Assembly (NCBI GenBank): GCA_963834815.1
Contig: CAWIDA010000009.1
Coordinates: forward strand, 414,863-478,862
DNA from: an uncultured Acidobacteriaceae bacterium
Lineage (GTDB): Bacteria; Acidobacteriota; Terriglobia; Terriglobales; Acidobacteriaceae
Length of the DNA: 64,000 bases
Reading direction: 5' to 3'
Positions 1-64,000 of the stretch are shown here, in pieces. How positions within the stretch are numbered: position 1 is the first letter of the stretch; every line of letters starts with the position of its first letter. The position numbers were made by a program, and so were the translations under genes. The notes below the pieces were generated by a model. The model was not told the origin of the DNA, did not search any database, and saw only the letters and a list, made by a program, of their open reading frames with translations.

Positions 1-300
1 CGCCCGATCAAACGACAATCGGCCACCAACTTGTCATCCTGCGGATGGAAGAGCGCCTGGATGGTTAGCGTCCTGGGCTCGTTGCGATAGAACTTGAACG
101 GCGCCAGGAAGTTCACCTCTTCAATCGACTCGACATGCCAACCGGGGTGGACACAGACGGCGGCTTCTGCGAACGCCTCAATCCCCATCACTCCGGGCAA
201 CACCGGCGTGCCGTCGATACGGTGGTCATAGAGGAACGGTTGAGCGGCGGGGTCGAGCGTTGTCTCCATGGTCAGGCCACGACTGAGACTCATGCCGGTT
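1..300 (-). other. Dehydratase (hot-dog, PKS-type) domain, N-terminal part only
   Basis: PFLYDHRIDGTPVLPGVMGIEAF matches the HxxxGxxxxP motif (His codon 224-222). The domain continues past coordinate 1. Confidence 0.8.
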
Positions 301-3300
301 AGCTTGCCGACCATAGGGCCTTGCGCTGCTAGCTTTTCGCTGGTGGTTGCCAGTGCGGCAGTATCCAGGCCGCCGGTCGCATCCCACTCGGCTAGCATGA
401 CTCCAAGGCGGCCGGCCACCACAACTTCACCTCGCGTACCACCAGCCGTGAGTTCGCGGCGAATCCATGGAACGCCGGCCTCGGGCGGCAACATGTCGAT
501 GCCTGCTAACTCCATCATCTTGGGGATGGATCCGCGGGTCGCCATGCCGATCCCGCCCCATGCTGTCCAGTCGATGACTATGCCCCGGGTACCCGGACGT
601 GTCGTGCGGAAGCTCGACGTGATCTTGCACAGCAGATCGTTGGCGGCACTGTAGTCCGACTGTCCTGCATTGCCGAAACGACCCGCGACTGAACTGAACG
701 CCACGGTCGCACCCAGCGGCATGTCTCCAATGGCATGCAGAAGGTTGAACCAACCGTCACTCTTGACGTCGAATACCAGATCGAATTCGCGCTGGTCCTT
801 ATCGGGCAAGAAGTGGCTGCGCTCCAGACCGGCAGCGTGCAGCAGCACGTCGATGCGTCCGCTTTGCCGGCGCACCTGCTCGATGACGTTGGCTACTCCG
901 GCAGCGTCGGTGAGATTGACGCTGACGTAGCGGGCAATTCCTCCGGCGGCTTGCACAGCATCGATCGCACTCTGAGCGGCTTGAGCGCGCTCCAGCGCCG
1001 CTAGCTCCTTCTCGACCAGAGCCGGCGTGGCACGTTCGCCGCGGGCCTGGATACGAGCGAAGAGATCGCGCTTGAGTCCGTCTTTGTCGCTGACGAAGCG
1101 AGCCAGGTCGGGATTGTTGGGATCAGGACTTGGCACGACATCAAGCAGGTAGAACGTGCCGCCGGATGCCGCAGCTAAATCAGAGGTGATCGCCGACACG
1201 ATACTTCCTGCCGCTCCGGTGATCACGAAGACGCTGTTCTCGTCCAGAATAAGGCCAGACTCGCCGTCGGCTACCGACTGCTCTTGCAATCCCACTGTCC
1301 AACGCAGTCCATTCTTATAGCCAATTTCGACCGCGCCCTGATCGCGTCGTGTCTCTTCGACAAGGAGGCCAGCGATTTCCGCCGGATCACGTTGAGCTTC
1401 GAAGTCAACCACTTTGACCAGGGCGTCGGCCCGCTCACGCTTGAACGTCTTGGTGAAGCCGGCAACTGCTCCGCCCAGTGGCGCGACCGCTCCGGCGAGG
1501 TCGTAGCCGTGTTGTCCACCCAGTCGCGTGGCCGTAACGAGGAACGTACTCGAAGCTGCAATTTGCTGGAAGAGAGAACGCATTACGACGTAGAGCGACT
1601 TGACGCGCACACGCAGCGCTTCGCGCCACGCGGGCAGGTCCATCCTGCCGATGTCACCCTCGTGGTCGAGAGCGGCCAGCCAGTAGACGCCCTGCACGGA
1701 ACCGGCAGTTGCCCACTTGTTGAGCAGGTCTGTCAGCACTCCCGCATCGCGGGTGTCGTCGAGCACCAGGACTTCCACTCCCAGGTTACGCAGACTTTGG
1801 GTTAATACCTTCGCGACGCCACCTTCGTCAGGCATTACCACGACGCGGCTGCCAGGGCCAAGCGTGACGCCCGTTGGCTTGCAGATACTGAGCGGCGGAC
1901 GCAGGTTGGGCAGCGGCACGCGACGTGGAACGCGATCGGCTGCATCGAAGCCGGCCAGTACAGGCCGGATCCGAGGCGGCCGCGCTGGAGTTGAGGCGGG
2001 CTGGGCCATCCGGACAGACGGTGGCGCCGCAATGCCGGTGGGTATAGCCGATGCTGCTGGAGTTGCCGTAACGACCTGTTTATCGATCGCGAATTGGATG
2101 ACGTGCGCCAGGGTTGGAAAATCACGCAACTTGAGGTTCTCTTCGCGAGGAATGTTGTAAGCCGCCCGCACCGCAGCGAACATCTCCGCCTGCTTGACCG
2201 TGTCGATGCCAAGGTCGGCCTCCAGATCAAGGTCGAGGTCCAGCATCTCCGGGGGATATCCGGTCTTCTCAGCCACGATCTCGAGTACCTTTTCCTTGAT
2301 TGCGTCGTAGTTGGCGGTTGACGCCGCCACCGTGGTTGCTGCGGTCTCGGCCGCTTCGGCGACGGGGGTGGCCAAGGATGTCGGGGTAGGCGCCGCGCCG
2401 CTCAAATCCGGGCGACTCTCATACACGAACCGAATCACGTGTGCCAGAGTTGGGTAGTCACGCAGCTTGCGGTTTTCATCCCGCGGGATGTTGTAAATCT
2501 CGCGGATGGCGGCGAACATCTCCGCCTGCTTGACGGTATCGACGCCGAGATCAGCTTCGAGGTCAAGATCCAAGTCCAGCATGTCTGTGGGATAGCCAGT
2601 CTTTTCCACCGCCAGGTCAAGAATGCGTTCCTTGACCGCGTCGGTCCCGGCGGCAGGCTGAGCGGCCGGAACCAGTGCAGTCGACGCACTCAACTCTGCC
2701 GTTGCGCTTGGCATGGTTGGAGCGGCAACCTCGACGGGTTGCGGCGCTGGCGACTCGTCTTGCGCAAGATCGGGACGGCTTTCATACACGAAACGGATCA
2801 CGTGTGACAGAGTGGGGTAGTCACGCAGCTTGCGGTTTTCGTCGCGCGGGATGTTGTAGATTTCGCGGATAGCGGCAAACATCTCCGCTTGCTTGACCGT
2901 ATCGACGCCTAGATCGGCCTCAAGGTCCAGGTCCAAGTCCAGCATGTCTCTCGGGTAGCCTGTCTTCTCCACCGCCAAGTCGAGAATGCGTTCCTTGACC
3001 GAGTCGGTCCCGGCAACAGGCGGGGCCGTCGGAGCCGGTCCAACTGGAGTTACTTCTGCGACAGCCGCAGGCTTGGAGGTGGCGGCCCCTTCTACGGTTT
3101 GCGGCATGGGTACGGGTTGCGGCGCAGGGGACTTGCCCCGCGCAAGATCCGGACGGCTCTCGTACACGAAGCGAATCACGTGTGCCAGAGTCGGATAGTC
3201 GCGCAGCTTGCGGCTTTCGTCGCGCGGGATGTTGTAAATCTCGCGGATGGCAGCGAACATCTCTGCCTGCTTGACGGTGTCGACCCCGAGGTCTGCTTCG

Positions 3301-6300
3301 AGGTCCAGATCCAGGTCCAGCATGTCTCTGGGATAGCCAGTTTTCTCCACTGCCAGATCGAGAATGCGTTCTTTCACCGCGTCACCAGCGGCCGACGATG
3401 CAGAAATCGTCTCGGGTACCAGCGAGGTGAGTTTGGTGTTTTCCGGTGGCTTGGTTACCGCCACGATTGGCGGCGCTGCGACGGCAGTGTCTGTATTTGG
3501 CCGGCGCTCATTCACAAAGCGAATCACATGGGCGAGCGTGGGGTAATCGCGCAGTTTGATCTGATCGTCACGCGCAATACCGTAGGCTTCGCGGATCGTG
3601 GCGAAGACCTCTGCCTGCTTGACGGTATCGACGCCCAAGTCGGCTTCGAGGTCGAGATCGAGATCGAGCATGTCGATGGGGTAGCCGGTTTTATCGGCCA
3701 CCAGCGCCAGCACCCGATCTTTCACTGATTCGGTAGAAGAGTTTGGTTTGGGCGGCGTGGCCGGTGCAACCGGCGCGGCCGCAACCACCTGAACTTGTGG
3801 TTCAACTTTCACCTGCTCTGCCTTCGGCTGCGGTGGCGCCGGCTTTACCGCGACGACTGCTGGCTTCGACGGGGGCGGCGGCGCCTGTACTGTTTGAGTC
3901 GGCGGCGGAATCGGTTTGACATCCTTCGCTGCCCCAGCAGCAACTCCGGCAACGCGGGCGGATAGGCCTTGATCACGCACGCGCAGGGTACGATTGACGA
4001 CTTCGAGATCCGCATCTGGACGGCCCGCTATTCTGGTCAGCCATGCGTCCCATGCCGGCTGATCGGCGACGCGGTAGGCATATCCTAGAGCATCCGGTCG
4101 GCGGCGAACTCCGTCCTTGGTTGGGATCCGACGCATCAGCGCCATGCTGATCTGTGAGCCAAAGCCCGCACCCAGTCGTAAGGCGTACTCGACGGGATAG
4201 TCGCCACCCTTTGCCAGATTCAACGAACCCAGTTCCGGATCGACTTCCTTGAAGTTGGGCACAGGAGGAACCACTCCCGTTTCCAGCACTTTCACCGCCA
4301 CCACTTCCTCGATACCAGTGGCCATGGCGTGGCCGGTGAAACCCTTGGTGTTGGCGATCACGATTTGGTCGGCAGTGTTGCCGAATACGCGACGCAGCGC
4401 GTTGATCTCCGCCGATGCGCTTCCGCCTCGAGCCGGCGTGTAGGTTTCATGGGAAACGAAGACGGTGTGTGGCGCGATCTGATGACGATCAATGCCGCTA
4501 TGCGCTTCGGCTTGCGCGATCAACGTCTCCATCACCTGGCCGATGTGCTGCACATCGAGGCGAGTGCCATGGAATGCACTGTTGGCAGTCACCGCGCCGA
4601 GCACTTCACAGATGGGCTGGATTCCACGCTCACGCGCGGCTTCGGCACTCTCAACAACGAGAGCCGCCGCACCCATACCGATGATCAAGCCGTGCCGCCG
4701 ACGATCGAAGGGAGTAGCGACCTCTTCGACTGCTGCATCAGTGGCGGCTGTTCCGCTGGCCAGGAAGCCCGCGCCAAACCATCCGATCAGGTGATCGGAA
4801 GTGACATCATCGGCCGTGATGATGATGACCCGGCTGCAGCGTCCGGCGCGGATCCAGTCCTGCGCCAGGCTGACGGCATGACTAGTGGTTGAGCAGGCGG
4901 AGTTGATTTGTGTGTTGGGACCGCGAGCGCCGATGAACTCGGCGAATTGCGAGTGCCCCATCGAGAGAGTCTTGAGCAGGAAGCGGCGGTCGAAGATATA
5001 GGGGTTCTTCTCAATCTCCGCGCGCAGTTCTTCGATCTTTCGGATTATCTCCTGGGCGAGGGGCGAATGGCCGTTGGTCCCTGCCACCGCTGCGACCATT
5101 TCCTCTAAGGAGGCTAGTTGCTGGCGACGGGCGTGGTCGGCATAGTACCGAGCCATCTCATCGGCGTACGCGTCGTAACCGGGAAAGGCCGAGCCAAAAA
5201 TTACGCCGGTATCGTCGCGCAGAGCATCCGGAAGCCCCCAGCGGTCGGGCAGCTGCGTGCCCTTGCTGGTGGTCTTGTAACGCATGACCAAGGGAATTCC
5301 CGCGTCGCGCATCGCTTCAATGCCGACTCCGATGGCAAGGCGAGTGACCTGATCGAGAGCGGCCACGCGCTCGGCGGAGACGCCGAATTCCTTTACCAAA
5401 TCGAAGGCGCCACCGCGACCCGCCAGCTTGATGACATCGGCAACGTCTTCAATGGTGTCGAATCTCGCCTCTCCGCTTTCACTCTTGACCAAACGCGTGA
5501 TGCGTTTGTCGAGCATGTCACGACGAAACTGGGAAGGGATGGGTTTGATGAACTGATCGCCCCGCAGAATTCGAGCGATATTGCCATCATCGAAGATGTG
5601 GTCGGTGCCCGGCAGGCCCATGGCTGCGCCAGTGATCGCCACAGGTTCGCCGGCAGATGGACTCTTCTGTCCGTGATAGATGTCCCAGCCGCGTTCCAGA
5701 ACGTCAGCGAAGAAGCGACCGAGTTCGGAATAGCGGTCGCCACTTGATGGAACGGTAAGTGCCACGCCAGGTGCCGGCGCTGCCGCTGCGACCAGCGCGG
5801 GAGTTTTCACCGCTGGATGAGCTGCTGCCGTGGCCACAACCTCAGGTGCGGGAACGCTGCTTGCCGGCGTTGCCGGCCTCGTCTCCTGCTGGATTGCGGC
5901 TGCATCCTTCTCGCATCCGAATCCCGCGGCATACAGCCCGCACAGCGCCTGGTTGAATGCCGCCAGGTCGTTGAGCTTGGGATGATTGGTGAACAGCGAA
6001 ATCACATCACCGCGCTCGCCCAGCACCTCCTCGGCAAACCCCTGCAACGCTTTCTTGGGTCCGACTTCCACAAATACGCGGGCGCCGGCATCGTAGAGCG
6101 ACTGCAAGCCTTTCACGAACTGCACCGGAGCCGCGACCTGCTGCGCGAGCAGATCGAGCATCTGGGGAACGACGTTCGGTCCGGTTGGATAGAACTCGCC
6201 ATTCACGTTCGCGACAACCGGCACCTGTGGTGGTTGAATCTGGAGGTGCGACAGCATCTCTCGCAACGGGGCGCTGGCGGGGGCGACAATCGAGGTATGA

Positions 6301-8759
6301 AAGGCGTGGCTCACCGGCAACGGGACTACGTTGAAGCCATTCTGCAGGAATATTTCTATGGCCTGTTCGACTGCCTTGCTGGCTCCGCCGATGACCGATT
6401 GCTGCCCGCTATTGATGTTGGCGATCACAACGTAATCGTTAATCGTCTTTAGGACTCGTTCGACTTCAGCCAGCGGCGCAAAGACGGCGGCCATTTTGCC
6501 GGTGTCTTTCACCGCCACCTTGGTCATGCCGCGACCACGAGCGCTTACGGCCTGCAGGGCGTTCTCGAAGGTGAGAGAGCCTGCGGCAACCAGGGCGCCG
6601 TATTCGCCTAGGCTGTGCCCCATCGTCATGTCAGGCTTTATGCCGTAGGCAGCCAACAACCTTGTGATCGCCAGGTCGATAGTCAACACGGTCGGCTGAG
6701 TGATCTCGGTCTGGCGCAGATCTTCCTCCGCTTTGGCGACTGCTTCGGCGTCCGACGGGTCAACAAAGATGAACTGGCTAAGTGGCTTGCCCAGCAGTGG
6801 GGTCATGATCCGGTCGGCTTCCACAAAAAGATCGGCCACGATGGGCTCTGCGGCGCGAAGCGGCTCGGTCATGTTGACGTACTGCGAGCCTTGGCCGGTG
6901 TAAAGGAACGCGACCTTGGGTGCGGGACCGTGTCCGCGAAAGATACCCTGCGCGCGCAATGCCTTCCAGATCGGAGCCTGGTTGGCCTGCAATGCCTTGA
7001 GCGCCGCGGCCGATTTAGTGGCTAGCTCAGCAGCATCGGCATAGTCGATCGCCACCCGTTCGGGTGCGCGCAGATCGCTCTCGGCGGGAGCAGTCGGCGC
7101 CGGCGCGCTGCCTGCCGCAGCCGCCTTCTGGACCGCGCTCAGTCGTGCGGCCAAATCACTTTCGGTGGCAGCACCAATCACCAGGGCGCCACGTAAAGGA
7201 GCCTTGCGAGTAGACTCGCCGGAGATCGTGGGGGAAATACTGCTTGCATGCATCGTCACATCCTTCACAACATTCTTCTCAACACCGGGCGGTATTGCAG
7301 GCACTGCGATGGAGCGCTTGCCGTTCCCGTTCAGCCTTCCGGGTATGTGCTCTTCCATCACTAAGTGGAAGTTGGTGCCGCCGAAACCAAACGCGCTGAC
7401 ACCAGCGCGACGTACGCCGCCGGCGGGAATTTCCCAAGGCTTCAGTGCGGTGTTGACGTACAGGGGAGAGTGAGCGAAATCGATCTCAGGACTGGGGTGC
7501 TCGCAGTGGAGACTGGGCGGCAACACCTTGTCGCGGAGCGCGAAGGCAGCTTTGAGGATTCCTGCGGCGCCGGCGGCCCCTTTGAGATGTCCGATATTCG
7601 ACTTCACTGACCCGAGCGCCACGGACCTGACGGGTAGATTCGCGCTGCTCAACATACCGGCCATGCTCTGTGCTTCGACCACGTCGCCTACGCGGGTCGA
7701 GGTGCCGTGACCTTCAATCAGCATCGCGGGCACGGGCGAAACGCCGGCATTTTGCCAGGCGCGCTCGACGCAGAACTTCTGCCCAATGGGATTCGGCGCT
7801 GTGATCCCCTTGCCTTTGCCGTCACTCGATCCGCCGATACCGCGCACCACGGCGTAAATTTTGTCCTGGTCGCGTTCCGCATCGGCCAGACGCTTCATCA
7901 GGAAGATGGCGGCACCTTCGCCCATAACGAAGCCATCGGCGCCCTCAGCGTAGGGACGAGTGCCAGTCGCCGACAGCGCACCGATCTTGCAAAACTTCAC
8001 GAAAGTCGGCGCGCCCATGTTGCGGTCGATGCCTCCGGTGACAACGACGTCGAAATCGTTCTCGATGAGACCTTCGACAGCCGACTTGATCGCAGCCATC
8101 GCCGACGCACAAGCCGCGTCGCAGATGTAATTAGGGCCGTGAAAGTTATAGAGGTTAGCGATGCGGCCAGCCATGCAGTTGGCCAGTTCACCAGGCATCG
8201 AATCTTCGGTGATGGGAGCAATTCGCTTGCCCATGCGTTCGTGGAACTGCCTGGTTATCTCCTCGCGTAGCGACTCGGGCAACGCCGCGAAGCCGGGTGA
8301 TTCTGCGAGTTCGTGTGCATATTCGGGAAAGAACACGCGCAAAGATGTCAGGTAATGCTTCTCTCCCGCCATGGCGTTACCGAGAATCACCGCCGTGCGA
8401 TCCAGTTCGAGTGGCCGTTGGGGATAGCCGTAATCTTCCAGCGCCTCGCGCGTGCAGGCGATAGCCCACTGCTGCGCGGGGTCCATGGCATCCGCGACCC
8501 GCGGCGGTATCGGCAACTTCCATTTCATCGGGTCCCAGGCAAACTCGCGTACCCATCCGCCGATCTTCGAATAAGTTTTGTCGGGCGCGTTGGGATCGGC
8601 ATCGTAGTAAAGTGCTGGGTCCCAGCGTTCAGCCGGAACCTCAGCGATGCTGTAGCGTCCAGCCTTCACGTTTTCCCAAAATGCAGGCGCGTTCGGAGAA
8701 TCGGGCAGGATGGCTCCCACCCCCACAATGGCAATGGCTCGATGTGCGGTGTTTTCCAT
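1..8759 (-). CDS. Type I polyketide / PUFA-synthase-like megasynthase (KS-AT-KS-5x carrier-KR-DH). The N-terminus is in the window and the C-terminal end runs off the left edge (>=2919 aa visible).
   Basis: My own translation of the minus strand from ATG (8759-8757) gives MENTAHRAIAIVGVGAILPDSPNAPAFWENV... All diagnostic motifs (KS1 Cys 8111-8109, AT Ser 6614-6612, KS2 Cys 4895-4893, KR Tyr 653-651, DH His 224-222) are in one frame, with codon high coordinate = 2 mod 3. The ORF track has no minus-strand entry in that frame between 1 and 8759, as expected for an ORF with no stop inside the window. AAGGAAA lies about 8 nt upstream of the ATG. Confidence 0.92.
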   Translation of the reverse strand, partial: MENTAHRAIAIVGVGAILPDSPNAPAFWENVKAGRYSIAEVPAERWDPALYYDADPNAPDKTYSKIGGWVREFAWDPMKWKLPIPPRVADAMDPAQQWAIACTREALEDYGYPQRPLELDRTAVILGNAMAGEKHYLTSLRVFFPEYAHELAESPGFAALPESLREEITRQFHERMGKRIAPITEDSMPGELANCMAGRIANLYNFHGPNYICDAACASAMAAIKSAVEGLIENDFDVVVTGGIDRNMGAPTFVKFCKIGALSATGTRPYAEGADGFVMGEGAAIFLMKRLADAERDQDKIYAVVRGIGGSSDGKGKGITAPNPIGQKFCVERAWQNAGVSPVPAMLIEGHGTSTRVGDVVEAQSMAGMLSSANLPVRSVALGSVKSNIGHLKGAAGAAGILKAAFALRDKVLPPSLHCEHPSPEIDFAHSPLYVNTALKPWEIPAGGVRRAGVSAFGFGGTNFHLVMEEHIPGRLNGNGKRSIAVPAIPPGVEKNVVKDVTMHASSISPTISGESTRKAPLRGALVIGAATESDLAARLSAVQKAAAAGSAPAPTAPAESDLRAPERVAIDYADAAELATKSAAALKALQANQAPIWKALRAQGIFRGHGPAPKVAFLYTGQGSQYVNMTEPLRAAEPIVADLFVEADRIMTPLLGKPLSQFIFVDPSDAEAVAKAEEDLRQTEITQPTVLTIDLAITRLLAAYGIKPDMTMGHSLGEYGALVAAGSLTFENALQAVSARGRGMTKVAVKDTGKMAAVFAPLAEVERVLKTINDYVVIANINSGQQSVIGGASKAVEQAIEIFLQNGFNVVPLPVSHAFHTSIVAPASAPLREMLSHLQIQPPQVPVVANVNGEFYPTGPNVVPQMLDLLAQQVAAPVQFVKGLQSLYDAGARVFVEVGPKKALQGFAEEVLGERGDVISLFTNHPKLNDLAAFNQALCGLYAAGFGCEKDAAAIQQETRPATPASSVPAPEVVATAAAHPAVKTPALVAAAAPAPGVALTVPSSGDRYSELGRFFADVLERGWDIYHGQKSPSAGEPVAITGAAMGLPGTDHIFDDGNIARILRGDQFIKPIPSQFRRDMLDKRITRLVKSESGEARFDTIEDVADVIKLAGRGGAFDLVKEFGVSAERVAALDQVTRLAIGVGIEAMRDAGIPLVMRYKTTSKGTQLPDRWGLPDALRDDTGVIFGSAFPGYDAYADEMARYYADHARRQQLASLEEMVAAVAGTNGHSPLAQEIIRKIEELRAEIEKNPYIFDRRFLLKTLSMGHSQFAEFIGARGPNTQINSACSTTSHAVSLAQDWIRAGRCSRVIIITADDVTSDHLIGWFGAGFLASGTAATDAAVEEVATPFDRRRHGLIIGMGAAALVVESAEAARERGIQPICEVLGAVTANSAFHGTRLDVQHIGQVMETLIAQAEAHSGIDRHQIAPHTVFVSHETYTPARGGSASAEINALRRVFGNTADQIVIANTKGFTGHAMATGIEEVVAVKVLETGVVPPVPNFKEVDPELGSLNLAKGGDYPVEYALRLGAGFGSQISMALMRRIPTKDGVRRRPDALGYAYRVADQPAWDAWLTRIAGRPDADLEVVNRTLRVRDQGLSARVAGVAAGAAKDVKPIPPPTQTVQAPPPPSKPAVVAVKPAPPQPKAEQVKVEPQVQVVAAAPVAPATPPKPNSSTESVKDRVLALVADKTGYPIDMLDLDLDLEADLGVDTVKQAEVFATIREAYGIARDDQIKLRDYPTLAHVIRFVNERRPNTDTAVAAPPIVAVTKPPENTKLTSLVPETISASSAAGDAVKERILDLAVEKTGYPRDMLDLDLDLEADLGVDTVKQAEMFAAIREIYNIPRDESRKLRDYPTLAHVIRFVYESRPDLARGKSPAPQPVPMPQTVEGAATSKPAAVAEVTPVGPAPTAPPVAGTDSVKERILDLAVEKTGYPRDMLDLDLDLEADLGVDTVKQAEMFAAIREIYNIPRDENRKLRDYPTLSHVIRFVYESRPDLAQDESPAPQPVEVAAPTMPSATAELSASTALVPAAQPAAGTDAVKERILDLAVEKTGYPTDMLDLDLDLEADLGVDTVKQAEMFAAIREIYNIPRDENRKLRDYPTLAHVIRFVYESRPDLSGAAPTPTSLATPVAEAAETAATTVAASTANYDAIKEKVLEIVAEKTGYPPEMLDLDLDLEADLGIDTVKQAEMFAAVRAAYNIPREENLKLRDFPTLAHVIQFAIDKQVVTATPAASAIPTGIAAPPSVRMAQPASTPARPPRIRPVLAGFDAADRVPRRVPLPNLRPPLSICKPTGVTLGPGSRVVVMPDEGGVAKVLTQSLRNLGVEVLVLDDTRDAGVLTDLLNKWATAGSVQGVYWLAALDHEGDIGRMDLPAWREALRVRVKSLYVVMRSLFQQIAASSTFLVTATRLGGQHGYDLAGAVAPLGGAVAGFTKTFKRERADALVKVVDFEAQRDPAEIAGLLVEETRRDQGAVEIGYKNGLRWTVGLQEQSVADGESGLILDENSVFVITGAAGSIVSAITSDLAAASGGTFYLLDVVPSPDPNNPDLARFVSDKDGLKRDLFARIQARGERATPALVEKELAALERAQAAQSAIDAVQAAGGIARYVSVNLTDAAGVANVIEQVRRQSGRIDVLLHAAGLERSHFLPDKDQREFDLVFDVKSDGWFNLLHAIGDMPLGATVAFSSVAGRFGNAGQSDYSAANDLLCKITSSFRTTRPGTRGIVIDWTAWGGIGMATRGSIPKMMELAGIDMLPPEAGVPWIRRELTAGGTRGEVVVAGRLGVMLAEWDATGGLDTAALATTSEKLAAQGPMVGKLTGMSLSRGLTMETTLDPAAQPFLYDHRIDGTPVLPGVMGIEAFAEAAVCVHPGWHVESIEEVNFLAPFKFYRNEPRTLTIQALFHPQDDKLVADCRLIG
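415..1880 (-). other. Ketoreductase domain (structural plus catalytic SDR subdomains)
   Basis: Rossmann motif SVFVITGAAGSIVSAI (about 1200-1245) and catalytic GQSDYSAANDLL (Tyr codon 653-651). Confidence 0.85.
2075..3735 (-). repeat. Five tandem acyl-carrier-like domains (about 75 aa each) separated by Ala/Pro-rich linkers. Repeat period is about 336-380 nt.
   Basis: Each unit reads ..KTGYPxxMLDLDLDLEADLG(V/I)DTVKQAE(M/V)FAA(I/V)R..Y.I.R......LRD(Y/F)PTL(A/S)HVI.F. Approximate units are 3508-3735, 3155-3385, 2778-3006, 2416-2644 and 2075-2310. Units 2-4 look roughly 85-90% identical at the nucleotide level by eye. Confidence 0.9.
4125..5655 (-). other. Second ketosynthase-type domain (divergent; active-site context resembles FAS-I). 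The Cys-His-His triad is present, so it is not a CLF.
   Basis: GPNTQINSACSTTSHAVSLA (Cys at aa 1289), VFVSHETYTPARGG, IANTKGFTGHAMATG and C-terminal LRLGAGFGSQISMAL. A long helical insert (YADHARRQQLASLEEMV...IRKIEELRAEIEKNPYIFDRRFLLKTL) precedes the Cys. The comparison to FAS-I-type KS is by eye and from memory only. Confidence 0.75.
6040..6925 (-). other. Acyltransferase domain (malonyl-type motifs)
   Basis: KVAFLYTGQGSQY, GHSLGEYGAL (Ser at aa 716, codon 6614-6612) and VSHAFHTS (an HAFH-type motif, usually malonyl-specific). Confidence 0.88.
7350..8745 (-). other. Ketosynthase domain 1 (canonical PKS/FabF-like, Cys-His-His)
   Basis: Motifs ICDAACASAMAAI (Cys at aa 217), IEGHGTSTRVGD and VKSNIGHLKGAAG. 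The domain ends at VSAFGFGGTNFHLVMEE. Confidence 0.9.
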
Positions 8760-8829
8760 GATGGCATTTCCTTTTCGCGCGGGGCGGGCGCCTGTGCAGT
8801 GAGGAGAGGCAGACGCACGCCCCACGGTT

Positions 8830-10527
8830 CTAGCTATGAACAGGTACTTCCGTGAGCTGTTCCGCTTGACGTTTTTGAGCGCGGCCATACAAAACGTCGG
8901 CGACGTAATCGAGATCGGCAACCAGACCGGACTGAGCGCGGTGGATTGCCGGGAATCGCAGGGACTCCTCAAACTGCGGAACCTCTGCGTCGGTCACTCC
9001 GCCCGCGCCGACAACGCAGCGCAATCCGTCTTGCGCCACCTTCATCGCCGCCTCGCGCGCGAAGATACGGCTAATAGCTGCCAATGCGGCCGCGTCAAAG
9101 CGATCGTTGCCTTTCTCATTGAGCCGGCCTTCGGCGGAGAGTGCGGCGCGTCGAGCAAGCGTCGCAGCCGATTCGGCATAGGCGATCCACTCGCCGATGC
9201 GCAACAAAATGTGCTGGTAGCGGGTTAGCCGTCCCGCGCGGGCCTTTTCCATGATCTCTGCGAGAGCGTGCAGGGCCAGAGCCGCGACATCAGCTCCAAC
9301 GTTCGGATGGGCCGCGTGCAACAATTCCACCTGCTTCGCGCGCTCGTGATAGTGCTGTCCGCGCGTCTTCAGGTGGAGCTGCCAGCGGTCGCGGCTGATG
9401 GTCATCTCCATGATCTCGGAGGTGCCTTCGTAGATCGTGGTGATGCGCACGTCACGCTTGATCTTCTCCACCATGTACTCGTGCGTGTAGCCGTAACCGC
9501 CCAGCGCCTGGATGCTGGCTTCAGCGGCGGCATTTCCCGCCTCGGTAGACATGTACTTGGCAATCGCGCCTTCAGTGTTAAGACTTCCTTCGCCCGCATC
9601 GATGCGCTCGGCCGTTTCCTCGATAAAGGCGCGGCCCGCTTCCAGCCGGACGACGTTCGGCACGATCAGCTTGTGGGTGTAGCCTTGCTTCTCCGACAGT
9701 GGAGTTCCAGCCTGGATGCGCTTCGTGGAATACGGAATCGCACGGTCCAGCGCTGACCAGCCAGCGCCGAGCCCGAACGCGGCGACCATCAGTCGCGTGT
9801 ATCCGAACACGGCCTGGGCTTGCAGCAGCCCTTGTCCTTCCACGCCGCCTATCAGCCGGTCGGCATCGACATACGTGTCAACCAGCGACAGGGCGGCCGT
9901 ATTGCTCAGACGGATGCCGTGTTTGTTCTCCGGCTTATCGTGAGTGAAGCCTTTCGCGCCCCTCTCCACCACGAACCAACTCGGCCCGCTCGGCGTATTC
10001 GCCAGTACCGTATACAGGTCGGCAATGCCACCGTTGCTGATCCATTGCTTGCTGCCGTTGATCTTGTAGCCGACTACCTGGCCGTCCTGCAGGACGCGGT
10101 CCGCGGTGGTCTTGAGCGAGCCCAGGTCGCTGCCCGCTTCCGGCTCGGTAGCGCCGTAGGCAAACAGCACGCCTTCGTTTGCAATGCGGCTCAGCCACAA
10201 CTTCTTTTGCTCGGGGGTAGCGCCGACCGTGATCGGATCGCTGCCAAGAAAGGTGGCGAACAAAGACGTAGCGAGGCCGAGATCGATGCGGGCCATCTCT
10301 TCGCAGACGAGGTAGACGTCGAAGGTGCTTCCGCCCAGGCCGCCGTACTCCTCGGGAATGAACAGCAGTTGAATGCCGAGCTGGTCGGGGTTGCACATGT
10401 AGTGCACGATCTCCTCCGGACACTCGTCGCGCTCGTCGAGTTCGATCAGTACTTCGTCCGGCAGCCGTTTCTTGCCGAAGTCCCGCAGCGACTTCAAGCT
10501 AAGCTTTAAGGTTTTCTTGGTTATCAT
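8830..10527 (-). CDS. Acyl-CoA dehydrogenase family protein, long form with a C-terminal extension of about 170 aa
   Basis: ORF-track translation carries ACAD motifs ([27 protein letters not shown] with a catalytic Glu context). I prefer ATG 10527 (MITKKTL...) because GAGG lies about 8 nt upstream and this start does not overlap etfA. The track start at 10575 would overlap etfA by 32 nt. Confidence 0.9.
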
Positions 10528-10543
10528 TGCCAATGCCTCACTT

Positions 10544-11533
10544 TTATCGGGTCGCGTGCGCGCCCTTCGCTTCACGAACTTTGCTGGTCAATTCAGGGAT
10601 AAACTCCAGTATGTCGGCGACGATGCCCACATCCGCTACCTGAAAGATTGGCGCCTTGGGGTTCTTGTTGATGGCGACGATGAACGGACTGCCTTTGAGT
10701 CCAGCGAGATGCTGGAACGATCCGCTGATGCCGCACGCCAGGTAGATCTTCGGCTTCACCGTCTGGCCCGACGACCCAACCTGCCGCGACTTGGGCAGCC
10801 ACTTGGCATCGACCACCGGGCGCGAACAGCTCACGGCCGCGCCTAGGGCGTCAGCCAATTCCTGGGCAATCGAAACATTGTCTTGTTCCTGTATGCCGCG
10901 ACCGACGGAAACAAGGACCGGTTCCTTGGTGATGTCCACATCGCCGACTTCGGCCACGACCGTCTCCAGATAGCGTCGACCCGCTGTCAGCGCTCCGACG
11001 TCTGCCGACTTATCAACAACCACGCCATTCGCCGTCGCGGTCTCTATGGGCTTGAACGCTCCGGGACGCAGGTTGATCACCGCGCCAGCGGAAAGATCGC
11101 AGCGGACATGCGTACTCATCTGTCCGCCGAATTCCTGACGGACGACTTTGAGGAAATTTCCCTCGACCCCGTCGATGCCCATCACGTCCGAGACAAACGC
11201 AGCTCCAAGTTTCACCGACAGCCCAGGCCCCAGATCGATTCCAAAATGGTTGTGCACAACCAGTACGACGCTACCCGCTGGAACGATCTTCACCAGCGCT
11301 TTGCGAACCAGCTCGGCATTGGGATAGGCGAGACTGTCGCTCGCGATCTTCCACACCTCGGCGTAGGAGCCGCGCAGGCTGTCGCAGACCGCGTCGAGTT
11401 CGGCACCCGAGCCGGTGACAACCGCCGTCGGAGCCGCTGCGGGATCAATTTTTTTTGCCGCGGCCAACAGTTCGGCGGCGGAATCGTCAGCGACACCCTT
11501 GTGCGCGATGTAGGCAAAAATCCGGGCCGTCAT
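10544..11533 (-). CDS. etfA: Electron transfer flavoprotein subunit alpha
   Basis: The 329-aa product is typical EtfA (C-terminal FAD-binding region ...[37 protein letters not shown]). AAGGAGG lies 7 nt upstream. The ATG overlaps the etfB stop (ATGA, 11530-11533). Confidence 0.93.
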
Positions 11534-12321
11534 TGCATACCTCCTTTGGCTTTCATCAGCTCAATGAGCTTGTCGGCGATCTCTTCGTTGCTGCCCTGCA
11601 GAATCTCTGCGCCCTTGCCCAAGGCCGGCACAAAGTAGTCGTCGCGCTTCACCTTTGCGGCCGCTTCTCCGACGGAGCTTTTGTCGACGCCGAGATCGGC
11701 TGCTCCGTAGGTGGGAACTTCCAGTGACGCTGCCTGGCGGATGCCGCGCATCCCGACATAGCGCGGTTCGTTGATGCCGGTCTGGATTGAGAGCACGCAG
11801 GGGAGATCGATCTCGTTCATCTCCTTGTTGCCGCCTTCGATCTCGCGCCCGACCTTCAGCTTCTTGCCGTCGGCGACCTCGATGGAGTTCACCAGCGAGG
11901 CGAAGGGATAGTCGAGCATCGCAGCCAGCATCCCGCCTACCTGCGCGCCGCCATCTTCCGCCTGCACGCCGGTGAGGATCAGGTCGTAATTCCCTATCTG
12001 CACCAAGCCCTTCAGAATGGTTGCGATCCCTTTTCCGTCCGATCCGCTGAACACATCGTCAGAGAGCAGCACGCCATGATTCGCGCCCATGGCCAGTTCC
12101 CGCCGCAGGATTTCCTCGTCCTCTTCTGTGCCCACGGTGGCAACTGTGACGTTGCCGCCTGACTTGGCGACGATCTGCAGCGCTTCTTCGACCGCGTAGT
12201 TGTCCGGTTCATTGATCGAATACACGAGATCGTCGCGTTCAATATCGTTCCCCGCACCGTTGAGCTGAATCTCGTTCTCCGAGGTGTCGGGCACCCTTCT
12301 TGCGCAAACTAGAATCTCCAC
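11530..12321 (-). CDS. etfB: Electron transfer flavoprotein subunit beta
   Basis: The 263-aa product (MEILVCARRVPDTSENEIQL...) is typical EtfB. It has a GTG start with GGAG about 9 nt upstream. Confidence 0.92.
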   Translation of the reverse strand: MEILVCARRVPDTSENEIQLNGAGNDIERDDLVYSINEPDNYAVEEALQIVAKSGGNVTVATVGTEEDEEILRRELAMGANHGVLLSDDVFSGSDGKGIATILKGLVQIGNYDLILTGVQAEDGGAQVGGMLAAMLDYPFASLVNSIEVADGKKLKVGREIEGGNKEMNEIDLPCVLSIQTGINEPRYVGMRGIRQAASLEVPTYGAADLGVDKSSVGEAAAKVKRDDYFVPALGKGAEILQGSNEEIADKLIELMKAKGGMQ

Positions 12322-12396
12322 GTTTTCACTCCCCGAATCAGTTTTTGTGCCATCTCGAACTGCGGTACCTCACTCTGTCCATCCGCCGCCGCAGCA

Positions 12397-14517
12397 TCAC
12401 GCATGTGCTTCAGTCAATAACTCATCCTTACTGGGCATCTCCTGCGAAGTCTCACGCACCAGGTGCTGGTCCACTAGTTCCGTCAAGTCGATCGCAGTCA
12501 TCTTCCCTTCCATCCCCGAGACCTTGATCGCGTCTTCGATATTCACCATGCAGAATGGGCAGGCGGTCACGATCACATTGGCTCCGGCATCAGCGGCCAT
12601 CTGGACCCGCTTCACTCCCATCCTTTGTTCTTCTTTTGGCTCGTAGAACAGCATCAGCCCGCCACCACCGCAGCAGAACGATCGGTCGCGGCACTTGCTC
12701 ATCTCCACTCGCTGCAAGCCCGGAATGGCATCGAGCACATCACGCGGATCGTCATAAACCTGGTTGTGGCGTCCCAGATAGCAGGGGTCGTGATAGGCAT
12801 AAACGTTGTTGCTGTTCTCGACGTGATTGAGCTTGAGCTTCCCTGTCTTCACGTCGCGCGCGATCAACTGGCTGATGTGCTCCACCGGAGGCAGATCTTT
12901 GTAGTCGTGCTTCAGGGCGTTGAAGGCGTGGGGGTCGGAGGTTACGATGCGCTGTACCCCGGACGATTTGATGGCATCGATGTTGTGGTCGCGCAGCGCC
13001 ATGAAGAGCATCTCTTCGCCGAAGCGCCGGACTTCGTGGCCACTGTCTTTTTCCGCCGCGCCGAGGATTCCGTAGTTCTCGCCGGCATCGCTCAGGATTC
13101 GCGCCGTTGCCCGCCCAATCGCCTGAATACGGTCGTCATAGGAGGTGATGCTGTCGACGAAATACAAGGTCTCAGCTGCATCTTTTCCATCCAGAACTTT
13201 GACACTGCACGATTGCTGGAAGTCTTTTTCCTTGGCCCAGTCGGCTTTCTTCTTCTCCATCTTGCCGTAGGGATTGCCGCGGCTTTCGAGCGCCTTGAGC
13301 GCCTTCTGGATGGACTTCGGTACGTTTCCGTCGTCGACCATGCCACGCCGTAAATCGACGATCTTGTCGATGTACTCGATCAGCAGGGGGCACTCTTCCT
13401 CGCATGCGCCACAGGTGGTGCAGGACCAGATTTCATCCTCGTCGTAAATGCCGCCGATCAACGCATGGCTGTTGTTGGCGCCGCCAAACACGGGGAAGTG
13501 TTGGAAGCTGTAATCGCGCGCCTTGATCGTGATGAACCTGGGCGACAAAGGCCGCCCTACTGCGTTAGCCGGGCACTGATCGGAGCACCGTCCGCAGTCG
13601 GCGCAGGAATAGAAATCGAGCATGTGCTTCCAGGTAAAGTCCTCAAACTTTTTCACGCCGAACGATTTCACCTGGTCGAGACGATCGTCGCTGACGTCCC
13701 ACCGAACCGGTTTAACGGTGCCCTTGTCCAATTTCGCGAAGTACACACCGAAGAGCGAGGTCTCGACATGGAACTGGATTCCGAAGGGCCGATAGCACAG
13801 CAGGAAGTAAAAGGTCAGCGCCTGCGCAAGATAAGAGACGAGGTAGAGATTCCAAACGATCTGCGGGTTGGCAGAAATCAACGCCCGGTTCAACAACCAC
13901 GGCAGTGAGAACACGGCCAGGGACTCGACGGCATGGCCTTGCTGCGCCAGAAACGCAGTCTTGCTGGCTTCGAATACGCTCTCGGCAAACATCAGGACCG
14001 CGATGAGCGCCAACAGGAAGATGGCGTCGGCGGTATGGGCTTTGCCATAGCTGGACGGCACGGCATAGCGAGCTGGTTGGAAGATCAAACGGCGTGCAGC
14101 CGCGAAGATCATGCACAGGAAAACCACGGTGGCCGCGTAGTTCGTGATCAGGTCATACGCCCGCCTCACGCCCGAGGAGTTGACCACCATTGCGTTGGTT
14201 GAGGTGCCTAGACCGAGCAGGGCGAACGTGTGGATCGCCAGAATGATGAATCCGGTAAAAAACAGAATGTGCACGATGCCCGCCGTGCGATAGCGTGGAT
14301 GTTTCCACTGTCCAAACCAATATTGGAGGACGCGTTCCAGTCGGACCATCGGCCGATCAAAGCGAAAGTCGGGTGCGGCCTTAAGAAGCGGCATCAGCCG
14401 TCTTGCGACGATATAGGCAAAGCATGCCAGACCCAGAACATGTAGGAAAAGGAACAGAACTCGGCCTGAAACCAACCAGTAAGTCGCTTGCGACGGGGAC
14501 GGGATTGATTCCAACAT
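12397..14517 (-). CDS. Membrane-bound Fe-S oxidoreductase: an N-terminal polytopic (NarI/DsrM-like) domain fused to a 2x[4Fe-4S] plus 2x CCG (HdrD/GlpC/DsrK-like) domain. Candidate ETF:quinone oxidoreductase of the syntroph type.
   Basis: The first ~290 aa contain several hydrophobic helices. These are followed by CADCGRCSDQCP, CTTCGACEEECP, HDPCYLGRH, SFCCGGGG and TACPFCMVN. The start is ambiguous between ATG 14517 and TTG 14571. Confidence 0.85.
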   Translation of the reverse strand: MLESIPSPSQATYWLVSGRVLFLFLHVLGLACFAYIVARRLMPLLKAAPDFRFDRPMVRLERVLQYWFGQWKHPRYRTAGIVHILFFTGFIILAIHTFALLGLGTSTNAMVVNSSGVRRAYDLITNYAATVVFLCMIFAAARRLIFQPARYAVPSSYGKAHTADAIFLLALIAVLMFAESVFEASKTAFLAQQGHAVESLAVFSLPWLLNRALISANPQIVWNLYLVSYLAQALTFYFLLCYRPFGIQFHVETSLFGVYFAKLDKGTVKPVRWDVSDDRLDQVKSFGVKKFEDFTWKHMLDFYSCADCGRCSDQCPANAVGRPLSPRFITIKARDYSFQHFPVFGGANNSHALIGGIYDEDEIWSCTTCGACEEECPLLIEYIDKIVDLRRGMVDDGNVPKSIQKALKALESRGNPYGKMEKKKADWAKEKDFQQSCSVKVLDGKDAAETLYFVDSITSYDDRIQAIGRATARILSDAGENYGILGAAEKDSGHEVRRFGEEMLFMALRDHNIDAIKSSGVQRIVTSDPHAFNALKHDYKDLPPVEHISQLIARDVKTGKLKLNHVENSNNVYAYHDPCYLGRHNQVYDDPRDVLDAIPGLQRVEMSKCRDRSFCCGGGGLMLFYEPKEEQRMGVKRVQMAADAGANVIVTACPFCMVNIEDAIKVSGMEGKMTAIDLTELVDQHLVRETSQEMPSKDELLTEAHA

Positions 14518-15130
14518 GACTCTCGGAATCTCCAAGTTGTGCCTACGCAGATTGGGTGCGCAGGATTGCAAAGTTCAGGGCTGCTTGCTGTCGTGTTCGT
14601 CCCATCCACCGAAGCGAATGGTCTCGGCAAGAGCCCGCCTGGACGAGCGATACCTGGTGGCAATTACATGGAGATTCCACTCGCATCTCGCCGGTACAGG
14701 ACGAGGAACGTGAAGCTGAATGCCGGTTGCCTACCGGGGATATGCACTGCCTCTACACTCGGCAGCACCCAGTGGGTGCCGTCGCGATTCCTACTAGACG
14801 TGGCGCCTGGGAGGCCGGGTGGAATCGTGCCCGACTGACTGTTTCAGATTATGTTCTGCCGCGGGCGGGCGGTCTGTGAGACCCATCACACGTTAGTAGT
14901 ACGGGGCGCACTCCACGTTCGTAGCAGCATCACGTACCGGCTGGTAATGCCAGACAGTTGCAAGTAATGGAAACTGTCTAACCTATGCAGATGCTCTTGG
15001 CTCGCTACATTGGAGGGTTGCGGATGAGGTTGATAAAGCGGGTTCAAACCGAACCGAACATCACGCCAAACAGCGCCAGGAGAGCGTTCCGGGGAAACCG
15101 CGGTTAGTCTTGAGTAAACGTGGATGCGGT

Positions 15131-15517
15131 CTATGCGTAGTCGATTGGATGGCGCTCGAGCCAGTATTCGTCCCGCGCAACTCCCATCTTCTTTGCTGCG
15201 GCATGCGCCATGCTCGCAGTAAGCTCGCGCGTTTCCCAGGTAAATCCTGCCAGGAATCCAACCGCGCTGCCAACCACCCCCAGGGCGAGGCTCTCCGGTA
15301 CGCGACGACGGCGGTTGGACAAAAGAAGTTGCACCAGACCCGCACACGCTCCAATAGCCGCCAGCCCTATCGACGCACGCGCCTTCTGCGTCAGAACCGG
15401 ACCGAGAGACCTGCCGTCCAGGTAAGTGTCGCGACCGCTGCGCAATCCGGATGCGCCCGAATTGGCGAGTGACCGACCATAACGCAAGTAGCTCTCAAGC
15501 GCTCGATCCGTATGCAT
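15131..15517 (-). CDS. Small hypothetical membrane protein (128 aa, two predicted TM helices)
   Basis: AGGAG lies about 9 nt upstream of ATG 15517. Hydrophobic segments are SIGLAAIGACAGLVQLLL and LALGVVGSAVGFLAGFTW. I recognise no family. Confidence 0.5.
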   Translation of the reverse strand: MHTDRALESYLRYGRSLANSGASGLRSGRDTYLDGRSLGPVLTQKARASIGLAAIGACAGLVQLLLSNRRRRVPESLALGVVGSAVGFLAGFTWETRELTASMAHAAAKKMGVARDEYWLERHPIDYA

Positions 15518-15895
15518 GACTTCAACTCCTGCGAAGCTGCCTTTGCGACCCCCGCGGCAACTCTGTCTTTGATTATTACATCCGGCCTAATCATCCGAGG
15601 ATGTGACGAGCCGCACTGAGGTTGGTGATGGCTGCGACTAGGCCGCGAGCGTCTTGCCGTTCCCTTCTGCGTCGCCGATGAGTCTGCCGGCGGTAGCTCC
15701 CATTGTCACCACCACGACGGAAATAACATCGGGATTGTGACGCCTCTCACAGCACAGGTTGTCAAATCATGGGATTTTAGTATCGTCGGCCGGGCCGAGA
15801 TAGGCGTTGATCCGTTGCCCGCGGATTGGCTCTTTTCATGGATGCTCCATATCGAGCAGGCACAGCCGTCGGTCAGGCAAAGCAGGGGGAACGCC

Positions 15896-17557
15896 ATGTC
15901 GCAAGCTAGCCGGGTTGATTCACTTTCGTGGGGAGACACGTTCTTCCTGTTCATCGAGCGTGAGGGACAGCCACTGAACATCGCCTCCACTTGCGAGTTC
16001 GAGGGCGTAATTTCGCTGCAAGCGTTCAGAAAGTTTGTTGAGTCGAAGCTGGGCCTGATCCCGCGATACAAACAACGTGCGGTATTTCCGGCCTTCAACA
16101 TCAGTCTTCCAACCTGGGAGTTCGACCCGAACTTTGACATACGAAATCATGTTAATCAGGTCGTTCTCAAGGGTGGAACGGACAGCGATCTTAAAGAAAT
16201 CGCTGCCAGGATCATCAGCGAGCCACTGGACCGGCGTCGGCCGCTGTGGGACCTCACCCTGGTACGCGGTCTTAAGGGAAATCGAACAGGCTTGGTGTTC
16301 CGCATCCATCACTGCATGGCAGATGGGATATCCGGCGTCGGAATCATGAACGTCCTGTTGGACACGAGCCCGACTCCGCAAAAGCTGGCGGCGAAAAAGT
16401 CGGGCTCGGAAGAGCCGCGGCCGACCGACTCAGTTGCCTTGCTCCTCGATCAAGTGCTCCAGTCGTACCAGGCGTTCATGCAAGGGGCTGTAACGGCGCA
16501 AGCCGAAGTGGTGAATATCGTACGGGAGCTGCTCGCAGGCGCCACCAACGGCCACACGGACGACATTATTCATTTGGTGCCGGAACTTGGTACGCCCTCA
16601 CAGCGCCTGCCCTTCAACAAGGTATGCCGTGGTCCGCAAAGGATTGCGTGGGGCGAAATGCGAATGGCAGAAATTAAGGCCATTCGCGAGAGTTGCGGGG
16701 GCACGGTGAACGACGTGGTGCTCACCGTCATCACCTCGACGATTCGGCGCTACGCAGAATTGCACGGCGTGAAGGTCAGAGGACGGCATTTGAGGATTAT
16801 CGTTCCAGTAAACCTCCGCGGTAACGGCGACATCGGCGAATTGGGAAACCGCATTACGTTCTTGCCGATTAATGTGCCGCTCGACGTCCGCGACTCCCGT
16901 GCACTGCTAGCGCGAGTCAGTGAACGCATGGTCTTTCTCAGGAGCGTCGGAGTAGCGGACCTGGTCGGTCTGGTGGGTACACTGGTGTCGAAGATTCCGC
17001 TTCCCGCCCAAGCGGTCCTGGCACCATTGGCCACCCAGTTGCCGCTTAGCCTAAGCAACATGATCTGCACCAATGTTCCCGGCCCGCAGCTCCCGCTGTA
17101 CCTCCTCGGACATAAGATGTTGCGCTGCTACCCGTATGTCCCAATCGGCGGCGAGATGGGGGTGAATGTCGCGATTCTCAGTTATGACGGCGTCGCCTAC
17201 GTTGGGTTCGGGGGTGATATTCACGCCGTGCCCGATATCGATTGCCTTGAAGACCTCCTTCGCTCAAGCTTCACGGATTTACGGGAAGCCGCAACCGAAA
17301 AATCTGCCCCGACCAGCCGTGCTGCTGCCAGGTCAAAAGTCGAGGCTGCCACGCGGCGGGTGAAACTGCGGACGATCGCGATTTCGCCAGCAGCAAAGCC
17401 AGCGCGGAAGAAAGTACAGGCTGCCGAACCGGCGTCAAAGCAACCAACGCGTCAGACCTTGGCGACGAAACCGGCGGATCTCGTCCTACCAAAAATTAAG
17501 TCGGTTCCCGCAGCCGTGACCGTCCCGGAAACGGTGCTGTCGCAAGCGGGCGACTGA
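15896..17557 (+). CDS. Wax ester synthase / diacylglycerol acyltransferase (WS/DGAT) family protein with a basic Ala/Lys/Pro-rich C-terminal tail of about 95 aa
   Basis: Catalytic motif HHCMADGISG (HHxxxDG). I prefer ATG 15896 (AGGGGGA 5 nt upstream, MSQASRVDSLSWGDTFFL...) over the track GTG at 15737. The tail is ...SRAAARSKVEAATRRVKLRT..AAKPARKKVQAAEPASKQP... Confidence 0.88.
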   Translation: MSQASRVDSLSWGDTFFLFIEREGQPLNIASTCEFEGVISLQAFRKFVESKLGLIPRYKQRAVFPAFNISLPTWEFDPNFDIRNHVNQVVLKGGTDSDLKEIAARIISEPLDRRRPLWDLTLVRGLKGNRTGLVFRIHHCMADGISGVGIMNVLLDTSPTPQKLAAKKSGSEEPRPTDSVALLLDQVLQSYQAFMQGAVTAQAEVVNIVRELLAGATNGHTDDIIHLVPELGTPSQRLPFNKVCRGPQRIAWGEMRMAEIKAIRESCGGTVNDVVLTVITSTIRRYAELHGVKVRGRHLRIIVPVNLRGNGDIGELGNRITFLPINVPLDVRDSRALLARVSERMVFLRSVGVADLVGLVGTLVSKIPLPAQAVLAPLATQLPLSLSNMICTNVPGPQLPLYLLGHKMLRCYPYVPIGGEMGVNVAILSYDGVAYVGFGGDIHAVPDIDCLEDLLRSSFTDLREAATEKSAPTSRAAARSKVEAATRRVKLRTIAISPAAKPARKKVQAAEPASKQPTRQTLATKPADLVLPKIKSVPAAVTVPETVLSQAGD

Positions 17558-17627
17558 GTACTTTTGATTCGCCCACAGGGTCAAGGTGAGCGCGCAGCGA
17601 CAGCAAAGAACGGATGGTCGGCCGGAA

Positions 17628-18383
17628 TCAGGACGCGTTCGTTAGTGCCTGGCGGGTCGCTTTCAGCGTATTGACCAGCGACTCCCGCGGAAGGCTCTTG
17701 ATGACAGGCTCGATGATCCACCCCAGACCAAACGGCACATCGCGAGTCAACGAAATGGCTCGGCACTCGACGATGACGCCGCTTTCTTCCTCCATGAACC
17801 TCCAGTAGGAATACAGGCGCCACAGGAAGCCGTATCCGGTATCGGGCGGGTAGATCTTCTCTTTCGCAGTTCCGGCATCGTCCACCTCGGCAATGCTGGT
17901 GGTGTACGAGCGACAGAACCACTGATCGTCGCGCGCTTGCTGGTAGTGCACATCGTGATAGGTATCCAGCACGACGGTGATGATCTTTTTCTTCAATAGG
18001 CGTAAGAAGATTTTGTAATCATCGCCATGATGGCTGATGAGCCGGGAGTCCATCACATCGGGCTCGTAAATGTTCTTGTGGTTGTCGTAGTCCTGAACGA
18101 GCGTGAGCGTCCGTCTGACGGTCGCCCCTGGTACGAATGCCGCCCCAACCCAGTCGTGGATTAGTCCGTTAGGAACCCGCACCGCCAGATCGCCCGACCA
18201 AAGTTGCGCCAGAACACTTCCATTGCGGACGCGACGGGCCCGATCAGCGTTCGTATCAGTCCACAGGAACGGAGCGCTTCCATCCCAGGTCGGTGCCATG
18301 TCCGCTTCCGCCTGGTCGATAAAAGACACAAACGCCTCCAGAGTTTCCGGCTTCAACTGCACGACACTCACGGTTTGCGTCAT
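17628..18383 (-). CDS. Hypothetical protein (251 aa), possibly an SRPBCC/START-like lipid-binding fold
   Basis: Clean ORF with GAGG about 11 nt upstream of the ATG and no signal peptide. The fold suggestion is only an impression from alternating beta-like segments and a C-terminal helix. No motif is recognised with certainty. Confidence 0.55.
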   Translation of the reverse strand: MTQTVSVVQLKPETLEAFVSFIDQAEADMAPTWDGSAPFLWTDTNADRARRVRNGSVLAQLWSGDLAVRVPNGLIHDWVGAAFVPGATVRRTLTLVQDYDNHKNIYEPDVMDSRLISHHGDDYKIFLRLLKKKIITVVLDTYHDVHYQQARDDQWFCRSYTTSIAEVDDAGTAKEKIYPPDTGYGFLWRLYSYWRFMEEESGVIVECRAISLTRDVPFGLGWIIEPVIKSLPRESLVNTLKATRQALTNAS

Positions 18384-18758
18384 TGGCGCTGGCCTCGTCG
18401 CATTCTCCTGAGGACCGGGGAAGTGGATCTCACGCGCTCGACGTGGTCGTCGATGAACTCCTTAAATCGGCGTCTCGCACAGTGTTGACTGAGAGGGACT
18501 TCTTGACACTGCCACCAACGGAGTTTGCCGGCGACGGCATCGAGAGCATTCTATCCTGCAAGTACTGAACCGGACTCTGCCTCCGCCGCGGTGCGCAAGC
18601 GTTTTCCCAAATTGGGCCGTATGCAAATCGGCCGAACTGAAACATCGGGTTGCGCGCAAGTGCCGTAGTGTCTGCGGGTTGCATTGTTCGGCGCCAGGGA
18701 TGCGCGCTAAGGAGTCTCCTCTCCGCTCCTGCTGCGCCGCAATATTTTTTCTTCCATC

Positions 18759-18787
18759 TTGACATGCAGACGGCGGAATACTACAGT
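18759..18787 (+). promoter_or_regulatory. Candidate sigma-70-type promoter for the repeat-protein gene
   Basis: TTGACA (18759-18764), a 17-nt spacer, then TACAGT (18782-18787). It is preceded by the A/T run AATATTTTTT, and the ATG is 40 nt downstream. Confidence 0.4.
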
Positions 18788-18826
18788 TCAGTTGGATGCT
18801 GCAGTGCAGCAAACGAGGAGGCAATT

Positions 18827-19747
18827 ATGAAACAAGATGCAAAGCCTGCGGTTCAGGCCCGGGAATCGTCCTTCGTTAATCTTCTTTCGGGATGGGTGCA
18901 GCAGGGAGTCGAGAACTTCTTTGCCACGCAGCGCATCCTGGTGGACCTGGCGATGCGCCAGAACGGGACGGTGATCGATGTCATGCGGGAGAAGCTGACC
19001 GCTCCCGATTTTCGGCCGGTCGCGATGGTCAAGGAGTTCGCGGGAGAGGGTCTGGCGAATTTCATCGAGGGCCAGAAGTTGCTTCTCGGGTTGGCCCAGA
19101 CGGAGAGCGAGATCCTGGCAACCGGGTTTAAGGAGCGGATCGGCGGATTGGTTGTTACCGATGCGCTGGTGGAAACCATTCGGCGCGGCGTTGACACTTT
19201 TGTCGAAATGCAGATGGATTACTTGAAGAGCGCAAGCAAGCAGGTGCATGGGCGCCTGGCCGCCGTGAAAGCCGGCGAAGAGTATGAAGGCGATAGCCTG
19301 GTCGACCTGGCTCGCGAGGGACTGGAGAATTTCGTGCAGGCGCAGAAGAAATTCCTCCATGTCGTTGCCGAGGAGACGTCCAAGGTGACCGGCGGCAAAG
19401 AGACCACAGTGAGCAAGATGAAAAAGACGGAGCTTACCGAATTGGCGCGTGAGGCGGCAGATTCGTTCATCGACGCCCAGAAGAAGTTGATGGACGTCGC
19501 TGCGCGGCAGATCCATGTCACCCTTAAGACCGCCGGACATGCGGCCAAGCTGATGCCGGAAGTTCCCTACCGGGACATTCCGGACCTGACTCGTGAAGGC
19601 TTCAGAAGCTTCGTCGAAGCCGAGAAGGCCGTGATCGAGTCCGTAACCAAAAGGCCGGAAATGAAAATGAGGAAGGCTCCGATGAAGGGTGCACGTCGTG
19701 GAAAACGCACCGCACCCAAACCTCGGACAATTCCAGTCACTGCCTAG
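18827..19747 (+). CDS. Six-repeat amphipathic-helix protein (phasin / lipid-droplet-coat-like) with a strongly basic C-terminal tail
   Basis: Perfect SD GAGGAGG lies 6 nt upstream of ATG 18827. Six units of about 46 aa share the core G-x-x-x-F-x-x-x-Q (QGVENFFATQ, EGLANFIEGQ, RGVDTFVEMQ, EGLENFVQAQ, EAADSFIDAQ, EGFRSFVEAE). The conserved Phe is at aa 31, 79, 125, 169, 214 and 262. The tail is MRKAPMKGARRGKRTAPKPR. Confidence 0.8.
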   Translation: MKQDAKPAVQARESSFVNLLSGWVQQGVENFFATQRILVDLAMRQNGTVIDVMREKLTAPDFRPVAMVKEFAGEGLANFIEGQKLLLGLAQTESEILATGFKERIGGLVVTDALVETIRRGVDTFVEMQMDYLKSASKQVHGRLAAVKAGEEYEGDSLVDLAREGLENFVQAQKKFLHVVAEETSKVTGGKETTVSKMKKTELTELAREAADSFIDAQKKLMDVAARQIHVTLKTAGHAAKLMPEVPYRDIPDLTREGFRSFVEAEKAVIESVTKRPEMKMRKAPMKGARRGKRTAPKPRTIPVTA

Positions 19748-19810
19748 TCCTGGGAATTGAGAAGTCGGCGTTTCTCCGGCTGCGAGGTGAGGACGGGGTT
19801 GAGCGACATT

Positions 19811-19850
19811 GGTCGTTCCGTTGCGTTGGCAGCGGAACGACCCATTTCTT
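19811..19850 (+). terminator. Candidate intrinsic terminator after the repeat-protein gene
   Basis: 10-bp stem GGTCGTTCCG (19811-19820) / CGGAACGACC (19833-19842) with a 12-nt loop, followed by the T-rich CATTTCTTCC. Confidence 0.45.
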
Positions 19851-19895
19851 CCGCTTGCCACTTACCGAGGCGCGCATGTACGAGAGGAAGAAGAA

Positions 19896-21152
19896 ATGGA
19901 AAATGCGCTCGGTTTAGTAATGACGGGGGGAGGGGCTCGGGGCGCCTATCAGGCTGGCGTTCTCAAGCGCATTGGTGAGATACCTCGCGTCCAGGCGCAT
20001 GGCAATCCCTTCCCGATCATTGGAGGCTCTTCCGCCGGCGCGGTGAATGGATGCGCTCTCGCGGTTGGGTGCGACGAATTTTCCATCGCCACTAAGATTC
20101 TTGCGAAGCTCTGGTCAGAGCTGCGACCTACCGATATTTTCCGCTGTGATGTTTTTGCCCAGGCGCGTAATTCGATTACGTGGATCCTGGACCTCTCCTT
20201 CGGCGCAGTTCTGGGCGGAGGCAATGCAAGGTCGTTGCTGGACGCGTCTCCGTTGCGGCACTTTCTCCGTTCCCATCTTGATTGCGATCGCATCCAGTCG
20301 AACATTAAGCGGGGTTATCTTTACGCGCTCGCCATTTCCGCGACCAACTACAACTCCGGCAAGAGTTACCTGTTCATTCAAGGCGTGAAGGGCCATCCCA
20401 TGTGGAATCGCAGCCGGCGGGTCACGCTGGCTACGAAGATCACAACCGACCACGTTTGCGCGTCGGCGGCGATTCCCCTGGTCTTTCAGCCCGTGCGGCT
20501 CAAAACGGCCCGAGGCACGGCATTTTTTGGGGACGGCTGTCTGCGTTTGCAGCAACCGTTGAGCCCGCTTATTCGTTTGGGTGCGGAGCGAGTCTTCGGT
20601 ATTGGGGCTCGCGGCCAAAGTCTCGAACACCAGGAAGAAACCTCCGATGAGACCGAGCCTTCATTGGCTCAGGTGATGGGAGTCATCTTCAACGTAATGT
20701 TCCTGGACCATCTGGCTACGGACATCGAGCACCTCGATCGCCTGAACAAGCTGCTTCGCGAAGGCCAGATCAGCCAGACGGGCATCGAAGGATGCGAAAG
20801 GATGCGCCCGCTGGCTACGTTTCTTATTACGCCTTCTATCGATCTCTCAGAACTGGCGCGGCAACACCAGAAAGACATGCCGTACCTGATCCAGTACTTC
20901 GTAAACGGATTGGGACGGGATGCAGCGTCGTGCTCCGACCTGATGAGCTACCTGCTCTTCACGCCCAAATATACCCGTGCGCTTATCGACATTGGGTACA
21001 ACGACGCCCACCGGCGAATCGACGAGATCGAGGACTTTCTATTCGCTTCCGGCGAAGGCGGCAGCCCTTTAAACGGCATCGAAGCGGCCAAGTCAAAACC
21101 GCCTGGCGTATCGAGCAAACGGCCATCGAGCCCCGTCAAGTCAAGCAGTTGA
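19896..21152 (+). CDS. Patatin-like phospholipase / lipase
   Basis: GLVMTGGGARGAYQAGVL (oxyanion GGxR), GGSSAGAVNG (GxSxG) and FFGDGCL (the Asp of the Ser-Asp dyad). I prefer ATG 19896, with GAGAGGAAG upstream. Confidence 0.88.
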   Translation: MENALGLVMTGGGARGAYQAGVLKRIGEIPRVQAHGNPFPIIGGSSAGAVNGCALAVGCDEFSIATKILAKLWSELRPTDIFRCDVFAQARNSITWILDLSFGAVLGGGNARSLLDASPLRHFLRSHLDCDRIQSNIKRGYLYALAISATNYNSGKSYLFIQGVKGHPMWNRSRRVTLATKITTDHVCASAAIPLVFQPVRLKTARGTAFFGDGCLRLQQPLSPLIRLGAERVFGIGARGQSLEHQEETSDETEPSLAQVMGVIFNVMFLDHLATDIEHLDRLNKLLREGQISQTGIEGCERMRPLATFLITPSIDLSELARQHQKDMPYLIQYFVNGLGRDAASCSDLMSYLLFTPKYTRALIDIGYNDAHRRIDEIEDFLFASGEGGSPLNGIEAAKSKPPGVSSKRPSSPVKSSS

Positions 21153-21250
21153 ATAGGTGATGGAGGAGGATGCCTGCGGGTATCCCCTGAAGGTGTTTGG
21201 CGCCTGAGGTGAAGGCTCCCTGCAGCGGCTATATGTGCACTAGTCAGGAG

Positions 21251-22513
21251 TCATTCGTGGCGCAAGGACTCGATGGGATCCAGTTTGGCGGCCAACTTGG
21301 CGGGGAGGGTTCCGAAGGCGATTCCCACCGAACACGAAACAACGATCGCAATGAGCGCAGAGAGAAGCGGTATGGGCAGGTATGCGTCGGTGAAGAACCG
21401 TAGCGAAAACGGTATCGCCAGTCCTAATAGCGTGCCCACAATTCCACCAACCAGGGAGATCAATACTGCCTCGGTTAGGAACTGCAATTCGATCTCGATG
21501 CGGGTTGCTCCCACGGCTTTGCGGATACCGATCTCCCGGATGCGGGAGCTGACGGTGGCCAGCATGATATTCATGATGCCCACTCCACCGACGATGAGGG
21601 TGACCACCGCGAACAGCAACAGAATAAGGGTGAATGCGTTGGCGGTCTTTTCCGCGACCTGAAGCACTTCGGTAAGATTGTCCACCTTGTATTCCGATTC
21701 CGGGCGATGGCGCGACTTGATGACCCGCAGAATTTCAGCTGTGCCCGACGGCACACTTTCGCTGTCATACATGGTGAAATAAATCTGGTTGATCGACTTT
21801 GTGCCGGTCATGCGACGGGCCACCGTGTAGGGAATGAGGATGGTGTCGTCCTGGATCTCCGAGCGGCCGAAAGTTTCCATGCTTTCCCGAAAGGTGCCGA
21901 CAATTACGAAGGGCAATCCCATGATCTTGATGCCCTGCCCCAAGGCCAACTCGCTTCCGCCGTAATGGAGTTCGGCAAATTTCTGCGTGACCAGGCAGAC
22001 CTTGTTGAAGAGTTCCGAGTCCTGATCGTCGAAGAACCGGCCCGTCACCACCCGCATTCGCCGGACCTCTTTGTAGTTGGGTTCGACTCCCAGGATCAGG
22101 ATGTCGAGTTCCTTGCCGCCTCCGGTGGAGATCCGCTCGTGAAGGTTCAGTACCGGAGTAGCAGCCTTGATCTCGGGCACCTGTTGCTCGGCGGCGATCA
22201 TGTCGTCGAACGTCAGATAATCGCGGACCGACGCATTCGCCCCGGCATTGACCAGCCCTTCGTACTCTGCCCACACCAGATTGGTGCCGATGTTCTCGAT
22301 CTGGGCGAGGACATACTGCTTTCCAGACAGGGCGATTGTGACCACCAGGATGAGGGAACTGGTTCCGATGACCATGCCAAGAGCGGTCATGGTGGCGCGC
22401 CCTTTGTCGGCACGAAACGCCGCCAGCGCCTGAGAGAGAAATTCCCCGAACGCCATGCTTCGGCTTGCGTTCGCCAAGGCAAGGGGCAAGGACTTAGCCC
22501 CCAAGTCGGACAT
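21251..22513 (-). CDS. MacB-like ABC transporter permease (MacB periplasmic core plus FtsX domain). No ATPase gene is adjacent.
   Basis: An N-terminal TM helix, a large extracytoplasmic domain, and a C-terminal FtsX block LLLFAVVTLIVGGVGIMNIMLATVSSRIREIGIRKAVGATR. The start is 6 nt after the upstream EamA stop. Confidence 0.85.
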   Translation of the reverse strand: MSDLGAKSLPLALANASRSMAFGEFLSQALAAFRADKGRATMTALGMVIGTSSLILVVTIALSGKQYVLAQIENIGTNLVWAEYEGLVNAGANASVRDYLTFDDMIAAEQQVPEIKAATPVLNLHERISTGGGKELDILILGVEPNYKEVRRMRVVTGRFFDDQDSELFNKVCLVTQKFAELHYGGSELALGQGIKIMGLPFVIVGTFRESMETFGRSEIQDDTILIPYTVARRMTGTKSINQIYFTMYDSESVPSGTAEILRVIKSRHRPESEYKVDNLTEVLQVAEKTANAFTLILLLFAVVTLIVGGVGIMNIMLATVSSRIREIGIRKAVGATRIEIELQFLTEAVLISLVGGIVGTLLGLAIPFSLRFFTDAYLPIPLLSALIAIVVSCSVGIAFGTLPAKLAAKLDPIESLRHE

Positions 22514-22519
22514 CGACGA

Positions 22520-22894
22520 CTACCCCTTTCCTAGAAATACCAGGGTGACACCAATGCACACTAAGATGATGCCGGTCCAGCGCCGCAGGCTTAAGCGTTC
22601 GCCAAGGAAGAACTTTCCCCCGAGGGCCCCGGCGACGTAGCTCAGCGCCGTGACCGGAACCACAAAGCTGACCTCTTCAATGGACAGTACCGCCAACAAC
22701 GAGAAAAATGCCAGTGTCATCATGCCAACGCCGACCCACATCCACTTGACCCGCAAGGCCCGCCCGATGACCTTCACAATCGCTACGGGGCGAAAGTCTT
22801 TGACTTCGCCGGTTTGTTTCATCGCCCGCGAGACACAAAGCTCACCGGCCGTCCCTGCTACCACGATCAGGAAGAAATAGATGAACTTGATCAT
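22520..22894 (-). CDS. Half-size EamA/DMT family transporter subunit (124 aa, 4 TM)
   Basis: Typical EamA C-terminal motif GERLSLRRWTGIILVCIGVTLV. It overlaps the upstream paralog by 4 nt (22891-22894). Confidence 0.8.
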   Translation of the reverse strand: MIKFIYFFLIVVAGTAGELCVSRAMKQTGEVKDFRPVAIVKVIGRALRVKWMWVGVGMMTLAFFSLLAVLSIEEVSFVVPVTALSYVAGALGGKFFLGERLSLRRWTGIILVCIGVTLVFLGKG

Positions 22895-23364
22895 GGTTGA
22901 TGGTGCTCCGTGGTGCGAGGGTTAGTCCGGCCGACGATGAAGACACCGAGACAGATGATCGCGATACCTGTCCACCTCAGCGGCGACACGGTCTCGCCCA
23001 ACAAGAAAATCGACAGCAAGGCGACAACACCATAGGCCATCGACGATGCGGGCTGGACAAAACTATAGTCCGCCCAGGAGAGAACCAGGATGTTGGCGAC
23101 GAAGAATGTCAGCAGTGAAGCCACCCCCAGCCAGATCGCGGTGGTCGTGAACACCCGCTCGACCACATGCGCAAGGTCCGCGGGAGAGGTGATCGCTGTG
23201 TTTCCGACGCTCTTCATGCCTTTGCCCAGCATTACGTTCCCCAAAGGACCAGCAATGATCATGATCAGGATCATGACGAAAGTCTTGAAATGAAGCGGCG
23301 TGTGAGAATCCATCAGGCTCCTGGACTCGAAGGCCGCGGCGAACGGTAAGGGATCATAGAACAA
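22891..23364 (-). CDS. Half-size EamA/DMT family transporter subunit (about 140-157 aa, 4 TM)
   Basis: Motif GETVSPLRWTGIAIICLGVFIV. The start is ambiguous between 23364 and 23313. Confidence 0.78.
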   Translation of the reverse strand: MFYDPLPFAAAFESRSLMDSHTPLHFKTFVMILIMIIAGPLGNVMLGKGMKSVGNTAITSPADLAHVVERVFTTTAIWLGVASLLTFFVANILVLSWADYSFVQPASSMAYGVVALLSIFLLGETVSPLRWTGIAIICLGVFIVGRTNPRTTEHHQP

Positions 23365-23688
23365 TGCTATAACACCGTTCCCCGTGTCCGAACAAGATTA
23401 CCTATACTTGTAATTCGGGCTCGGCACCGTACTACCGTGAGGCGGGCGGCGTGTTAATGCCTAGGAAAACGCCTCCCTCTAAGGCTTCGGTTCGCCTCGA
23501 TGCGGGGATGCGAATACAATGCCATGCTGTCTGGGCCCCCTTTGCGGAGAAGAAAGGACAAAAAGGACAAAGATGTGTTGCTTTCTGTCGTGAGCGACGA
23601 GAAGACTCGGTCGCTGGGACAATTGAGAAAGATCGGCTAAAATGACTGCAAATCTCATATCTGGCTGATAGAGCGGAGTGCCACAACT

Positions 23689-24576
23689 GTGTTTAGCCAC
23701 ACCGAAAGTGAGGCAATCATAAGGATGTATACGGACATGCAATGGTTCAGGCTTTGGGGGCGCCGAACCCGTTTGGGTTTAGTCACAACAGTTTCTCTGG
23801 CCCTTACTACTACCGTGCTCCTGGCGCCGCATGTCCCGTTAGGAAGCGCGTATCATGACTTTGCCGACAAGCGAACCATCTTGGGAATACCAAATTGCCT
23901 CGACGTATTATCAAATGTTCCTTTCATAATTGTGGGAGCGTGGGGAGTATTCTGGCTTCAGCGAAGACTGAGCAATAGTTCGTTTGTTGTGCGGCAGGAG
24001 CGGGTTCCATATTTGTTTTTTTTCGCGGGCGTTGGACTCACCGGTGTCGGTTCCTTCTGGTATCACTTGGCTCCTGGGAATTCTCGTCTTCCGTGGGATC
24101 TTCTGCCCATTGCCTGTTGCTTCATGTCAATGCTTGCAATCGTAATCATTGAGCGAATCAGCACGAGCGCCGGATTCTGGGTGTTTGTTCCTTTGCTTGC
24201 TCTTGGAGTCGCAAGTGTCGTCTCCTGGTATTACACCGAAGCACAAGGCCACGGCGACTATCGTTTTTATCTCGCCGCGCAATTCCTTCCGCCTATATTG
24301 GTGGCCATGATCATCGCCTTCTTCCCGGGTCGTTACACACGCACCGACTACTTGGCCATCGCCTTCTTCTTATACGTACTGGCAAAGATTTTTGAACGCT
24401 TCGACAATCAGATATATTCGGTGCTCGGTGTGAGCGGCCATTCGTTGAAGCATTTGACAGCCGCTGTTTCCTGCTACTGGATATTGAGAATGCTGCAGCA
24501 GCGACGGGCGGTCAAGGGTGTCGGTAAAGATGGTGTAAGGCTACATTTCCTCGATCACGAAGACCAGACTATTTGA
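23689..24576 (+). CDS. Polytopic membrane protein, alkaline-ceramidase-like family
   Basis: About 7 hydrophobic helices. N-terminal YHDFADKRTILGIPNCLDVLSNVPF, FWYHLAP, and an HxxxH in the last helix (GHSLKHL). The family call is from memory of the ceramidase/PAQR-like motif pattern. The start is ambiguous (GTG 23689, ATG 23725 or 23737). Confidence 0.6.
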   Translation: MFSHTESEAIIRMYTDMQWFRLWGRRTRLGLVTTVSLALTTTVLLAPHVPLGSAYHDFADKRTILGIPNCLDVLSNVPFIIVGAWGVFWLQRRLSNSSFVVRQERVPYLFFFAGVGLTGVGSFWYHLAPGNSRLPWDLLPIACCFMSMLAIVIIERISTSAGFWVFVPLLALGVASVVSWYYTEAQGHGDYRFYLAAQFLPPILVAMIIAFFPGRYTRTDYLAIAFFLYVLAKIFERFDNQIYSVLGVSGHSLKHLTAAVSCYWILRMLQQRRAVKGVGKDGVRLHFLDHEDQTI

Positions 24577-24591
24577 TCAATCGAACCGCTT

Positions 24592-25596
24592 TTGCAAGGA
24601 GGCCTCTTGAAAGTAGCCTTACTATCGCTATTGGTCTGTCCCACGTGCTGCAATAGTTTCGAAGCTCGCGTGGATCACAGCGACGGCGCGGAAATCATTG
24701 AGGGGTTACTCCTATGTGCAGGCTGTGGTTCTAATTATCCAATCACCCGAGGCGTCCCACGCTTCCTCATGGGTACACTAGCGAGTGATCAGAAGGCCAC
24801 AGTGGATGCCTTCGGCTACGAATGGACACACTTCTCGAAATTCACAGACGCCGACAGTAGAGAATTTCTTGGCTGGATCTCGCCTCTCACACCGGCCGAT
24901 TTTGAGGACCGCGTTGTTCTTGATGCGGGCTGTGGCAAAGGGCGGCATATCTTCCTGGCTGCTCAATTTCGGGCCCGCACTGTTGTAGGCATCGACCTGT
25001 CAAACGCCGTCGACGCCGCGTACCAGAACACCCGCCATCTGCCCAACGTGCACGTCGTCCAGGCGAGCATCTCGCATCTGCCTTTTGCAAACCCTTTTGA
25101 CTTGGCCTATAGCGTCGGCGTACTGCATCATCTTCCTGTTCCTAGGGAAGGTTTTCTCGCGTTGACAGAACACGTCAAGTCAGGTGGTCGAATCTCGATC
25201 TGGGTGTACGGGAAGGAAGGGAATCTTTGGATTGAGAAGCTAGTCGACCCTATTCGCAAGAATGTCACTTCACGATTGCCAAGACTGATTACCCGTTGTG
25301 TCTCGTTCTTCCCGGCATCGATACTCTACATTGCACTGAAGATTCTCTACCGCCCTGCACAGCGCATGCCATGGCTAAAGCGATTGTTGCCCTATTCTGA
25401 TTATCTTTGCTCTATATCCGACTACTCTTTCGCAGAGAATTTCTGGAATGTATTCGATCAACTGGTGGCGCCCACCGCCTTTTATATCAGCCAGGGAGAA
25501 GTTGCCGATTGGTTTGTATTTGCCAAGATACGGGAAACCAAGATTTCGCGTCACAATAGCAACAGTTGGCGAGGAACTGGTTTGATTCCGCAGTAG
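24592..25596 (+). CDS. Class I SAM-dependent methyltransferase with an N-terminal Trm112-like zinc ribbon
   Basis: CPTC..(x)..CAGCGSNYPITRGVPRF followed by VLDAGCGKGRH (SAM motif I). The start is TTG 24592 or TTG 24607 (AAGGAGG at 24596-24602). Confidence 0.85.
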   Translation: MQGGLLKVALLSLLVCPTCCNSFEARVDHSDGAEIIEGLLLCAGCGSNYPITRGVPRFLMGTLASDQKATVDAFGYEWTHFSKFTDADSREFLGWISPLTPADFEDRVVLDAGCGKGRHIFLAAQFRARTVVGIDLSNAVDAAYQNTRHLPNVHVVQASISHLPFANPFDLAYSVGVLHHLPVPREGFLALTEHVKSGGRISIWVYGKEGNLWIEKLVDPIRKNVTSRLPRLITRCVSFFPASILYIALKILYRPAQRMPWLKRLLPYSDYLCSISDYSFAENFWNVFDQLVAPTAFYISQGEVADWFVFAKIRETKISRHNSNSWRGTGLIPQ

Positions 25597-26007
25597 CAAC
25601 TTCGCGGTGATCACCAATCTGTGGAAGTAAACCTCGAAGAAGGTGCTGCAGTGTCTCCGCGAGAAGTGGGCTCGATCAATACCGCGCCCTAAAAACGAAC
25701 TCGGGGGCGGAGTGATGCCTTTCGGAGGGTTCCGGGCTAACGCCGCTAATATCCAGTCCCCCCATTCAGTACGTATCTATTTACGGACAGATTACGACGG
25801 ATAGTCACCTGCCTTCATCATTGATATAGTGCAAGCAGTGCTCGCGGTTCGTCCAGGCTGGTCTCCAGCCCGCTCCGCCGCGGCCAGTCTCCGATGCCGA
25901 CTGGAAACCAGACTCGCTTCAGCCTGTTAGATACCGGATTTCGACGCGGTCTCCCAGCGGATGGGGGTGTAGAACCCCGTTCCGGCGGTTTGATCAGTCG
26001 GACAAAT

Positions 26008-27810
26008 ATGCTAATGGACCGCAGCGTTTGGGGCATCTATCTCGTTGTACTCCTGTTCGCGACAGCAATTTACCTCGGCTGCATCATCTCTCCGCCGTCG
26101 CTGCAAGACGATGTGGATGCGGAGCAGGCTCAGAACGCGCGAAACATGCTCACGTCGGGCGACTGGGTCACGCAGCGCCTAGATGGCGTCATTTTTCTCG
26201 AGAAACCGCCGCTGATTTACTGGCTGATCGCCATCAGCTACGAAGTCTTCGGGGTGCACGATTGGGCCGCGCGCGTCCCTATCGCACTGTCGGCAATTGC
26301 ACTTTGCTGGTTGACCACGGCGTTTGGAATTTGGGCGTTCGGCAGGCGAGCCGGCTTCTATGCCGGTCTATGCATGGCGACGTGCGTCGGGCTATGGCTG
26401 TTCACGCGCGTTCTGATTCCCGACGTCACATTAACCTTCACGGTCGCTCTGGCCATGTGGGCGCTGCTGCGAGTTCTTGATGACGAGGAACCCCGGCCCC
26501 GGTTGTGGGCGTTTCTACTGGCGGCTAGTCTCGGCGCCGGACTGCTGCTGAAGAGTCTCATTGGCGTGGTGTTTCCGGTGGCGGCCGGGATAATTTACCT
26601 GGCCGTCACGCGACAGCTTTTTGTGGCTCGGACCTGGAAGCGTCTGCATCCGTTCGCAGGGACGCTGATCATTCTTCTCATCGCCGTGCCTTGGCATGTT
26701 CTGGCAACACTGCGCAACCCTCCTTACTTCGACTTTACGCTACGCAGCGTTCCGGGAGAGTACCACGGCTTCCTCTGGTTTTTCTTCATCAACGAGCAGT
26801 TGCTTCGCTTCCTGAACCTGCGCTACCCGCGCGACTACAACACCGTTCCCCGCCTTTACTTCTGGCTGTTTCACCTGGCCTGGCTGTTTCCATGGAGCGT
26901 CTACTTCCCCGCCGTGGTGAAGTTGTCTTACAAACCAGAAGACCGCGCCGGCAGGACTCGTCTGCTTGCCTTGTGCTGGATTGGCTTCATTCTGGTCTTC
27001 TTCACCTTCTCCACCACGCAGGAGTATTACTCGATGCCCTGCTACCCGGCGATGGCCTTGTTACTGGGCTCGGCAATGGCGGCGGGTGGCCAGTGGATCT
27101 CCAGAGGCACCCGCGTCTTGAGTGTCGTTGCAGGATGCGCCGCAGCCGCAATGATAGCCATCCTGGTGCTAGTGCGTAACGTGACAGTCGTCGGGGATAT
27201 TTCTTCAGCTCTTAGCCAGCACCCGGAAGCTTACACGCTCTCGCTCGGCCACATGGAGGACCTAACGGTGCGATCCTTCGCGTACCTTCGCCTTCCGCTG
27301 GCGGTGGCTGCATTGGCATGTTGCATCGGCATGCTCGGCACGTTTCGTGCACAGGGCCGGCGGGCTTTCATCGCTGCCGCCGTAATGATGCTCTTATTCT
27401 TTCATGCCGGCCGTTTAGCCATGGTCGACTTCGATCCCTTCTTATCTTCGAAGCAGTTTGCGGACGTGCTCGAGCGCTCACCTGAGGGAACGCTGATCGT
27501 GGACCATCATTATTACTGGTTTTCCTCGGTGTTCTTTTACACCAACCGGACGGCGTTGCTGTTGAACGGCCGATTCAACAACCTTTTGTATGGTTCGTAT
27601 GCTCCCGGCGCGCCAGACGTGTTTATCGATGATGCCAAGTTTAAGGAACTTTGGAGTAGTCCCGCGCTGAAATATTTAGCTACGCGGGATGAGGCGCTTC
27701 CCCGTCTGAAGGGCTTGGTGGGCACTGAGAACCTGCACCTGGTCACCGCGGGCGGAGGCAAAGTTCTCATGGCCAATCATGCCATTGCCGTCGAAAAAGC
27801 CCAACCGTGA
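26008..27810 (+). CDS. GT-C fold glycosyltransferase, family 39 / ArnT-PMT-like (polyprenyl-phosphate-sugar dependent)
   Basis: About 12 hydrophobic helices. The first-loop motif is DDVDAEQAQNARNMLTSGDWVTQRLDGVIFLEKPPLIYWL, typical of ArnT/PMT_2 enzymes. I prefer ATG 26008. Confidence 0.85.
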   Translation: MLMDRSVWGIYLVVLLFATAIYLGCIISPPSLQDDVDAEQAQNARNMLTSGDWVTQRLDGVIFLEKPPLIYWLIAISYEVFGVHDWAARVPIALSAIALCWLTTAFGIWAFGRRAGFYAGLCMATCVGLWLFTRVLIPDVTLTFTVALAMWALLRVLDDEEPRPRLWAFLLAASLGAGLLLKSLIGVVFPVAAGIIYLAVTRQLFVARTWKRLHPFAGTLIILLIAVPWHVLATLRNPPYFDFTLRSVPGEYHGFLWFFFINEQLLRFLNLRYPRDYNTVPRLYFWLFHLAWLFPWSVYFPAVVKLSYKPEDRAGRTRLLALCWIGFILVFFTFSTTQEYYSMPCYPAMALLLGSAMAAGGQWISRGTRVLSVVAGCAAAAMIAILVLVRNVTVVGDISSALSQHPEAYTLSLGHMEDLTVRSFAYLRLPLAVAALACCIGMLGTFRAQGRRAFIAAAVMMLLFFHAGRLAMVDFDPFLSSKQFADVLERSPEGTLIVDHHYYWFSSVFFYTNRTALLLNGRFNNLLYGSYAPGAPDVFIDDAKFKELWSSPALKYLATRDEALPRLKGLVGTENLHLVTAGGGKVLMANHAIAVEKAQP

Positions 27811-29160
<1,350 letters not shown>

Positions 29161-29246
29161 CATACTGGTCCGACCGGGAGAGTGCTTTGGATGCGGCGCT
29201 GAGCCGCCGTTCTACTCGCAGCGTCTATAGTAGCTTATGAACGGAT

Positions 29247-29426
29247 CTAGAGCTGTTTAGGAATCAGTGTGATGCTCGGGACGCTGGACAAAGCCGCGTA
29301 GCGGCGCCATCTGTTTTAGCCGCGGGCGTAAGCCCGCGGTCCGAATCTATGAATTCTCGCGGAGCCGGCTTCAGCCGGCGGCACCTCTTGTTCCTTCCCC
29401 GTAAACCATTTCCTAAACCGATCTAG
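29247..29426. repeat. Hairpin-rich intergenic element with imperfect terminal inverted repeats (REP/MITE-like), copy A
   Basis: Terminal IR: CTAGAGCTGTTTAGGAATC (29247-29265) versus the reverse complement of ATTTCCTAAACCGATCTAG (29408-29426), 15/19 matches. Internal hairpins are GCCGC-GTA-GCGGC, CCGCGGGC-GTAA-GCCCGCGG and GCCGGC-TTCA-GCCGGC. It shares the blocks AGCCGCGTAGCGGCG and GAGCCGGCTTCAGCCGGCGGCA with the element at 56742-57067, at the same spacing of about 70 nt. Confidence 0.6.
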
Positions 29427-30595
29427 CTGGCCACGCTGCTTGCGGCCACGGGCACCAACTCGCCATTCCGAATGTAGTAGTCGCGATCGCGCCAGCGAAT
29501 GGTGCTGCGGGTAAAGCTCGCCAGCCAGATCACGAAAGCCATGGCGTCCCAGACGGGAATTAACGCCAAACCCTGCCATGGTACGGGTTGCTTCAGCCCC
29601 CAGGACGCGACCTGCAACGTCATAGCGACGCGCAGGCCGAGATAAGCTGCGAGAAAGGCGCCCGCCACGGCCACGGTCGGCGAAATCGCGATCGCGGCCA
29701 ATGACCATGGCAATCCCAGCGTAAAGACCAGGCCCACATGCCCCCAGGGACGCATGTGACGCATCACGACGATCCAGCGCAAGCGCTTTAGAAACAGATC
29801 GCGCAGCGATTGAAAGTCCGCCACCGTCAGCACCGTATACGGGATGAGCTTCACTTCATAGCCCTGCTCCGCGATTAACCGTCCCACCAGCAGGTCGTCC
29901 GCCGGACGGTTCTCGATCATCTCGTAGCCACCGAATCCAGCCAGGCGTGCCCGAGAGGTGGCGATGGTTGGTCCGAGCGCGAACTTCACCCCGTCCAATT
30001 GCCACGCCACCACGATTCCAGGGTAGAAGTCGGAATACATGCCAATGGTTTGCAGCTTCTGCACCAGGGTCTCCTCATCGGTTGGCGCGTAGAAGCAAGT
30101 TACTGCACCCACTTGGGGATCAGCCAGCGGAGCCACTACAGTGCGCAGGTACTCAGGTTCGGCGCGCACATCGCTGTCGTTGATGACGAGTATTTCGTAT
30201 CGCGCCTCTTTGGCGAGTCGCGCTAACTTCGCTACCTTGTCGTTCGTGGCCGCGCGTCCCGAACCGAAGAGCACGCGAATGCTTCGTTCAGGAAAGTCGG
30301 CGATCACCTTCTCTATGATCGGCAAGACGGGGTCAGAGCGATCACCTACACAAAAGACGATTTCGTATTCGGGATAATCCTGGCAGCAGAAACTCGCAAA
30401 ATTCTCGTAGGCGTCAGGATCAAGTCCCCTCACCGGCTTCAAAATGCTTACCGGCGGAGTGAAGACTGGTTGTGCAGCAGGCTCCCTGGCCGAGAGGGTA
30501 AAGAACCGCCATGCGCTGAACAGCGCTATACCATAGTAAATAAAAGGGATGGCGGCAATTACCAGCATCAGATACAACAGCGGCCACGAATCCAT
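29423..30595 (-). CDS. Membrane glycosyltransferase, GT2 superfamily / GT21-like (ceramide glucosyltransferase / HpnI-like)
   Basis: N-terminal TM helix, PPVSILKPVRGLDPD, VINDSDV (a DxD-like motif) and LKRLRWIVVMRH ((Q/R)xxRW-like). The pattern matches HpnI / glucosylceramide-synthase-like enzymes, from memory. Confidence 0.8.
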   Translation of the reverse strand: MDSWPLLYLMLVIAAIPFIYYGIALFSAWRFFTLSAREPAAQPVFTPPVSILKPVRGLDPDAYENFASFCCQDYPEYEIVFCVGDRSDPVLPIIEKVIADFPERSIRVLFGSGRAATNDKVAKLARLAKEARYEILVINDSDVRAEPEYLRTVVAPLADPQVGAVTCFYAPTDEETLVQKLQTIGMYSDFYPGIVVAWQLDGVKFALGPTIATSRARLAGFGGYEMIENRPADDLLVGRLIAEQGYEVKLIPYTVLTVADFQSLRDLFLKRLRWIVVMRHMRPWGHVGLVFTLGLPWSLAAIAISPTVAVAGAFLAAYLGLRVAMTLQVASWGLKQPVPWQGLALIPVWDAMAFVIWLASFTRSTIRWRDRDYYIRNGELVPVAASSVAS

Positions 30596-30687
30596 TCCAC
30601 CTCTCGGGTAAATACAGCCGTCACTTTATTATCGCTGGTTGCGCCGAATATGCAACGGAAAGACGACTGTGCCGGGATCATCAGTGC

Positions 30688-30720
30688 AAAAAAATCGGGC
30701 ACTCGTAAAGAGTGCCCGAT
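30688..30720 (-). terminator. Intrinsic terminator of katG
   Basis: 11-bp stem ATCGGGCACTC (30694-30704) / GAGTGCCCGAT (30710-30720) with a GTAAA loop. On the minus strand it is followed by a T7 run (the A-run at 30688-30694, whose last A can also pair). Confidence 0.7.
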
Positions 30721-30748
30721 AGCTAGCTAATCAGTGGCTGTGCCAAGC

Positions 30749-33524
<2,776 letters not shown>

Positions 33525-33535
33525 ACTTTAAGGAT

Positions 33536-33550
33536 GAGAATGATTATTAG
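33536..33550. promoter_or_regulatory. Candidate Fur/PerR box in the fur leader
   Basis: GAGAATGATTATTAG. Its reverse complement AATAATCATTCT matches 10/12 positions of the GATAATCATTAT part of the classical Fur-box consensus. It lies 12 nt upstream of the fur start. Confidence 0.35.
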
Positions 33551-33706
33551 ACGATGCAGATTATTTTCTGATCGGGGATACGAAAAATAGGCATATCGCC
33601 CCTCACGGCCCAAGCTCAACCGGCAGCCCCGGCTCAGGTCACCGCCACGACTGTCTTAGTTCGAGAAAACTGGGTAACGAAATCGCGTCTCCCGCATCTT
33701 ACATAC

Positions 33707-34486
33707 ATGTTCAAGAAGAATTTCCCGGGGAGGATCGGGCTGTCCCTGGCAGTTGCGTTCCTCGCCTTACAGGCTGTGCCGGCTCTGGCGGCGCAGCCAG
33801 TTGTGGTTGAACTGTTCACCTCCGAAGGCTGCTCGAGTTGCCCTCCGGCTGACGCTTTGCTTACCCAGTTAAACCACATCCACATGGTTGGCGACACGGA
33901 ACTTATCCTCCTGGAAGAGCATGTGGAGTACTGGAACTCTCCGGGATGGACGGACCGCTTCTCCGCGCCCGTCTATACCCAGCGACAGGAAGACTATGTT
34001 AGACAGCTCCACCTGGCGACCGCCTATACGCCGCAGATGGTTGTCGACGGACACCTGCAGGGCTCAGGTGGCAGTGCCAAGACCGTGCAGTCGATGATCA
34101 CCGAGGCGTCGAAGAGTCCTAAGAACTCAGTAGTGTCCTTGCACCTCGTGTCGCCCGACAGACTGCAAGTGAATGTCGAGGATCCCGGGCCGGGATCGCA
34201 CCGCGTGCTCTTCGCCGTCACCGAGAACGACTTGACGTCGAACGTGCGCGGCGGCGAGAACGGTGGACACACCCTCAAACACAGCGCCGTCGTGAGGGAG
34301 TTGCGTTCCTTGGGAAATACTTCCAAGGGACAGTTCGCCACGACAGTCAATCTACCTGCCAAATCGGACTGGAAGAAACCGGACTTGCAGGCTATCGTGC
34401 TGGTTCAGAACCCCAGCTCCGGACTGATTCTCGGAGCGGCTTCGATCCCATACAGCTCGGCCAGTTCCGTCCAGGCCGGCCGCTGA
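33707..34486 (+). CDS. DUF1223 (thioredoxin-like) secreted protein
   Basis: Signal peptide followed by VVVELFTSEGCSSCPPAD, the hallmark of DUF1223. Confidence 0.85.
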   Translation: MFKKNFPGRIGLSLAVAFLALQAVPALAAQPVVVELFTSEGCSSCPPADALLTQLNHIHMVGDTELILLEEHVEYWNSPGWTDRFSAPVYTQRQEDYVRQLHLATAYTPQMVVDGHLQGSGGSAKTVQSMITEASKSPKNSVVSLHLVSPDRLQVNVEDPGPGSHRVLFAVTENDLTSNVRGGENGGHTLKHSAVVRELRSLGNTSKGQFATTVNLPAKSDWKKPDLQAIVLVQNPSSGLILGAASIPYSSASSVQAGR

Positions 34487-34567
34487 TCTAACGCCACTGT
34501 CCGGTAGCATTCAGCAGGTCGCGACGCTCTTGGGGCGAAGCCCTGTCTTTGTCAACTCCCGGCGCAC

Positions 34568-35599
34568 TTGGTGTTAGCCTATAGGTGGATTCGACTGCAC
34601 CCGAGGCACTCATTGTTCCGCATTCTAAAGGCCTTAGTTTTCTTGATTATCAGCGTCGCATGTCTGGCTGACAATTTGACCTACATGCGCATCGAACGGA
34701 CGGTGATTGAGAAGCGTCTGCAAACGGTTCCCGCCACCGATCAGGAACGGGTTGAAACCATCCGGAGCCAGTTCAAGGCCGCGGGTTGCGCTCCCGATCT
34801 CATTCAAGAGCAGGTTGTACCAAACGAAGAACTGCCCAACCTCATTTGCATTGTGCCGGGGCCGGAACCGGGAGCAATTGTGATTGCCGCCCGGCTTGAC
34901 TCGAACGCCCATGGCGAAGAGGCCATGGTGGACTGGGGCAGTCCGGTGATGCTTCCTCTTTTGGCCGAGTCGTTGAGCTCGGCGCCGCACCGACAGACGC
35001 TGATTTTCGCCGCCTTCGCCGGGCACGACCATGGCTTTGCCGGAGCCAACTGGTATCTGAAGCAGTTAAACGACGAGCAGCGCGCCCAAATTGAAGCGAT
35101 GATCGAGATAGACAAGGTTGGACGAACACCGGCGGCTTTCGCCTTCCCTGGCCCGGACACTTCGCGAATGGCCACGGTAGGAAGAAGACCGGTGGCCGTG
35201 GAAGCTGCGCATGAGCCCACAACCTTGAGCAAGGTCCTGCCCATTGCCGCGCGCAGTCTCAAGTTCCCGGAAGACCCCAAGCTGATTAACGACATTCCAG
35301 CGACCGAAGCGCGGGCATTCGAGGCGGCGAATATCCCGTCGATCGTGATTCATTCGGTGGCTTATGCCGAAATTACTCCTCCCGGGAGGTCTCCCGTTCG
35401 ACTTAGTCGTACCGCACTGGATCCTCAGGCATACACCAACACTTACAACCTGATGTGTGTCTATGTTCTTTACCTGGACAAGGTTTACTCCATGGCGAGG
35501 GCCAAAGCGCCGGTGACCAAGACCGCCCAGTCGTCACCCGCTCCGAAGGACAACAGCTCGGCGGCTGCGCAAGTCGCTCCGGGGCGGCTAATCCAGTGA
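34568..35599 (+). CDS. M28 peptidase-like exported protein with apparently substituted metal ligands
   Basis: NLICIVPGPEPGAIVIAARLDSNAHGEEAMVDWGSPVMLPLLAESL...LIFAAFAGHDHGFAGANWY aligns by eye with the M28 core (HxD ... D ... EE). The start is ambiguous between TTG 34568 and TTG 34613. Confidence 0.6.
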   Translation: MVLAYRWIRLHPRHSLFRILKALVFLIISVACLADNLTYMRIERTVIEKRLQTVPATDQERVETIRSQFKAAGCAPDLIQEQVVPNEELPNLICIVPGPEPGAIVIAARLDSNAHGEEAMVDWGSPVMLPLLAESLSSAPHRQTLIFAAFAGHDHGFAGANWYLKQLNDEQRAQIEAMIEIDKVGRTPAAFAFPGPDTSRMATVGRRPVAVEAAHEPTTLSKVLPIAARSLKFPEDPKLINDIPATEARAFEAANIPSIVIHSVAYAEITPPGRSPVRLSRTALDPQAYTNTYNLMCVYVLYLDKVYSMARAKAPVTKTAQSSPAPKDNSSAAAQVAPGRLIQ

Positions 35600-37384
35600 A
35601 AACATCCACTTCTGCGAGTACTGCGCTCACAACCACGCCTTCGAGTTCTGTCGCCGAGCCTCACGTGCCACAACCTCCTCAGGTCGCCGAGGAATCTCCC
35701 ACGAACCCGGTCTTTCGATCCACGGCGCGATTGGTACAGGTGGACGTCGTCGCCACCGACAAGCAGGGCCGCCCGATTCCCGGACTGAAGGAGTCGGACT
35801 TTACTGTCTTGCAGGATGGCAAGCCGCAAAAAGTCCGCGTCTTCGAGCCCCACACTCCCAGCGGCGCGGGTCAGAACGGAGCTGACGTGAATGCTGCTGC
35901 TCCGAAGCTTCCGCCCAACACGTATTCGAACCATCCCAATGCGCCGACGGCTGACAGTTGGACCATCATCCTGTTCGACCTCTTGAACACACCCACGTCC
36001 GACCAGGAGTATGCCCGAAAACAATTGATCGAAATGCTCAGCACTCTGCCCAAGGGACGTCCAGTCTCGCTCTATCTTCTGACCAACCGCCTGACCATGA
36101 TTCAAGGCTTCACCGACGATCCGGAAAAGCTGTTGCAGGCTGCCGAGAGGCTGCGTCCTGCGCGTTCCCATGTGCTAACTACAGAGGCGCAACGGCAGCA
36201 GCAGGTGGGCGCGACTACCAGTGCCAACTACGAGAGCATGGCGGCCGCTCCGGCAGGGACGACGACGGATAACGCTGTGATTATGGACCTCAATTCAGCC
36301 CGGACGCAGCAGCTCCGCGATTTGGAAAGCTTCCAGCTGGCGGACCGCGCTAGTTTCACCTTGGCAGCATTTGAGGGATTGTCACGAGCGGTGTCAGGCT
36401 ACCCGGGACGCAAAAACCTCATCTGGCTGTCGGCGGGCTTCCCGATCCAGATCATGGCCGACCCGACACAGATCAGCCAACCCTGGCGAAACGCAAAGAA
36501 TTTTCAGTCTGCCCTGGCCGGAGCAGGCGTATTGCTGTCCAAATCGCGCATTGCCGTCTATCCCACCGATGTTCGAGGACTGCAGGGACGTGGCGTGGAT
36601 ATCTCGGTAAGTGCGAGCGAATCCACGGAATGGACCGCCGCCCGGAACCCACAGAATTATGGAAATCTCCTGGGGCAGCAAGCCGCCACCTACGCCGACG
36701 AGCGCAAGACCATGAAAGATGTCGCCGATCAAACTGGTGGCCAGGCGTTCATGGGCACGAACGATCTGAAGTTGGCCATGCAGCGAAGCCTGGATGACGG
36801 ATCAACCTATTACACGCTGGCCTACACTCCCGACAAGATTGACCCGGAAACTGCGTTCCATCGCATCGAGGTAAAAGTGGCCCATCCGGACGTCAAACTG
36901 GCTTACAGGCGCGGCTACTACTCAACTCGGGCAGAAGCCACCCAAGCCGGAGGTTGGTGCGGCAGCGTTGCGCGGTGCCCTGCAACCGGGCATGCCCCCG
37001 GCTACCATGGTGTTCTTCACTGCACAGGCATTGCTACCCGACGAGAAGCACAAGGACGTGCGTATCCAGTACATCGTGAATCCTAATTCTGTGACCTTTG
37101 AAGATGTGCCCGACCAGAAGAAGCACATCACCGTGGATTGCATAGCCATCGCCTATGACAGCGAGGGTCACGAGGTGGCGCATGCATCGGACACACTCGA
37201 TGGCGCGATCCCAGCAGCGGCCTATGAGGCGGTCCTGACACACGGTGTTCCTGCGAAACAGGAGATCTCGCTGAAGCCCGGCGTGTATAACCTTCGCCTG
37301 GGCGTCATGGACCGGCCGTCGCAACAGATCGGAACCGTAGACGTCCCGCTGGTGGTGCCGGATGTCACGAGTGCGAAGAAATAG
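35596..37384 (+). pseudogene. VWFA-related acidobacterial-type protein, split by a frameshift near 36922-36940
   Basis: NPVFRSTARLVQVDVVATDKQGRPIPGLKESDFTVLQDGKPQKVRVFE plus a VWA-like body (frame 1, stops at 37086). The C-terminal part continues in frame 2 (..KPPKPEVGAAALRGALQPGMPPATMVFF.. to 37384). The N-terminal boundary is uncertain. GTG 35596 overlaps the upstream stop, and the track start at 35455 lies inside the upstream gene. Confidence 0.6.
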
Positions 37385-37387
37385 CGG

Positions 37388-39226
37388 CTATTTCGATGTC
37401 GCCGCCAGGCTGTTGTAATACTCCTGCAGCACGAAGAAAGCTTTCTTCTTCTGCCCTTCGTTGGACACCAGCCCCTTGCGGTTATAGAAATCCTGAATGC
37501 CCGGCAACTCCCGCCGCGGCGAACGAAAGTCCATAAGAATCCACGGACTGAGCCCGCGCAGAAACGGGATCTGCTTGAGCATGGAGACTTGTTGGCGGTA
37601 AATATTCTCCTGGTACTCCTCCGTCCAGCGCTCGGTGGGCGCGCCGTGCAGACCGAACTTGGCATCACCGCCAAATTCGCTCATGATCAAGGGTTTGTTG
37701 TATTTCGACTTCCACTGCGTGTGGCCAGCCAGTTCTGGCGGGCCCTCGTACCAACCGATGTACTCATTGCATCCCAGCACATCCAGATACTCGCCCAGGG
37801 GATCATCAAGGACCTTGGTGCGGGTACCGTCCGGTGCATCGGGCAATGTTGTCACCAGCAACGCGGCGGTAACCGGGCGAGTCGGATCCTCCGCGTGTGC
37901 TGTGGTGATAAGGCTCTTCAGGAACGCCAGCCGCGGCGGCGTGTTCGGCGTTTCGTTGGCCACCGACCACAGAACAACCGACGCCTTGTTGCGATCGCGC
38001 CGGATCATCTCCTGTAATTGCTTGGTGGCATTGGCCAGTGTCTCTGGATTTTCCCAGTCAATCATCCAGTAAACTGGGACTTCCGACCACACCATTAGAC
38101 CCATCCGGTCGGCCAGCCGCGTCATACGCTCGTCGTGCGGATAGTGCGCCAGTCGCACGAAGTTCGCGCCTAGCTCCTTTGCCCAGCCGAGAAGAGTCTC
38201 GGCATCTTGCTGACTCCAGGCTCGGCCCGAGCGATACGGCGCTTCGGCGTGGATCGACACTCCGCGCAAAAAGATGGGTTTCCCATTGAGCAGGACATTC
38301 TCACCTTGCACTTCAATCGTCCTGAAGCCGATCGAATCCTTCAGTCGGTCGCTACCAACATTGATCTCAACGTCATATTGCTTAGGGTTGCCCGGCGACC
38401 AGCGCTGCAGCTTCGCAGCCGCGAACGTAAATGTAGCGCGCCCATCGGAATTGCTAGCGGCAGTCTGAGTGAGATTCAGCTCCGCAATCTTCACCGTGAC
38501 CTGAGCGCCGGCCTCGGCACCCACGACGTGTACCCAGCCCGAGATGGTGGAAGTTTCCCCTTGTTGCAATTGCAGGGAATAATCGTCAACGAACGTGGAC
38601 GGTGTCTCAATGAGAGACACATCCCGCGTCAAACCGCCGTAATTCCACCAGTCGGTATTCAGCGTGGGGACACCGTCTCGCTTGCGTTGGTTATTGACGT
38701 AGATGACGACGAAGTTGTTGCCGTCGTGGACCAGCGACGTTACCTCGCAATCGAACGTGGTGAACCCGCCTTCGTGGTCGCAGGCTTTACTGCCATTCAC
38801 CCATGCGTGCGAGATGTAATTTGCCGCGCCGATATGAAGGAACGTCCGGGTGTTCGGCTTGCGCTGATACTGGAAGTCTTTCTCGTACCAGACCGTGCCT
38901 TCATAGAAGAACAACGAGTCCCGCTGCGAGTTCCAATCGCCCGGCACCTTCAATGTGGCCGACTTGGCAAAGTCATATTCCACCAGGTTGCTGCTGGTTG
39001 CGGGATTCTGGTTGCGAAAATATCCGTCGGGACGCGGCTGCATGCGAAAGTCGTAGTACCCGTTGTCGTACGGATCGACTACCGCGTGCCAGTCGCCGTT
39101 GAGGCTGATGGTGGTGCGATGGTCAGAATCGATCAGCACGGTGGGCTTCGAGTCTGCCGCCGCATTCAGGTGCGGCAGCACGAGAATCCACAATGCGCCC
39201 ACAAGTCTCGAGAGTTTTCGCAGCAT
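37388..39226 (-). CDS. Glycoside hydrolase family 2 (beta-glucuronidase/beta-galactosidase-like), secreted
   Basis: Signal peptide, then NFVRLAHYPHDERMTRLADRMGLMVWSEVP and LWSVANE (the acid/base Glu context) typical of GH2. Confidence 0.85.
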   Translation of the reverse strand: MLRKLSRLVGALWILVLPHLNAAADSKPTVLIDSDHRTTISLNGDWHAVVDPYDNGYYDFRMQPRPDGYFRNQNPATSSNLVEYDFAKSATLKVPGDWNSQRDSLFFYEGTVWYEKDFQYQRKPNTRTFLHIGAANYISHAWVNGSKACDHEGGFTTFDCEVTSLVHDGNNFVVIYVNNQRKRDGVPTLNTDWWNYGGLTRDVSLIETPSTFVDDYSLQLQQGETSTISGWVHVVGAEAGAQVTVKIAELNLTQTAASNSDGRATFTFAAAKLQRWSPGNPKQYDVEINVGSDRLKDSIGFRTIEVQGENVLLNGKPIFLRGVSIHAEAPYRSGRAWSQQDAETLLGWAKELGANFVRLAHYPHDERMTRLADRMGLMVWSEVPVYWMIDWENPETLANATKQLQEMIRRDRNKASVVLWSVANETPNTPPRLAFLKSLITTAHAEDPTRPVTAALLVTTLPDAPDGTRTKVLDDPLGEYLDVLGCNEYIGWYEGPPELAGHTQWKSKYNKPLIMSEFGGDAKFGLHGAPTERWTEEYQENIYRQQVSMLKQIPFLRGLSPWILMDFRSPRRELPGIQDFYNRKGLVSNEGQKKKAFFVLQEYYNSLAATSK

Positions 39227-39306
39227 GTCAAGAAGTCAGCGTGCTCAGAGAAATTGCCCGCGCCATGGGCATTCACCAGACCGGCGCGCGCAATAGTGCT
39301 AGATCT

Positions 39307-40167
39307 CTACACCATCAACTTGTTCAGGTAGTCGTAACTGATCCGCAGACTCTCAAAGGCCGGAGTGCTGCCATTGTCGCGCTCGACAAAAAAGTGCTTC
39401 ACGCCGGTCTGTTGTGCGGTTTCGATCACTGACTTCCAGTTAATTGTGCCGCTCCCAACTTCGGTGATGTGTTCGGCATCGGGGCCCAGCATCTGCGTCG
39501 TCGGGAAGCCAGCCTGGCGGTCCTTAAGGTGAATCAACTGGATGCGGCTGCCGAACTTCTTCAGCATTGCGATCGGGTCCTGCCCCGCCTGGGTGATCCA
39601 GTAGCAATCCATTTCCAGACATACCAGTTTGGCGTCGGTGTTTTGGGTGATGATGTCGTAACCCGTCGTGTTGCCGAACTTCTGGAACTCATAGTTGTGA
39701 TTGTGGAAGCCGAACTGCATTCCCATGCCCTTGATTTGCGCGCCCCACTTGTTGAACTGGTCCGCCGCCTTCTTGAAGCCGTCGGCCGAGGTCCACATGT
39801 CCTTGGGAAGCATCGGGCAAATCATGTATTGCACGCCCAGTTCCTTGGCGTACTCGAGTTTCGACTCCAGACCGTCGTAATCAAAATGGCCGCTGGGTAC
39901 GGACAGCCCATTGTCAACGATCATGCTCCGCAGTTTTTTCGCCGGATGCGTATAGACGCTCCAGTAGGTCTCGACTTCTTTGTAGCCGATCATGCTGATG
40001 TGGGCGAGAACAGCATTCAGATCTTTTTCGGCCTGTTCGCGCACCGTGTAGAGTTGTACCCCAACCGGAAAGGGCTTGACGGCGCCAAAGGCGAAGGCCA
40101 GGTCCGGCAATGCCAGTGCGCCCAGTCCAGCGGCAGATAATTGCAGGAAATCGCGTCTCGATATCAT
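39307..40167 (-). CDS. Sugar phosphate isomerase/epimerase (xylose isomerase-like TIM barrel) with a Tat signal
   Basis: MISRRDFLQLSAAGLGALALP is a twin-arginine leader. AGGGAG lies about 5 nt upstream of ATG 40167. The track start is 40239. Confidence 0.8.
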   Translation of the reverse strand: MISRRDFLQLSAAGLGALALPDLAFAFGAVKPFPVGVQLYTVREQAEKDLNAVLAHISMIGYKEVETYWSVYTHPAKKLRSMIVDNGLSVPSGHFDYDGLESKLEYAKELGVQYMICPMLPKDMWTSADGFKKAADQFNKWGAQIKGMGMQFGFHNHNYEFQKFGNTTGYDIITQNTDAKLVCLEMDCYWITQAGQDPIAMLKKFGSRIQLIHLKDRQAGFPTTQMLGPDAEHITEVGSGTINWKSVIETAQQTGVKHFFVERDNGSTPAFESLRISYDYLNKLMV

Positions 40168-40202
40168 AGTCTCCCTTTCTCGTACCATTCTGTAACTGCG
40201 AT

Positions 40203-41090
40203 TCAGTGCGGGTGCTGGCCCGTGTAGGGAGCGCAGCATGGCGTTTGCACGGGAGTGAATTCCATCAACTCCACCCGTGTTCCGTCGGGATCATACAAGT
40301 TCAACTGCCACTTCCCATCCTTACCAATCTGCTGTTTCTCATCCTCGGTCGGTTTCCATCCACGCGAACCCAGCAGTTGAGCGGCGTCGCTCATCGCCGG
40401 CACGCCCAGTGCAATGTGATCCAAAATACCCAAAACCTTCGCAGAAGGCGGCTGCCCTTCTTTGACGAGCATATACTCCAGCCACTGCGTCCCCTCTGGA
40501 ACCTGCATGTCCACCCAGTCGCTTTCGCCGTCCTTCATGCCACCGTGCCAATACAGGCGGAATCCCAGAAGGTCTTTGTAAAGTTTGTCCTCCGCATCGC
40601 GATTGTGGACCACGAAACCGGCGTGAATCATAACTTTTGAGACAGGAACCTCGGTATTTCGGGTTACCAGTTCGGGACGGGCTTGCACGAACTCGATCGC
40701 ATTTCCCTCCGGATCTTTCATGGCAAACCAGAGAGCGCCGTCTCCGCCGGTACTGACTTTTTCCGGCACCGTGACTCCATGACTCGCGAGGTATTTCCGT
40801 ACCCCATCAGCGTCCGTAGTTGCGAAAGCCACATGAGCGATCAAAGCTGGTCCGTGGTTGGCCGGCAGCGGCTCCAACTCCACCGATTGGATTCCTACGT
40901 GGTAAACGTTAGGGCGGGACGGCTCCACGGCCAAGCCTAGTAGTCCGGCATAAAAATCTTTTGCCGCCGAGAGATTACTGCTGTAGAACGCCACGTGAGA
41001 GATACCCGTGATCGGAGGCCGTTGCAGATTCGTCTGGCCGTTACAAACTGAGGCGAGAGCGACAATTGCACACAGCACATGATTTCGCAT
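40203..41090 (-). CDS. Two-domain VOC (glyoxalase/bleomycin-resistance/dioxygenase) family protein, secreted
   Basis: Signal peptide plus two VOC modules (ISHVAFYSSNLSAAKDFYAGLLG and LDHIALGVPAMSDAAQLL). Confidence 0.8.
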   Translation of the reverse strand: MRNHVLCAIVALASVCNGQTNLQRPPITGISHVAFYSSNLSAAKDFYAGLLGLAVEPSRPNVYHVGIQSVELEPLPANHGPALIAHVAFATTDADGVRKYLASHGVTVPEKVSTGGDGALWFAMKDPEGNAIEFVQARPELVTRNTEVPVSKVMIHAGFVVHNRDAEDKLYKDLLGFRLYWHGGMKDGESDWVDMQVPEGTQWLEYMLVKEGQPPSAKVLGILDHIALGVPAMSDAAQLLGSRGWKPTEDEKQQIGKDGKWQLNLYDPDGTRVELMEFTPVQTPCCAPYTGQHPH

Positions 41091-41439
41091 AGGTGTGCCT
41101 TGGAGCCGTGGCTCTTAGGTGCCACGGATTATAATTCACAACTCACCGGAACGAATAGAACGGTTGTTCGGGGATCACGTACGTATGTGATGGGCAAAAA
41201 ATTTGGAGCAACTTGGCAGGCTCTCATGGGGTGGGGCCACAAGAACCTGGGAAGCTGCTCCACAAAAGTGCGGGGCCACAGAATCGCTGGGTGAACCTCG
41301 CAAGTCAAAGCTATTCGTTGGGCCGGAAGCCGCGCAATAGCCGAAATATACTAATCTAATGATACCTGTTTTGCCGGTCCGCGGCGTATCCCTGTGACGC
41401 GAATGTAAGCTACAGAAAATAAGATACTTACCGAGATGC

Positions 41440-42069
41440 CTATGGGATGTTGACCAGTCCATTGCGGATGGCATAGACCACCAGTTCGGCGGTCTTGTGA
41501 ATTCCTAGCGCATCCATAATGTTGGCGCGATGCACCGCCACCGTATTCGAACTCAAGCTTAGTTGCGCCGCGATTTCCTTGTTCGAAAGTCCCCCAACGA
41601 TGAGTTGTAGTATTTCCAGTTCGCGCACGGTAAGTCCGGTTTCGCGCTCACCTTTGAGAGTAGCGCGACGCGCAATCTGGGGATCGAGTACCTCTTCACC
41701 GGCGGCCACTCGTCGAATCGCAGTCACGAGTTCGAGATCGACCGCGTTCTTCAGCATGTAGCCCCGGGCCCCGGAATCCAGTGCCTGCCGTACCCAGGTG
41801 TCCTCCGAGTGCATGCTCAGCATCAATACAGCAGCCTTGGGATTATGTTCGAGGATGCGTCGCGTCGCCACCAGCCCGCTAATGCCGGGTAGGGCGCAAT
41901 CCATCACGATCACCTCAGGTTGCAACTGGCGAGCCAGACGCACCGCTTCCTCGCCATCGCTGGCCTCTCCTTTGACGACGATGTCTTCCTCATCTTCCAG
42001 CATGCGCCGAAAGCCTCGGCGCACCAGTGCGTGATCGTCAACCAGCAAGACAGAAATTTTTTCTGACAT
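41440..42069 (-). CDS. NarL/FixJ-type response regulator (REC plus LuxR HTH)
   Basis: ISVLLVDDHALVRRG.. is the receiver domain. LTVRELEILQLIVGGLSNKEIAAQLSLSSNTVAVHRANIM is the LuxR-type HTH. Confidence 0.92.
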   Translation of the reverse strand: MSEKISVLLVDDHALVRRGFRRMLEDEEDIVVKGEASDGEEAVRLARQLQPEVIVMDCALPGISGLVATRRILEHNPKAAVLMLSMHSEDTWVRQALDSGARGYMLKNAVDLELVTAIRRVAAGEEVLDPQIARRATLKGERETGLTVRELEILQLIVGGLSNKEIAAQLSLSSNTVAVHRANIMDALGIHKTAELVVYAIRNGLVNIP

Positions 42070-42075
42070 GTGCTC

Positions 42076-43449
42076 CTATGCGCCAACCTCGGCGACTTCT
42101 TTCGGAACGGAAAGGCGGACGAGAGTCCCGCCGGCATGCGGATGCAAGAATTCCAATTTTCCCTTCAACAGCTCCGCTCGTTCCCGCATGGCTACCAGCC
42201 CAATGCCCCGCTGTCCGTTGGACTTCAGTCCGCTGCCGTGGTCTTCCACATCCAGTTCCAGCGAGCGTTCCAGGAAACGAAGCCTGACCCAAATTTCTTT
42301 TGTGCCCGAATGCCTGGTGGCGTTGTTTAGAGCCTCCTGCAGCACCCGGTACACGTGAATACCCGCACGGCTTTCAACTGGAAACGATTCGCCCGTCTTA
42401 CCGTAGTGTATGACGATTCCGTTCTGCCGTTCTACTACGGGAAGATACCAATCCACGGTGCTCTCCAGGCCGGCTTCTTCGAGCGTTACGGGATGCAGCG
42501 CTTGGGAAAGGCTGCGGACCTTGTCGAGAGTCGACTGTGCAATTTCGGAAACTTCCACCAGGTCGGCTCGCAGGGGAGATCCTTCCGGGGCTTGCCGCCC
42601 GGCTCTCTGCAGCATGGAACCTATCGCGGTGAGGATCTGTCCGAACTCATCGTGCAATTCCCTCGAAATGTGCAGCAGGGTTGATTCCTGCGTGGCAATC
42701 AACTTCTGCGCCAGTTCGCTGCGCTGCTCCGACAGGTCAGACAAGCGCTGGAAAAGCAGACGGTTGGACCGAATGAGATACAGGCTGGTAAATACGATGG
42801 GAACGAGCGCGGCCAGCAGGAACAACAACACCTGTTTCTGCACGCGGAAGTAGATCTCCTGGATCCTTTCTCCGGCCTGCTGTTCGGCTTCGTTGTTAGC
42901 GACAAGTTGCCGCGCCACCGCGATGCTGAGCGCCGCCTGATGCGCCTGCAGCGATACCCTTATCTGGCGGCGGGCCTCATCTTCGTTGCCCGCTGATGCC
43001 AGCGCAAACATGTGATCGGCGGCGCCCCAGAACTGCTTAAGCGATTCTTCCATGTAGTGCCGCTGCTCAGCGGTGCGGTAGGCCATGGATAACTCCGCTT
43101 CCCTCTGCATGGCATCGCTCAGGTCCTGTCGAATTCGCTGGAACTGAGCCGCCCACGCGCTCAGTGGATACGGCTCAGTGGCATCGAGCATGTCGCGCAT
43201 GGCGATGCCCAGAGAGTTAAGGTCGTTCTGGATTCGTAAAAGTTGCAGGGAGTCTTTACGGTTGCGATCAATGAGGTTGCTTTGCAGCTCTCGCAGGCCC
43301 TTGATCTGATAGGTAATGTAGCCGGTGTACGCCACCACGGCGGCGAGCGTCACCACCAGCCCAAGCAACAATCCAACTGTTGGTGAACGTTCAGATTGGG
43401 CAGGATTTGCCACGCTCCGAGGATACAATGCGACGCGCGCTGCCGCCAA
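42076..43449 (-). CDS. Sensor histidine kinase (HisKA_3 / NarX-like)
   Basis: H-box ISRELHDEFGQILTAI and an HATPase_c domain (NNATRHSG.., DHGSGL, GIGLVAMRERA). The track start at 43611 overlaps the GH5 gene by 150 nt. The real start is probably TTG/GTG at 43449, 43428 or 43413 and is unresolved. Confidence 0.85.
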   Translation of the reverse strand: MAAARVALYPRSVANPAQSERSPTVGLLLGLVVTLAAVVAYTGYITYQIKGLRELQSNLIDRNRKDSLQLLRIQNDLNSLGIAMRDMLDATEPYPLSAWAAQFQRIRQDLSDAMQREAELSMAYRTAEQRHYMEESLKQFWGAADHMFALASAGNEDEARRQIRVSLQAHQAALSIAVARQLVANNEAEQQAGERIQEIYFRVQKQVLLFLLAALVPIVFTSLYLIRSNRLLFQRLSDLSEQRSELAQKLIATQESTLLHISRELHDEFGQILTAIGSMLQRAGRQAPEGSPLRADLVEVSEIAQSTLDKVRSLSQALHPVTLEEAGLESTVDWYLPVVERQNGIVIHYGKTGESFPVESRAGIHVYRVLQEALNNATRHSGTKEIWVRLRFLERSLELDVEDHGSGLKSNGQRGIGLVAMRERAELLKGKLEFLHPHAGGTLVRLSVPKEVAEVGA

Positions 43450-43460
43450 CGAATCGGCTA

Positions 43461-44567
43461 TTACGGAAGCAGTCCTAACGCCCGCAGGACGCCCTCGTCT
43501 TCGACTGTCGCGCCGTTCTTTTTCGTCACTACTCCAAACCCACCCTGGTAGTCCCACATCGTCCAGCCGATCTTGTTCTCTTCCAGCGCCGTGCGCACAG
43601 CCTGCAGCCATCGCAGGCGGTCATCAGGATTGGAATAGTTGCGATACACTCCGAACTCATTGCAGGTCAGCGGCACGTGCCTGCCGTTGGCCCATTCGGC
43701 CGCATAATGGATTTCGCCGGCAATGTGCTGCGCATCCCAGTTTTCCAATCCATATTGCGTCAACTTCCAGCGCGCGAAATCATCCGTTTGCTTCGCGATG
43801 GCAGACGCGACCAGATCTGAAGTTCCGGGAAACGGCACCTGCCGGAGTAAGGTCCAATAAGCTTCACCCCACGACGCACCCTGGTGAGTGAAAATGTGAG
43901 GATTGTAGTAGTGGAAGTTGACGATGATGTTGTCATCCGCGACCTGCGGCATGCGCGCCAGATCGTCGGGATTGGAATACTCCCCACAGGTAACAATGAT
44001 GGTATGCGCGGGAGCGGCCCGCCGAATCGCGCTCACCACGCTTTGCTGAATGCCGGCCCAACGATACCTGTCAACCTCTGGCTCGTTCAATATCTCGAAG
44101 AATACCTTCTCTGGATCACTCTTCGCGTAGTAGCTGGCAATCTGGCTCCAGAGCGCGGTGAACCTGTCGGCTGCACTATCGTTGCTGGCCAACTGCTGTT
44201 TGTATTCTCCGCTGGGATGAAGGTCGATGATGACGGCCAGCTCCTGCGACAGAGCTTTGGCGATAACTTCATCCAACACCTGCACCCGCTCGCACTGGCT
44301 CCAAGGACCATCGCACCTGAAGATCGCCGGATCAATGCTCAGCCGCACGTGATCGAATCCCATGCTGTGCATCTTCGTGATGTCGTCGAGCGTGGTGAAC
44401 GTCCGCAGACGTTGCGGACTGTAGTCGCCTGACTGGGCCAACCATTCGCTGGCATTAATTCCGTGCCTCAAATGTTCAACCCTCTTCCAGGCCGGAGACG
44501 GCGATTGGGCCGCCAAGTTGAGGCATGCAAATAGTAGCGTCGCTCCAAGCAGTAGTCTTCGCATCAT
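43461..44567 (-). CDS. Glycoside hydrolase family 5 (cellulase-like), secreted
   Basis: Signal peptide, FFEILNEPE (acid/base NEP) and TCNEFGV (the nucleophile Glu context). Confidence 0.85.
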   Translation of the reverse strand: MMRRLLLGATLLFACLNLAAQSPSPAWKRVEHLRHGINASEWLAQSGDYSPQRLRTFTTLDDITKMHSMGFDHVRLSIDPAIFRCDGPWSQCERVQVLDEVIAKALSQELAVIIDLHPSGEYKQQLASNDSAADRFTALWSQIASYYAKSDPEKVFFEILNEPEVDRYRWAGIQQSVVSAIRRAAPAHTIIVTCGEYSNPDDLARMPQVADDNIIVNFHYYNPHIFTHQGASWGEAYWTLLRQVPFPGTSDLVASAIAKQTDDFARWKLTQYGLENWDAQHIAGEIHYAAEWANGRHVPLTCNEFGVYRNYSNPDDRLRWLQAVRTALEENKIGWTMWDYQGGFGVVTKKNGATVEDEGVLRALGLLP

Positions 44568-44719
44568 CGTGGATCGATATCCTCAATATGTAGGCATTTG
44601 ACTGAGATCACAACCAGCCATGTTATCAAGCCGCCAGCGCATTGACGGTGACGACCGTTCCTTCGAGGTCATCGATTACACTCTCTGTACACCTTGATCG
44701 AAGCTTCTTGAGAGACTGC

Positions 44720-45763
44720 ATGATCGATGTCGGACTGGTTGGCTTCGGATTTGCCGGACGGACGTTTCACGCACCCGTAATTACCGCGGTCGAAGGCCTT
44801 CGCCTCGCTGCGATACTTCAACGTCACGGCTCAGACGCCGAGCAAGCGTATCCGGGCACCCGCGTGGTGCGCGGCCTTGACCAGTTGCTCTCGGTGGAGA
44901 GCATCCAGCTAGTCGTGATCGCAACTCCCAACCCATCTCATTACCACCTGGCAAAGCAATGCCTGCTGGCTGGCCGCGATGTGGTCATCGACAAGCCCTT
45001 CGCCACTACCTATGCGGAGGCGGCGGAGTTGGTCGACTTGGCAAAGGCAGAGGACCGCCTGCTGTCCGTCTATCAGAATCGCCGATGGGACGGGGATTTC
45101 CTCACCGTCAAACGTTTGCTTAGTGAGGGCCGACTGGGGCGAGTGGCCCTGTTTGAGTCACACTTCGACAGGTTTCGTTCGCAGCCAAAGGCCAACGCTT
45201 GGCGGGAGCGCGCGGAACCTGGCAGTGGTGTCCTCTTCGACCTCGGGCCGCACCTCATCGATCAGGCCCTGCTGCTGTTCGGCGTGCCAGAGGCCATAAG
45301 TGCGGACCTGCGAATCGAGCGTGAAGCCGCTTCGGTTGACGACGCCTTCGATGTGGTTCTCCACTATCCGGGGATGCGAGCTCTGCTGCGGGCCGGGATG
45401 CTGGTCAGCACGCCGACGCCTCGATACGTCATTCACGGAGCGCAAGGCGGGTACCTGAAATATGGACTCGATCCCCAGGAAGACGCCTTGAAACGCGGGG
45501 AGACGCCCGCGGGAAAATTGTGGGGCCATGAACTCCCCGAACACTGGGGCACTCTGCACCTCGTCCGGGGCGACACTATCCTCACCGAAAAGCTCCCCAC
45601 GGAACCGGGCGACTATCGTCTGTACTACCAGAATGTGAGGGATGCGATTCTGGGCGATGCTCCCTTAGCAGTCAAGCCCGAGCAGGCATTACATGTCATG
45701 CGAGTGCTGGAACTGGCCTGGGAAAGCAACCGCCGGCGCTGCGCTGTTCCCTGGCAGTCTTGA
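44720..45763 (+). CDS. Gfo/Idh/MocA family oxidoreductase
   Basis: MIDVGLVGFGFAGRTFHAP is the Rossmann N-terminus. I prefer ATG 44720 over the track start 44642. Confidence 0.88.
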   Translation: MIDVGLVGFGFAGRTFHAPVITAVEGLRLAAILQRHGSDAEQAYPGTRVVRGLDQLLSVESIQLVVIATPNPSHYHLAKQCLLAGRDVVIDKPFATTYAEAAELVDLAKAEDRLLSVYQNRRWDGDFLTVKRLLSEGRLGRVALFESHFDRFRSQPKANAWRERAEPGSGVLFDLGPHLIDQALLLFGVPEAISADLRIEREAASVDDAFDVVLHYPGMRALLRAGMLVSTPTPRYVIHGAQGGYLKYGLDPQEDALKRGETPAGKLWGHELPEHWGTLHLVRGDTILTEKLPTEPGDYRLYYQNVRDAILGDAPLAVKPEQALHVMRVLELAWESNRRRCAVPWQS

Positions 45764-45769
45764 TCCGGC

Positions 45770-47944
45770 TCACTGCTTCGGCTGAGGCGTGGCCTTGTCC
45801 CGCTGACGCGCCTTAATCTCCCGGTACACCTGTAGTTCCTTGTCGGCGTCGGAGGTCCGGCCGGCTTTGCGATAAGCGGCTTGCAACTGATAGTGAATGT
45901 AGTCGTGATCGGCATCGAGACGCGCCGCGGCCTCCAGATGGGCGATGGCTTGATCGTTTTGCCCGGCATCCAAAAGGGCTTTGCCCAACTGGTACTGAGC
46001 CTGAGCATGTTCAGGATTCGCAGCGACGATCTTCTGCAGCAACGCCACCGCGTCTTCTTTCCGTGAAGTCTGCAGCATCGCGTAGGCGAGGTGATATTGC
46101 ACGTTGGGATCGTCGGGGGTGAGCTTCAACTCGTCCTCAAACTCAGGGATCGCCTCGTTGGGGCGGTCGAGATGAATCAGCGCCTCCCCGGCATAGTAGT
46201 GCGCACGCTGAGCTGTGGGATCCTCCTGAATCACCTTGCGGAACACTTTCAGGGCGTCCTCATAGTCACCGGTCTGGCTGTATAGGTCTCCCACTCCCAG
46301 CATCATGTCCGCCGGCAACGCCTGGGTTGACAGCTTGTTGAGGACCGTTAAGGCCTTGTTGGGGTCGTTGGTGCGAAGCAATGTGAATGCCCAGGCATAG
46401 GCCATGCGCGGGTCCCGATAAACCGAGTCTCCCAGGCCAGCAAAGGCGTCCGCCGCCGCTGCGTACTGCTGGGTCGAAAACAGCGACATGGCCAACATGG
46501 TCTGCGCCAGCTGGTCCTGCGGGTTTCTCTGCACTGCTACCTGCAGGGCGCGCGCAGCTTCTTTGTTGTCACCCACTCGCAAAGCAGCCAGCCCGATATT
46601 GCGCATGAGTTCGGGGGTTGTATCGTCCCACTTCTCAGCCTCATGAAAATGGACGAGTGCCTGCTTATAGTCCTTTTGCCTGGCCTCCGCCGTACCCCAA
46701 TCGTTGAAGTTCGTACCCAGAATCGAACGCAGGTCCTTCGCCCGCTTTTCTATGGCCTGAATTTGCTGAGGAGAGAGATTGCGCTTCTCCAGCGTCGAAA
46801 CGTCAAGCGCAGCCGTAGGATCTACCGAACTCGAATTCCCTTGCGGGAGTTCGGTAGCGGGCAAGGAAATGCCGGATATAACGGCCGGCGACGCACCTGT
46901 GCCACTTTCCGCCATTTCTGAAGCGATAGCCGACGAACTTACCGCCATCGACTTGGCGCTCAGGTCTTTGGCTTTCTGAAGGTAAACGGCCGCTTCCTGC
47001 TTCTTGCCCTCATTGGCCAGGATGCGTCCCAGTGCAATGTAAGCTCTCCGAACTTGATAATTGGCGCGGGCGTCGTCGGTGCCGGTCAACTCGACAGTCT
47101 TCATGAGGTTGGTTTTCGCGTTGACATAATCCTGCGATTTGAAGAGGTTGAGACCTAGATACAGCCACGGGTCGGGATTCTGTGGATCCGCTTCAGTAGC
47201 GGCCTTCAGGTGCGAATTGGCCTCTACAAGCTGGTCTTGCTGCGTCAACAACACGCCGAGGTAATAGTTGCCGAAATAGCCCCGGGGATATGCCTTCAGC
47301 TCCAGTTCGAACTCCCGCATGATCTCCGGGTTTGGCGCCCAATAGTTCTTCTCCAGCAGGGTCGCGCCGAGGAACGCATGGATGTGCGGCAACGTGGGAT
47401 CCAGCTCGATGGCACGCTTGAATTCGCGGATCGAGTCGTCCAGATATTTTGTCTCGCGGTAGGCCCCGCCAAAGACCTCGTGCCAGATTGCACGGTCCCC
47501 ATAATCGCGGAGCATTTGCGCGAATACCGCTGCCGCCTTGACCGTTTCTTTGAGCTTCAATAGCGAGAACGCCAGCGCGTATTGCGCGTTGACTTCCCGA
47601 TTGAGTTCCAGAGAGCGGGTCAGCGCCTCGACCGCGCCCTGGTAGTCGTTCTTCGCCATCAGCGCCTTGCCCTTGAGGCTCCACGCGCGGGCGTTCCGCG
47701 GATAGGTGATGACTACCTTCTCGGTTTCCTCGAGGGCGTTGTCGGGCTGGTTCTCAGAAATGTAGGCTACCGCCAAATCAACGCGCACATTGGCCACGTC
47801 TTCCAGATCGAGTGACTGGCGGTACAGTTGGATCGCCTGAGCCCAGTCGCCGGCTAGGGCACGCAAACCCGCCATCTCGCGCAATGCTAGCGCGGTAACC
47901 TTCTGGCTGGTCTGCTCGATGGCGGCCGGATCGCCGCTCCGCAC
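45770..47944 (-). CDS. Tetratricopeptide repeat protein (about 724 aa)
   Basis: Numerous TPR units run throughout. The start is GTG 47944. A possible signal peptide lies upstream in another frame (see findings). Confidence 0.8.
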   Translation of the reverse strand: MRSGDPAAIEQTSQKVTALALREMAGLRALAGDWAQAIQLYRQSLDLEDVANVRVDLAVAYISENQPDNALEETEKVVITYPRNARAWSLKGKALMAKNDYQGAVEALTRSLELNREVNAQYALAFSLLKLKETVKAAAVFAQMLRDYGDRAIWHEVFGGAYRETKYLDDSIREFKRAIELDPTLPHIHAFLGATLLEKNYWAPNPEIMREFELELKAYPRGYFGNYYLGVLLTQQDQLVEANSHLKAATEADPQNPDPWLYLGLNLFKSQDYVNAKTNLMKTVELTGTDDARANYQVRRAYIALGRILANEGKKQEAAVYLQKAKDLSAKSMAVSSSAIASEMAESGTGASPAVISGISLPATELPQGNSSSVDPTAALDVSTLEKRNLSPQQIQAIEKRAKDLRSILGTNFNDWGTAEARQKDYKQALVHFHEAEKWDDTTPELMRNIGLAALRVGDNKEAARALQVAVQRNPQDQLAQTMLAMSLFSTQQYAAAADAFAGLGDSVYRDPRMAYAWAFTLLRTNDPNKALTVLNKLSTQALPADMMLGVGDLYSQTGDYEDALKVFRKVIQEDPTAQRAHYYAGEALIHLDRPNEAIPEFEDELKLTPDDPNVQYHLAYAMLQTSRKEDAVALLQKIVAANPEHAQAQYQLGKALLDAGQNDQAIAHLEAAARLDADHDYIHYQLQAAYRKAGRTSDADKELQVYREIKARQRDKATPQPKQ

Positions 47945-48226
47945 CGCAGCGCGCTGCGCCTCAATCCGGCGCGCCAGGTCATCGTCCTTAGAGGCGGTGG
48001 CCAGCTGGCGCAGATGGATTCTTGGCTGTGGGCCGAGCTTTGCTTGTTACCTGCTCGCCGAAACCTTTGCAAGGATACAGAGTGGGTAACAGTAGAAGTA
48101 AAACGGGAAGCAGAGCGCGGCATCGACTAGACCTGGCGAATGCGCTCACGGCTTCATTTCGGACCAACGAGGAAGACTTACAAAACACAAAGAGAGAGTC
48201 CCGAACCTTTACTGCGTGCCGAATGC

Positions 48227-48269
48227 AAAAATCAAACGGCAGTACCTGATTGTAACAGGCACTGCCGTT
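48227..48269 (-). terminator. Candidate intrinsic terminator downstream of the TonB-dependent receptor gene
   Basis: Stem AACGGCAGTACCTG (48235-48248) / CAGGCACTGCCGTT (48256-48269) with one mismatch and a 7-nt loop. On the minus strand it is followed by TGATTTTT. Confidence 0.5.
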
Positions 48270-48297
48270 CGAGCTTCGGTCCCGCGTTCGAATCCGG

Positions 48298-51200
48298 CTA
48301 GAAGATGACCTTCAAGCCGTACTGCATTTCGCGGGAGTTTTTCGCCTGGGTCGCTTGGCCAACAGTGTTGCCCAAGGTCTCGCGGCTGATGATGCTGTTG
48401 GTGGGGCTGCACACCGCATACATCCCAGCGGCATTCGCTGGACCGCAATTCACGTTGTTTGCAATGCTGCCGCCCTGGGTGCCGTTGATGCTGGCGCCAC
48501 CGTTGAAGTTTGCATGGTTAAAGAGATTGAACATGTCAAAGCGGAACTGGATGCGCACACGCTCACCCCATACCCGCCAGTTCTTGTCGATAGAGAAGTC
48601 GGTGTTTACGTACCCCGGTCCAGCACAAGATCCTATTCCCCATTATGTTACTGGGAATGGTTCCGAGCTGATACCCGACCAGCGTAGCTGCATTCGGGCT
48701 TATCACCTGGGACCCGCCCGTACCAGCCTGGCAACCTCCACCGGTGAGGGGCCGCTGCACGTTGGTGTAGCCGCTGCCAAAGAGCGAAGCGAGGCCGCCG
48801 TTGGCATTACCGATGGTTCTCGTGGTGTCTTCGCTGATGCCGTTCTGGCTGTACGTGGTGGAGGTACCCGAAGCGTACTGCGTAATCGCGCCCAGTTCCC
48901 ATCCGCCGGCGACCGACTGAACGACCTCGTTCTGGTTCTTCAGGTCAGGCAGGTAATACACCAGGTTGGCCACGAAGATCTGTGGACGATTGATTTGCGT
49001 GTTGCCGCGGTTCAACGAAGGATTCGGACCCCACATATAGCTATGCCAACCGAGACCCGCCCGAGGAGTCGTCCAGTTGCACATCGCCAATCGAGTGCGA
49101 ATAGGTGTACGCAGCCTGCATCTGGAACTTCTGGATCTGCGTCTTGAACAGCACCTGCAGCGAGTGATAGCTGGCAGAGCCATTGTGCGCCCAATATGGA
49201 TTCAGATTGCCCCAGCTCCCTGCGCCGAACTGGCGCAGCGAGTTAATCGCTGAGCCGCCCTGGAACGAGCCAGCCAGCCAATTCTGCGGCAGAACGTAGT
49301 TCGCGTCGTAGTCGTCCAGGATATGCACAGCGTGGTTGCCAACATACGCCACTTCCAACGTGGTGTTCTTGGCAAAACCATGCTCCACCGCCATGTTCCA
49401 CTGCATCGAGTACGGCACAACCGCGGCAGGATCGACGCCGCCGATTGGCGAAGCGCCGCCCGTCGGCAGACCAGCCGGCGGCGGCCCTTCGAGGGTACGG
49501 GTGTAATTTGCGTTCAGCACGAACGGCACTTGGTTCGTCATTGCGTAGCCAACTGCCGAGGTACGGTCGCGCTGGTAGAACATGCCGAATCCAGCGCGGA
49601 TCGCGTTATTGCCACTGCCGGTTGGATCCCATGACACTCCAACACGCGGCGCGAAGATGTTGTACTTGCTGTCAACCAGGGAATTGTTCGGCCCCGGAAT
49701 TCCGGGGAGAAACTCGTTCCGTACACGCTGTTCGCTTGCGTGCAGTAGTCAGTTCCCGGAGGAACCACGACGCCATTACACCCGTTGCTGCCCAGCGCCG
49801 GGTTATACAGCGAGGGAACAAAGTTCCCCGCTTTGTTGTCGGGGTTGAACGGTGGATTCAGTATGGAGTATCGCACCCCAAGGTCGAGCGTCACGTTGCG
49901 ACGCACCTTCCAGTTGTCGGCAACGTAGAACTCGTAATCACGCCACCGGATCTGGTTGTCGAGGTTCACCGAGGGCTCCGAGAAGCCCCACTGTGCGCCC
50001 GGCAGCAGCACGTTTGCCAATTGATTGCCGGTTGGCATATTGGTATCCCAGTCCTGCGTGCCAAACGTCGGGTACTGCGTGCTGTTGGCCCCGTTCATCT
50101 CGTGCTTGCCGTCCCAGCTCAGGAATCCGCCAAAGCGAATTGTGTGCGCACCCATGACTTTCGAGAAGTCGTCGCGAACGGTGTAGATGTCGAGTGCGTT
50201 AGTCCAGGGGGCGATCATCCACAGGTTCTGGCCGTTACCATAAGCGCCAAAACCACCCCAGATGGTTGGAATACCGACAGGAAAAGTCTTGAACGCCAGC
50301 GGCCACTGCGGAGGAATTCCAGCTGTGGTCGCCGCCAGCAGCGCTGGGTCAGTTCCACCCGGAGTGATGTTAATGCGGTTATCCGAGTAGGCGAACTCGA
50401 GGTCGTTAACCATCGTGGTACCGATAGTAGAGGTCAAGCGGCCCATGATCTGCTTGGATGGCTGTGACCAGTTGCTTTCCAGCGCCGGCCACGGATCGTC
50501 GCCCCAAAGGTTGCTGTACAGATTCGGGGCATCGTTAGTCCAACTATCCTGCGTCCACCGGAACATCAAAGTTTGCGAGTGGCTGACGTTGTAGTCCGCT
50601 CGGATATTGAATTCCTTCCAGTTAATTGGCGATGTCGGCGACACCACCCAGTTGTTGCCATTGGCCAGTGGCGTGGCAAGGTCGGGCAACGGGAATTCCT
50701 GTGCCAGCAACTGGCCACTCGGATTCAACGAGGTCAGAACGTAGGGATTCGCAGCCGTCGCCAGGCCGTAATTCACCAGGTTGGCGGGTTGCGATGCGCC
50801 GCAACTTGGATTGCGGAAATCTCCAGCTCGCTCGGCCGCGCTGGGAACGCAGAAATCGCGGGTGTTCCCCCGCTTCTCCTTGTTCCATTCCATCGCGTAG
50901 AAGATGAAAAGCTTGTCTTTCTTAATCGGACCGCCGATAGAGAAGCCGTAATCGTTGCGCTGCTCGACCTGCTTCGTAAGAAACGGGTTGGTCGGATCCT
51001 GCGCTTTAGCTCCGGCGGCGAAATAGTCCCAGGCATTCAGCGCCGTGTTACGCCCGAAGTACAGGACATCGCCGTGCCACTGATTGGAACCGCTCTTGGT
51101 CACGATGTTAATGACCGCGCCCGACGCTATGCCATATTCCGCGCCATACGAGTTGCGCAACATCTTGAATTCGCTGATTGCCTCGATGGAGGGATAGAGC

Positions 51201-51847
51201 AAAATGGTGCGGTTGGAACCAGTGTCGTTATTGTTGGCGCCGTCGATCAAGAAGAGGTTACTGGTGCTTGCGTTGCCATTCACCGCAAAATCGACGCCCG
51301 ACAGTAGGCCCTTGTTCTTGCTGTCGTAGTTGTTGGCGGCCGAGACGCCCGGCTGCAACTGCGTTAACTGCACGAAGCTGCGTCCATTCAGCGGCAGTTC
51401 ACGCACCTGCTCGCCGGTGACGACTTCGCCCAGTGACGCGCTGTCCGTTTGAACCTGAACTTCGGTCGCGGCTACGGTTACTTGCTCCGAGGCGCTGCCG
51501 ACCTGAAGTTGGACATTCAAGACCTGGGTGCTGGATGTGTGCAGATCAATATCGGTGGAAACCGACTCCTTGAAATTAGGAGCCTTGACGGTCACCTTGT
51601 AAGTACCGACTGTAAGCTCAGGTGCTACATACTCGCCCTGAGTGTTAGTGGTTACGGTGCGTTCTACTCCGGTTTCGGTATTGGTAACGACTACCGGAAC
51701 GTTAGCCAGAACGGCGCCGGACGGGTCGGTAACGACGCCCCGCAACGTGCCCGACGTTTTCTGCGCCACCATCGGTGCAGTCAACAACGCCACGATGCAG
51801 AGGGTCAGTAAAAGCCAACTGCCCAAACGATTCATTAGTTCCCCCAC
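48298..51847 (-). pseudogene. TonB-dependent receptor with an N-terminal carboxypeptidase-regulatory-like domain, interrupted by three +/-1 frameshifts in its last ~1.4 kb
   Basis: The N-terminal 769-aa ORF has a signal peptide, GTLRGVVTDPSGAVLANVPVVVTN, and plug and barrel regions. The barrel continues in three further ORFs (49041-49637, 48563-49183, 48298-48558) and ends in the typical ...YGLKVIF. The junctions were reconstructed by hand (see findings). Confidence 0.7.
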
Positions 51848-52227
51848 CAGAAACGGTTATCTTTACAGCTTGCGCCTGCACGGTCCTCGTATCGAGTCCC
51901 GCGACACACGCTAATACAACGCGTGATCGGTTAAGTTCGTCCAACCAAGTTCCTTGTTCTTCGAGCAGTACCGATTCTCTACATTTAAAGAACCGATTCT
52001 GTGTACAACCCCGCGACTAGTTAATTTATGTTATTGACCCATATGCGTGTCAACTAAAAAAAACAATTTTTACAAGTGCGGACCGTCCCAGACCGGCATT
52101 ATCCGCGATTTTTCCCAATATGGGACGAATCCGGACCGACTTTCCCAAATTATTCGTTTTCCCTTAAGAAAACCGGTTGCGTAGCACCCGAACTCATGAT
52201 TAGACTTCAGCTTTGTGTGACGCGCGC

Positions 52228-53304
52228 ATGCCGGAACACAGCAAACCACCCCAACAACCCGGGGCCACTCTCAAGGAACTGGCTAAACACCTGGGTCTGA
52301 CCAAGGGTACTGTTTCGGCCGTCCTCAATGACTCGCCCTACGCCAGAGCCATTCCCCAGCACACCAAGGACCGCATTTTCGCTGCCGCAACGGAGCTCAA
52401 CTACCATCCCAATTACTTCGCCCGGACCCTGCGCAAGAAACGTACGTATACGGTAGGAGTGCTCTGCGCCGAGATTGGCGACGCCTATGGAAGCGTCGTA
52501 ATTAGCGGCATTGAGTCCGTTCTAAGCGAACGCAAGTACCTTTTCGTCACCGTTGTGCACCACCACGATCCCGATTTGTTGCACCTGTATTCGGATATCC
52601 TGCAGAGCCGGGGGTCAGAAGGCCTCATCACCATCGACACGACTCTCTCGGTTAGCCCCCTTCTGCCCACGATTGCCGTCTCTGGGCACCGTGAGTTCGA
52701 CAGGGTCACCAATATCACCCTCGACCATATCAAGGCGGGCACGATGGTATTCGAGCATCTGAAAAGCCTCGGTCATCGCGAGATCGCCATCATCAAGGGA
52801 CAAACCCTCAGTATCGACACCCACGCCCGCTGGGATGGAATCAACCATGCTGCTCGCGAGTTGGGGATCGAATTGCGGCCCGAACTGGTTGTCCAATTGG
52901 ACGGCGATGATCCGTCGCCCCAAAAAGGCTACGAAACTACCAAGGCACTGTTGGCACGGAAGGTTCCCTTCACTGCGCTCTTCGCCTACAACGACATTTC
53001 AGCCGTGGGAGCGATTCGGGCCATCAAGGAGACGGGACTGCGAGTACCGGAAGATATCTCCGTCGTCGGCTTTGACGACATTCGTGAGGCGGCGTATCAC
53101 GTGCCCAGTCTTACCACGGTCCGCCAGCCGCTGCGGAAGATTGGCGCCCTGGCTGCTCAGACCCTGATCGATCGCATCGAATCACGCAACGGACATGAGA
53201 CTGAACTCCTCGTGGAACCGGAACTTGTGATTCGGGAATCCACCACGCAAGCGCAGACCTCGGTAACGCTACACAAACGCAAGCAACAAAATCTTTCCGC
53301 ATAA
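52228..53304 (+). CDS. LacI family transcriptional regulator
   Basis: [23 protein letters not shown] is the HTH, followed by a periplasmic-binding-protein-like sugar-binding core. I prefer ATG 52228. Confidence 0.9.
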
Positions 53305-53321
53305 TCGGCCTGCGGCCGCCG

Positions 53322-54914
53322 CTAAAGCTGATCCTTGGTGGCAGGCGGTTCACCTCCCGGCGACTGGGGGCGCTGCGGTCGTAACTTCTGGTAGAGCTTG
53401 ATCTGCTGTTCGGCCTCATCTTTCATCGCGAGCTTGGTGTAGACCCGCGCCAGTTCGTAGTGGTTCTGTGGCTCATTCGGTGCCACCTGCACCGCCTTCT
53501 CCAGGACCGCCCGGGCCTCTGAGATCTGATTTTGTTGCAGATACAGCTGACCCAGCGCACCCAGGGCTTTAGGATTGTCGGGCCTGAGGGTCACGGACTG
53601 CTGCATTTGGCTGATGGCCGCCGAAAAGTCGCCCTCCTGTTTTGCCACCAGCCCGAGGAAATAATGCGCGTTGGCATCATCGGGGCCCCCGCCGATCGAC
53701 CGCGACAGATACTGCTTCGCAGCAGCCAGTTCGCCGGCGTTGTATTCAACTACTCCCATGGCCAGCAGCGCCCGTTTATCGTTCGGAGTCTTGGCCAGAA
53801 TCTTTTCCAGCAGCGGCTGGGCCTCGCCCCAGTGATTGCCCTCGACCAGCACTACCGAGTACGCCAGCGCGCTGGCGGTCTCGTCAGGACGCAACTTGTA
53901 CCAGTGCTGGGCAACGGCGTTCGCGGCTTGCATGTCATTATTTTGCATTTCCACAAACACAGCGCTTTGTAGCAGGTCGCTGCGAGGCGGTCCTGCGGCC
54001 AGCGCCGCGTCGAGAAACCCCGCTGCGATATCCCACTCATGCGAGAGTATGGCCAACGACGCGGCTGCGCTCAGTATCTCTTGCGACTTTGGATTCGCCT
54101 TGAGCGCCTGACTGATGGTTGTACGCGCCTCCTGCTGGTGCCCGGTTGCAGCTTGCGTCCTTGCCAGAGCGGCCTGGAAGGATGGCGTCATCTTCTGTCT
54201 AGCTTGCGCGATCCTTAACAACTCAGATGCGTCCCCCGGCATGTCATGATCGAGAAGGCTGTTCGCCAGCTCGGGGACAATTTCTGGATCCGCGCTCGCG
54301 TGCTGCAGCACCCGGCCGATCGCCTGATGTGCCTGCTCCGAATTGCGCATCGCGAGATAATCTGCCGCCATCGCCGGCAAGAGCTTGGTGGGCCAGCTGG
54401 CTTCGGGGATCTTCTTGGCGATCGCCAGAGACTTTGTGTAATCGCCATTCTTCTCGTAAGCAACAGCCAACTCGGCAGCGATCTTTGTGCTGGCTGGAGC
54501 CAGTTTGCGGCACGCCTCATATTGCGCAACTGTTTCGGGCCATCGGGCCTCGTCGCGCAGCAGCGACGCCAGATTTTCGCACGCCTCCAGCGACTTGGGA
54601 TTGCCCGCAACAGCCCGGTGAAAGAACGCCTCAGCCTCACCCCAGTTGCCCTGTTTGCGGCGCACCACTCCCAGCAACGTCTCTGCCCGGGCATTGTCCG
54701 GCTGCTTCTGCAGAATCGCCTGCAATTGCTTATCGGCTTCGTCGAGCTTCGATTGCCGGATGAGAGTATCGATGGCAGCGAAGTTCGGCCCCTGCGCCTC
54801 GACCCGCACCGCCATACAGCCCAGCAGAAGAGCAAGCAGCGGTGCGAGAATCCAGGGCCGATAGGATCGGAAAGCAGGTCGTTTCAAGCGCGACAATTCA
54901 GCATTGCAGGTCAA
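53322..54914 (-). CDS. Tetratricopeptide repeat protein, exported (530 aa)
   Basis: N-terminal hydrophobic signal (WILAPLLALLLGCMAVRVEAQ) followed by TPR units throughout. Confidence 0.85.
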   Translation of the reverse strand: MTCNAELSRLKRPAFRSYRPWILAPLLALLLGCMAVRVEAQGPNFAAIDTLIRQSKLDEADKQLQAILQKQPDNARAETLLGVVRRKQGNWGEAEAFFHRAVAGNPKSLEACENLASLLRDEARWPETVAQYEACRKLAPASTKIAAELAVAYEKNGDYTKSLAIAKKIPEASWPTKLLPAMAADYLAMRNSEQAHQAIGRVLQHASADPEIVPELANSLLDHDMPGDASELLRIAQARQKMTPSFQAALARTQAATGHQQEARTTISQALKANPKSQEILSAAASLAILSHEWDIAAGFLDAALAAGPPRSDLLQSAVFVEMQNNDMQAANAVAQHWYKLRPDETASALAYSVVLVEGNHWGEAQPLLEKILAKTPNDKRALLAMGVVEYNAGELAAAKQYLSRSIGGGPDDANAHYFLGLVAKQEGDFSAAISQMQQSVTLRPDNPKALGALGQLYLQQNQISEARAVLEKAVQVAPNEPQNHYELARVYTKLAMKDEAEQQIKLYQKLRPQRPQSPGGEPPATKDQL

Positions 54915-55041
54915 TGTATAGACCGAAGGGGTAGGACTCTCTCAGGTTATGGGGCGCACAGAATCACTGTCAAGGCGAAGCAGATCGCGTCCGTCGGTAA
55001 GCTAGAATACGTGTAGCACCTCTCTAGCATCTGCCGATCCT

Positions 55042-56745
55042 ATGCGTCTGGTACCTGTTGCGCTGCTGATATTTGCCCTGTGTCCCGCGTTCGGCCAGAC
55101 GGCGCCCATCCACTTTCACAATGCTAATAAAGAAGTTGGCCTCCCCGTACCCGGCTCCGAGCCTCCAGCTGAGATGAAGTACATCGTGCAGCAGATGGCC
55201 GGAGGCGTTGCGCTGTTCGATTGTGACAACGACGGCAAGCTTGACATCGCGGTGGTCACGCCTTCCACCATCGCGGGATACCGCGCGGGCGGCGATCCGA
55301 TGGTCGCGCTCTATCACCAGGACGCGGGATTCAAGTTCAGCGACGTGACCAAGGCTGCCGGACTGACCCGAAAGGGCTGGGGCATGGGCCTGGCCGTGGC
55401 CGACTACGACAATGACGGCCTTCCCGATCTGTACGTCACCGGCTATGGCGGCAACGCCCTCTACCACAATCTCGGCAACTGCAAGTTCGAGGATGTCACA
55501 GACCGAGCGGGGGTAGCCGGAGGGGCCTTCAGCACCGGCGCGGCCTGGGGCGACTACGACCGGGACGGCAACGTCGATCTCTTCGTTTCCCGCTACATTC
55601 ATTCGGACGTGAAGACCCTCGGCGAGGTCAAGACTAACTACAAAGGGCTGGTTGTCGAGGCTCCCTGGGGCATGTCGGGCGAAACCGATCTCCTGTTTCA
55701 CAACCGCGGTAACGGTACCTTTGAAGAAGTGTCGAAGAAAGCCGGGGTGAACGATCCCGAAGGGCGCCTCGGCCTGGGCGTGGTTTGGGGTGACTACGAC
55801 AATGACGGCTGGCCCGATCTTTTTGTCGGCAACGACACCGAGCCCAGCTACCTGTACCGCAACAAGCACGATGGGACGTTTGAGGATCAGGCGTTGCTCT
55901 CCGGCGCGGCGGTAAGTGCCGAAGGCAAAGCAATGGGATCGATGGGCGTCGATTTCGGCGACTTCGATCGCGATGGGAAGCTCGACATTACCGTCGGAAC
56001 CTTTGCCTATCAGCCCGATAATCTCTTCCACAATCACGGTGACGAATTCAACGACATCACCTGGGCTGCCAAGCTTGGGCAGCCAACCTTCCGCTGGGTA
56101 AAGTGGGGCACCGGCTTCGCTGATTTCGATAACGATGGATGGCCCGACATTATGGTTGCTACCGGACACATTTACACTGCCATCGACACGTTGCCCGGTG
56201 AGCCACAATTCCGCGAGCCCATGCTACTGTTCCGCAACAGCGGGAAGCTGACGTTCGACGACGTCAGCGACACCTCTGGCCTCAATGATGAACCGCTACA
56301 GTCGCGCCGCGGCATCGCCTTCGGAGACCTCAACAACGACGGCAATATTGATGCGGTTGTGTTCAATGCGGGTGAGCCGCCATCCATCCTGATCAACGAT
56401 TCGAAGAATTCGAACCATCGTGTCATGTTCCGGCTGGTGGGAACGACAAGCAACAAATCAGCTATCGGTGCGCGCGTAACCATTACGGCCGATGGAGTCA
56501 CGCAGCTACGCGAGGTCAAGGGCGGCAGCGGCTATATCTCCCAGAGCGACTTGCGGCTGCATTTCGGGCTGGGCGAGAAAACGACCAAGGTTGCGAAAGT
56601 CGTGATCCGCTGGCCCAACGGCAATATCGAAGAATTGAAGGACATCGCCGCCGATGCCATCTATACCGTGGTGGAGGGCGCTGGAATCAAAGAGACCACG
56701 CCGTTGCCGCCCGTAACTCCTGCGAGCCTGCCAACCAAAAACTAG
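55042..56745 (+). CDS. CRTAC1 family protein (FG-GAP/VCBS repeats plus ASPIC/UnbV domain), secreted
   Basis: Signal peptide, repeated DYDNDG(W/L)PD-type Ca-binding loops, and C-terminal NKSAIGARVTI...GGSGYISQSDLRLHFGLG (UnbV_ASPIC). Confidence 0.9.
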   Translation: MRLVPVALLIFALCPAFGQTAPIHFHNANKEVGLPVPGSEPPAEMKYIVQQMAGGVALFDCDNDGKLDIAVVTPSTIAGYRAGGDPMVALYHQDAGFKFSDVTKAAGLTRKGWGMGLAVADYDNDGLPDLYVTGYGGNALYHNLGNCKFEDVTDRAGVAGGAFSTGAAWGDYDRDGNVDLFVSRYIHSDVKTLGEVKTNYKGLVVEAPWGMSGETDLLFHNRGNGTFEEVSKKAGVNDPEGRLGLGVVWGDYDNDGWPDLFVGNDTEPSYLYRNKHDGTFEDQALLSGAAVSAEGKAMGSMGVDFGDFDRDGKLDITVGTFAYQPDNLFHNHGDEFNDITWAAKLGQPTFRWVKWGTGFADFDNDGWPDIMVATGHIYTAIDTLPGEPQFREPMLLFRNSGKLTFDDVSDTSGLNDEPLQSRRGIAFGDLNNDGNIDAVVFNAGEPPSILINDSKNSNHRVMFRLVGTTSNKSAIGARVTITADGVTQLREVKGGSGYISQSDLRLHFGLGEKTTKVAKVVIRWPNGNIEELKDIAADAIYTVVEGAGIKETTPLPPVTPASLPTKN

Positions 56746-57067
56746 AGCGTTTTCAGAATTGGTGTAGCCGGGGAGGACGAGTAGAGCGGCGCTTCAGAGG
56801 CTGTTACGAAACTGCGCTGACTCCGTTGAGGGTGGAACAAATGCCACGAATCGCTGGGCGAACGAGCCGCGAAGCGGCGGCTTTGCTTCTAGCCCGGGGT
56901 GCAAACCCCGGGATAGTGGGAAAAATGTTGGAGCCGCGTAGCGGCGACAGAAGTTTCGTAACAGCCTCTTCAGCGCCCCGTCTCAGGCAGTCCCTAGAGT
57001 CGAGCCGGCTTCAGCCGGCGGCAGCTCTTGGTCCCTTGCCCTGACACTATTTCCTAAACCACTCTAG
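56742..57067. repeat. Hairpin-rich intergenic element (REP/MITE-like), copy B, with a nested 26-nt inverted repeat
   Basis: Outer IR: CTAGAGCGTTTTCAGAATT (56742-56760) versus the reverse complement of ATTTCCTAAACCACTCTAG (57049-57067), 13/19 matches. Inner IR: 56788-56813 versus 56952-56977, complementary at 24/26. The inner IR encloses three small hairpins (56866-56878, 56893-56912, 56933-56945). It shares sequence blocks with copy A. Confidence 0.6.
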
Positions 57068-57070
57068 CCG

Positions 57071-58867
57071 CTATTTCTTCTTCGGCAAGATCTTCTCGCG
57101 TTCGACCAGGCCGCTCCCCTCCAGCACAGAGTAGAACTTGTCTGCCTGCAAGTTGCTCAGCTTGTCCGTCGTGCCGGAGGGCCACACGATCTCAACTGAG
57201 TCGATCTTGGCTGCGCTGCCTAGCCCGAAGTGCACCCGAAAATCATGGTTGGAGAGGTAACTGCCCCCGCTATGGATTTGTGCGGTCTGGGTCACGCCGC
57301 CCGCGACGATCTTCAAGCGCGCGCCAATCGCCAGACGGTTGCTCTTGGTTCCCGCCAACTCGAAGCTCACCCAGTGCGTGCCCGCAATACCGTTGTTGTG
57401 CAGGATCATGGGTTCGCCGTCGAGATCGCCGATCACCACGTCCATGTTGCCGTCGTTGTCCAGATCGGCGACGGCCAAGCCGCGGCTGACGCGGGGAATC
57501 TGCAGCGCAGGTCCGGCCTGTGCGGCGGCGTCGCAGAAGGTGCCGTTCCTCTGATTCATGAACAAATTCTTGGGCTGCCGGTAGCGCGCACCCGAGGGCA
57601 AACTGTCCACCTGCGGGTATACCTGTCCGTTCACCGAGATCAGGTCGAGCCAGCCGTCGTTGTCCAGATCGACGAAAGCGTCGCCCCACTTGACCCAGGG
57701 CAGCGACGCCAGTCCCACTCCGGCTTCAAAGGCCACGTCGCGAAAGTCGTAGCCGCCCTCGTTGCGATACAGAATGTTGTACTCGTCGGCGAAGTTGGTG
57801 ACATAAATCGAAGGCCGCCCGGTGTGGTTGTAGTCTCCAATCGCGACCCCCATGGAGCCCTGCTCGGAGCCGTCGGAACTGACGGCCGTACCCGACTCCA
57901 GTCCGATCTCGGAGAACTTTCCCTTGCCATCGTTCTTATAGAGAAAGTTGGGGGTCGAGTCGTTGGCTGCATAGATGTCAGGACGGCCGCTGTCATTGAG
58001 ATCCGCCCACGTCACCCCCAGTCCGTAGTAGCCCGACGGATCGTCCACACCGGCTGCCTTTGAAACCTCGGTAAAGGTTCCATCACCATTGTTGTGATAG
58101 AGGGAATCTCCGGCGCCCCGCAGGCCGCGGGGACCGCACTGCACGTCGATGCCACGGTATTTGCAGGTGGGGCTGCTGCCGAACGCCGGCAGGTCGCTCA
58201 ATTGAAAATCTACGTACCGGGTGACCATCAGATCGACAAATCCATCGTTGTCGTAGTCGCCAAATGCCGCCCCAGTGGACCACCTCGGGTCGTCGATTCC
58301 AGCCTGCTTGGTGACGTCGGTGAAGGTGCCGTCTCCGTTGTTGCGGTAAAGAATGGTGTGGCCGAGGCAGGTGATGGCCATGTCGGGCCAGCCATCATTG
58401 TTGTAGTCGCCCACGGCGCCGCCCATGGCGAAACACGGCGTCGCGACTCCCGCCTTGTCGGTGACGTCGGTAAACGTGCCGTCGTGATTGTTGTGATAGA
58501 GCGCGCTTCGGGAGCTCTGGCCCTTCAGCGCCATGGCAACAGTGGGCGCGTTGGTGAAATAAATGTCGGGCCAGCCGTCGCGGTCATAGTCGAGCACCAG
58601 TACCCCGCCGCCCATCGACTCCACGATGTATTTCTTTTCCGGATCGGCTACGTGTTGAAACTTGATGCCTGTTTTATCCGTGATATCCGCCAACTGAGGT
58701 ATCGTACGGTCTTTGCAGACCACGTTCCTCGCCCCCGGCGGAGGCGGCGGCGCTACTGCGTGCGCCTGGGCGAAAGCATCGCTTGCCATCAGCACCGTCA
58801 GCAAAAAAACCAGACCGGTGCGTAGTCGATTAACAATTTTCAGAGACGGGGAATCCACTTTTCTCAT
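57071..58867 (-). CDS. CRTAC1 family protein (FG-GAP/VCBS plus ASPIC/UnbV), secreted
   Basis: Signal peptide, repeated DYNNDGWPD / DYDNDGFVD loops, and C-terminal SNRLAIGARLKI...GGSYLSNHDFRVHFGLG. Confidence 0.9.
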   Translation of the reverse strand: MRKVDSPSLKIVNRLRTGLVFLLTVLMASDAFAQAHAVAPPPPPGARNVVCKDRTIPQLADITDKTGIKFQHVADPEKKYIVESMGGGVLVLDYDRDGWPDIYFTNAPTVAMALKGQSSRSALYHNNHDGTFTDVTDKAGVATPCFAMGGAVGDYNNDGWPDMAITCLGHTILYRNNGDGTFTDVTKQAGIDDPRWSTGAAFGDYDNDGFVDLMVTRYVDFQLSDLPAFGSSPTCKYRGIDVQCGPRGLRGAGDSLYHNNGDGTFTEVSKAAGVDDPSGYYGLGVTWADLNDSGRPDIYAANDSTPNFLYKNDGKGKFSEIGLESGTAVSSDGSEQGSMGVAIGDYNHTGRPSIYVTNFADEYNILYRNEGGYDFRDVAFEAGVGLASLPWVKWGDAFVDLDNDGWLDLISVNGQVYPQVDSLPSGARYRQPKNLFMNQRNGTFCDAAAQAGPALQIPRVSRGLAVADLDNDGNMDVVIGDLDGEPMILHNNGIAGTHWVSFELAGTKSNRLAIGARLKIVAGGVTQTAQIHSGGSYLSNHDFRVHFGLGSAAKIDSVEIVWPSGTTDKLSNLQADKFYSVLEGSGLVEREKILPKKK

Positions 58868-58984
58868 TATCGCAGGTAACTTCAGGATGGACGCTCGTGA
58901 CCCACATCGCTTCCGGCGTAACAGACCGCGGCTATAACTTGCATGCGGGGCGAGGGCGATGGTAAGTAGGACCTGAATCCAGGG

Positions 58985-60388
58985 TCAGGAAATCGGCGGA
59001 ACAACATAGCCAAAAGCATCATCGATCACCGACGCCGCCTTGAGCGCGACTTCGTCTTCGTAGGGGCGACCCACCACCTGCACCCCGATCGGCAAACCCT
59101 CCGGCGATCGACCCACGGGCACGACTGCGGCAGGCGCAGCCAGCAGATTGAACCACTGCGAATATCGCATCGCATCCAGGTACTCGACCTGCTTTCCGTC
59201 AATGGCCCAGCTTCGTTCGTCATGCCGGAACGCCGGCACGGCGCATACCGGACACAGCAGCAGCGGAAACTCCTGCATCTGCGCCAGCAGTTTTCCGCGA
59301 ATGATGTCGGCTTCCGCCCATGCCATCAGCAATTCCTCCGCAGTGAGCGGCGGTGCAGCGTGGGCCCGTGCCAGAAAATCGCGAAAGACAGGGCTGAGTT
59401 TGTCCTCGTGTCCGCGGACGAGTGGCTCTTCAAACATCGCTCCACAACGCACGAAGAACAGTTCCCACAGCTTGCGCGCCTGCTCCAGTGCCTTGGGACG
59501 AAAGGGCCGAACCTCAAACCCTTGTGCGCGCAAGGCCTGCGCGGCATCCTGAACGGCTTGTCGGGTCTCCGGCGTCACCGGCGTCAGGCCGTCGTCTTCG
59601 AAATAACCGATAGCCAGGCGCTTGACCTCGTCGAGGGACGGTTCGCGCAGTGGGATGGGTGGACTGGCGGGATCGACAGGGTCTTGTCCCGAGAGCGCGC
59701 GAAACAGCAGCGCGACGTCGTCGACGGTCCGGGCCATAGGGCCGATGGCGCCCAGGAACGAGAACGGCCCGATGCACGGCGGCAAATGACCGTCCCCGGG
59801 AATGCGGCCCGGAGTCGGCTTCAGTGAGCATATGCCCGTGAAGTGAGCGGGCACGCGTACCGAGCCACCGCTGTCGCTGCCCAGGCCACCGGCGGACATT
59901 CCCGCAGCGATGGCCGCCGACTCTCCGCCACTCGAGCCACCCGGAGTGTAGTCGAGGTTCCAGGGATTGTTGGTGCGCCCGTGCAGGTCATTCTCGGTCA
60001 CGTAGGCCATCAGGTACTCGGGGCAATTGGTCGTGCCCAGAATGATCGCGCCGGCTCGCCGCAAACGTGCGACGACTGTTGCATCCTGTGCCGGAACGTG
60101 GCCACGATTCACAAGGCTACCAATCTCGCAGCGATGGCCCGCCGTCGAGATTGACGACTTCACGGTCACCGGCAAGCCCGCCAGAGGGGCCAGCTCGGCT
60201 GAAGAATTGTCGCTGGCTCGTGCCTGCTGGCGCACGCGCTCAGGATCGAAGTCCACCAGCGCGTTGATCTGCGGATTCAGCCGCTCGATCTGCCGGATGT
60301 ATTCCTCCGCCAACTCAAGGGCCGAAATTTTCTTGGTTCGAAGGAGCGCCAACAGCTCTGTGGCCGACTGCTGCGTGACTGCCTTCAT
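58985..60388 (-). CDS. Amidase-signature family amidase (GatA-like), no signal peptide
   Basis: GGSSGGESAAIAAGMSAGGLGSDSGGSVRVPA is the signature. The ATG overlaps the stop of the upstream CRTAC1 gene (ATGA, 60385-60388). Confidence 0.9.
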   Translation of the reverse strand: MKAVTQQSATELLALLRTKKISALELAEEYIRQIERLNPQINALVDFDPERVRQQARASDNSSAELAPLAGLPVTVKSSISTAGHRCEIGSLVNRGHVPAQDATVVARLRRAGAIILGTTNCPEYLMAYVTENDLHGRTNNPWNLDYTPGGSSGGESAAIAAGMSAGGLGSDSGGSVRVPAHFTGICSLKPTPGRIPGDGHLPPCIGPFSFLGAIGPMARTVDDVALLFRALSGQDPVDPASPPIPLREPSLDEVKRLAIGYFEDDGLTPVTPETRQAVQDAAQALRAQGFEVRPFRPKALEQARKLWELFFVRCGAMFEEPLVRGHEDKLSPVFRDFLARAHAAPPLTAEELLMAWAEADIIRGKLLAQMQEFPLLLCPVCAVPAFRHDERSWAIDGKQVEYLDAMRYSQWFNLLAAPAAVVPVGRSPEGLPIGVQVVGRPYEDEVALKAASVIDDAFGYVVPPIS

Positions 60389-62106
60389 CGTGTGGCTTTG
60401 CGTTGTCCGCCACCCGACGGCGCCGGTTGCGCCTGCGCTCCAAACGGCCGCTGCTGCACGATGCCCGATCCTTCTTTCACCGTGATGGTCTGCCCGGCCG
60501 CAACTTTCGAGAGCTTGTCGACTTGTCCGCTAGGCCAGCGCAACTCGATTTCATCGGCCTGTCCCGACTTGCCCAGTCCAAATGTCAGCACCAGTTCGCT
60601 CGACGATAGATAGCCCGAACCGCTGCGCAGTAATTGCGTCTGCCGTTCGCCGCCGGCTTTCACGATGGCTAGAGTCCCGATGCCGTCGCGATTCGAGCGC
60701 GTGCCCACCAGCTTGATCCGCAGGCTGCGGTTATTGCTCCCGCCGTCGTTGCGGAAGAGCACGGCCGGACCGCCATTCGTGGTCATGAGCAGATCCAGAT
60801 CGCCGTCATTGTCGATGTCGGCGTACGCCGCGCCTCGTCCCACCCGGGGTGCGCCGAGGTCCGGGCCAGCCGATTGCGTGGCATCGGCGAAATTGCCTTT
60901 CCCCTGGTTGTGAAACAGGTGCGGCGACTCGGCGTACTTGACGCGCTTTTGTATGCGCTCGATCTCGTTCTCGATATGCCCGTTGGCTACAAAAATATCG
61001 AGCCAGCCGTCGTTGTCGTAGTCGAAGAACAGCGTCGCAAATCCCAGGGACAAGAGGCTGCGTCGTCCCACCTCGGAGCGCGGCGCCTCATCCACGAACA
61101 AGCCATTGCCTTCGTTGTGATAGAGCGCCAGCATCTGATTGGCGAAATTGCCGATCACGATGCTCGGACGCCCGGTGTGATCGTAGTCCGCCGCATCAAT
61201 ACCCATGCCGGCGCGCGCCACCCCATCCTCGCTGAAGGCGATGCCGGCAGACACGGCCGACTCGGTAAAGCCTCCCTTGGTGTTGTTGATGTACAGCTTG
61301 TTCGGCTGGGTATCGTTGGCAATCACCAGGTCTGGCCAGCCATCGCCGTTTACGTCCAGCACGGCGACGCCCAGCGACTTCGAGGAATTATCGAACAATC
61401 CCGCTTTCGCCGTCGCGTCTTCAAACTTGCCGTTACCGATGTTGTGCCACAGGCGTACAGACGCTCCCTTGTAGGATTCCGGCGTGCAATAGGACTTATG
61501 CGTTCCGTCGAGCGTGCAGTAGATGTCGCCTTGCGGGCTCCACTGCACATAGTTGACAACGATGAGGTCGAGCTTGCCGTCGCGGTCGTAGTCCACCCAA
61601 GCGGCGCTGGTGCTGAATTCGTTGGGGCCCCACATCCCCGCCGTCTTGGTAACGTCGGTGAAGGTTCCGTTGCCGTTGTTGTGAAACAGGTGGCTCTGGC
61701 CCAGTGCCGAAACGTAGATGTCGTCGAAGCCGTCGTTGTCGTAATCGCCGACGGCCGCACCCATGCCAAACAACGAAACACCCAACCCTGCCTTGGCGGT
61801 TACATCGGTAAACGTGCCGTTGCGATTATTGTGGTACAGCTTCAGCGTGGAGGGCTTGCCTCCCGCGGTCCAGTCCTTGCCATTCACCAGCAGGATGTCG
61901 GGATAGCCGTCATTGTCGTAATCGAGGAAGGCGCAGCCCGGGCCCATGGTCTCTGGAAGCCACTTCTTGCCGGCGGCGCCATTGTTATGAACAAAGTTAA
62001 TACCCGCCTGCCTGGTGATATCACGGAAGGTAACCTGCGCCGCCGTGGAGGAGGCCAGAGCGATGCATGCCAGGGTGAGAAAAAAGGGTTTTATTATAAC
62101 TTTCAT
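60385..62106 (-). CDS. CRTAC1 family protein (FG-GAP/VCBS plus ASPIC/UnbV), secreted
   Basis: MKVIIKPFFLTLACIALASSTAAQ is the signal peptide from ATG 62106. It has repeated DYDNDG loops and C-terminal SNRDGIGTLAIV...GSGYLSSSELVLTFGLG. The track start at 62151 would add an atypical 15 aa. Confidence 0.88.
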   Translation of the reverse strand: MKVIIKPFFLTLACIALASSTAAQVTFRDITRQAGINFVHNNGAAGKKWLPETMGPGCAFLDYDNDGYPDILLVNGKDWTAGGKPSTLKLYHNNRNGTFTDVTAKAGLGVSLFGMGAAVGDYDNDGFDDIYVSALGQSHLFHNNGNGTFTDVTKTAGMWGPNEFSTSAAWVDYDRDGKLDLIVVNYVQWSPQGDIYCTLDGTHKSYCTPESYKGASVRLWHNIGNGKFEDATAKAGLFDNSSKSLGVAVLDVNGDGWPDLVIANDTQPNKLYINNTKGGFTESAVSAGIAFSEDGVARAGMGIDAADYDHTGRPSIVIGNFANQMLALYHNEGNGLFVDEAPRSEVGRRSLLSLGFATLFFDYDNDGWLDIFVANGHIENEIERIQKRVKYAESPHLFHNQGKGNFADATQSAGPDLGAPRVGRGAAYADIDNDGDLDLLMTTNGGPAVLFRNDGGSNNRSLRIKLVGTRSNRDGIGTLAIVKAGGERQTQLLRSGSGYLSSSELVLTFGLGKSGQADEIELRWPSGQVDKLSKVAAGQTITVKEGSGIVQQRPFGAQAQPAPSGGGQRKATR

Positions 62107-62147
62107 TATAACGTTATAACGCTCATTATAACTTTCGTTAAATTGGA

Positions 62148-64000
62148 TCATTTGCCTGCCGCTGCAACCGTCAAATGACCATCGGTCACCGTACTCGATT
62201 TCTTCGCCGGCGCGGGCGGAGCCGACACATGCTCGTGGATTAGTTGGCGTTCGTTGTTGTCTTCGGGATGCAGCCTGCGATACGGCCCGGTGATCACCTG
62301 CGCCGACTCGTCCGCTTTGAATCGCAGATACAGCTTCTCGTACTCCGCAGCCTTGGCGGCGTCGCCCATCCCCTTGTAGCAGAGCATTAAATTGTAGTTG
62401 GCTTGCAAATCCTCTGGATCGACAGAGATAGCCTGCTGCAACTGCGCGATGGCCTCGGGATATTTGCGCGAGAGGAAAAGCACCCGGCCCAGATCATTTC
62501 GTGCCACGCGGTCCCTGGGATACTGCTCCAGCACCTTTTGCAGGCGATGCGCCGCGCCGTCGTAATCGCCGTCCGAGCGCAGCACGCGAGCGTAGAAGTA
62601 GTTGGCGCGCGCCAGGCCCGGATTCAACTCGAGCGCCTTTTGCAGCACCACGCGGGCGCGCTCCATGTCGCCTTCCTGCACCGCGACGCGCCCGAGGTTC
62701 ACCCAGCCGTCGGGATTGGTCGGATCGGCCTCGGTGACTTTTTCCCACGCTGCGGTGGCACCTTTGAAGTCTCCCTGCAAAAAGAGGCCGATACCGTAAT
62801 CGTTCCAGCGCTGCCAATCCGCTTTCTCGACCACCGTCTTCGGCGCCTCTGCGGACGCGCCCTTGGGAAGGACTCTCAGCTCGACGGTATCCTCCGCCAT
62901 CACGATAATCGGCAACTCGGGAACCTGTTTCAGCTTGCCGGAAACCGTCGTCAGGTCACCATCAAAGGTAAACTCGCGGTCGTCATAAGCCTTGGTAGTG
63001 TGGGGCGCAACCGGATCCTGCTTCGAGATTCCGGCATAGGCGAAGTGCGTGTTCCACCACGAAAATTTGCGGTAGCAGAGCTTGGCCGTCAGCTTGATCT
63101 TGTTGCCGGCATTTTGCGGCACGTTGAGCCGGTAGTGGACCGTGTCAGCGGCGCCGGGCGGGATCAGCCGCACATACACCACCGATCGCGTGGCCCATGC
63201 ATTGCGCTTGTTGATGGGATTGCCATGTTCGTCGATCTGCAGTGAACGGTAGAAGTGCGCTCCGGGATCGACCGGACCCTTGCCGTCGTCTCCGGCTTTG
63301 CCGCTCCAGAAAAGCACCTGCCCCTTGTCATCCACAGCCTTCAGTTCGACCCATGTCTCGGGAGCATCCACCGTGCCTCCAGGAAAGAAGTGTCCGACTT
63401 TCCTGGTGCGGACCACGACATCGACACGCGCGCTTTCGCCCCGCCGCACCGCGGCGCTCACTTTGTCGAGCGGGGCGGTTACCGGCGCCACTACTCCGCC
63501 GCTCTCCCCGGTAGTTTTCATTTCCGCTTCTTCACCCACGGCAAATGTCGTCTGCAGTTCAGCTTGCGGCCCTCCCCCTCCCTTGGCTTGGGGAGCGGCG
63601 TTCGACAGGGCGAAGATATCGACCGTCACTACTCCGCTCTTCAGAAAGTTCTCCGTGACCTCCATCTGGTGTGCGTCCTCATTCGCCATGGGCAGCGCAG
63701 TATTAGCCGCTGGGAACGAGTGCGAGTGAATCATGCCCGCGATGTTGCCCATGTCATTCGACCTGGTGCTGGGCATGTGGCAGTCCTGGCAGCCCTGCGG
63801 TTTCGGCGGATAGTAGAACGAGCGCGCGCCCATCCCGGACACGCCACTGGCCTGCCAGTTGTCGTACTCGTTGAAGCCGCGCAACCAGCGGTAATTGTTG
63901 ACCGGTACGTCGAGGTGCACCTTGTGGCACGACGAGCAGAATTCCGGGGTCTGGGTGCGCATGAACGGCTTGAGGAAGACGCGACGGTGCGGCTCGGGAT
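62148..64000 (-). CDS. Multihaem c-type cytochrome domain fused to a C-terminal TPR domain. The N-terminus runs off the right edge of the window.
   Basis: CxxCH motifs CSSCH (63924-63938) and CQDCH (63777-63791). TPR units occupy the last ~230 aa. The frame stays open upstream of the track Met to position 64000 (..PEPHRRVFLKPFMRTQ..). Confidence 0.85.
   Translation of the reverse strand, partial: PEPHRRVFLKPFMRTQTPEFCSSCHKVHLDVPVNNYRWLRGFNEYDNWQASGVSGMGARSFYYPPKPQGCQDCHMPSTRSNDMGNIAGMIHSHSFPAANTALPMANEDAHQMEVTENFLKSGVVTVDIFALSNAAPQAKGGGGPQAELQTTFAVGEEAEMKTTGESGGVVAPVTAPLDKVSAAVRRGESARVDVVVRTRKVGHFFPGGTVDAPETWVELKAVDDKGQVLFWSGKAGDDGKGPVDPGAHFYRSLQIDEHGNPINKRNAWATRSVVYVRLIPPGAADTVHYRLNVPQNAGNKIKLTAKLCYRKFSWWNTHFAYAGISKQDPVAPHTTKAYDDREFTFDGDLTTVSGKLKQVPELPIIVMAEDTVELRVLPKGASAEAPKTVVEKADWQRWNDYGIGLFLQGDFKGATAAWEKVTEADPTNPDGWVNLGRVAVQEGDMERARVVLQKALELNPGLARANYFYARVLRSDGDYDGAAHRLQKVLEQYPRDRVARNDLGRVLFLSRKYPEAIAQLQQAISVDPEDLQANYNLMLCYKGMGDAAKAAEYEKLYLRFKADESAQVITGPYRRLHPEDNNERQLIHEHVSAPPAPAKKSSTVTDGHLTVAAAGK

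What the first reader, a model, noticed from the sequence alone, without database searches (positions are those of the whole stretch)
1..8759. The largest gene is missing from the ORF track: an 8.76-kb megasynthase with a non-canonical KS-AT-KS-CP5-KR-DH order
The minus-strand frame starting at ATG 8759 stays open to coordinate 1, which is why an ORF caller that needs a stop did not list it. Every plus-strand ORF listed between 268 and 8855 is a shadow of this gene. By hand I find these elements in order: KS1 (DAACAS / HGTST / NIGH), AT (GHSLGE / HAFH), a second complete thiolase-fold KS with its own Cys-His-His (NSACSTT / SHETYT / KGFTGH), five carrier modules, KR (YSAAN) and the start of a hot-dog DH (HRIDGTPVLP). 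The known PUFA-synthase subunit PfaA is KS-MAT-ACPn-KR-DH. Here an extra elongating-type KS sits between the AT and the carriers. Its active-site context and its long helical insert look more like FAS-I-type KS than modular-PKS KS. No ER, TE or reductase domain is visible before the window edge.
Basis: partly seen in the sequence, partly recalled or inferred. Interest (0 to 1): 0.7.

Follow-up and report, generated by a model that had tools for sequence, protein, structure and literature searches.

The report
Acidobacterial two-ketosynthase lipid megasynthase gene
The uncalled 8.8-kb gene is real and belongs to a "Type R" PUFA-synthase-like lipid megasynthase type catalogued in 2011 whose product is still unknown, but all of its acyl-carrier domains carry threonine where every textbook carrier has the cofactor-bearing serine.

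Summary
Observation confirmed. The source contig shows a 3109-aa protein. It ends 190 aa past the window edge, after the DH domain, with no ER, TE or reductase.

- **KS2:** it is a genuine ketosynthase, and Cys1289/His1437/Lys1472/His1477 are invariant in 121 of 121 homologues. Its predicted fold is FabF-like, not FAS-I-like.
- **Domain order:** it is not new. Shulse & Allen (2011) catalogued KS-MAT-"CLF"-ACP(3-6)-KR plus a PPTase as Type R, with an ACC gene in between in Koribacter. I found no report of its product.

I did not find these points reported:
- All carrier domains read DLG[VI]D-T-VKQAE. Threonine sits at the phosphopantetheine-serine position in 491 of 491 motif occurrences, in a confident ACP fold.
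- A 565-aa acyl-CoA dehydrogenase sits directly upstream in every informative locus. The core is ACAD, megasynthase, single-chain ACC, Sfp-type PPTase.
- Acidobacteriota add EtfB, EtfA and a membrane Fe-S oxidoreductase.

Best reading (inferred): an iterative fatty-acid-like synthase whose missing enoyl reductase is the ACAD.

The parts
1..8759 (-). Megasynthase CDS (first 2919 of 3109 codons). It continues 571 nt past window coordinate 1.
   Evidence: Open frame. Full length from source contig L081:11769-21098. PfaA model TIGR02813 scores 1047 bits against a cutoff of 1010.
7341..8741 (-). KS1, a PfaA-type ketosynthase (aa 7-473; Cys217, His351, His391).
   Evidence: Pfam ketoacyl-synt, Ketoacyl-synt_C and KAsynt_C_assoc. 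Codons verified.
6024..6908 (-). Acyltransferase (aa 618-912; GHS716LGE, HAFH818). The motifs indicate malonyl specificity, from general knowledge.
   Evidence: Pfam Acyl_transf_1 at 2.1e-39. FabD model TIGR00128 at 2.3e-61.
4125..5654 (-). KS2, a FabF-like ketosynthase (aa about 1036-1545; Cys1289, His1437, Lys1472, His1477). It carries a two-helix insert at about aa 1195-1251.
   Evidence: HMM and PDB alignments; catalytic residues invariant in 121/121; AF2 model and Foldseek.
3501..3737 (-). Carrier domain 1 (aa 1675-1753), with Thr1712 at the phosphopantetheine position.
   Evidence: Pfam PP-binding. Aligned to ACP DSL motifs. Codon ACC.
3153..3389 (-). Carrier domain 2 (aa 1791-1869), Thr1828.
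2775..3011 (-). Carrier domain 3 (aa 1917-1995), Thr1954.
2412..2648 (-). Carrier domain 4 (aa 2038-2116), Thr2075.
2076..2312 (-). Carrier domain 5 (aa 2150-2228), Thr2187.
   Evidence: AF2 model with pLDDT 89.4. The Thr is the first residue of helix II. ACP fold with TM 0.8-0.9.
555..998 (-). Ketoreductase catalytic subdomain (aa 2588-2735, Tyr2703).
   Evidence: Pfam KR at 3.7e-26 and adh_short.
1..317 (-). N-terminal half of a PKS-type double-hotdog dehydratase (aa 2815 onward, His2846). The second half lies beyond the window.
   Evidence: PKS_DH_N. PS-DH in the extension on L081.
8830..10527 (-). 565-aa acyl-CoA dehydrogenase (Bcd/SCAD/MCAD class, catalytic YEGTSE Glu, 185-aa C-terminal extension). 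Its stop codon is 70 nt upstream of the megasynthase start.
   Evidence: Directly upstream of the megasynthase in 79/83 loci (the other four are short or degenerate), including other lineages.
10544..11533 (-). Electron-transfer flavoprotein alpha subunit.
   Evidence: Pfam ETF and ETF_alpha. PDB matches.
11530..12321 (-). Electron-transfer flavoprotein beta subunit (overlaps the alpha gene by 4 nt).
   Evidence: Pfam ETF. PDB matches.
12397..14517 (-). 706-aa membrane Fe-S oxidoreductase with at least 4 N-terminal TM helices, 2x[4Fe-4S] and a CCG domain. It looks like an ETF:quinone oxidoreductase.
15896..17557 (+). WS/DGAT-family wax-ester/triacylglycerol synthase, divergent from the operon. 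Possible product acyltransferase; the association is weaker.
   Evidence: TIGR02946 scores 316.7 bits, above its cutoff. A WS/DGAT homologue lies upstream of the Fe-S gene in 37 related loci.

Best explanation
The gene encodes the single megasynthase of a 'Type R' secondary-lipid (PUFA-synthase-like) system in a Terriglobales acidobacterium.

**Shown**
- The protein is 3109 aa with the order KS1 (PfaA-type), AT, KS2 (FabF-like, full Cys-His-Lys-His set), five tandem ACP-fold carriers, KR, PKS-type DH. Nothing follows the DH.
- It sits in a conserved operon: membrane Fe-S oxidoreductase, EtfB, EtfA, ACAD, megasynthase, single-chain acetyl-CoA carboxylase (BC-BCCP-central-CT), Sfp-type PPTase.
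- The four genes ACAD, megasynthase, ACC and PPTase also stay together in four loci that lack the ETF genes (one named: Kibdelosporangium).

**Inferred mechanism**
- The ACC makes malonyl-CoA.
- The PPTase arms the carriers, which must then happen on the invariant Thr.
- The AT loads malonyl units onto the carriers.
- The two ketosynthases share iterative elongation, probably over different chain-length ranges, as KS-A and KS-C do in PUFA synthases.
- KR and DH produce a trans-2-enoyl-carrier intermediate.
- The ACAD supplies the missing enoyl reduction, running in the reductive direction. It would take electrons through ETF from the membrane Fe-S protein and the quinol pool.
- The product would be a saturated or largely saturated long-chain acyl lipid made in bulk. 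A WS/DGAT-type acyltransferase may off-load it.
For: **Identity and architecture**
- Domain and motif calls: 1, 3, 4, 8-10, 33, 103.
- Type R description: (PMC3098273).
- Taxonomy: the best relatives are Acidobacteriaceae/Terriglobales MAGs, and Korobacteraceae and Solibacter MAGs carry the same locus.

**Operon**
- Fe-S, EtfB, EtfA, ACAD, megasynthase and ACC co-occur in 74 loci, essentially every acidobacterial locus with enough upstream flank.
- A PPTase directly follows the ACC in 65 of 68 metagenome loci with room. It has intact G-x-D-x-E and W-S-x-K-E-S-x-x-K motifs (read by me from the sequence printed).
- ACAD, megasynthase, ACC and PPTase lie together without ETF genes in L082 (Kibdelosporangium), L165, L166 and L167.

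**ACAD as a system component**
- It is 63% identical between an acidobacterium and an actinomycete. It is 73-95% identical within Acidobacteriota, against 67-79% for the megasynthase.
- It forms a distinct subfamily of about 550 aa.
- The catalytic Glu motif is present.
- Its closest named families include reductive enzymes: acryloyl-CoA reductase AcrC (NCBIfam), and Bcd (5ol2_C) and caffeyl-CoA reductase CarC (6fah_C) among the PDB matches.

**No other ER candidate**
- No ER, FabK/PfaD, FabA-type DH, PfaB or PfaC is found in the protein, in the 64-kb window or in the flanks.

**Bulk flux**
- Five tandem carriers plus a dedicated ACC. Tandem ACP number scales PUFA productivity (PMC5067506 abstract).

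**Carriers**
- ACP fold with the Thr at the start of helix II.
- The operon has its own PPTase.
Against: - No experiment exists. Direction of the ACAD reaction cannot be read from sequence.
- ACAD plus ETF plus a membrane Fe-S oxidoreductase is also the standard first step of beta-oxidation. The ETF and Fe-S genes are not adjacent in the four non-acidobacterial loci.
- Whether the ETF is the bifurcating type is undetermined. The best PDB hits split between non-bifurcating (1o94) and bifurcating (6fah, 5ol2) ETFs.
- From general knowledge, iterative KS-AT-ACP-KR-DH synthases without an ER, such as enediyne PKSE, make conjugated polyenes, so a missing ER need not be filled.
- From general knowledge, E. 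coli AcpS does not modify a Ser-to-Thr ACP, so carrier activation on Thr is unproven.
- The apparent in-frame ACAD-KS1 fusion in Kibdelosporangium comes from an assembly full of frameshifts. It is not echoed among the 150 best ACAD representatives.
- The WS/DGAT link is only positional, seen in 37 loci.
Confidence: 0.55

Rival explanations
1. It is an iterative polyene or partly unsaturated polyketide synthase with no enoyl reduction. KS-AT-KS-ACPn-KR-DH would make an all-trans polyenoyl chain. The ACAD/ETF/Fe-S genes would then be neighbouring beta-oxidation genes, or would tailor or desaturate the product.
For: - There is no ER domain anywhere in the 3109-aa protein.
- ACAD, EtfAB and a membrane Fe-S oxidoreductase are the canonical oxidative module.
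- The ETF and Fe-S genes are missing next to the cluster in L082, L165, L166 and L167.
- From general knowledge, the related enediyne PKSE enzymes make polyenes.
Against: - The ACAD stays directly upstream of the megasynthase in every informative locus, in Acidobacteriota, in Kibdelosporangium and in three unnamed assemblies. It is more conserved than the synthase itself.
- A desaturase is redundant when KR and DH already yield an enoyl at every cycle.
- A dedicated 1867-aa ACC and five tandem carriers point to bulk lipid flux.
Confidence: 0.22
2. It is the PfaA subunit of a canonical PUFA (EPA/DHA-type) synthase, and its PfaB, PfaC and PfaD partners lie elsewhere in the genome.
For: - The TIGR02813 PfaA model scores 1047 bits, above its 1010 cutoff.
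- The protein has tandem carriers followed by KR and a PKS-type DH, as PfaA does.
Against: - An extra catalytically complete KS is inserted after the AT. The PfaA model covers the protein in three separate stretches.
- No PfaB, PfaC (KS-CLF plus FabA-type DH) or PfaD (FabK-type ER) is found in 64 kb of window or in the flanks of more than 80 related loci.
- Shulse & Allen define Type R as a lone pfaA homologue plus a PPTase.
- Without a FabA-type DH/isomerase there is no known route to cis double bonds.
Confidence: 0.04
3. KS2 is a chain-length factor, as labelled in 2011. It would be a non-condensing partner that pairs with KS1 and only sets chain length.
For: - Shulse & Allen label the domain CLF.
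- KS1 and KS2 are only 23% identical over 183 aa, about as divergent as KS/CLF pairs.
- KS2 follows the AT, where a post-AT linker would bring it back beside KS1 (inference).
Against: - From general knowledge, a CLF is defined by loss of the active-site Cys. Here Cys1289, His1437, Lys1472 and His1477 are invariant in 121 of 121 homologues at 60-90% identity.
- The fold is a complete FabF.
- A KS1:KS2 heterodimer in which both sites are active remains possible.
Confidence: 0.1
4. It is a two-module assembly line: KS1-AT as a loading or first module, and KS2-ACP5-KR-DH as an AT-less second module. It would act once or twice rather than iteratively.
For: There are two ketosynthases in series with one AT.
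Against: - There is no carrier domain between KS1-AT and KS2.
- From general knowledge, five near-identical tandem carriers (94-96% identity among CP2-4) are the hallmark of iterative PUFA-type synthases.
- There is no TE or release domain.
- Carrier number varies from 2 to 7 among orthologues, and the other domains are retained in the two full-length proteins examined.
Confidence: 0.04

Closest known systems
Type R secondary lipid synthase gene cluster (Shulse & Allen 2011, PLoS One 6:e20146; Koribacter versatilis Ellin345, Solibacter usitatus Ellin6076, Elusimicrobium minutum, Roseiflexus spp.)
   Same: - A single pfaA homologue with KS-MAT-(second KS-like domain)-ACP(3-6)-KR.
- A PPTase gene downstream, with an ACC gene between the two as in Koribacter.
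- The host phylum. Korobacteraceae and Solibacter MAGs are among the related loci.
   Different: - The paper calls the second domain a CLF. Here it has the full catalytic set.
- The passages I retrieved from the paper (keyword look-ups) list no DH and do not mention the upstream ACAD/EtfAB/Fe-S genes or the Thr in the carriers.
- The paper lists the product as uncharacterised.
PUFA synthase subunit PfaA (pfaABCDE of Shewanella/Photobacterium; Schizochytrium subunit A); NCBIfam TIGR02813
   Same: KS-MAT, tandem ACPs, KR and a PKS-type DH on one polypeptide. The protein passes the TIGR02813 cutoff. A dedicated PPTase is present.
   Different: - An extra FabF-like KS lies between the AT and the carriers.
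- There are no PfaB, PfaC or PfaD partners. That means no FabA-type DH/isomerase and no FabK-type ER.
- The carriers read DLGVDTVKQAE. The canonical motif is LGIDSIKRVEI (from general knowledge).
Type II beta-ketoacyl-ACP synthase II, FabF (for example P. aeruginosa 4b7v, E. coli 1kas)
   Same: KS2 matches the whole FabF fold (target TM 0.85-0.87) and has Cys-His-Lys-His in register.
   Different: - About 22% identity.
- Embedded in a megasynthase.
- About 100 extra residues, including two long helices (model residues 195-251).
- The C-terminal loop reads GFGS where FabF-type ketosynthases have GFGG. The KS2 motif is read from the translation; the FabF motif is from general knowledge.
Butyryl-CoA dehydrogenase/EtfAB, acryloyl-CoA reductase AcrABC and caffeyl-CoA reductase CarCDE (ACAD plus ETF systems that reduce enoyl-thioesters)
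   Same: The ACAD is of the Bcd/SCAD class with the catalytic Glu. The ETF alpha and beta genes are adjacent. The best NCBIfam hit for the ACAD is AcrC and for EtfA is AcrA; AcrB is the second-best hit for EtfB.
   Different: - All scores are far below the equivalog cutoffs.
- The partner here is a membrane Fe-S/CCG protein, which suggests a quinone link. There is no evidence for NADH/ferredoxin bifurcation.
- The presumed substrate is carrier-bound, not a CoA ester.
- The reaction direction is untested.
Single-chain multidomain acyl-CoA carboxylase SACE_4237 of Saccharopolyspora erythraea (PMC6491548)
   Same: The gene after the megasynthase encodes BC-BCCP-ACC_central-CT on one polypeptide of 1820-1867 aa. 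SACE_4237 is the published bacterial precedent and supplies malonyl-CoA.
   Different: SACE_4237 is a housekeeping enzyme. Here the carboxylase is dedicated to the synthase operon. I did not compare the sequences directly.

Membership tests
Type R secondary lipid synthase (Shulse & Allen 2011) | One pfaA homologue with the order KS-MAT-second KS-like ('CLF') domain-ACP(3-6)-KR. | tested here: met
   Pfam and NCBIfam give KS, AT, KS, five PP-binding domains and KR, plus a DH.
Type R secondary lipid synthase (Shulse & Allen 2011) | A downstream PPTase (pfaE homologue). In Koribacter an ACC gene lies between pfaA and pfaE. | tested here: met
   On the source contig the next gene is an 1867-aa ACC. 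An Sfp-type PPTase directly follows that ACC in 65/68 related acidobacterial loci. The PPTase of this exact genome lies beyond the DNA I could fetch.
Type R secondary lipid synthase (Shulse & Allen 2011) | No pfaB, pfaC or pfaD homologues in the cluster. | tested here: met
   None found in the 64-kb window or in the flanks of related loci.
Type R secondary lipid synthase (Shulse & Allen 2011) | KS1 groups with Type R proximal KS domains in the KS phylogeny (their Figure 2). | not tested
   Reference sequences from Koribacter, Roseiflexus and Elusimicrobium could not be fetched. Indirect support: Korobacteraceae and Solibacter MAG loci share 76% KS2 identity and the same synteny.
Canonical PUFA synthase (pfaABCDE) | PfaA-type polypeptide that passes the TIGR02813 model. 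| tested here: met
   1047.2 bits against a cutoff of 1010.1, but in three stretches interrupted by KS2.
Canonical PUFA synthase (pfaABCDE) | Partner subunits: PfaC (KS-CLF plus two FabA-type DH), PfaD (FabK-type ER) and PfaB (AT). | tested here: not met
   Absent from the window and from all fetched flanks.
Chain-length factor (CLF / KS-beta) | A KS-like domain that has lost the active-site cysteine. | tested here: not met
   Cys1289 is present and invariant in 121/121, together with His1437, Lys1472 and His1477.
   The top 50 Foldseek PDB hits are all type II FabF or mitochondrial KAS. The best 60 sequence hits are type II FAS ketosynthases (FabF, FabB, KasA, mitochondrial KAS) plus two type II PKS ketosynthases (1tqy, 6smo).
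Phosphopantetheine-dependent acyl carrier protein domain | Four-helix ACP fold. | tested here: met
   AF2 model with pLDDT 89.4. TM 0.8-0.9 and rmsd 1.4-2.0 A to holo and apo ACPs. Pfam PP-binding matches five times.
Phosphopantetheine-dependent acyl carrier protein domain | A conserved Ser in the D-S-(L/I/V) motif at the N-terminus of helix II, which carries the cofactor. | tested here: not met
   Thr occupies that column in all 5 domains here and in 325/325, 46/46 and 120/120 motif occurrences in relatives. There is no other conserved Ser in the domain.
Phosphopantetheine-dependent acyl carrier protein domain | The domain is actually modified with 4'-phosphopantetheine. | not testable with these tools
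   Only circumstantial: a dedicated Sfp-type PPTase in the operon.
Enoyl-thioester-reducing ACAD/ETF systems (Bcd-EtfAB, AcrABC, CarCDE) | An ACAD with the catalytic Glu plus cognate EtfA and EtfB. | tested here: met
   The ETF genes are adjacent only in the acidobacterial loci.
Enoyl-thioester-reducing ACAD/ETF systems (Bcd-EtfAB, AcrABC, CarCDE) | A bifurcating-type ETF with a second FAD, or another demonstrated low-potential electron donor that makes the reaction run reductively. | tested here: inconclusive
   The best PDB hits are split between the non-bifurcating M. methylotrophus ETF and the bifurcating CarDE and Bcd-Etf. The partner is a membrane Fe-S/CCG protein.

The most novel reading that the evidence does not exclude
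The whole family uses carrier domains whose 4'-phosphopantetheine arm is attached to threonine rather than serine, installed by the operon's own Sfp-type PPTase. Its fatty-acid-like elongation cycle is closed by an acyl-CoA-dehydrogenase-type flavoenzyme instead of an NAD(P)H-dependent enoyl reductase. That enzyme would be fed through ETF and a membrane Fe-S protein from the quinol pool. This would be a self-contained fatty-acid synthase (with its own ACC, PPTase and ER) coupled to the respiratory chain. It occurs in several hundred bacterial species.
Probability: 0.3. Interest if true: 0.85.

Novelty: new member of a known kind. Interest (0 to 1): 0.58.

Why it matters
**Scale.** The gene family is very common. 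Named hosts include Acidobacteriota, which are among the most abundant soil bacteria, as well as actinomycetes and myxobacteria. No product or role is reported for the type in the literature I could search.

**Features that deserve experiments**
- **Threonine at the cofactor site.** It is invariant in every carrier domain of the family. It either extends the chemistry of phosphopantetheinyl transfer or means these tandem 'ACPs' work differently from all characterised ones. The Thr codons are one mutation away from Ser, yet none of 491 motif occurrences has Ser.
- **The acyl-CoA dehydrogenase as a fixed partner.** The synthase lacks an ER. Pairing it with ETF and a membrane Fe-S protein suggests an enoyl reduction step wired to the quinone pool. 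That would be a new way to close a FAS cycle.

**Annotation lesson.** ORF callers that need a stop codon miss genes that run off a contig. Long-read MAGs also break this gene at its repeated carrier region, so it is under-annotated in databases.

Tried and rejected
- **FAS-I-type KS2.** Rejected by Foldseek and by sequence searches.
- **KS2 as a recent duplicate of KS1.** Rejected: only 23% identity over 183 aa.
- **KS2 as a Cys-less CLF.** Rejected.
- **ACAD-megasynthase fusion as a 'Rosetta stone'.** In Kibdelosporangium the ACAD runs in frame into KS1. That assembly is riddled with frameshifts, and none of the best 150 ACAD representatives is a long fusion protein, so I do not rely on it.
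- **Bifurcating versus non-bifurcating ETF.** PDB and NCBIfam matches were inconclusive.
- **DNA-level tandem repeats in the carrier region.** TRF found none. The repeats are visible only at protein level.
- **First look-up of the source contig.** It failed because the listed GTG start of the ACAD was 16 codons too long. The ATG start worked.
- **Nostocoides australiense hit (L083).** It is an isolated KS2 fragment near a transposase and gives no synteny information.
- **P0071.** It lies on a 3.7-kb contig with no context.
- **Literature searches.** I found nothing for KS-AT-KS or KS-MAT-CLF beyond the 2011 paper. The same held for ACAD/ETF-linked PKS, threonine phosphopantetheinylation and follow-up work on Type R. 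The Elusimicrobium genome paper (PMC2681670) is not held.
- **Carrier-domain search.** The database search returned only short fragments of the same family, so it could not show where Ser-type carriers begin.
Full report
**1.

Translating window 1-8759 on the minus strand gives 2919 sense codons starting at ATG 8759. At this base composition the chance of that many open codons is about 6e-40. The ORF lister skips it only because it needs a stop inside the window. An AAGGA ribosome-binding site lies about 9 nt upstream of the ATG.

Pfam finds these domains in order:

| Domain | Residues | Key residues |
|---|---|---|
| KS1 | 7-473 | Cys217, His351, His391 |
| AT | 618-912 | Ser716, HAFH818 |
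| KS2 | about 1036-1545 | Cys1289, His1437, Lys1472, His1477 |
| Five PP-binding domains | about 1675-2228 | Thr1712, 1828, 1954, 2075, 2187 |
| KR | 2588-2735 | Tyr2703 |
| PKS_DH_N | 2815-2902 | His2846 |

**2. The missing end of the gene**

I looked up the neighbouring acyl-CoA dehydrogenase by exact sequence, after correcting its start from the listed GTG to the ATG 16 codons downstream. This found the source contig, ENA ERZ25039558 contig_19181, a 1.18-Mb contig fetched as locus L081. It differs from the window at 22 of 20,527 overlapping bases and at 3 residues of the megasynthase.

On it the gene is 3109 codons long. The 190 residues beyond the window edge complete a PKS-type double-hotdog dehydratase, and then the protein stops. 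So the full architecture is KS1-AT-KS2-CP5-KR-DH, with no ER, TE or reductase.

**3. What KS2 is**

- **Family matches.** Scanned alone, residues 1001-1570 match Pfam ketoacyl-synt (1.7e-17) and Ketoacyl-synt_C (2.3e-7). The best NCBIfam match is FabF at 5.9e-41.
- **Catalytic residues.** PDB alignments to FabF put NSAC-STT, SH-ETYTP and TK-GFTGH on the catalytic Cys, His and Lys..His columns. In 120 database homologues at 60-90% identity, these four residues are invariant wherever the sequence covers the column. The homologues come from Acidobacteriota, Actinomycetota, Myxococcota and Proteobacteria.
- **Fold.** An AlphaFold model built on 55 sequences is confident (pLDDT 87.6, pTM 0.88). Its 50 best PDB matches are all type II FabF or mitochondrial KAS, with target TM 0.80-0.87 and about 22% identity. 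The extra length is mostly two long helices at model residues 195-251.
- **Relation to KS1.** KS1 and KS2 share only 23% identity over 183 residues.

KS2 is therefore a real FabF-like ketosynthase that looks catalytically competent. It is not a FAS-I-type KS, not a Cys-less chain-length factor, and not a recent copy of KS1.

**4. Is the domain order new? No**

Shulse & Allen (2011, PMC3098273) catalogued twenty types of pfa-like 'secondary lipid synthase' clusters. [quoted passage not shown] They found it in Koribacter versatilis, Solibacter usitatus, Elusimicrobium minutum and Roseiflexus. In Koribacter an acetyl-CoA carboxylase gene separates the two genes. The product is listed as uncharacterised.

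The present locus matches that description:
- The closest genomes are Acidobacteriaceae/Terriglobales MAGs, and Korobacteraceae and Solibacter MAGs carry the same locus.
- The gene after the megasynthase is an 1867-aa single-chain carboxylase with BC, BCCP, ACC_central and CT domains.
- In 65 of 68 related metagenome loci with enough room, an Sfp-type PPTase follows that carboxylase directly.
- No PfaB, PfaC or PfaD homologue occurs in the 64-kb window or in any fetched flank.

The protein passes NCBI's PfaA model (1047 bits against a cutoff of 1010). But it lacks the partner subunits that define a PUFA synthase, so I file it under Type R and not under PUFA synthase proper. Ten full-text searches found no later characterisation of Type R.

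**5. The carriers have threonine, not serine**

All five carrier domains read DLG[VI]D-T-VKQAE. In phmmer alignments to solved ACPs, this Thr falls exactly on the phosphopantetheine serine. Examples are the two PigH ACPs (DLGVDSI and DLGIDSV) and bacterial AcpPs (DLGADSL).

- The domain has no other conserved Ser.
- A confident AlphaFold model (pLDDT 89.4) shows a four-helix ACP fold, and the Thr is the first residue of helix II. The model superposes on holo-ACPs at 1.4-2.0 Å.
- The Thr is universal in the family. It appears in 325 of 325 motif occurrences in the fetched genome loci, including the actinomycete Kibdelosporangium. It also appears in 46 of 46 occurrences in KS2-linked database proteins from several phyla and in 120 of 120 carrier fragments.
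- The codons are ACC or ACG, one step from Ser, so Thr is being selected for.
- The operon has its own PPTase with intact G-x-D-x-E and W-S-x-K-E-S-x-x-K motifs (sequence printed).

The simplest reading is that the cofactor is attached to Thr. From general knowledge, E. coli AcpS does not modify a Ser36Thr ACP. I found no paper on threonine phosphopantetheinylation in the held library. Subscription journals are not covered, so I cannot exclude prior work.

**6. The conserved partners**

The genes upstream of the megasynthase are all on its strand, with short gaps or overlaps:

| Gene | Window coordinates | Features |
|---|---|---|
| Fe-S protein | 12397-14517 | 706 aa, at least four N-terminal TM helices, two 4Fe-4S motifs, a CCG domain |
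| EtfB | 11530-12321 | overlaps the EtfA gene by 4 nt |
| EtfA | 10544-11533 | |
| ACAD | 8830-10527 | 565 aa |

- **Synteny in Acidobacteriota.** Fe-S, EtfB, EtfA, ACAD, megasynthase and ACC co-occur in 74 loci, which is essentially every acidobacterial locus with enough upstream flank.
- **Synteny elsewhere.** I examined four loci that lack adjacent ETF and Fe-S genes: L082 (Kibdelosporangium), L165, L166 and L167. Only L082 has a named host. The four-gene core ACAD, megasynthase, ACC, PPTase is intact in all four.
- **Conservation of the ACAD.** It is 73-95% identical within Acidobacteriota, against 67-79% for the megasynthase. It is 63% identical to the Kibdelosporangium copy.
- **Type of ACAD.** It belongs to a distinct subfamily of about 550 aa with a 185-residue C-terminal extension. 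It keeps the catalytic YEGTSE glutamate. Its closest named relatives include enoyl-thioester reductases: AcrC, Bcd of the bifurcating complex, and CarC.
- **Type of ETF.** Whether it is bifurcating could not be decided.

**7. How it most likely works**

Shown:
- the architecture
- the catalytic residues
- the operon
- the absence of any ER domain or ER gene other than the ACAD

Inferred:
- The ACC supplies malonyl-CoA.
- The PPTase arms the Thr carriers.
- The AT (GHSLGE and HAFH, malonyl-type by general knowledge) loads them.
- KS1 and KS2 share iterative elongation over different chain lengths, as KS-A and KS-C do in PUFA synthases.
- KR and DH give a trans-2-enoyl intermediate.
- The ACAD reduces it, drawing electrons from ETF and, in Acidobacteriota, from the membrane Fe-S protein and the quinol pool.

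Taking menaquinone at about -74 mV and the enoyl/acyl-thioester couple at about -10 mV (general knowledge), that direction is thermodynamically allowed. Five tandem carriers and a private carboxylase suggest bulk lipid rather than a trace metabolite.

A divergently transcribed WS/DGAT gene (15896-17557, above the TIGR02946 cutoff) has a homologue upstream of the Fe-S gene in 37 related loci. A patatin-like lipase gene lies at 19809-21152. Both hint at neutral-lipid metabolism, but that link is only positional.

The main rival is an ER-less polyene synthase whose ACAD/ETF neighbours are ordinary beta-oxidation genes. The strict ACAD linkage in loci without ETF argues against it but does not exclude it.

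**8. Verdict**

- As flagged, the finding is a new member of a known but uncharacterised kind.
  - the invariant Thr at the cofactor site
  - the fixed ACAD partner
  - both in a system present in hundreds of bacterial species, many of them soil Acidobacteriota

Noticed in passing
window 2199-2201, 2535-2537, 2898-2900, 3276-3278, 3624-3626 (minus strand): The codons at the phosphopantetheine-attachment position of all five carrier domains encode Thr (ACC or ACG), not Ser. This holds for all 491 motif occurrences examined in relatives.
   Followed up: yes
L082:5928-7862 (Kibdelosporangium lantanae GCA_054775815.1): The ACAD reading frame runs without a stop straight into the KS1 N-terminus (...ADVLYGRRRV|MTEQPDRAVAIVGV...), which looks like an ACAD-megasynthase fusion. 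The assembly has many frameshifts, and no long fusion appears among the 150 best ACAD representatives.
   Followed up: partly
L167:1-19858 (ERZ25039558 contig_40299, same sample as the window): A second organism in the same metagenome carries two ACAD-megasynthase units in tandem, followed by one ACC and one PPTase. The first unit appears to lack the AT-KS2-carrier part in the gene calls.
   Followed up: no
window 15896-17557 (+) and 19809-21152 (+): A WS/DGAT wax-ester/triacylglycerol synthase and a patatin-like lipase lie divergent from the operon. A WS/DGAT homologue sits upstream of the Fe-S gene, on the same strand, in 37 related loci.
   Followed up: partly
L094:12269-13918 and about 25 other metagenome loci: A GMC-family FAD oxidoreductase follows the PPTase, directly or within about 2 kb, in many acidobacterial loci. 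It could be a tailoring enzyme such as an alcohol or aldehyde oxidase.
   Followed up: no
L001-L082, carrier region: The number of carrier domains varies from 2 to 7 among orthologues. In several long-read MAGs the gene is split into fragments at or near the repeats, which explains the many short 'partial' database entries.
   Followed up: partly
L083:10001-11804 (Nostocoides australiense HG764815.1): An isolated KS2-only fragment with no ACAD, ACC or PPTase around it, and a DDE transposase about 6 kb away. It is probably a decayed remnant.
   Followed up: no
window 12397-14571 and 8830-10575 (minus strand): The mechanical ORF starts (TTG 14571, GTG 10575) overshoot the starts called on the source contig by 18 codons (Fe-S protein) and 16 codons (ACAD). 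Exact-sequence look-ups fail unless the shorter forms are used.
   Followed up: yes
window 23689-24576 (+), 29423-30595 (-), 30749-32995 (-): A weak ceramidase-like hit (below the Pfam cutoff), a GT21-family glycosyltransferase (the ceramide-glucosyltransferase family) and a KatG-type catalase-peroxidase lie 14-24 kb from the operon. No link to the synthase was established.
   Followed up: no
window 53322-63962: A run of three FG-GAP/ASPIC (UnbV) repeat proteins interleaved with TPR proteins and an amidase. It is unrelated to the finding.
   Followed up: no
window 14900-15290 (minus strand; equivalent to L081:5011-5397): A 128-aa ORF with one predicted TM helix lies between the WS/DGAT and Fe-S genes. 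It has no family hit, but 23 related loci conserve it at 42-76% identity.
   Followed up: no

What the first reader, a model, noticed from the sequence alone, without database searches (positions are those of the whole stretch)
2075..3735. All five tandem carrier domains have Thr instead of the invariant phosphopantetheinyl-Ser
Every carrier module reads (E/D)ADLG(V/I)D-T-VKQAE at the start of the predicted helix II, where FAS/PKS/NRPS carrier proteins have the (D/H)-S-(L/I) attachment motif. On the minus strand the Thr codons are ACC at 3626-3624, ACC at 3278-3276, ACG at 2900-2898, ACC at 2537-2535 and ACG at 2201-2199. Two different codons are used and the five copies have otherwise diverged, so this is a conserved feature and not one propagated error. 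No Ser is conserved elsewhere across the five ~75-aa modules. Established knowledge is that 4'-phosphopantetheinyl transferases modify a Ser hydroxyl. A set of Thr-only carriers in an otherwise intact megasynthase is unexpected. It could mean Thr-linked phosphopantetheinylation by a dedicated PPTase, a different prosthetic attachment, or carrier-like domains with a non-covalent role.
Basis: partly seen in the sequence, partly recalled or inferred. Interest (0 to 1): 0.82.

Follow-up and report, generated by a model that had tools for sequence, protein, structure and literature searches.

The report
Carrier domains with threonine attachment site
A large lipid-making enzyme from a soil Acidobacterium, and hundreds of its relatives, carry threonine where every known acyl carrier domain has the serine that holds the pantetheine arm; the activating enzyme is always next to them or fused to them, so threonine is probably a natural, so far undescribed attachment site.

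Summary
The minus-strand gene (ATG at 8759, running off the window start) encodes KS-AT-KS2-5×ACP-KR-DH. Alignments to solved ACPs and an AlphaFold model put the Thr in the phosphopantetheinyl-Ser position, at the first residue of helix II. Modules 1 and 5 contain no Ser at all.

It is not an error. 328 of 328 ACP copies in 82 related loci, mostly Acidobacteriota, are Thr, and all four Thr codons are used. In an exhaustive search, 122 of the 150 best representative proteins contain Thr carriers.

The locus matches the "Type R secondary lipid synthase" of Shulse & Allen (2011). Its product is unknown, and the Thr was not mentioned there or in any paper I could search.

My best explanation is Thr-O-phosphopantetheinylation by the co-encoded HetI/Sfp-type PPTase (confidence about 0.65, inferred only). 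That PPTase lies downstream in 69 of 81 loci. No Ser carrier lies within ±10 kb. Four contigs fuse Thr-only ACPs and a PPTase domain in one ORF. Relatives with the same architecture are Ser-only or mix Ser and Thr. No mass-spectrometry evidence exists. I rate it a new variant of a known kind, of high interest.

The parts
1..8759 (-). PfaA-like megasynthase gene (KS-AT-KS2-ACP x5-KR-DH), ATG at 8759, 3' end beyond the window start
   Evidence: Open frame of at least 2919 aa. Pfam domains. TIGR02813 PfaA scores 1047.9 bits against a cut-off of 1010.1.
7341..8741 (-). KS1 (ketosynthase, DAACAS / EGHGTST / NIGHLK)
   Evidence: PF00109, PF02801 and PF16197; motifs read.
6024..6908 (-). Acyltransferase (GHSLGE, HAFH = malonyl-type motifs)
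   Evidence: PF00698, E 2e-39; motifs read; GHSxGE is present in 29/29 full-length relatives.
3960..5762 (-). KS2, the 'CLF' of Shulse & Allen; it keeps the active-site Cys (residue 1289, codon 4895-4893) and the SHETYT and KGFTGH motifs
   Evidence: Further PF00109 stretches and a weak PF08545 hit. The Cys is conserved in 45/45 Thr-type relatives. The His motifs are present in 27-28 of 29.
3489..3725 (-). ACP module 1; Thr codon ACC at 3626-3624
3141..3377 (-). ACP module 2; Thr codon ACC at 3278-3276
   Evidence: The AF2 model starts helix II at this Thr. The best fold matches are ACPs.
2763..2999 (-). ACP module 3; Thr codon ACG at 2900-2898
2400..2636 (-). ACP module 4; Thr codon ACC at 2537-2535
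2064..2300 (-). ACP module 5; Thr codon ACG at 2201-2199
555..998 (-). Ketoreductase (the part matched by Pfam; YSAAN motif)
   Evidence: PF08659 and PF00106.
54..317 (-). PKS-type dehydratase, N-terminal half (HRIDGTPVLP); the rest lies beyond the window
   Evidence: PF21089. Relatives continue with PS-DH and end at 2959-3065 aa.
8830..10575 (-). Acyl-CoA dehydrogenase family gene directly upstream, conserved in synteny
   Evidence: Pfam. Found in 75 of the 82 sequences searched (81 loci plus the window). The best NCBIfam match of the L009 orthologue is acryloyl-CoA reductase AcrC, below its cut-off.
10544..12321 (-). ETF alpha (10544-11533) and ETF beta (11530-12321), conserved in synteny
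   Evidence: Pfam. Each is found in 66 of the 82 sequences searched (81 loci plus the window).
12397..14571 (-). Fe-S / CCG-domain oxidoreductase, first gene of the conserved block
   Evidence: PF02754 and the Fer4 families. The same gene stands in L001.

Best explanation
The five tandem domains are genuine acyl carrier domains of an iterative PfaA-like ('Type R') lipid or polyketide synthase. In this clade the phosphopantetheine arm is most likely attached to the hydroxyl of a threonine instead of a serine. The enzyme that would do this is the HetI/Sfp-type phosphopantetheinyl transferase encoded at the 3' end of the same cluster, which lies just outside this window. It would transfer 4'-phosphopantetheine from CoA to the Thr at the N-terminus of helix II. 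The AT would then load malonyl units on the thiol, and KS1/KS2, KR and DH would elongate the chain on any of the 3-7 parallel carriers, as in PUFA synthases. Three things are shown here: the fold, the position of the Thr, its conservation under purifying selection, and the linkage (adjacency or fusion) to a PPTase with intact motifs. Two things are inferred: that the PPTase accepts Thr, and that the carriers are active. The companion change of the next residue (Ser-Ile becomes Thr-Val) may compensate sterically for the extra methyl group in the PPTase or partner pocket. That idea is speculative.
For: (1) The Thr occupies the Ser column and starts helix II of an ACP fold. (2) Purifying selection: 328/328 copies in 82 loci are Thr, with all four codons used. 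In the window, copies 2-4 differ by 25-34 synonymous but only 2-3 non-synonymous codons. The motif E-A-D-L-G-x-D-T-V-K-Q-A is invariant in alignment A1. (3) All catalytic domains are intact in the window and across the clade, so the enzyme needs a carrier. Modules 1 and 5 have no Ser or Cys that could serve instead. (4) A PF01648 PPTase stands downstream of the synthase in 69/81 related loci, and the other loci are truncated. Its motifs WxLGRWTAK, GAP, ISxSH, GCDLE and WSxKESxLKAL are invariant or nearly so. It is HetI-like. (5) A profile scan of all six frames of the window and of the 81 loci (±10 kb) found 328 Thr carriers and no Ser carrier, so Thr domains are the only local substrates. (6) Fusions: in L108, L110, L115 and L132 one ORF holds Thr-only ACPs, KR, DH and a C-terminal PPTase domain. 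(7) Interchange of Ser and Thr: a marine clade with the same KS1-AT-KS2-ACP2-KR-DH architecture is Ser-only (DSIKQAE). L082, L096 and L123 mix one Ser carrier with two or three Thr carriers in one synthase, and L082 and L123 also carry the PPTase. (8) Covariation of the attachment residue with the next residue: TV 402, TI 9, SI 145, SV 0 among the 150 representatives.
Against: No experiment shows a modified Thr, and I found no report of O-phosphopantetheinyl-threonine in the searchable literature. From memory and not checked here: the E. coli ACP S36T mutant is not modified by AcpS, so known PPTases discriminate against Thr. Comparing PPTases from Thr clusters with those from Ser clusters showed no obvious specificity-determining change in the catalytic motifs. 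The cluster's PPTase is not in this window, so for this organism its presence is inferred from synteny with relatives at about 76-81% identity. PPTases adjacent to Ser-only relatives show that adjacency alone does not prove Thr specificity. In mixed proteins the PPTase could serve the Ser carrier only.
Confidence: 0.65

Rival explanations
1. The Thr domains are carrier-shaped but never pantetheinylated. They would act as structural spacers, docking platforms or non-covalent acyl or partner binders. The growing chain would be held by a discrete Ser-ACP encoded elsewhere, or as a CoA thioester.
For: Known PPTases are described as Ser-specific (established knowledge; the S36T result is recalled from memory). 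In the mixed proteins L082, L096 and L123 one Ser carrier exists and could be the only active one.
Against: Most members, including the window, have no Ser carrier in the protein or within ±10 kb. The attachment motif is the most conserved part of the domain, which is typical of an active site and not of a spacer. Carrier number varies from 3 to 7, as in PUFA synthases, where each copy is thought to be functional (tandem ACPs are discussed in PMC3585217, listed). A dedicated PPTase is retained, and in four contigs it is fused to Thr-only carriers. A PPTase with no substrate would not be kept.
Confidence: 0.15
2. The Thr carries something other than 4'-phosphopantetheine. Candidates are a dephospho-CoA-type group, as on citrate lyase and malonate decarboxylase ACPs, or a direct O-acyl ester to the growing chain.
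For: The chemistry at this position is untested. Thr is a competent nucleophile for esters and phosphodiesters.
Against: The conserved neighbour is a PF01648 PPTase, not a CitX/MdcG-type transferase. No such gene was seen in the conserved block ETFβ-ETFα-ACAD-synthase-ACC-PPTase. A chain esterified directly to helix II has no swinging arm to reach KS, KR and DH, and an oxo-ester is a poor substrate for Claisen condensation (established enzymology).
Confidence: 0.05
3. Artefact: a sequencing or assembly error, a pseudogene, or a repeat-propagated mutation.
For: Many database relatives come from error-prone long-read assemblies in which the gene is broken into fragments.
Against: The window frame is open for 2919 codons. 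Thr is found in 328/328 copies from 82 independent assemblies, Illumina MAGs included, with four different codons. Synonymous divergence between copies is high. The clade spans KS identities down to about 36-45%.
Confidence: 0.01

Closest known systems
'Type R' secondary lipid synthase cluster (Shulse & Allen 2011, PMC3098273): Koribacter versatilis, Solibacter usitatus, Elusimicrobium minutum, Roseiflexus
   Same: It has one pfaA homologue with KS-MAT-'CLF'-ACP(3-6)-KR followed by a PPTase gene. In Koribacter an acetyl-CoA carboxylase gene lies between them. This is exactly the order seen in relatives of the window: synthase, a 1885-1890-aa single-chain ACC, then the PPTase.
   Different: That paper does not mention threonine (zero occurrences of 'threonine' or 'serine'), and the product is uncharacterised. 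It calls the second KS a chain-length factor, whereas here the domain keeps its Cys in 45/45 members. I did not verify that the five genomes named in the paper carry Thr.
Canonical PUFA synthase PfaA tandem ACPs (Shewanella, Photobacterium, Moritella; motif LGIDSIKRVEI) with PPTase PfaE
   Same: Both have tandem, near-identical ACPs after KS-AT and before KR/DH. The surrounding motif is shared (TGYPxxMLxxDxDLExDLGID-x-x-K) at about 35-42% domain identity. The window protein passes the TIGR02813 cut-off. An Sfp-type PPTase is required.
   Different: The attachment residue is Ser followed by Ile in canonical PfaA, against Thr followed by Val here. Canonical PfaA has no KS2 between AT and the ACPs. 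No PfaB, PfaC or PfaD partners are nearby here; instead there are ACAD, ETFαβ, an Fe-S oxidoreductase and an ACC. The Thr proteins form their own clade in the KS1 tree.
Heterocyst glycolipid synthase HglE with PPTase HetI
   Same: Both are PfaA-like iterative synthases with tandem ACPs and a dedicated PPTase. The cluster PPTase's best NCBIfam match is HetI.
   Different: The HetI match is far below its cut-off (53.9 against 370 bits). From my own knowledge, HglE carriers are Ser-type.
Fungal type I FAS alpha subunit with C-terminal PPTase domain
   Same: A PPTase domain is fused in cis to the synthase that carries its ACP substrate, as in L108, L110, L115, L123 and L132. The PPTase profile also hits the FAS alpha C-termini in the PDB.
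   Different: The fungal ACP has Ser (from my own knowledge). The window's own protein cannot be checked for a fusion, but its close relatives have a separate PPTase gene.
E. coli ACP S36T mutant (apo-locked ACP; recalled from memory, Keating, Carey & Cronan 1995; not checked here)
   Same: It has the same Ser-to-Thr change at the attachment site.
   Different: It is an engineered mutant reported as unmodifiable by AcpS. Here Thr is the naturally selected state in a large clade with its own PPTase.

Membership tests
Acyl/peptidyl carrier domain (Pfam PF00550 PP-binding) | Profile match above the curated threshold | tested here: met
   101.6 bits against a cut-off of 20.8, five stretches.
Acyl/peptidyl carrier domain (Pfam PF00550 PP-binding) | Small helical-bundle ACP fold with the attachment residue at the N-terminus of helix II | tested here: met
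   AF2 model with pLDDT 82.7; helices at 2-13, 34-47, 64-74 and 76-82, with helix II starting at T34. Foldseek best matches are ACPs with TM 0.75-0.87 and rmsd 1.2-1.7 Å.
Acyl/peptidyl carrier domain (Pfam PF00550 PP-binding) | Invariant Ser in the (D/H)-S-(L/I) motif as acceptor of 4'-phosphopantetheine | tested here: not met
   Thr in all five copies and in 328/328 copies of related loci. It aligns to the Ser of solved ACPs and of Ser-type PfaA ACPs.
Acyl/peptidyl carrier domain (Pfam PF00550 PP-binding) | The domain is actually phosphopantetheinylated (holo form) | not testable with these tools
   This needs mass spectrometry. Only indirect support is available: PPTase adjacency and fusion.
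PfaA-type synthase / Type R secondary lipid synthase (Shulse & Allen 2011) | PfaA subfamily model TIGR02813 above its cut-off | tested here: met
   1047.9 bits against 1010.1.
PfaA-type synthase / Type R secondary lipid synthase (Shulse & Allen 2011) | Architecture KS-MAT-CLF(KS2)-ACP(3-6)-KR | tested here: met
   KS, AT, KS2, five ACPs, KR, then a DH. The description is in PMC3098273.
PfaA-type synthase / Type R secondary lipid synthase (Shulse & Allen 2011) | PPTase gene downstream (with ACC in between, as in Koribacter) | tested here: inconclusive
   The gene runs off the window start, and no PPTase is present in the window. It is present in 69/81 related loci, and the ACC in 66.
Canonical PUFA synthase (pfaABCDE) | Partner genes pfaB, pfaC (KS-CLF-DH-DH) and pfaD (enoyl reductase) in the cluster | tested here: not met
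   The neighbours are ACAD, ETFα, ETFβ and an Fe-S/CCG oxidoreductase upstream, and ACC and the PPTase downstream in relatives.
Sfp/HetI-type PPTase (partner enzyme, seen only in related loci) | PF01648 match, about 230-260 aa, Mg-binding G-x-D-x-E and W/F-x-x-K-E-x-x-x-K motifs | tested here: met
   PF01648, E 7.8e-16. GCDLE and WSxKESxLKAL are invariant in 33 orthologues. The profile reaches Sfp, EntD and AcpS structures.

The most novel reading that the evidence does not exclude
O-(4'-phosphopantetheinyl)-threonine is a natural post-translational modification. It would be used by a whole, widespread clade of PfaA-like synthases found in hundreds of Acidobacteriota species and in other lineages. 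It would be installed by a clade-specific HetI/Sfp-like PPTase that accepts Thr, and in mixed proteins also Ser. This may make the synthase orthogonal to the housekeeping AcpS and to ACP hydrolases.
Probability: 0.6. Interest if true: 0.88.

Novelty: new variant of a known kind. Interest (0 to 1): 0.78.

Why it matters
The serine that carries phosphopantetheine is treated as invariant in FAS, PKS and NRPS biology. It is hard-coded in PROSITE-type patterns, in annotation rules and in tools that decide whether a carrier domain is "active". A large natural clade with threonine has three consequences. (i) If modification is confirmed, it adds a new acceptor residue to PPTase chemistry and gives a natural enzyme/substrate pair for orthogonal carrier labelling. 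(ii) Genome-mining pipelines would wrongly call these abundant soil-bacterial synthases inactive. (iii) It offers an entry point to an uncharacterised lipid pathway (synthase, dedicated ACC, ACAD/ETF) that is very common in Terriglobia, one of the dominant soil phyla. The question can be tested directly with one co-expression and one mass spectrum.

Tried and rejected
1. The first homologue search returned only 87-147-aa "stand-alone ACPs". I considered discrete Thr-ACP genes. I rejected this because the contigs are long-read assemblies in which the megasynthase is split by frameshifts.

2. tblastn suggested that Ser-only relatives of the same architecture lack a PPTase, which would have been a neat Thr/PPTase correlation. 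A profile search then found a divergent PPTase ORF just downstream of their DH, so I dropped the correlation.

3. I compared catalytic motifs of PPTases from Thr, Ser and mixed clusters to find a specificity determinant. No clear difference emerged.

4. I looked for a PPTase or any other carrier in the 64-kb window. There is none outside the megasynthase. The remaining large ORFs are ordinary.

5. Ten literature searches for Thr-linked pantetheine, the DTVKQ/DTV motif, or a functional study of Type R clusters found nothing relevant beyond Shulse & Allen 2011. The PPTase review by Beld et al. is not held.

6. The listing of cluster members gave almost no taxonomy for distant members.

7. A full-length MAFFT alignment timed out and was replaced by motif and BLAST-column checks.

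8. My degenerate DNA pattern (WSN) also matched Thr codons, so the metagenome scan returned both Ser and Thr variants. That turned out to be useful.

Full report
**What is there**

The frame that contains the five reported Thr codons is a single open reading frame on the minus strand. It starts at ATG 8759 and runs past the window start, giving at least 2919 aa.

Pfam finds these domains:
- KS (8-474)
- AT (619-913)
- a second KS-like region (about 1000-1600)
- five PP-binding stretches (1682 to about 2250; 101.6 bits against a 20.8 cut-off)
- KR (2589-2736)
- the N-terminal half of a PKS dehydratase (2816-2903)

NCBIfam's PfaA model TIGR02813 is passed, at 1047.9 against 1010.1 bits.

The catalytic motifs are intact:
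- KS1: DAACAS, EGHGTST, NIGHLK
- AT: GHSLGE, HAFH
- KS2: SACS, SHETYT, KGFTGH
- KR: YSAAN
- DH: HRIDGTPVLP

**The observation**

The Thr codons are ACC, ACC, ACG, ACC and ACG, at exactly the coordinates given. Each lies inside LEADLG(V/I)DTVKQAE.

Several lines of evidence place this Thr at the attachment position:
- phmmer alignments to solved carriers (PigH ACPs 5y08, 2lol, 4dxe) put it opposite the attachment Ser.
- An alignment with Ser-type PfaA carriers gives the same column inside a shared TGYPxxMLxxDxDLExDLGID-[S/T]-[I/V]-K context.
- An AlphaFold2 model of module 2 (pLDDT 82.7) is a helical ACP bundle in which helix II begins at the Thr.
- Its best structural matches are ACPs, with TM 0.75-0.87.

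The 79-residue cores of modules 1 and 5 contain no Ser and no Cys, so there is no alternative acceptor.

The copies are 64-87% identical in DNA. Copies 2-4 are 96-97% identical in protein but differ at 25-34 synonymous codons against only 2-3 non-synonymous ones. This is strong purifying selection and not a recent copy of an error.

**Spread**

- A word-indexed search returned 120 fragments, all with DT(V)KQAE. They are pieces of the same megasynthase broken by frameshifts in long-read assemblies.
- An exhaustive phmmer search of 1.84 billion representatives gave 5836 hits. Of the best 150, 122 contain Thr carriers. One of these, P0188, also has a Ser carrier. The remainder are Ser-type, reading DSIKRVEI (canonical PfaA), DSIKKAQL or similar.
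- A scan of one genome per species found at least 391 loci. The best 80 are almost all Acidobacteriota (Acidobacteriaceae, Bryobacteraceae, Korobacteraceae, Sulfotelmatobacter, Acidoferrales), plus single MAGs labelled delta proteobacterium and Dormiibacterota.
- In these 81 loci plus the window, 328 of 328 carrier copies have Thr, using ACC 173, ACG 106, ACT 29 and ACA 20.
- The window organism is not identical to any of them. The best match is about 81% nt identity, and its synthase is 76% identical as protein to that of L003.

**Family**

Thr carriers go with the architecture KS1-AT-KS2-ACPn-KR-DH. Ser carriers among the representatives go with KS-AT-ACPn-KR or KS-KS-AT-ACPn-KR. In a KS1 neighbour-joining tree the Thr proteins form one clade next to canonical PfaA.

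The locus matches the "Type R" secondary lipid synthase of Shulse & Allen 2011. That type has a pfaA homologue with KS-MAT-CLF-ACP(3-6)-KR and a PPTase downstream, with an ACC gene in between in Koribacter. Its product is unknown (PMC3098273). That paper does not mention threonine. None of my ten searches found a report of a Thr acceptor or of the DTVKQ motif.

**Context**

Related loci show a conserved block: Fe-S/CCG oxidoreductase, ETFβ, ETFα, acyl-CoA dehydrogenase, the synthase, a single-chain acetyl-CoA carboxylase of about 1890 aa, and a PF01648 PPTase of about 250 aa.

- The upstream half of this block is in the window, at 8830-14571.
- The downstream half lies beyond coordinate 1.
- The PPTase is present in 69 of 81 loci, and the other loci end too early.
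- The PPTase is HetI-like.
- Its signature motifs (WxLGRWTAK, GAP, ISxSH, GCDLE, WSxKESxLKAL) are invariant or nearly so.
- Its profile reaches AcpS, Sfp, EntD and the fungal FAS PPTase domains in the PDB.

A profile built from both Ser and Thr carriers, run on all six frames of the window and the 81 loci, found only Thr carriers. The PPTase therefore has no Ser substrate nearby.

**Evidence that Thr is the working acceptor**

1. Fusions. In four metagenomic contigs (L108, L110, L115, L132) one uninterrupted ORF contains Thr-only carriers (DTVKQAE or DTIKQAE), KR, DH and a C-terminal PPTase domain with intact GIDLE and WTxKEAxSKAxGEG motifs.

2. Interchange of Ser and Thr.
   - A marine clade with the same KS1-AT-KS2-ACP2-KR-DH architecture is Ser-only (GELGIDSIKQAEIM). 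It is 42-50% identical to the window domains and has ETF and ACAD genes nearby.
   - Three loci mix one Ser-Ile carrier with two or three Thr-Val carriers in the same synthase: L082, L096 and L123.
   - L082 has the orthologous PPTase just downstream, 47% identical to that of L009.
   - L123 is a 3370-aa ORF ending in a PPTase domain.

3. Covariation. The acceptor covaries with the next residue: TV 402, TI 9, SI 145, SV 0 among the representatives. One SV case turned up in the metagenome scan, in L146.

Together these points make Thr-O-phosphopantetheinylation by the cluster's PPTase the best explanation. I put it at about 0.65, because nothing has been measured. In addition, as far as I recall, engineered Ser-to-Thr ACP is not accepted by E. 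coli AcpS.

**Rivals**

- The carriers are unmodified scaffolds and a trans Ser-ACP holds the chain: about 0.15. Against this are the motif conservation, the lack of any Ser carrier, and the retained or fused PPTase.
- A different prosthetic group or direct O-acylation: about 0.05. No matching transferase is present, and there would be no swinging arm.
- Artefact: about 0.01, refuted by the comparative data.

**Dead ends and corrections**

- An apparent absence of a PPTase next to Ser-only relatives disappeared with a more sensitive search.
- No specificity-determining difference between Ser-cluster and Thr-cluster PPTases was evident.
- The rest of the window holds ordinary acidobacterial genes and no PPTase or further carrier.

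**Verdict**

The finding is real and strongly conserved, and as far as I could search it is unreported. The gene family itself was catalogued in 2011. The threonine acceptor is a new variant of the carrier-domain and PPTase system. It is surprising to specialists and can be tested directly.

Noticed in passing
window 8830-14571 (minus strand); L001, L009 and most of L003-L081: An acyl-CoA dehydrogenase, ETFα, ETFβ and an Fe-S/CCG oxidoreductase sit directly upstream of the synthase, and this block is conserved in about 66-75 of the 82 sequences searched (81 loci plus the window). The synthase has KR and DH but no ER domain. The ACAD's best NCBIfam match is acryloyl-CoA reductase AcrC (below its cut-off), and carrier-dependent ACADs (PigA, MbtN, RedW) also appear in the list. 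The block might supply enoyl reduction in trans.
   Followed up: partly
window 3960-5762 (minus strand); Cys codon 4895-4893: The domain that Shulse & Allen call a chain-length factor keeps the active-site Cys in 45/45 Thr-type relatives, and keeps the SHETYT and KG(F/Y)TGH His motifs. It looks like a second active ketosynthase and not a Gln-type CLF.
   Followed up: partly
L108, L110, L115, L132, L123 (metagenome contigs): The PPTase is fused as a C-terminal domain to the megasynthase, as in fungal FAS alpha. L123 also has a Ser-type ACP between the AT and KS2, giving the order KS1-AT-ACP(S)-KS2-ACP(T)-ACP(T)-KR-DH-PPTase.
   Followed up: partly
L086-L148 (34 loci, mostly marine/TARA contigs): A marine clade with the same KS1-AT-KS2-ACP2-KR-DH architecture has Ser carriers (GELGIDSIKQAEIM). 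It has ETF and ACAD genes on the opposite strand and a very divergent PPTase ORF after the DH. It is a natural Ser-type comparator for experiments.
   Followed up: partly
window 2400-3377 (ACP modules 2-4): The three central repeats are 96-97% identical as protein but only 85-87% identical as DNA, with 25-34 synonymous against 2-3 non-synonymous codon differences. This fits strong purifying selection with little or no gene conversion between repeats.
   Followed up: yes
downstream of the synthase in L003, L009 and 64 other related loci (outside the window): A eukaryote-like single-chain acetyl-CoA carboxylase of about 1885-1890 aa (BC-BCCP-ACC_central-CT) lies between the synthase and the PPTase. 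It presumably supplies malonyl-CoA to the pathway. It is absent in some loci (for example L010, L029, L045, L081), where the PPTase follows the synthase directly.
   Followed up: partly
window 15737-17557 (+), 19809-21152 (+), 29423-30595 (-): Other lipid-related genes lie near the cluster: a WS/DGAT wax-ester/diacylglycerol acyltransferase, a patatin-like phospholipase, and further away a family-21 glycosyltransferase (the ceramide glucosyltransferase family). I did not test whether they handle the synthase product.
   Followed up: no
P0001-P0120; L001, L002: Public protein collections hold hundreds of short 'acyl carrier proteins' of 87-147 aa. These are really frameshift fragments of this megasynthase from long-read MAG assemblies, which matters for anyone counting stand-alone ACPs.
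   Followed up: yes
P0175 (3514 aa, NCBI MGA1872031.1): A Thr-type synthase (four DTVKQVE carriers) is deposited under a Thermoplasmatota archaeon MAG. This is either horizontal transfer into Archaea or a binning error.
   Followed up: no
window 30749-32995 (minus strand): A catalase-peroxidase (KatG-type, two peroxidase domains). The rest of the window carries typical acidobacterial glycoside hydrolases (GH2, GH5), TPR proteins and a TonB-type outer-membrane protein. Nothing unusual was noted.
   Followed up: no

Follow-up and report, generated by a model that had tools for sequence, protein, structure and literature searches.

We suggest, with moderate confidence, that the acyl-CoA dehydrogenase (ACAD) encoded beside a PfaA-like "Type R" synthase in an uncultured Acidobacteriaceae bacterium may act as the trans enoyl reductase (ER) of that synthase, supplied with electrons from menaquinol through a membrane Fe-S oxidoreductase (EMO) and an electron transfer flavoprotein (ETF). 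The series EMO-EtfB-EtfA-ACAD-Type R synthase-acetyl-CoA carboxylase (ACC)-PPTase is best explained as one biosynthetic operon of Terriglobia (Acidobacteriota), and its occurrence in related genomes supports the conclusion that the ACAD module and the synthase belong together. The Type R cluster itself has already been published (Shulse & Allen 2011, PMC3098273); we found no published description of an ACAD/ETF/EMO partner.

Gene order and its conservation

The window, a stretch of 64,000 nt, carries on its minus strand, in order of transcription, the genes for an EMO/EtfD-type ETF:menaquinone oxidoreductase of 706 aa (12397..14517; Pfam CCG and Fer4 families, PDB 9OJN_A), EtfB of 263 aa (11530..12321; Pfam ETF), EtfA of 329 aa (10544..11533; Pfam ETF and ETF_alpha, PDB 5OL2_A and 1O94_D), a long-form VLCAD-like ACAD of 565 aa (8830..10527; Pfam Acyl-CoA_dh N, M and 1) and the 3109-aa synthase, whose ATG is at 8759 and whose residues 1-2919 lie inside the window (1..8759; Pfam domains, TIGR02813). 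Past the synthase, left of the window edge, follow a single-chain ACC and a PPTase. All five genes inside the window lie where the sequence-only reading had placed them, and the gaps it gave match exactly: 75 nt between the EMO gene and etfB (12322..12396), a 4-nt ATGA overlap of etfA and etfB, 16 nt between etfA and the ACAD gene, and 70 nt between the latter and the synthase gene (8760..8829).

The 75-nt gap (minus strand) shows neither a stable fold (-15.4 kcal/mol, z=+1.9) nor a terminator-like site; the adjacency of the EMO gene and etfBA is kept in all related loci with enough DNA. The 70-nt gap, on the same strand, holds an unexceptional GC hairpin (-31 kcal/mol, z=-1.6) and the motif AAGGAAA 9 nt before the synthase ATG. 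Neither a U tract nor a terminator-like site was found in it, leaving the link between the two modules unrefuted on that point. The corresponding gap in related loci is mostly 13-120 nt, and at least three contigs of relatives from a soil metatranscriptome carry pieces from both sides, bridging the ACAD-synthase junction. What had been put forward as a possible single operon is thus supported by operon-like spacing, by colinearity in relatives and by the relatives' junction transcripts.

Among Terriglobia genome loci with enough DNA, EMO, EtfB, EtfA, ACAD and synthase are colinear in 66 of 67. One locus (L027) speaks against the pairing, having EMO-Etf-ACAD and no synthase downstream. A metagenome scan with the window ACAD found the synthase directly downstream of its orthologue in 71/71 informative loci, comprising 53 Terriglobia-like loci and 18 from a more distant group. 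Because 66/67 and 71/71 loci are colinear, the arrangement is far beyond chance, and the co-occurrence in related genomes on which the proposed link depended has proved strong. ACADs of the distant group are 66-71% identical to that of the window, each with the synthase directly downstream (18/18). Etf genes lie upstream of ACAD in 49/49 Terriglobia-like loci (EtfA) versus 0/17 distant-group loci, where neither Etf nor EMO genes were found nearby. The pairing also extends to three synthase representatives whose KS2-region identity is only 41-48%, all with ACAD directly upstream; in one of them the full-length identity of the ACAD is 65%.

The EMO-EtfBA-ACAD set could instead be a general beta-oxidation electron module that became fixed beside a lipid synthase in Terriglobia by chance. 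EMO has been reported in all fatty-acid-using menaquinone organisms, often as a single copy (bioRxiv 10.64898/2026.08.18.745454), and the lack of Etf and EMO genes in the cluster of distant loci (0/17) would fit such a role. Set against this are the pairing of ACAD and synthase in each of the three ACAD-bearing representatives sampled, at synthase identities as low as 41%, as well as in the 71/71 loci, the correlated divergence of ACAD and synthase (rho 0.60, n=35, uncorrected for phylogeny), and an EMO that appears derived, with one cysteine cluster motif lost. The coincidental neighbour entertained in the sequence-only reading is now very improbable, given pairing in every informative locus, including the group without Etf and EMO, and the lack of beta-oxidation genes: neither the operon nor the 30 predicted window proteins scanned against Pfam yielded a gene for a hydratase, a 3-hydroxyacyl-CoA dehydrogenase or a thiolase, and none stands beside the ACAD-synthase pair in Pfam-annotated contexts. 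One relative (L088) has a beta-oxidation set 6-10 kb upstream, with the paired ACAD absent.

The same contexts bear on the idea that ACAD, ETF and EMO perform the first, chain-length-specific degradation step of the synthase's own lipid, co-regulated with its synthesis. Storage-polymer synthases and depolymerases are often co-regulated, the VLCAD-like architecture of ACAD would suit long chains, genes of neutral-lipid storage and mobilisation (a patatin lipase gene and WS/DGAT) adjoin the operon, and EMO is the electron outlet of beta-oxidation in menaquinone bacteria (bioRxiv 10.64898/2026.08.18.745454). However, only in L088 do other beta-oxidation genes occur in the annotated contexts, and the short gaps to the synthase, together with the junction-bridging transcripts, would place synthesis and breakdown on one transcript as a futile cycle. 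We regard dedicated turnover of this kind as unlikely.

A synthase lacking an enoyl reductase

Over its full length the synthase has the domain order KS(DAACAS)-AT(GHSLG)-KS2(NSACST)-five carrier domains (G[VI]DTV)-KR-DH(HRIDGTPVLP), with the DH motif intact and a PS-DH domain at the C-terminus. Its TIGR02813 score of 1047.7 bits exceeds the cut-off (1010.1), yet a canonical Pfa (PUFA) synthase was rejected, pfaB, pfaC (KS-CLF-2xFabA-DH) and pfaD (ER) being absent within 10 kb on either side. A single pfaA homologue with ACC and PPTase genes downstream and no pfaBCD within that distance places the locus with the Type R clusters, which were described from Ca. Koribacter, Ca. Solibacter, Elusimicrobium and Roseiflexus as one pfaA homologue of the plan KS-MAT-'CLF'-ACP(3-6)-KR followed by a PPTase, with an ACC between the two in Koribacter (PMC3098273). 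The window shares this synthase plan and the PPTase, with the ACC between them as in Koribacter, but its KS2 retains an active-site Cys and is not a classical CLF, it adds the C-terminal PS-DH, and it has an ACAD, EtfAB and an Fe-S oxidoreductase, all three unmentioned in that paper. The pantetheinyl Ser is replaced by Thr in 5/5 carrier domains, and the chemistry of the synthase may for this reason be unusual, weakening analogies with other systems.

No ER domain was found by domain search in the full 3109 aa, extending to the whole protein what had been noted for its visible part, and no ER gene, pfaD included, occurs within 10 kb past the left window edge, downstream of the synthase, so that here too the module link went unrefuted. 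Pfa synthases (PfaABCD) likewise combine a PfaA-type multi-ACP subunit with an ER function supplied in trans (PfaD), as we propose for the window; the latter, however, is without pfaB, pfaC (FabA-type DH/isomerase) and pfaD within the 10 kb searched, and an ACAD takes the place of the NMO/FMN enzyme as candidate reductase.

Relatives of the synthase suggest how this function may be met elsewhere. The N-terminus was available for 72 synthase-family representatives, 24 of which have an N-terminal extension; 20 of these 24 are NMO-like, and PF03060 (PfaD/FabK fold) was confirmed in 4/6 extensions tested. One NMO-fused synthase has no ACAD nearby, and in one member of the family the gene directly upstream encodes an OYE ene-reductase, the comparison of NMO and OYE as occupants of the same slot being drawn from few sampled contexts. 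Against our reading, two ER-less relatives that were sampled lack any adjacent reductase, ACAD included, so evidently a reductase encoded elsewhere (e.g. FabI of FAS II) can serve, or the product is unsaturated.

ACAD, ETF and EMO

The ACAD combines a core, whose catalytic Glu lies in YEG (366-368), with a C-terminal helical domain of ~170 aa, as in VLCAD-type enzymes. Helices run through 391-559 in its AF2 model (pLDDT 87), and the best full-length Foldseek matches (3OWA, 7S7G, 2UXW, 3B96 and 2Z1Q; TM 0.74-0.77) include human VLCAD; by sequence, the core is nearest to Bcd-type enzymes. Judged by these features and its pairing, the ACAD is VLCAD-like and apparently a dedicated partner of the synthase. 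An acryloyl-CoA reductase subunit is the top NCBIfam match for both ACAD and EtfA and the second for EtfB, with all scores far below the cut-offs.

EtfB was compared by alignment with 1O94_C, 6FAH_B and 4KPU_B; its best PDB match is 1O94_C, the AMP-binding ETF of M. methylotrophus. Its zipper loop, EDGGAQ, recurs in the EtfBs recovered from related loci. Bifurcating (group 2) ETFs have the zipper DGDTAQ with a 100% conserved Thr (PMC8958531), against which the window loop is one residue shorter and without Thr, and an electron-bifurcating ETF was rejected, as was a canonical group 1 ETF with the zipper D-D-D-S-N-Q. Classification from EtfB residues, as called for earlier, thus gave no bifurcating signature and, likewise, no canonical group 1 zipper. 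Clostridial Bcd-EtfAB, CarCDE and the acryloyl-CoA reductase complex also join an ACAD-family enzyme to EtfAB for the reduction of enoyl-CoA, a likeness that we propose for the window. The window nevertheless differs from these clostridial systems in its EtfB without DGDTAQ, the absence of a ferredoxin domain, a membrane quinone oxidoreductase as partner, and the VLCAD-type C-terminal domain on ACAD.

EMO joins a NarI-like membrane domain and HdrC-like and HdrB-like cytoplasmic domains in one polypeptide, and aligns with M. smegmatis EtfD/EMO (PDB 9OJN_A, E=6.1e-91) over residues 61-347 and 355-682, in both membrane and cytoplasmic parts. It had been read as a 2x[4Fe-4S]/2xCCG protein. Both cubane [4Fe-4S] CxxCxxCxxxC motifs were borne out (C305/308/311/315 and C366/369/372/376, invariant in 78 orthologues), but only one CCG motif is cysteine-complete (C579, C615/C616, C653 and C656), Pfam also reporting one CCG stretch, and the second HdrB-like half has S, S, S and A at the motif-Cys positions kept in 9OJN. 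The distal cluster varies among EMOs (bioRxiv 10.64898/2026.08.18.745454), and the sequence indicates that the window EMO is a derived form from which one cysteine cluster motif has been lost. Three His residues (H83, H161 and H250), invariant in the 78 orthologues, align with His of mono-heme MsEMO; the window protein has only these three invariant membrane His, all of them common to the mono-heme mycobacterial enzyme. The comparison with syntrophic fatty-acid oxidisers made earlier holds at the level of the EMO family, the conserved His being closer to mono-heme mycobacterial EtfD. Full-length homology, the NarI-like domain, two cubane clusters and the HdrB-like domain are shared with the EMO/EtfD proteins of M. 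smegmatis (9OJN) and S. aciditrophicus, the latter being of equal length (706 aa). The window gene lies beside etfBA, and the protein stands apart from these EMOs in having only one Cys-complete non-cubane motif and a biosynthetic rather than beta-oxidative context.

Direction of electron flow and the likely product

For the direction of electron flow, the ACP- or CoA-bound state of the substrate and the product, we infer the following. A synthase of the plan KS-AT-KS2-ACP5-KR-DH, with ER missing, would generate a 2-enoyl thioester in each elongation round, and the VLCAD-like ACAD would reduce these thioesters in trans. Electrons would pass from menaquinol through membrane EMO and ETF to the ACAD flavin, the beta-oxidation route in reverse; the quinone of the host, an acidobacterium, is presumed to be menaquinone. 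Such a transfer would be slightly downhill (menaquinone ~ -74 mV versus enoyl/acyl-CoA ~ -10 mV) and would give a long, largely saturated acyl chain. Among the options raised in the sequence-only reading, this trans enoyl reductase surrogate has gained most: NMO or OYE occurs in the same 5' position in relatives, and the intermediates of an ER-less synthase would have no saturated alpha-beta bond, leaving nothing for ACAD to oxidise.

Running in the opposite direction, ACAD would dehydrogenate the starter of the synthase, an intermediate still on a carrier or the product after its release. A double bond would arise at the alpha,beta or the gamma,delta position, and the electrons would go through ETF and EMO to menaquinone. 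ACAD-ETF-EMO chains usually run this way, EMO and ETF being the ordinary beta-oxidation route in menaquinone organisms (bioRxiv 10.64898/2026.08.18.745454). Some members of the ACAD family do accept carrier-bound substrates, e.g. prolyl-ACP dehydrogenase 4IRN, which is among the PDB matches of the window ACAD, and the strict ACAD-synthase pairing would fit equally well. However, the ER-less KS-KR-DH cycle would already yield a 2-enoyl product, so that another ER would be needed first; what sister synthases have in this position is an NMO domain of ER type or an OYE gene rather than a desaturase; and with menaquinone the reaction is uphill by ~60 mV. Oxidative tailoring is therefore, in our view, rather unlikely.

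For the trans enoyl reductase there are precedents. In Euglena wax-ester fermentation, enoyl-CoA is reduced by ACAD, ETF and rhodoquinone, and with the Ascaris 2-methyl-branched enoyl-CoA reductase it exemplifies electron flow from a low-potential quinol through ETF to an ACAD working as enoyl-CoA reductase (PMC6587861); S. aciditrophicus carries out enoyl-CoA respiration with EMO and ETF (bioRxiv 10.64898/2026.08.18.745454). The likeness that we propose extends to wax esters as a sink, the window operon being adjoined by WS/DGAT and many relatives having an AdhE-like reductase as well. In contrast, the Euglena and Ascaris systems lengthen chains by reversed beta-oxidation on CoA esters in mitochondria and use rhodoquinone, whereas that of the window, as predicted from its genes, would do so with a malonyl-dependent megasynthase and presumably menaquinone.

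In the window the WS/DGAT wax-ester/triacylglycerol synthase gene (15737..17557, plus strand; Pfam WS_DGAT_cat and WS_DGAT_C) is divergent from the operon. Of 82 related loci, 44 have it in the orientation of the operon and next to the EMO gene on its upstream side, and the series AdhE-like-STAS-WS/DGAT lies co-directionally upstream in 43-44/82. In many relatives the neighbouring AdhE-like reductase and WS/DGAT would probably convert the acyl product to neutral lipid, such as wax esters. Upstream of the window operon there is also a small called gene of 128 aa (15131..15517, minus strand), which is without a family match and has relatives of 41-75% identity upstream in many related loci.

A conserved operon of redox genes and a megasynthase

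On the minus strand of the window, the gene for a 706-aa membrane Fe-S oxidoreductase (EMO, ETF:menaquinone oxidoreductase; 14517-12397) is followed after 75 nt by etfB (12321-11530), by etfA (11533-10544, overlapping etfB by 4 nt) and, 16 nt further on, by the gene for a 565-aa VLCAD-like acyl-CoA dehydrogenase (ACAD, 10527-8830), which ends 70 nt ahead of the ATG (8759) of a PfaA-like megasynthase. To the base, these positions and gaps are those of the sequence-only reading, which had proposed a possible single operon and had seen no obvious terminator in the 70-nt gap; ORFs, Pfam matches and gene calls on the window's own contig, an ENA metagenome contig of 1.18 Mb, all concur. This gap indeed contains no U tract and no terminator-like match, and the stability of its GC hairpin is unexceptional against shuffled sequence (z -1.6). 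Scans for sigma-70 promoters and intrinsic terminators left the gaps empty, with overall counts at the shuffle level, and FNR-type boxes (TTGAT-N4-ATCAA) were not more frequent than expected by chance, with none upstream of the operon. No RNA run was found for the window's organism, and one soil metatranscriptome contains relatives only; there, 5' pieces of the synthase gene and 3' pieces of the ACAD gene lie together on at least three assembled contigs. Such junction-spanning contigs, from relatives at ~80-90% identity and with DNA carry-over possible, are weakly consistent with co-transcription.

The sequence-only reading had also suggested checking whether orthologous synthases share the ACAD-EtfAB-FeS partner, and a survey of neighbourhoods supports this. 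Scanning with EMO, one genome per species, gave at least 592 stretches with a relative (592 of 599 pattern-matched) and 80 loci at 71-78% identity. Among the matches listed, the order EMO-EtfB-EtfA-ACAD-synthase is colinear in 66 of the 67 loci with enough downstream DNA, and the ACAD-synthase gaps span 13-566 nt, mostly <120 nt. The same block was present at three looked-up synthase homologues, one of them on a contig labelled Binatia. The sole locus listed with EMO-EtfBA-ACAD but without a synthase (L027, 15863-21688) continues after the ACAD with genes for an ECF sigma factor, a zf-HC2 anti-sigma factor, TPR proteins and a signal peptidase, and could reflect a rearrangement or misassembly. 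Two contigs of one MAG (CAVTNF01; L022 and L029) each carry a complete WS/DGAT-EMO-EtfBA-ACAD-synthase block, with EMOs 74% and 73% identical to the window's; either the block is truly duplicated or the bin is mixed.

A metagenome scan with the ACAD alignment (80 loci) separated the core of this block from its later additions. In a Terriglobia-like group (ACAD ≥75% identical to the window's) the synthase lies directly downstream in 53/53 loci and Etf upstream in 49/49, whereas in a more distant group (66-71% identical) the corresponding counts are 18/18 and 0/17. Since the distant group keeps the pair with no Etf upstream, the ACAD-synthase pair is the conserved core, and the contrast in Etf indicates that it was in Terriglobia that Etf and EMO were added to the operon. 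Identity of the ACAD rises with that of the synthase (rho 0.60, n=35, no phylogenetic correction). We conclude that the ACAD is dedicated to the synthase and that Terriglobia possess a private route between it and the quinone pool. It is very improbable that EMO-EtfBA-ACAD is a housekeeping neighbour and nothing more, even though the cell may have no second EMO/ETF and may use this one in beta-oxidation too, a point which counts against our main reading, given below. No gene for enoyl-CoA hydratase, 3-hydroxyacyl-CoA dehydrogenase, thiolase or enoyl reductase (ER) was detected by Pfam among the 30 predicted window proteins.

In one sub-group of the distant loci (L098, L099, L106, L131 at 8882-9949, and L138) a FabH-like KAS III gene takes the place of Etf directly upstream of the ACAD-synthase pair, and may provide a dedicated starter supply in these five loci.

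An ER-less synthase and the slot ahead of its first KS

The 3109-aa synthase passes the NCBIfam PfaA model, and its named homologues come from Terriglobales, Korobacteraceae and Sulfotelmatobacter MAGs, which places the organism among the Terriglobia acidobacteria. Its domains are arranged as KS (DAACAS, HGTST, NIGH)-AT (GHSLG)-KS2-five carrier domains-KR-PS-DH, where the second KS-like domain, KS2, retains its Cys (NSACST) and the PS-DH motif HxxxGxxxxP is intact. Each of the five tandem carrier domains (window 2075-3735; synthase residues 1709, 1825, 1951, 2072 and 2184) has the motif G[VI]DTV, in which Thr occupies the position of the expected phosphopantetheinyl Ser, and the chemistry of the synthase may be unusual. 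Downstream follow genes for a single-chain eukaryote-like acetyl-CoA carboxylase (ACC, 1867 aa) and an Sfp-type PPTase. An ER beyond the left edge had been named in the sequence-only reading as evidence that would sever the link; gene calls on the window's contig contain no pfaB, pfaC, pfaD or other ER gene within 10 kb of it, and the link stands. The synthase is thus complete for KS, AT, KR and DH but has no ER, and its malonyl-CoA supply and PPTase are encoded alongside it. This set corresponds to the 'Type R' secondary lipid synthase cluster, in which Koribacter likewise has an ACC gene between those for the synthase and the PPTase; the description of that cluster does not mention ACAD, ETF or the Fe-S protein (Shulse & Allen 2011). 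Tail-to-tail with the PPTase gene, on the opposite strand, lies a gene for a 548-aa AidB-type long ACAD (25834-27480 of L002, the window's own contig), which was not seen at that position in L003 and L004, two relatives with comparable downstream sequence.

A profile-free search with the KS2 region against 1.84 billion representatives recovered 724 clusters (50% identity) at E≤1e-30. An N-terminal extension is present in 24 of the 72 representatives with an intact N-terminus, and 20 of these 24 extensions are NMO-like by an ad hoc HMM, Pfam PF03060 being confirmed in four of six tested. NMO is the fold of the PfaD and FabK enoyl reductases. Long ACAD genes lie directly upstream of P0146 (KS2 region 48%), P0127 (47%) and P0188 (41%), and an OYE ene-reductase gene directly upstream of P0154 (43%); P0263 (36%), with a fused 2xNMO, has no ACAD, and neither P0172 (39%) nor P0161 (42%) has an adjacent reductase. 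In the contexts sampled, therefore, the slot 5' of KS1 is taken by a fused ER-type domain, an ene-reductase gene or an ACAD, which is the pattern expected, in this small sample, if each of the three provides the step that the synthase lacks. A PPTase is fused to the synthase C-terminus in many distant members (P0151, P0161, P0185 and about 35 others).

Predicted electron transfer between the quinone pool and the ACAD

The window's Fe-S protein is a full-length homologue of mycobacterial EtfD/EMO (9OJN, E 6e-91), the ETF:(methyl)menaquinone oxidoreductase of fatty-acid-using menaquinone organisms, which carries one heme in mycobacteria and three in Syntrophus (preprint 10.64898/2026.08.18.745454). 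The membrane part has just three His that are invariant across 78 orthologues, H83, H161 and H250; each has a His counterpart in the mono-heme enzyme, a pattern we read as a non-electrogenic, reversible link. The two CCG motifs assigned earlier to this protein were an overcount: there are two cubane CxxCxxCxxxC motifs, yet only one cysteine-complete CCG motif. The four distal-cluster cysteines kept in M. smegmatis EtfD are replaced by S, S, S and A in the first HdrB-like half-domain here (EMO residues about 440-575, encoded within 12397-14517), and this loss holds in the 78 orthologues. The EMOs of these loci thus probably carry one non-cubane cluster instead of two.

The EtfB nucleotide 'zipper', EDGGAQ, is shorter by one residue than the DGDTAQ of bifurcating ETFs and lacks their invariant Thr; it differs also from the canonical DDDSNQ (PMC8958531) and is kept in this form across related loci. 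The sequence-only reading had pointed to the EtfB site as the means of classing the Etf, and by this signature it is not of the bifurcating type. The best PDB matches were undecisive, AMP-binding 1O94 and bifurcating 6FAH, 5OL2 and 4KPU scoring alike. The ACAD has its catalytic Glu (YEG), a core nearest in sequence to Bcd/MCAD-type enzymes, and a C-terminal helical domain; full-length structural matches to its AF2 model (pLDDT 87) are 3OWA of B. anthracis, human VLCAD and 2Z1Q of T. thermophilus (TM ~0.75).

We consider it an even call whether the ACAD is the quinol-fed enoyl-thioester reductase of the ER-less synthase. Electrons would pass from menaquinol through EMO and ETF to the ACAD, which would reduce the enoyl thioester in each elongation round. 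The reductive direction is suggested because an ER-less cycle leaves no saturated alpha-beta bond to oxidise, because reductases sit in the same slot in relatives, and because reduction is downhill from menaquinone (-74 mV) to enoyl/acyl-CoA (-10 mV; values quoted in preprint 10.64898/2026.08.18.745454). Further to that, the same chain runs reductively in Euglena wax-ester fermentation (PMC6587861), in Ascaris (as cited in PMC6587861) and in Syntrophus, and the EMO-ETF-ACAD chain works towards enoyl-CoA in what has been termed 'enoyl-CoA respiration' (preprint 10.64898/2026.08.18.745454). Counting against this reading are the two ER-less relatives without an adjacent reductase, P0172 and P0161, and the Thr carrier domains, which may be a warning of unusual chemistry. 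Two other roles were weighed: oxidative tailoring by the ACAD, which we regard as unlikely, and dedicated turnover of the product, which seems slightly less likely still. The remaining probability is set aside for roles we have not thought of.

Lipid genes around the operon and the possible fate of the product

In 44 of 82 related loci a WS/DGAT gene is co-directional with, and directly upstream of, the EMO gene, and in 43 of those 44 it is preceded by genes for a 91-aa STAS protein and an 888-aa AdhE-like aldehyde/alcohol dehydrogenase (81-95% identical among loci), all co-directional with EMO. This extension, found at roughly 5.6-9.9 kb of locus coordinates in L013, L016, L022 and about 40 other loci and at 1-4365 in L004, occurs in about half of the Terriglobia loci and is absent from the window, where a divergent WS/DGAT gene and then a patatin lipase gene lie upstream of the operon. 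Judging by the AdhE-like and WS/DGAT genes, the product may end up in wax esters or another neutral lipid. Tentatively, and with rather low confidence, the operon could be a Terriglobia counterpart of wax-ester fermentation, in which enoyl reduction under low oxygen would be an anaerobic respiration and neutral lipid both electron sink and carbon store; in many species the order for such a pathway would be AdhE-like-STAS-WS/DGAT-EMO-EtfBA-ACAD-synthase-ACC-PPTase. On that view the synthase would be the first of the fatty-acid/polyketide type to draw on the quinone pool in place of NAD(P)H.

The synthase class and EMO are already known. In the literature searched we found nothing on a link between ACAD/ETF and Type R synthases, and neither the fixed synthase-EMO/ETF/ACAD partnership nor a quinol-driven ACAD as trans ER of a megasynthase is described there. 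If our main reading is true, it would be a new coupling of lipid synthesis to the respiratory chain. Since 2011 it has been a puzzle how an ER-less synthase makes lipid; a quinone-fed dedicated ACAD would solve it for a class that is among the most widespread uncharacterised lipid megasynthases (724 clusters; at least 592 genome stretches with a relative). To soil Acidobacteria, the dominant group in peat and acid soils where oxygen fluctuates, the operon would plausibly offer both an outlet for electrons and a means of storage.

The right half of the window, with no lipid genes, encodes glycoside hydrolases, TPR proteins, a TonB-type receptor and FG-GAP/ASPIC proteins, in addition to a KatG-like catalase-peroxidase of 748 aa at 30749-32995.

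Follow-up and report, generated by a model that had tools for sequence, protein, structure and literature searches.

A conserved gene set of Terriglobia that may attach sulfoquinovose to a membrane lipid

A gene for UDP-sulfoquinovose synthase, sqdB, lies in the DNA of an uncultured Acidobacteriaceae bacterium among genes for an ArnT-like GT-C glycosyltransferase, two half-size EamA proteins and a membrane glycosyltransferase of family GT21. What receives the sulfo-sugar at such a locus? The window, meaning the whole stretch of 64,000 nucleotides that we analyzed, contains no canonical sulfolipid synthase of the SqdX, SqdD or SQD2 type among its Pfam-scanned open reading frames, as an earlier note on this DNA had observed. 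That note proposed an Arn-like route over a polyprenyl phosphate carrier and kept as its alternative that the GT21 enzyme makes a glycolipid directly; the alternative is now the likelier of the two. Our tentative reading is that soil Acidobacteria of the class Terriglobia keep a gene set by which a membrane lipid, probably of the hopanoid class, most likely receives sulfoquinovose.

Results

All five genes named by the earlier note are in place and had been identified correctly (Table 1). The two divergent transcription units that it described are better drawn as three, since the GT21 gene is convergent with sqdB and a terminator-like hairpin (30720-30694) separates GT21 from katG. No terminator-like site was found between the GT-C gene and sqdB. 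A Pfam scan of about 45 open reading frames in the window returned no further glycosyltransferase besides GT-C and GT21, and within positions 1-8800 open reading frames do not exceed 211 aa. A few kb upstream, the window and its nearest relatives have genes of lipid metabolism, WS/DGAT and patatin.

Table 1. Features of the sqdB locus, in window coordinates
Feature	Coordinates	Strand	Remarks
Half-size EamA protein, 124 aa	22520..22894	-	Second gene of pair; Pfam EamA
Half-size EamA protein, 157 aa (TTG) or 140 aa (ATG 23313)	22891..23364	-	First gene of pair
Lineage-specific insertion	23329..26035	+	Between EamA pair and GT-C gene; two genes
Ceramidase/CREST-like membrane protein	23689-24576		Within insertion 23329..26035
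Trm112-fused SAM methyltransferase	24592-25596		Within insertion 23329..26035
GT-C glycosyltransferase, PMT_2/ArnT type, 600 aa	26008..27810	+	Pfam PMT_2; alternative ATG start 25894
SqdB, UDP-sulfoquinovose synthase, 404 aa	27946..29160	+	SQD1 match, NCBIfam
Acido-Lenti-1 RNA motif (hairpin)	29292..29339	-	Gap between convergent sqdB and GT21
Membrane GT21-family glycosyltransferase, HpnI paralogue, 390 aa	29423..30595	-	Pfam, TIGR03472

Two segments appear to be insertions relative to the closest relatives. The first (23329..26035) is unmatched in L001, L003 and L085, where its flanks are contiguous, and has a GC content of 0.51-0.52 against 0.585 for the window; it is accessory and outside the conserved core. 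Its ceramidase/CREST-like protein scores 27.2 bits against Pfam Ceramidase, which is sub-threshold, and the methyltransferase domains of the neighbor are clear. L029 and L032 have methyltransferase homologues at that slot, and L141 has one near a sulfotransferase. The other segment (30665-33670) comprises two genes, likewise unmatched in the closest relatives. The Acido-Lenti-1 motif (Rfam RF01687, 40.1 bits, gathering score 37) was not found in six related loci and is probably a local element, not part of the core.

SqdB aligns with Arabidopsis SQD1 (1QRR) over residues 2-383, near its full length, at E 3e-190. The catalytic-site stretches, GTMGEYG and a second one of 13 residues, are identical in the two proteins. 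The similarity takes in the catalytic Thr-Tyr-Lys set of the SQD1 structure and the adjacent His. SqdB's score of 495.6 bits is below the NCBIfam equivalog cut-off for UDP-sulfoquinovose synthase (NF041015, 575 bits), a model to which we gave less weight than to the SQD1 match. By homology, SqdB makes UDP-sulfoquinovose.

The GT21 protein, with one N-terminal hydrophobic segment and more at the C-terminal end in a hydropathy scan, had been suspected of charging polyprenyl phosphate in the manner of ArnC. The suspicion found no support. HpnI is the bacteriohopanetetrol N-acetylglucosaminyltransferase of the hpnIJK hopanoid side-chain pathway, and HpnI and Glyco_transf_21 (PF13506, 116.9 bits, cut-off 21.7) are the best named families for GT21, which aligns with the HpnI model TIGR03472 over its full length at 296.9 bits, under the curated cut-off of 310. 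Nine other cluster copies reach 257-300 bits, so that every copy tested falls slightly short of that cut-off, an observation that counts against our reading. Human ceramide glucosyltransferase is the best solved relative (E 8.9e-25) and heads the solved-structure search together with a crenarchaeal GT2 enzyme; chains of DPMS, GtrB and ArnC are absent among its top rows, and no relationship to enzymes of the DPM1/GtrB/ArnC type was seen. In the alignment with ceramide glucosyltransferase, D85/D88, D140-S-D142, D233/D234 and K270-x-x-R273-W274 correspond to D1, D2, D3 and (Q/R)xxRW, the motifs of GT21/ceramide glucosyltransferase-like enzymes, and all these positions are invariant in 29 orthologues. 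GT21 thus retains the motifs of those GT2/GT21 enzymes whose acceptor is a hydroxyl group, and we propose that it is a UDP-sulfoquinovose:lipid sulfoquinovosyltransferase.

The GT-C protein matches Pfam PMT_2 at 69 bits, has at least 10 hydrophobic segments in a hydropathy scan, and finds in ArnT (5EZM, E 2.3e-29) its only solved relative. It shares with ArnT the GT-C membrane fold, acidic residues in periplasmic loop 1 and the E84/K85 positions: its LEKPP aligns with FEKPP of ArnT, while the counterpart of ArnT D55 is one column off. Across 78 orthologues, neither SPPSL-DD nor LEK-P varies. With 89.1 bits against an equivalog cut-off of 567 (NF009784), it is best classed as a relative of ArnT and not an orthologue. 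To our knowledge, the only donors of GT-C enzymes are lipid-phosphate-linked sugars, and the protein would work with such a donor at the periplasmic face.

The two EamA genes overlap by ATGA, and the upstream one is called from 23313 (140 aa) in the source record. Their products show three (22520..22894) and four (22891..23364) hydrophobic segments in a hydropathy scan and score 32.2 and 26 bits against Pfam EamA, the latter slightly under the 28.2 cut-off. Their resemblance to the ArnE/ArnF flippase, claimed earlier, stands for number, adjacency, size (about 110-140 aa in ArnE/ArnF) and membrane segments (about four); the scores do not carry it, as the matches to ArnE (NCBIfam), the only named small transporter that they hit, are weak at 21.9 and 22.2 bits, below the cut-off of 92. 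They are candidate subunits of a flippase for a lipid-linked sugar or a glycolipid.

The grouping of these genes was assessed in 80 related Acidobacteriota loci, with proximity defined as within 10 kb of the GT-C gene, whose orthologues share 69-81% identity. SqdB is found within this distance in 71 of the 80 loci, GT21 in 69, and the EamA halves in 64 (22520..22894) and 63 (22891..23364), a grouping far beyond chance. Most loci have sqdB directly 3' of the GT-C gene in the same direction, and the sulfo-enzyme gene directly follows GT-C in 56, at a median gap of 163 nt. An AsnB-type amidotransferase gene accompanies the module in most relatives. The order of genes takes 29 different forms, among them the co-directional runs GT21-EamA-EamA-AsnB-GT-C-SqdB and SqdB-AsnB-GT-C-GT21, and some interleave the SqdB+GT21 and EamA/AsnB/GT-C blocks in one co-directional run. 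Outer flanking genes are common to only five loci, as are the WS/DGAT and patatin neighbors. Beside the GT-C gene and the flippase-like pair, no cytoplasmic glycosyltransferase other than GT21 recurs. The proteins GT-C, SqdB and GT21 show correlated pairwise distances (about 0.85), and some genomes have one block without the other (L018, L079; L087, L089-L092). The synteny sought by the earlier note is therefore present, as a conserved and often co-directional set. The class Terriglobia conserves this module, and the window contains its local copy.

In some relatives the sulfo-sugar enzymes are exchanged. The DNA of L005 matches that of L002 collinearly, with 86% identity, as far as position 11647 of L005, which is close to where the GT-C gene ends; the two diverge across sqdB+GT21 and return to collinearity at 84%. 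In place of the pair stand a 248-aa protein and a divergent GT21, which falls into one group with the L032 enzyme; sqdB and GT21 are swapped as one two-gene cassette in the same slot. The 248-aa family is a PAPS-type carbohydrate sulfotransferase: its profile matches heparan sulfate 6-O-sulfotransferase (E 0.0028), and an AlphaFold model (pLDDT 88) matches 2-O-/6-O-sulfotransferases (E 2e-6, probability 1.0). An APS kinase gene adjoins it in L087. Sulfotransferase and GT21 also occur together without a nearby GT-C or EamA gene (L087, L089-L092, L105, L107, L112, L121, L123, L127, L129), and such stand-alone pairs speak further against an ArnC-like role for GT21. Since sulfotransferase+GT21 can take the place of sqdB+GT21, the selected product appears to be a lipid-bound sulfo-sugar, whether C-sulfonate or O-sulfate.

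A connection to hopanoids comes from L046, L052 and L076, in which the order is hpnJ, module, hpnI (hpnJ 709.7 bits, cut-off 577.6), a position that again does not suit an ArnC-like enzyme. L076 has, as a second GT21-family paralogue, a genuine HpnI (337 bits), to which the window GT21 is 42% identical. The surrounding 10 kb are free of hpn genes in the window and in 77 of the 80 loci, which counts against the hopanoid reading. The hpn context that the earlier note would have taken as evidence against its own proposal is thus seen in three loci and not within 10 kb in the others. Acidobacteria of subdivisions 1 and 3 have been reported to have hits for hpnI and hpnJ and none for hpnK (PMC5462960).

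Discussion

Taken together, our results favor, still tentatively, a pathway in which SqdB and GT21 directly make a sulfoquinovosyl membrane lipid, probably on bacteriohopanetetrol, with the EamA pair and GT-C serving the same pathway on the periplasmic side. SqdB, by homology, provides UDP-sulfoquinovose. At the cytoplasmic face, GT21 would then transfer the sugar directly and with inversion to a membrane lipid's hydroxyl group, the likeliest acceptor being the side chain of bacteriohopanetetrol. On sequence grounds, diacylglycerol, ceramide-like lipids and polyprenyl phosphate are possible acceptors as well. The sqdB+GT21 pair is a cassette, in place of which some relatives have a PAPS-dependent sulfotransferase with its divergent GT21. 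We propose that the half-size EamA proteins flip the anionic glycolipid to the periplasmic leaflet, where the ArnT-like GT-C, with the AsnB-type amidotransferase in most relatives, would then act, perhaps by attaching one more sugar, whose polyprenyl-phosphate donor would have to come from elsewhere. That GT-C is left without a defined reaction, and that the synthase of its donor sugar must be encoded elsewhere, weigh against this scheme. Literature searches, in part poorly targeted, turned up no sulfo-hopanoid, and no such sulfo-sugar lipid or pathway was described in the literature searched.

A GT-C enzyme, a flippase-like pair and a single cytoplasmic glycosyltransferase, all in one operon, are also exactly the layout of three-component periplasmic glycosylation, an observation that runs counter to the favored scheme. 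In an Arn-like system of this kind, GT21 would load sulfoquinovose onto polyprenyl phosphate, the EamA pair would flip it like ArnE/ArnF, and GT-C would transfer it to a periplasmic acceptor, for instance lipid A, LPS core, a hopanoid, a protein or a polysaccharide; where relatives have the sulfotransferase cassette, O-sulfation of a lipid-linked hexose would precede its flipping. We regard this as somewhat unlikely. It would account for the recurrence of GT21 as the sole glycosyltransferase near GT-C, a class of enzymes whose known donors are all lipid-phosphate-linked, and for the six-gene co-directional orders with GT21 and sqdB at the two ends of the EamA-EamA-AsnB-GT-C block. It also draws on ArnT as the only solved relative of GT-C, with E84/K85 kept, on ArnE as the sole named small-transporter match of the EamA halves, and on an ArnC-like gene not being found beside GT-C genes that have no cassette. 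However, GT21 belongs with its motif set to the HpnI/ceramide glucosyltransferase family, DPMS, GtrB and ArnC being absent from the top rows of the solved-structure search, and we know of no GT21-family enzyme that uses polyprenyl phosphate as acceptor. Several genomes have the sulfotransferase+GT21 pair on its own, and the GT-C gene holds its 86% DNA identity across a cassette swap that alters the chemistry of the sugar.

A glycerolipid acceptor is less probable again. Here GT21 would transfer sulfoquinovose either to diacylglycerol or to an ether or membrane-spanning glycerolipid of Acidobacteria. The product, a phosphate-free anionic glycerolipid, would be a beta-linked analogue of SQDG that requires neither SqdX nor SQD2, and GT-C and the EamA pair would serve export or just be co-regulated. 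Rhizobia are known to have GT21-family enzymes with diacylglycerol as acceptor, and both the lack of an SqdX-, SqdD- or SQD2-type enzyme in the window and the upstream WS/DGAT and patatin genes fit such a product. Yet those neighbors are shared by few loci, the closest named family, matched over full length, is HpnI, and three loci place the module between hpnJ and hpnI. It is more doubtful still that two unrelated functions merely sit side by side in an inherited neighborhood that is no functional unit, SqdB and GT21 making a sulfolipid and EamA/AsnB/GT-C modifying another envelope component with a different sugar. Each block does occur without the other, and the distance correlation fits plain vertical co-inheritance, but the set is conserved where its outer flanks are not, the blocks interleave in some of the many orders, the sulfo-enzyme gene follows GT-C closely, and the sulfotransferase cassette occupies the same slot.

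The favored pathway resembles several known systems in part. GT21 shares with HpnI its full-length similarity, membrane topology and, in three loci, its surroundings; it differs in scoring below the curated cut-off, in having no hpn genes nearby in the window, in its partner, which is UDP-sulfoquinovose synthase or a sulfotransferase and not the deacetylase HpnK, and in a donor that would be anionic sulfoquinovose instead of GlcNAc. With the late Arn steps the module has in common an ArnT-like GT-C, two small EamA-type proteins from overlapping genes that are similar in size to ArnE/ArnF, a single GT2-superfamily enzyme bound to the membrane and an enzyme that forms a sugar nucleotide, all in one conserved set. 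Its GT2-superfamily enzyme, however, is GT21/HpnI-like and not ArnC/DPM1-like, the sugar is a sulfonate, GT-C and the EamA halves are far under the ArnT and ArnE cut-offs, and ArnA, ArnB, ArnC and ArnD are absent from the window and from the recurrent genes of the 80 loci. SQDG synthesis (SqdB/SQD1 with SqdX or SQD2) starts with the same enzyme, but its partner is a retaining GT4 transferase; an inverting GT21 would give a beta-linked product, and the acceptor is probably not diacylglycerol. The relatives that pair a ceramide-glucosyltransferase-like GT21 with a sulfotransferase of the heparan sulfate 2-O/6-O fold, once with APS kinase alongside, recall the animal glycosphingolipid/sulfatide route, although the setting is bacterial and the likeness lies in logic and fold and does not extend to orthology.

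Gene content and layout

Family searches bear out the genes that the earlier note had called in the window, namely a half-size EamA pair, a GT-C glycosyltransferase, sqdB and a membrane GT21 glycosyltransferase, and Pfam scans of about 45 ORFs of the window found no further glycosyltransferase. The two EamA genes share the overlap ATGA. Arabidopsis SQD1 matches the window SqdB at E 3e-190 with identical active-site stretches. Despite a score below one NCBIfam cut-off for UDP-sulfoquinovose synthase, the protein is identified by this homology as that enzyme. For the GT-C protein, ArnT (5EZM, E 2.3e-29) is the one relative with a solved structure. Two features are invariant across 78 GT-C orthologues, a pair of acidic residues in periplasmic loop 1 and an LEK-P motif, the latter the counterpart of ArnT E84/K85.

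The earlier drawing of two divergent transcription units needs a slight correction. The minus-strand GT21 gene converges on sqdB, and a strong terminator-like hairpin that ends katG isolates it from upstream transcription. No terminator-like site was found between the GT-C gene and sqdB. Relative to the closest related loci (L001, L003 and L085), two segments of the window are insertions. The one beside the GT-C gene is 2.7 kb long, has a GC content of 0.51-0.52 against 0.585 for the window, and has no match in those three loci, where the GT-C gene directly adjoins the EamA pair and is divergent from it. Homologs of its methyltransferase occupy the same slot in two related loci, L029 and L032, and another lies near a sulfotransferase gene in L141. 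A scan of RNA elements with Rfam returned only an Acido-Lenti-1 hairpin, which lies between sqdB and GT21 where the two genes converge and was not found in six related loci.

Features of the window and of related loci (L numbers), with their positions
Feature	Position	Strand	Basis or remark
Wax ester synthase/DGAT gene	15737-17557		neutral-lipid gene
Patatin-like lipase gene	19809-21152		neutral-lipid gene
EamA half-size gene	22520-22894	-	family search; 3 hydrophobic segments in hydropathy scan
EamA half-size gene	22891-23364	-	family search; 4 hydrophobic segments in hydropathy scan
Ceramidase/CREST-like membrane protein (sub-threshold Pfam match) and Trm112-fused SAM methyltransferase	within insertion 23329-26035		between EamA pair and GT-C gene
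GT-C gene, PMT_2/ArnT type	26008-27810	+	family search
sqdB	27946-29160	+	family search and SQD1 match
Acido-Lenti-1 RNA motif	29292-29339	-	RF01687, 40.1 bits vs 37
Membrane GT21 gene	29423-30595	-	family search
Terminator-like hairpin	30720-30694	-	end of katG
katG and PerR-like regulator gene (perR)	within insertion 30665-33670		between GT21 and DUF1223 genes
FG-GAP/ASPIC (UnbV) repeat and TPR proteins	53322-63962
248-aa family gene replacing sqdB	L005:11983-12729
248-aa family gene replacing sqdB	L032:11975-12721
248-aa family gene replacing sqdB	L082:12008-12754
AsnB-type gene	L077:8007-10016		example
hpnJ	L076:5689-7191		flanks module
hpnI	L076:17872-19116		flanks module
Distant sulfotransferase-family gene with downstream SqdB-like gene	L156:460-2401		also in L155

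Conservation of the gene set

Searching one genome per species with the GT-C protein turned up 80 loci (69-81% identity), which belong to Acidobacteriaceae, Bryobacteraceae, Acidiferrales, Sulfotelmatobacter and subdivision 2; the nearest relatives of the window are all Acidobacteriota assemblies. Within 10 kb of the GT-C gene, SqdB is encoded in 71 of the 80 loci, GT21 in 69 and the EamA pair in 63-64, compared with 5 for the window's outer flanking genes. Gene order varies widely, with 29 different arrangements. In 56 of the 80 the sulfo-enzyme gene directly follows the GT-C gene on the same strand (median gap 163 nt), and in some all parts are interleaved in a single co-directional run, such as GT21-EamA-EamA-AsnB-GT-C-SqdB or SqdB-AsnB-GT-C-GT21. 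The grouping of sqdB with the GT-C, GT21 and EamA genes, on whose synteny in relatives the earlier note had staked its proposal, thus recurs across these loci, and a gene set so conserved, interleaved and co-directional argues for a functional link. ORF clustering added a further frequent member, an AsnB-type glutamine amidotransferase gene whose overlap with the GT-C start is seen in 64 of the 80 loci and which is absent from the window's lineage. It occurs among loci L006-L080. Of the NCBIfam models, the XrtA/PEP-CTERM amidotransferase comes closest to it, with a sub-cut-off score of 513 bits. The distance matrices of GT-C, SqdB and GT21 all correlate at ~0.85, which does not separate the models of the pathway.

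Identity of the GT21 enzyme

GT21 had been cast as an analog of ArnC, and this was not borne out. Among named families it fits HpnI best, aligning end to end with 296.9 bits (cut-off 310). Among solved structures, human ceramide glucosyltransferase comes closest (E 8.9e-25), with no DPM1, GtrB or ArnC-type chain among the top rows of that search. The D1, D2, D3 and (Q/R)xxRW motifs characterize GT2/GT21 enzymes that glycosylate hydroxyl groups; all are present at the aligned positions of GT21 and invariant in its orthologs. The cluster GT21 copies tested all score 257-300 bits on the HpnI model. A second GT21 paralog in locus L076, 42% identical to the window GT21, scores 337 bits on the same model and is on that score a genuine HpnI. 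The AlphaFold model of GT21, built from a shallow alignment (78-100% identity), has a pLDDT of 47. No ArnC-like gene was found beside the GT-C genes of L018 and L079, two loci that lack the sqdB-GT21 cassette.

A sulfotransferase in place of SqdB

Five loci (L005, L032 and L082-L084) carry a 248-aa gene in place of sqdB, at the same position. The collinearity of L005 with its sibling L002, at 86% DNA identity, breaks off at L005 position 11647, close to where the GT-C gene ends. The two then diverge over the sulfo-enzyme and GT21 genes (GT21 66% identical), and collinearity resumes at 84%. L005 GT21 clusters with its counterpart in L032 and apart from the copies in the sibling loci of L005. 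BLASTP found no similarity between the 248-aa protein and SqdB, and an origin of the gene as an sqdB remnant was rejected on that ground.

The protein had no match in Pfam or NCBIfam, nor in a single-sequence search of solved structures, and was identified only through a family profile and a structure model. Its family (227-248 aa) has 303 members, the best 120 of which are named "hypothetical protein" or are unnamed. The sole significant match of the family profile is heparan sulfate 6-O-sulfotransferase (E 0.0028), the N-terminal IHVPKAAGNSF aligning with the PAPS-binding loop. The AlphaFold model (pLDDT 88) matches heparan sulfate 2-O-/6-O-sulfotransferases (E 2e-6, probability 1.0), and in locus L087 an APS kinase gene adjoins the sulfotransferase-GT21 pair. 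The profile, the predicted fold and this neighbor together mark the family as a PAPS-dependent carbohydrate sulfotransferase. The exchange in a single slot means that C-sulfonate-forming and O-sulfating enzymes are interchangeable, each with its own GT21. Such a swap is a natural experiment pointing to the sulfo group itself as the selected feature, and selection seems to act on a product in which a sulfo-hexose is bound to a lipid.

The sulfotransferase-GT21 pair also occurs with no GT-C or EamA gene within 9-10 kb, both on long contigs (L087, L089-L092) and in metagenome loci (L105, L107, L112, L121, L123, L127 and L129). Other loci with this pair have the full set or a GT-C gene 1.4-3.3 kb away. 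Because a pair making only a donor would be expected to travel with the GT-C enzyme, the stand-alone pairs speak for GT21 yielding a finished glycolipid.

Loci L156 and L155 carry a more distant relative within the sulfotransferase family, with an SqdB-like gene (61% identity) 83 nt downstream. No glycosyltransferase gene lies near this pair, which is followed by genes for Hsp20, Lon and a full-length EamA protein.

Hopanoid genes around the module in three loci

Loci L046, L052 and L076 share the order hpnJ, EamA, AsnB, GT-C, SqdB, two small genes, GT21, EamA, EamA, hpnI. The flanking hpnJ, at 709.7 bits, clears its cut-off of 577.6; the flanking hpnI reaches 337 bits. This arrangement, with genuine hpnJ and hpnI around the whole module, belongs to an Acidiferrales lineage. 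Between sqdB and GT21 these loci carry a 249-aa gene without a family match and a gene for an FAD-dependent oxidoreductase, the latter present too in L006, L007, L009, L020, L028 and L053. No hpn gene was found near the module in the window or the other 77 loci, nor was a squalene-hopene cyclase motif in the loci scanned for it, and the hopanoid link is limited. In Acidobacteria of subdivisions 1 and 3, a published survey found matches to hpnI and hpnJ and none to hpnK (PMC5462960), as would fit an HpnI-like enzyme using a sugar other than GlcNAc. In a recent preprint, HpnI-model matches are confined to genomes with both SHC and HpnH.

Possible pathways

All parts of the module come from known families, and in its logic it is akin to HpnI-type glycosylation, to Arn-type modification and to sulfatide-type synthesis. 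We tentatively place highest direct synthesis of a sulfolipid. A membrane lipid, probably bacteriohopanetetrol, would receive a beta-linked sulfoquinovose through SqdB and GT21 and then be flipped by the EamA pair. The GT-C enzyme, joined by AsnB in most lineages, would serve this pathway on the periplasmic side, and its reaction is the scheme's weakest step. Ranked next, and on balance unlikely, is an Arn-like route in which GT21 is a polyprenyl-phosphate sulfoquinovose synthase, the EamA pair flips its product, and the ArnT-like GT-C enzyme sulfoquinovosylates an outer-envelope target (for example lipid A, LPS core or a hopanoid), the interchangeable cassettes supplying a C-sulfonate sugar through SqdB or an O-sulfate sugar through the sulfotransferase. 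It is the sole reading with a defined role for every conserved gene. However, it demands that a GT21-family enzyme use polyprenyl phosphate, for which we know of no precedent. It appears more doubtful still that a glycerolipid is the acceptor. Mere co-inheritance of two unrelated blocks ranks last and is improbable, given the interleaved, co-directional orders.

No paper that we found describes the module, and literature searches that paired sulfoquinovose or sqdB with Acidobacteria, ArnT, hopanoids, undecaprenyl or lipopolysaccharide brought up nothing relevant. Little is known about the envelope lipids of Terriglobia, which rank with the most abundant bacteria of soil. In these dominant organisms the module is widespread, and its product is directly testable. 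If a conserved route attaches this permanently charged sulfo-sugar to a membrane lipid, or to the envelope by way of a lipid carrier, sulfoquinovose would gain a new use beyond SQDG and archaeal N-glycans. Were bacteriohopanetetrol the acceptor, the product would represent a composite hopanoid of a new class, and the presence of hpnI-like genes without hpnK in these bacteria would be explained. The Arn-like route would instead imply a lipid-linked sulfoquinovose donor and a bacterial periplasmic sulfo-glycosylation system, neither of which we found described. The outcome would bear on acid tolerance, phosphate sparing, the interpretation of hopanoid biomarkers, and sulfoquinovose in the soil sulfur cycle.

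Other genes of the window

Just upstream of the module lie neutral-lipid genes (15737-21152), the wax ester synthase/DGAT and patatin-like lipase genes being separated by two ORFs without family matches. This neighborhood is common only to the window and L001-L005. Toward the far end of the window, three paralogous FG-GAP/ASPIC (UnbV) repeat proteins are encoded amid large TPR proteins and an amidase.
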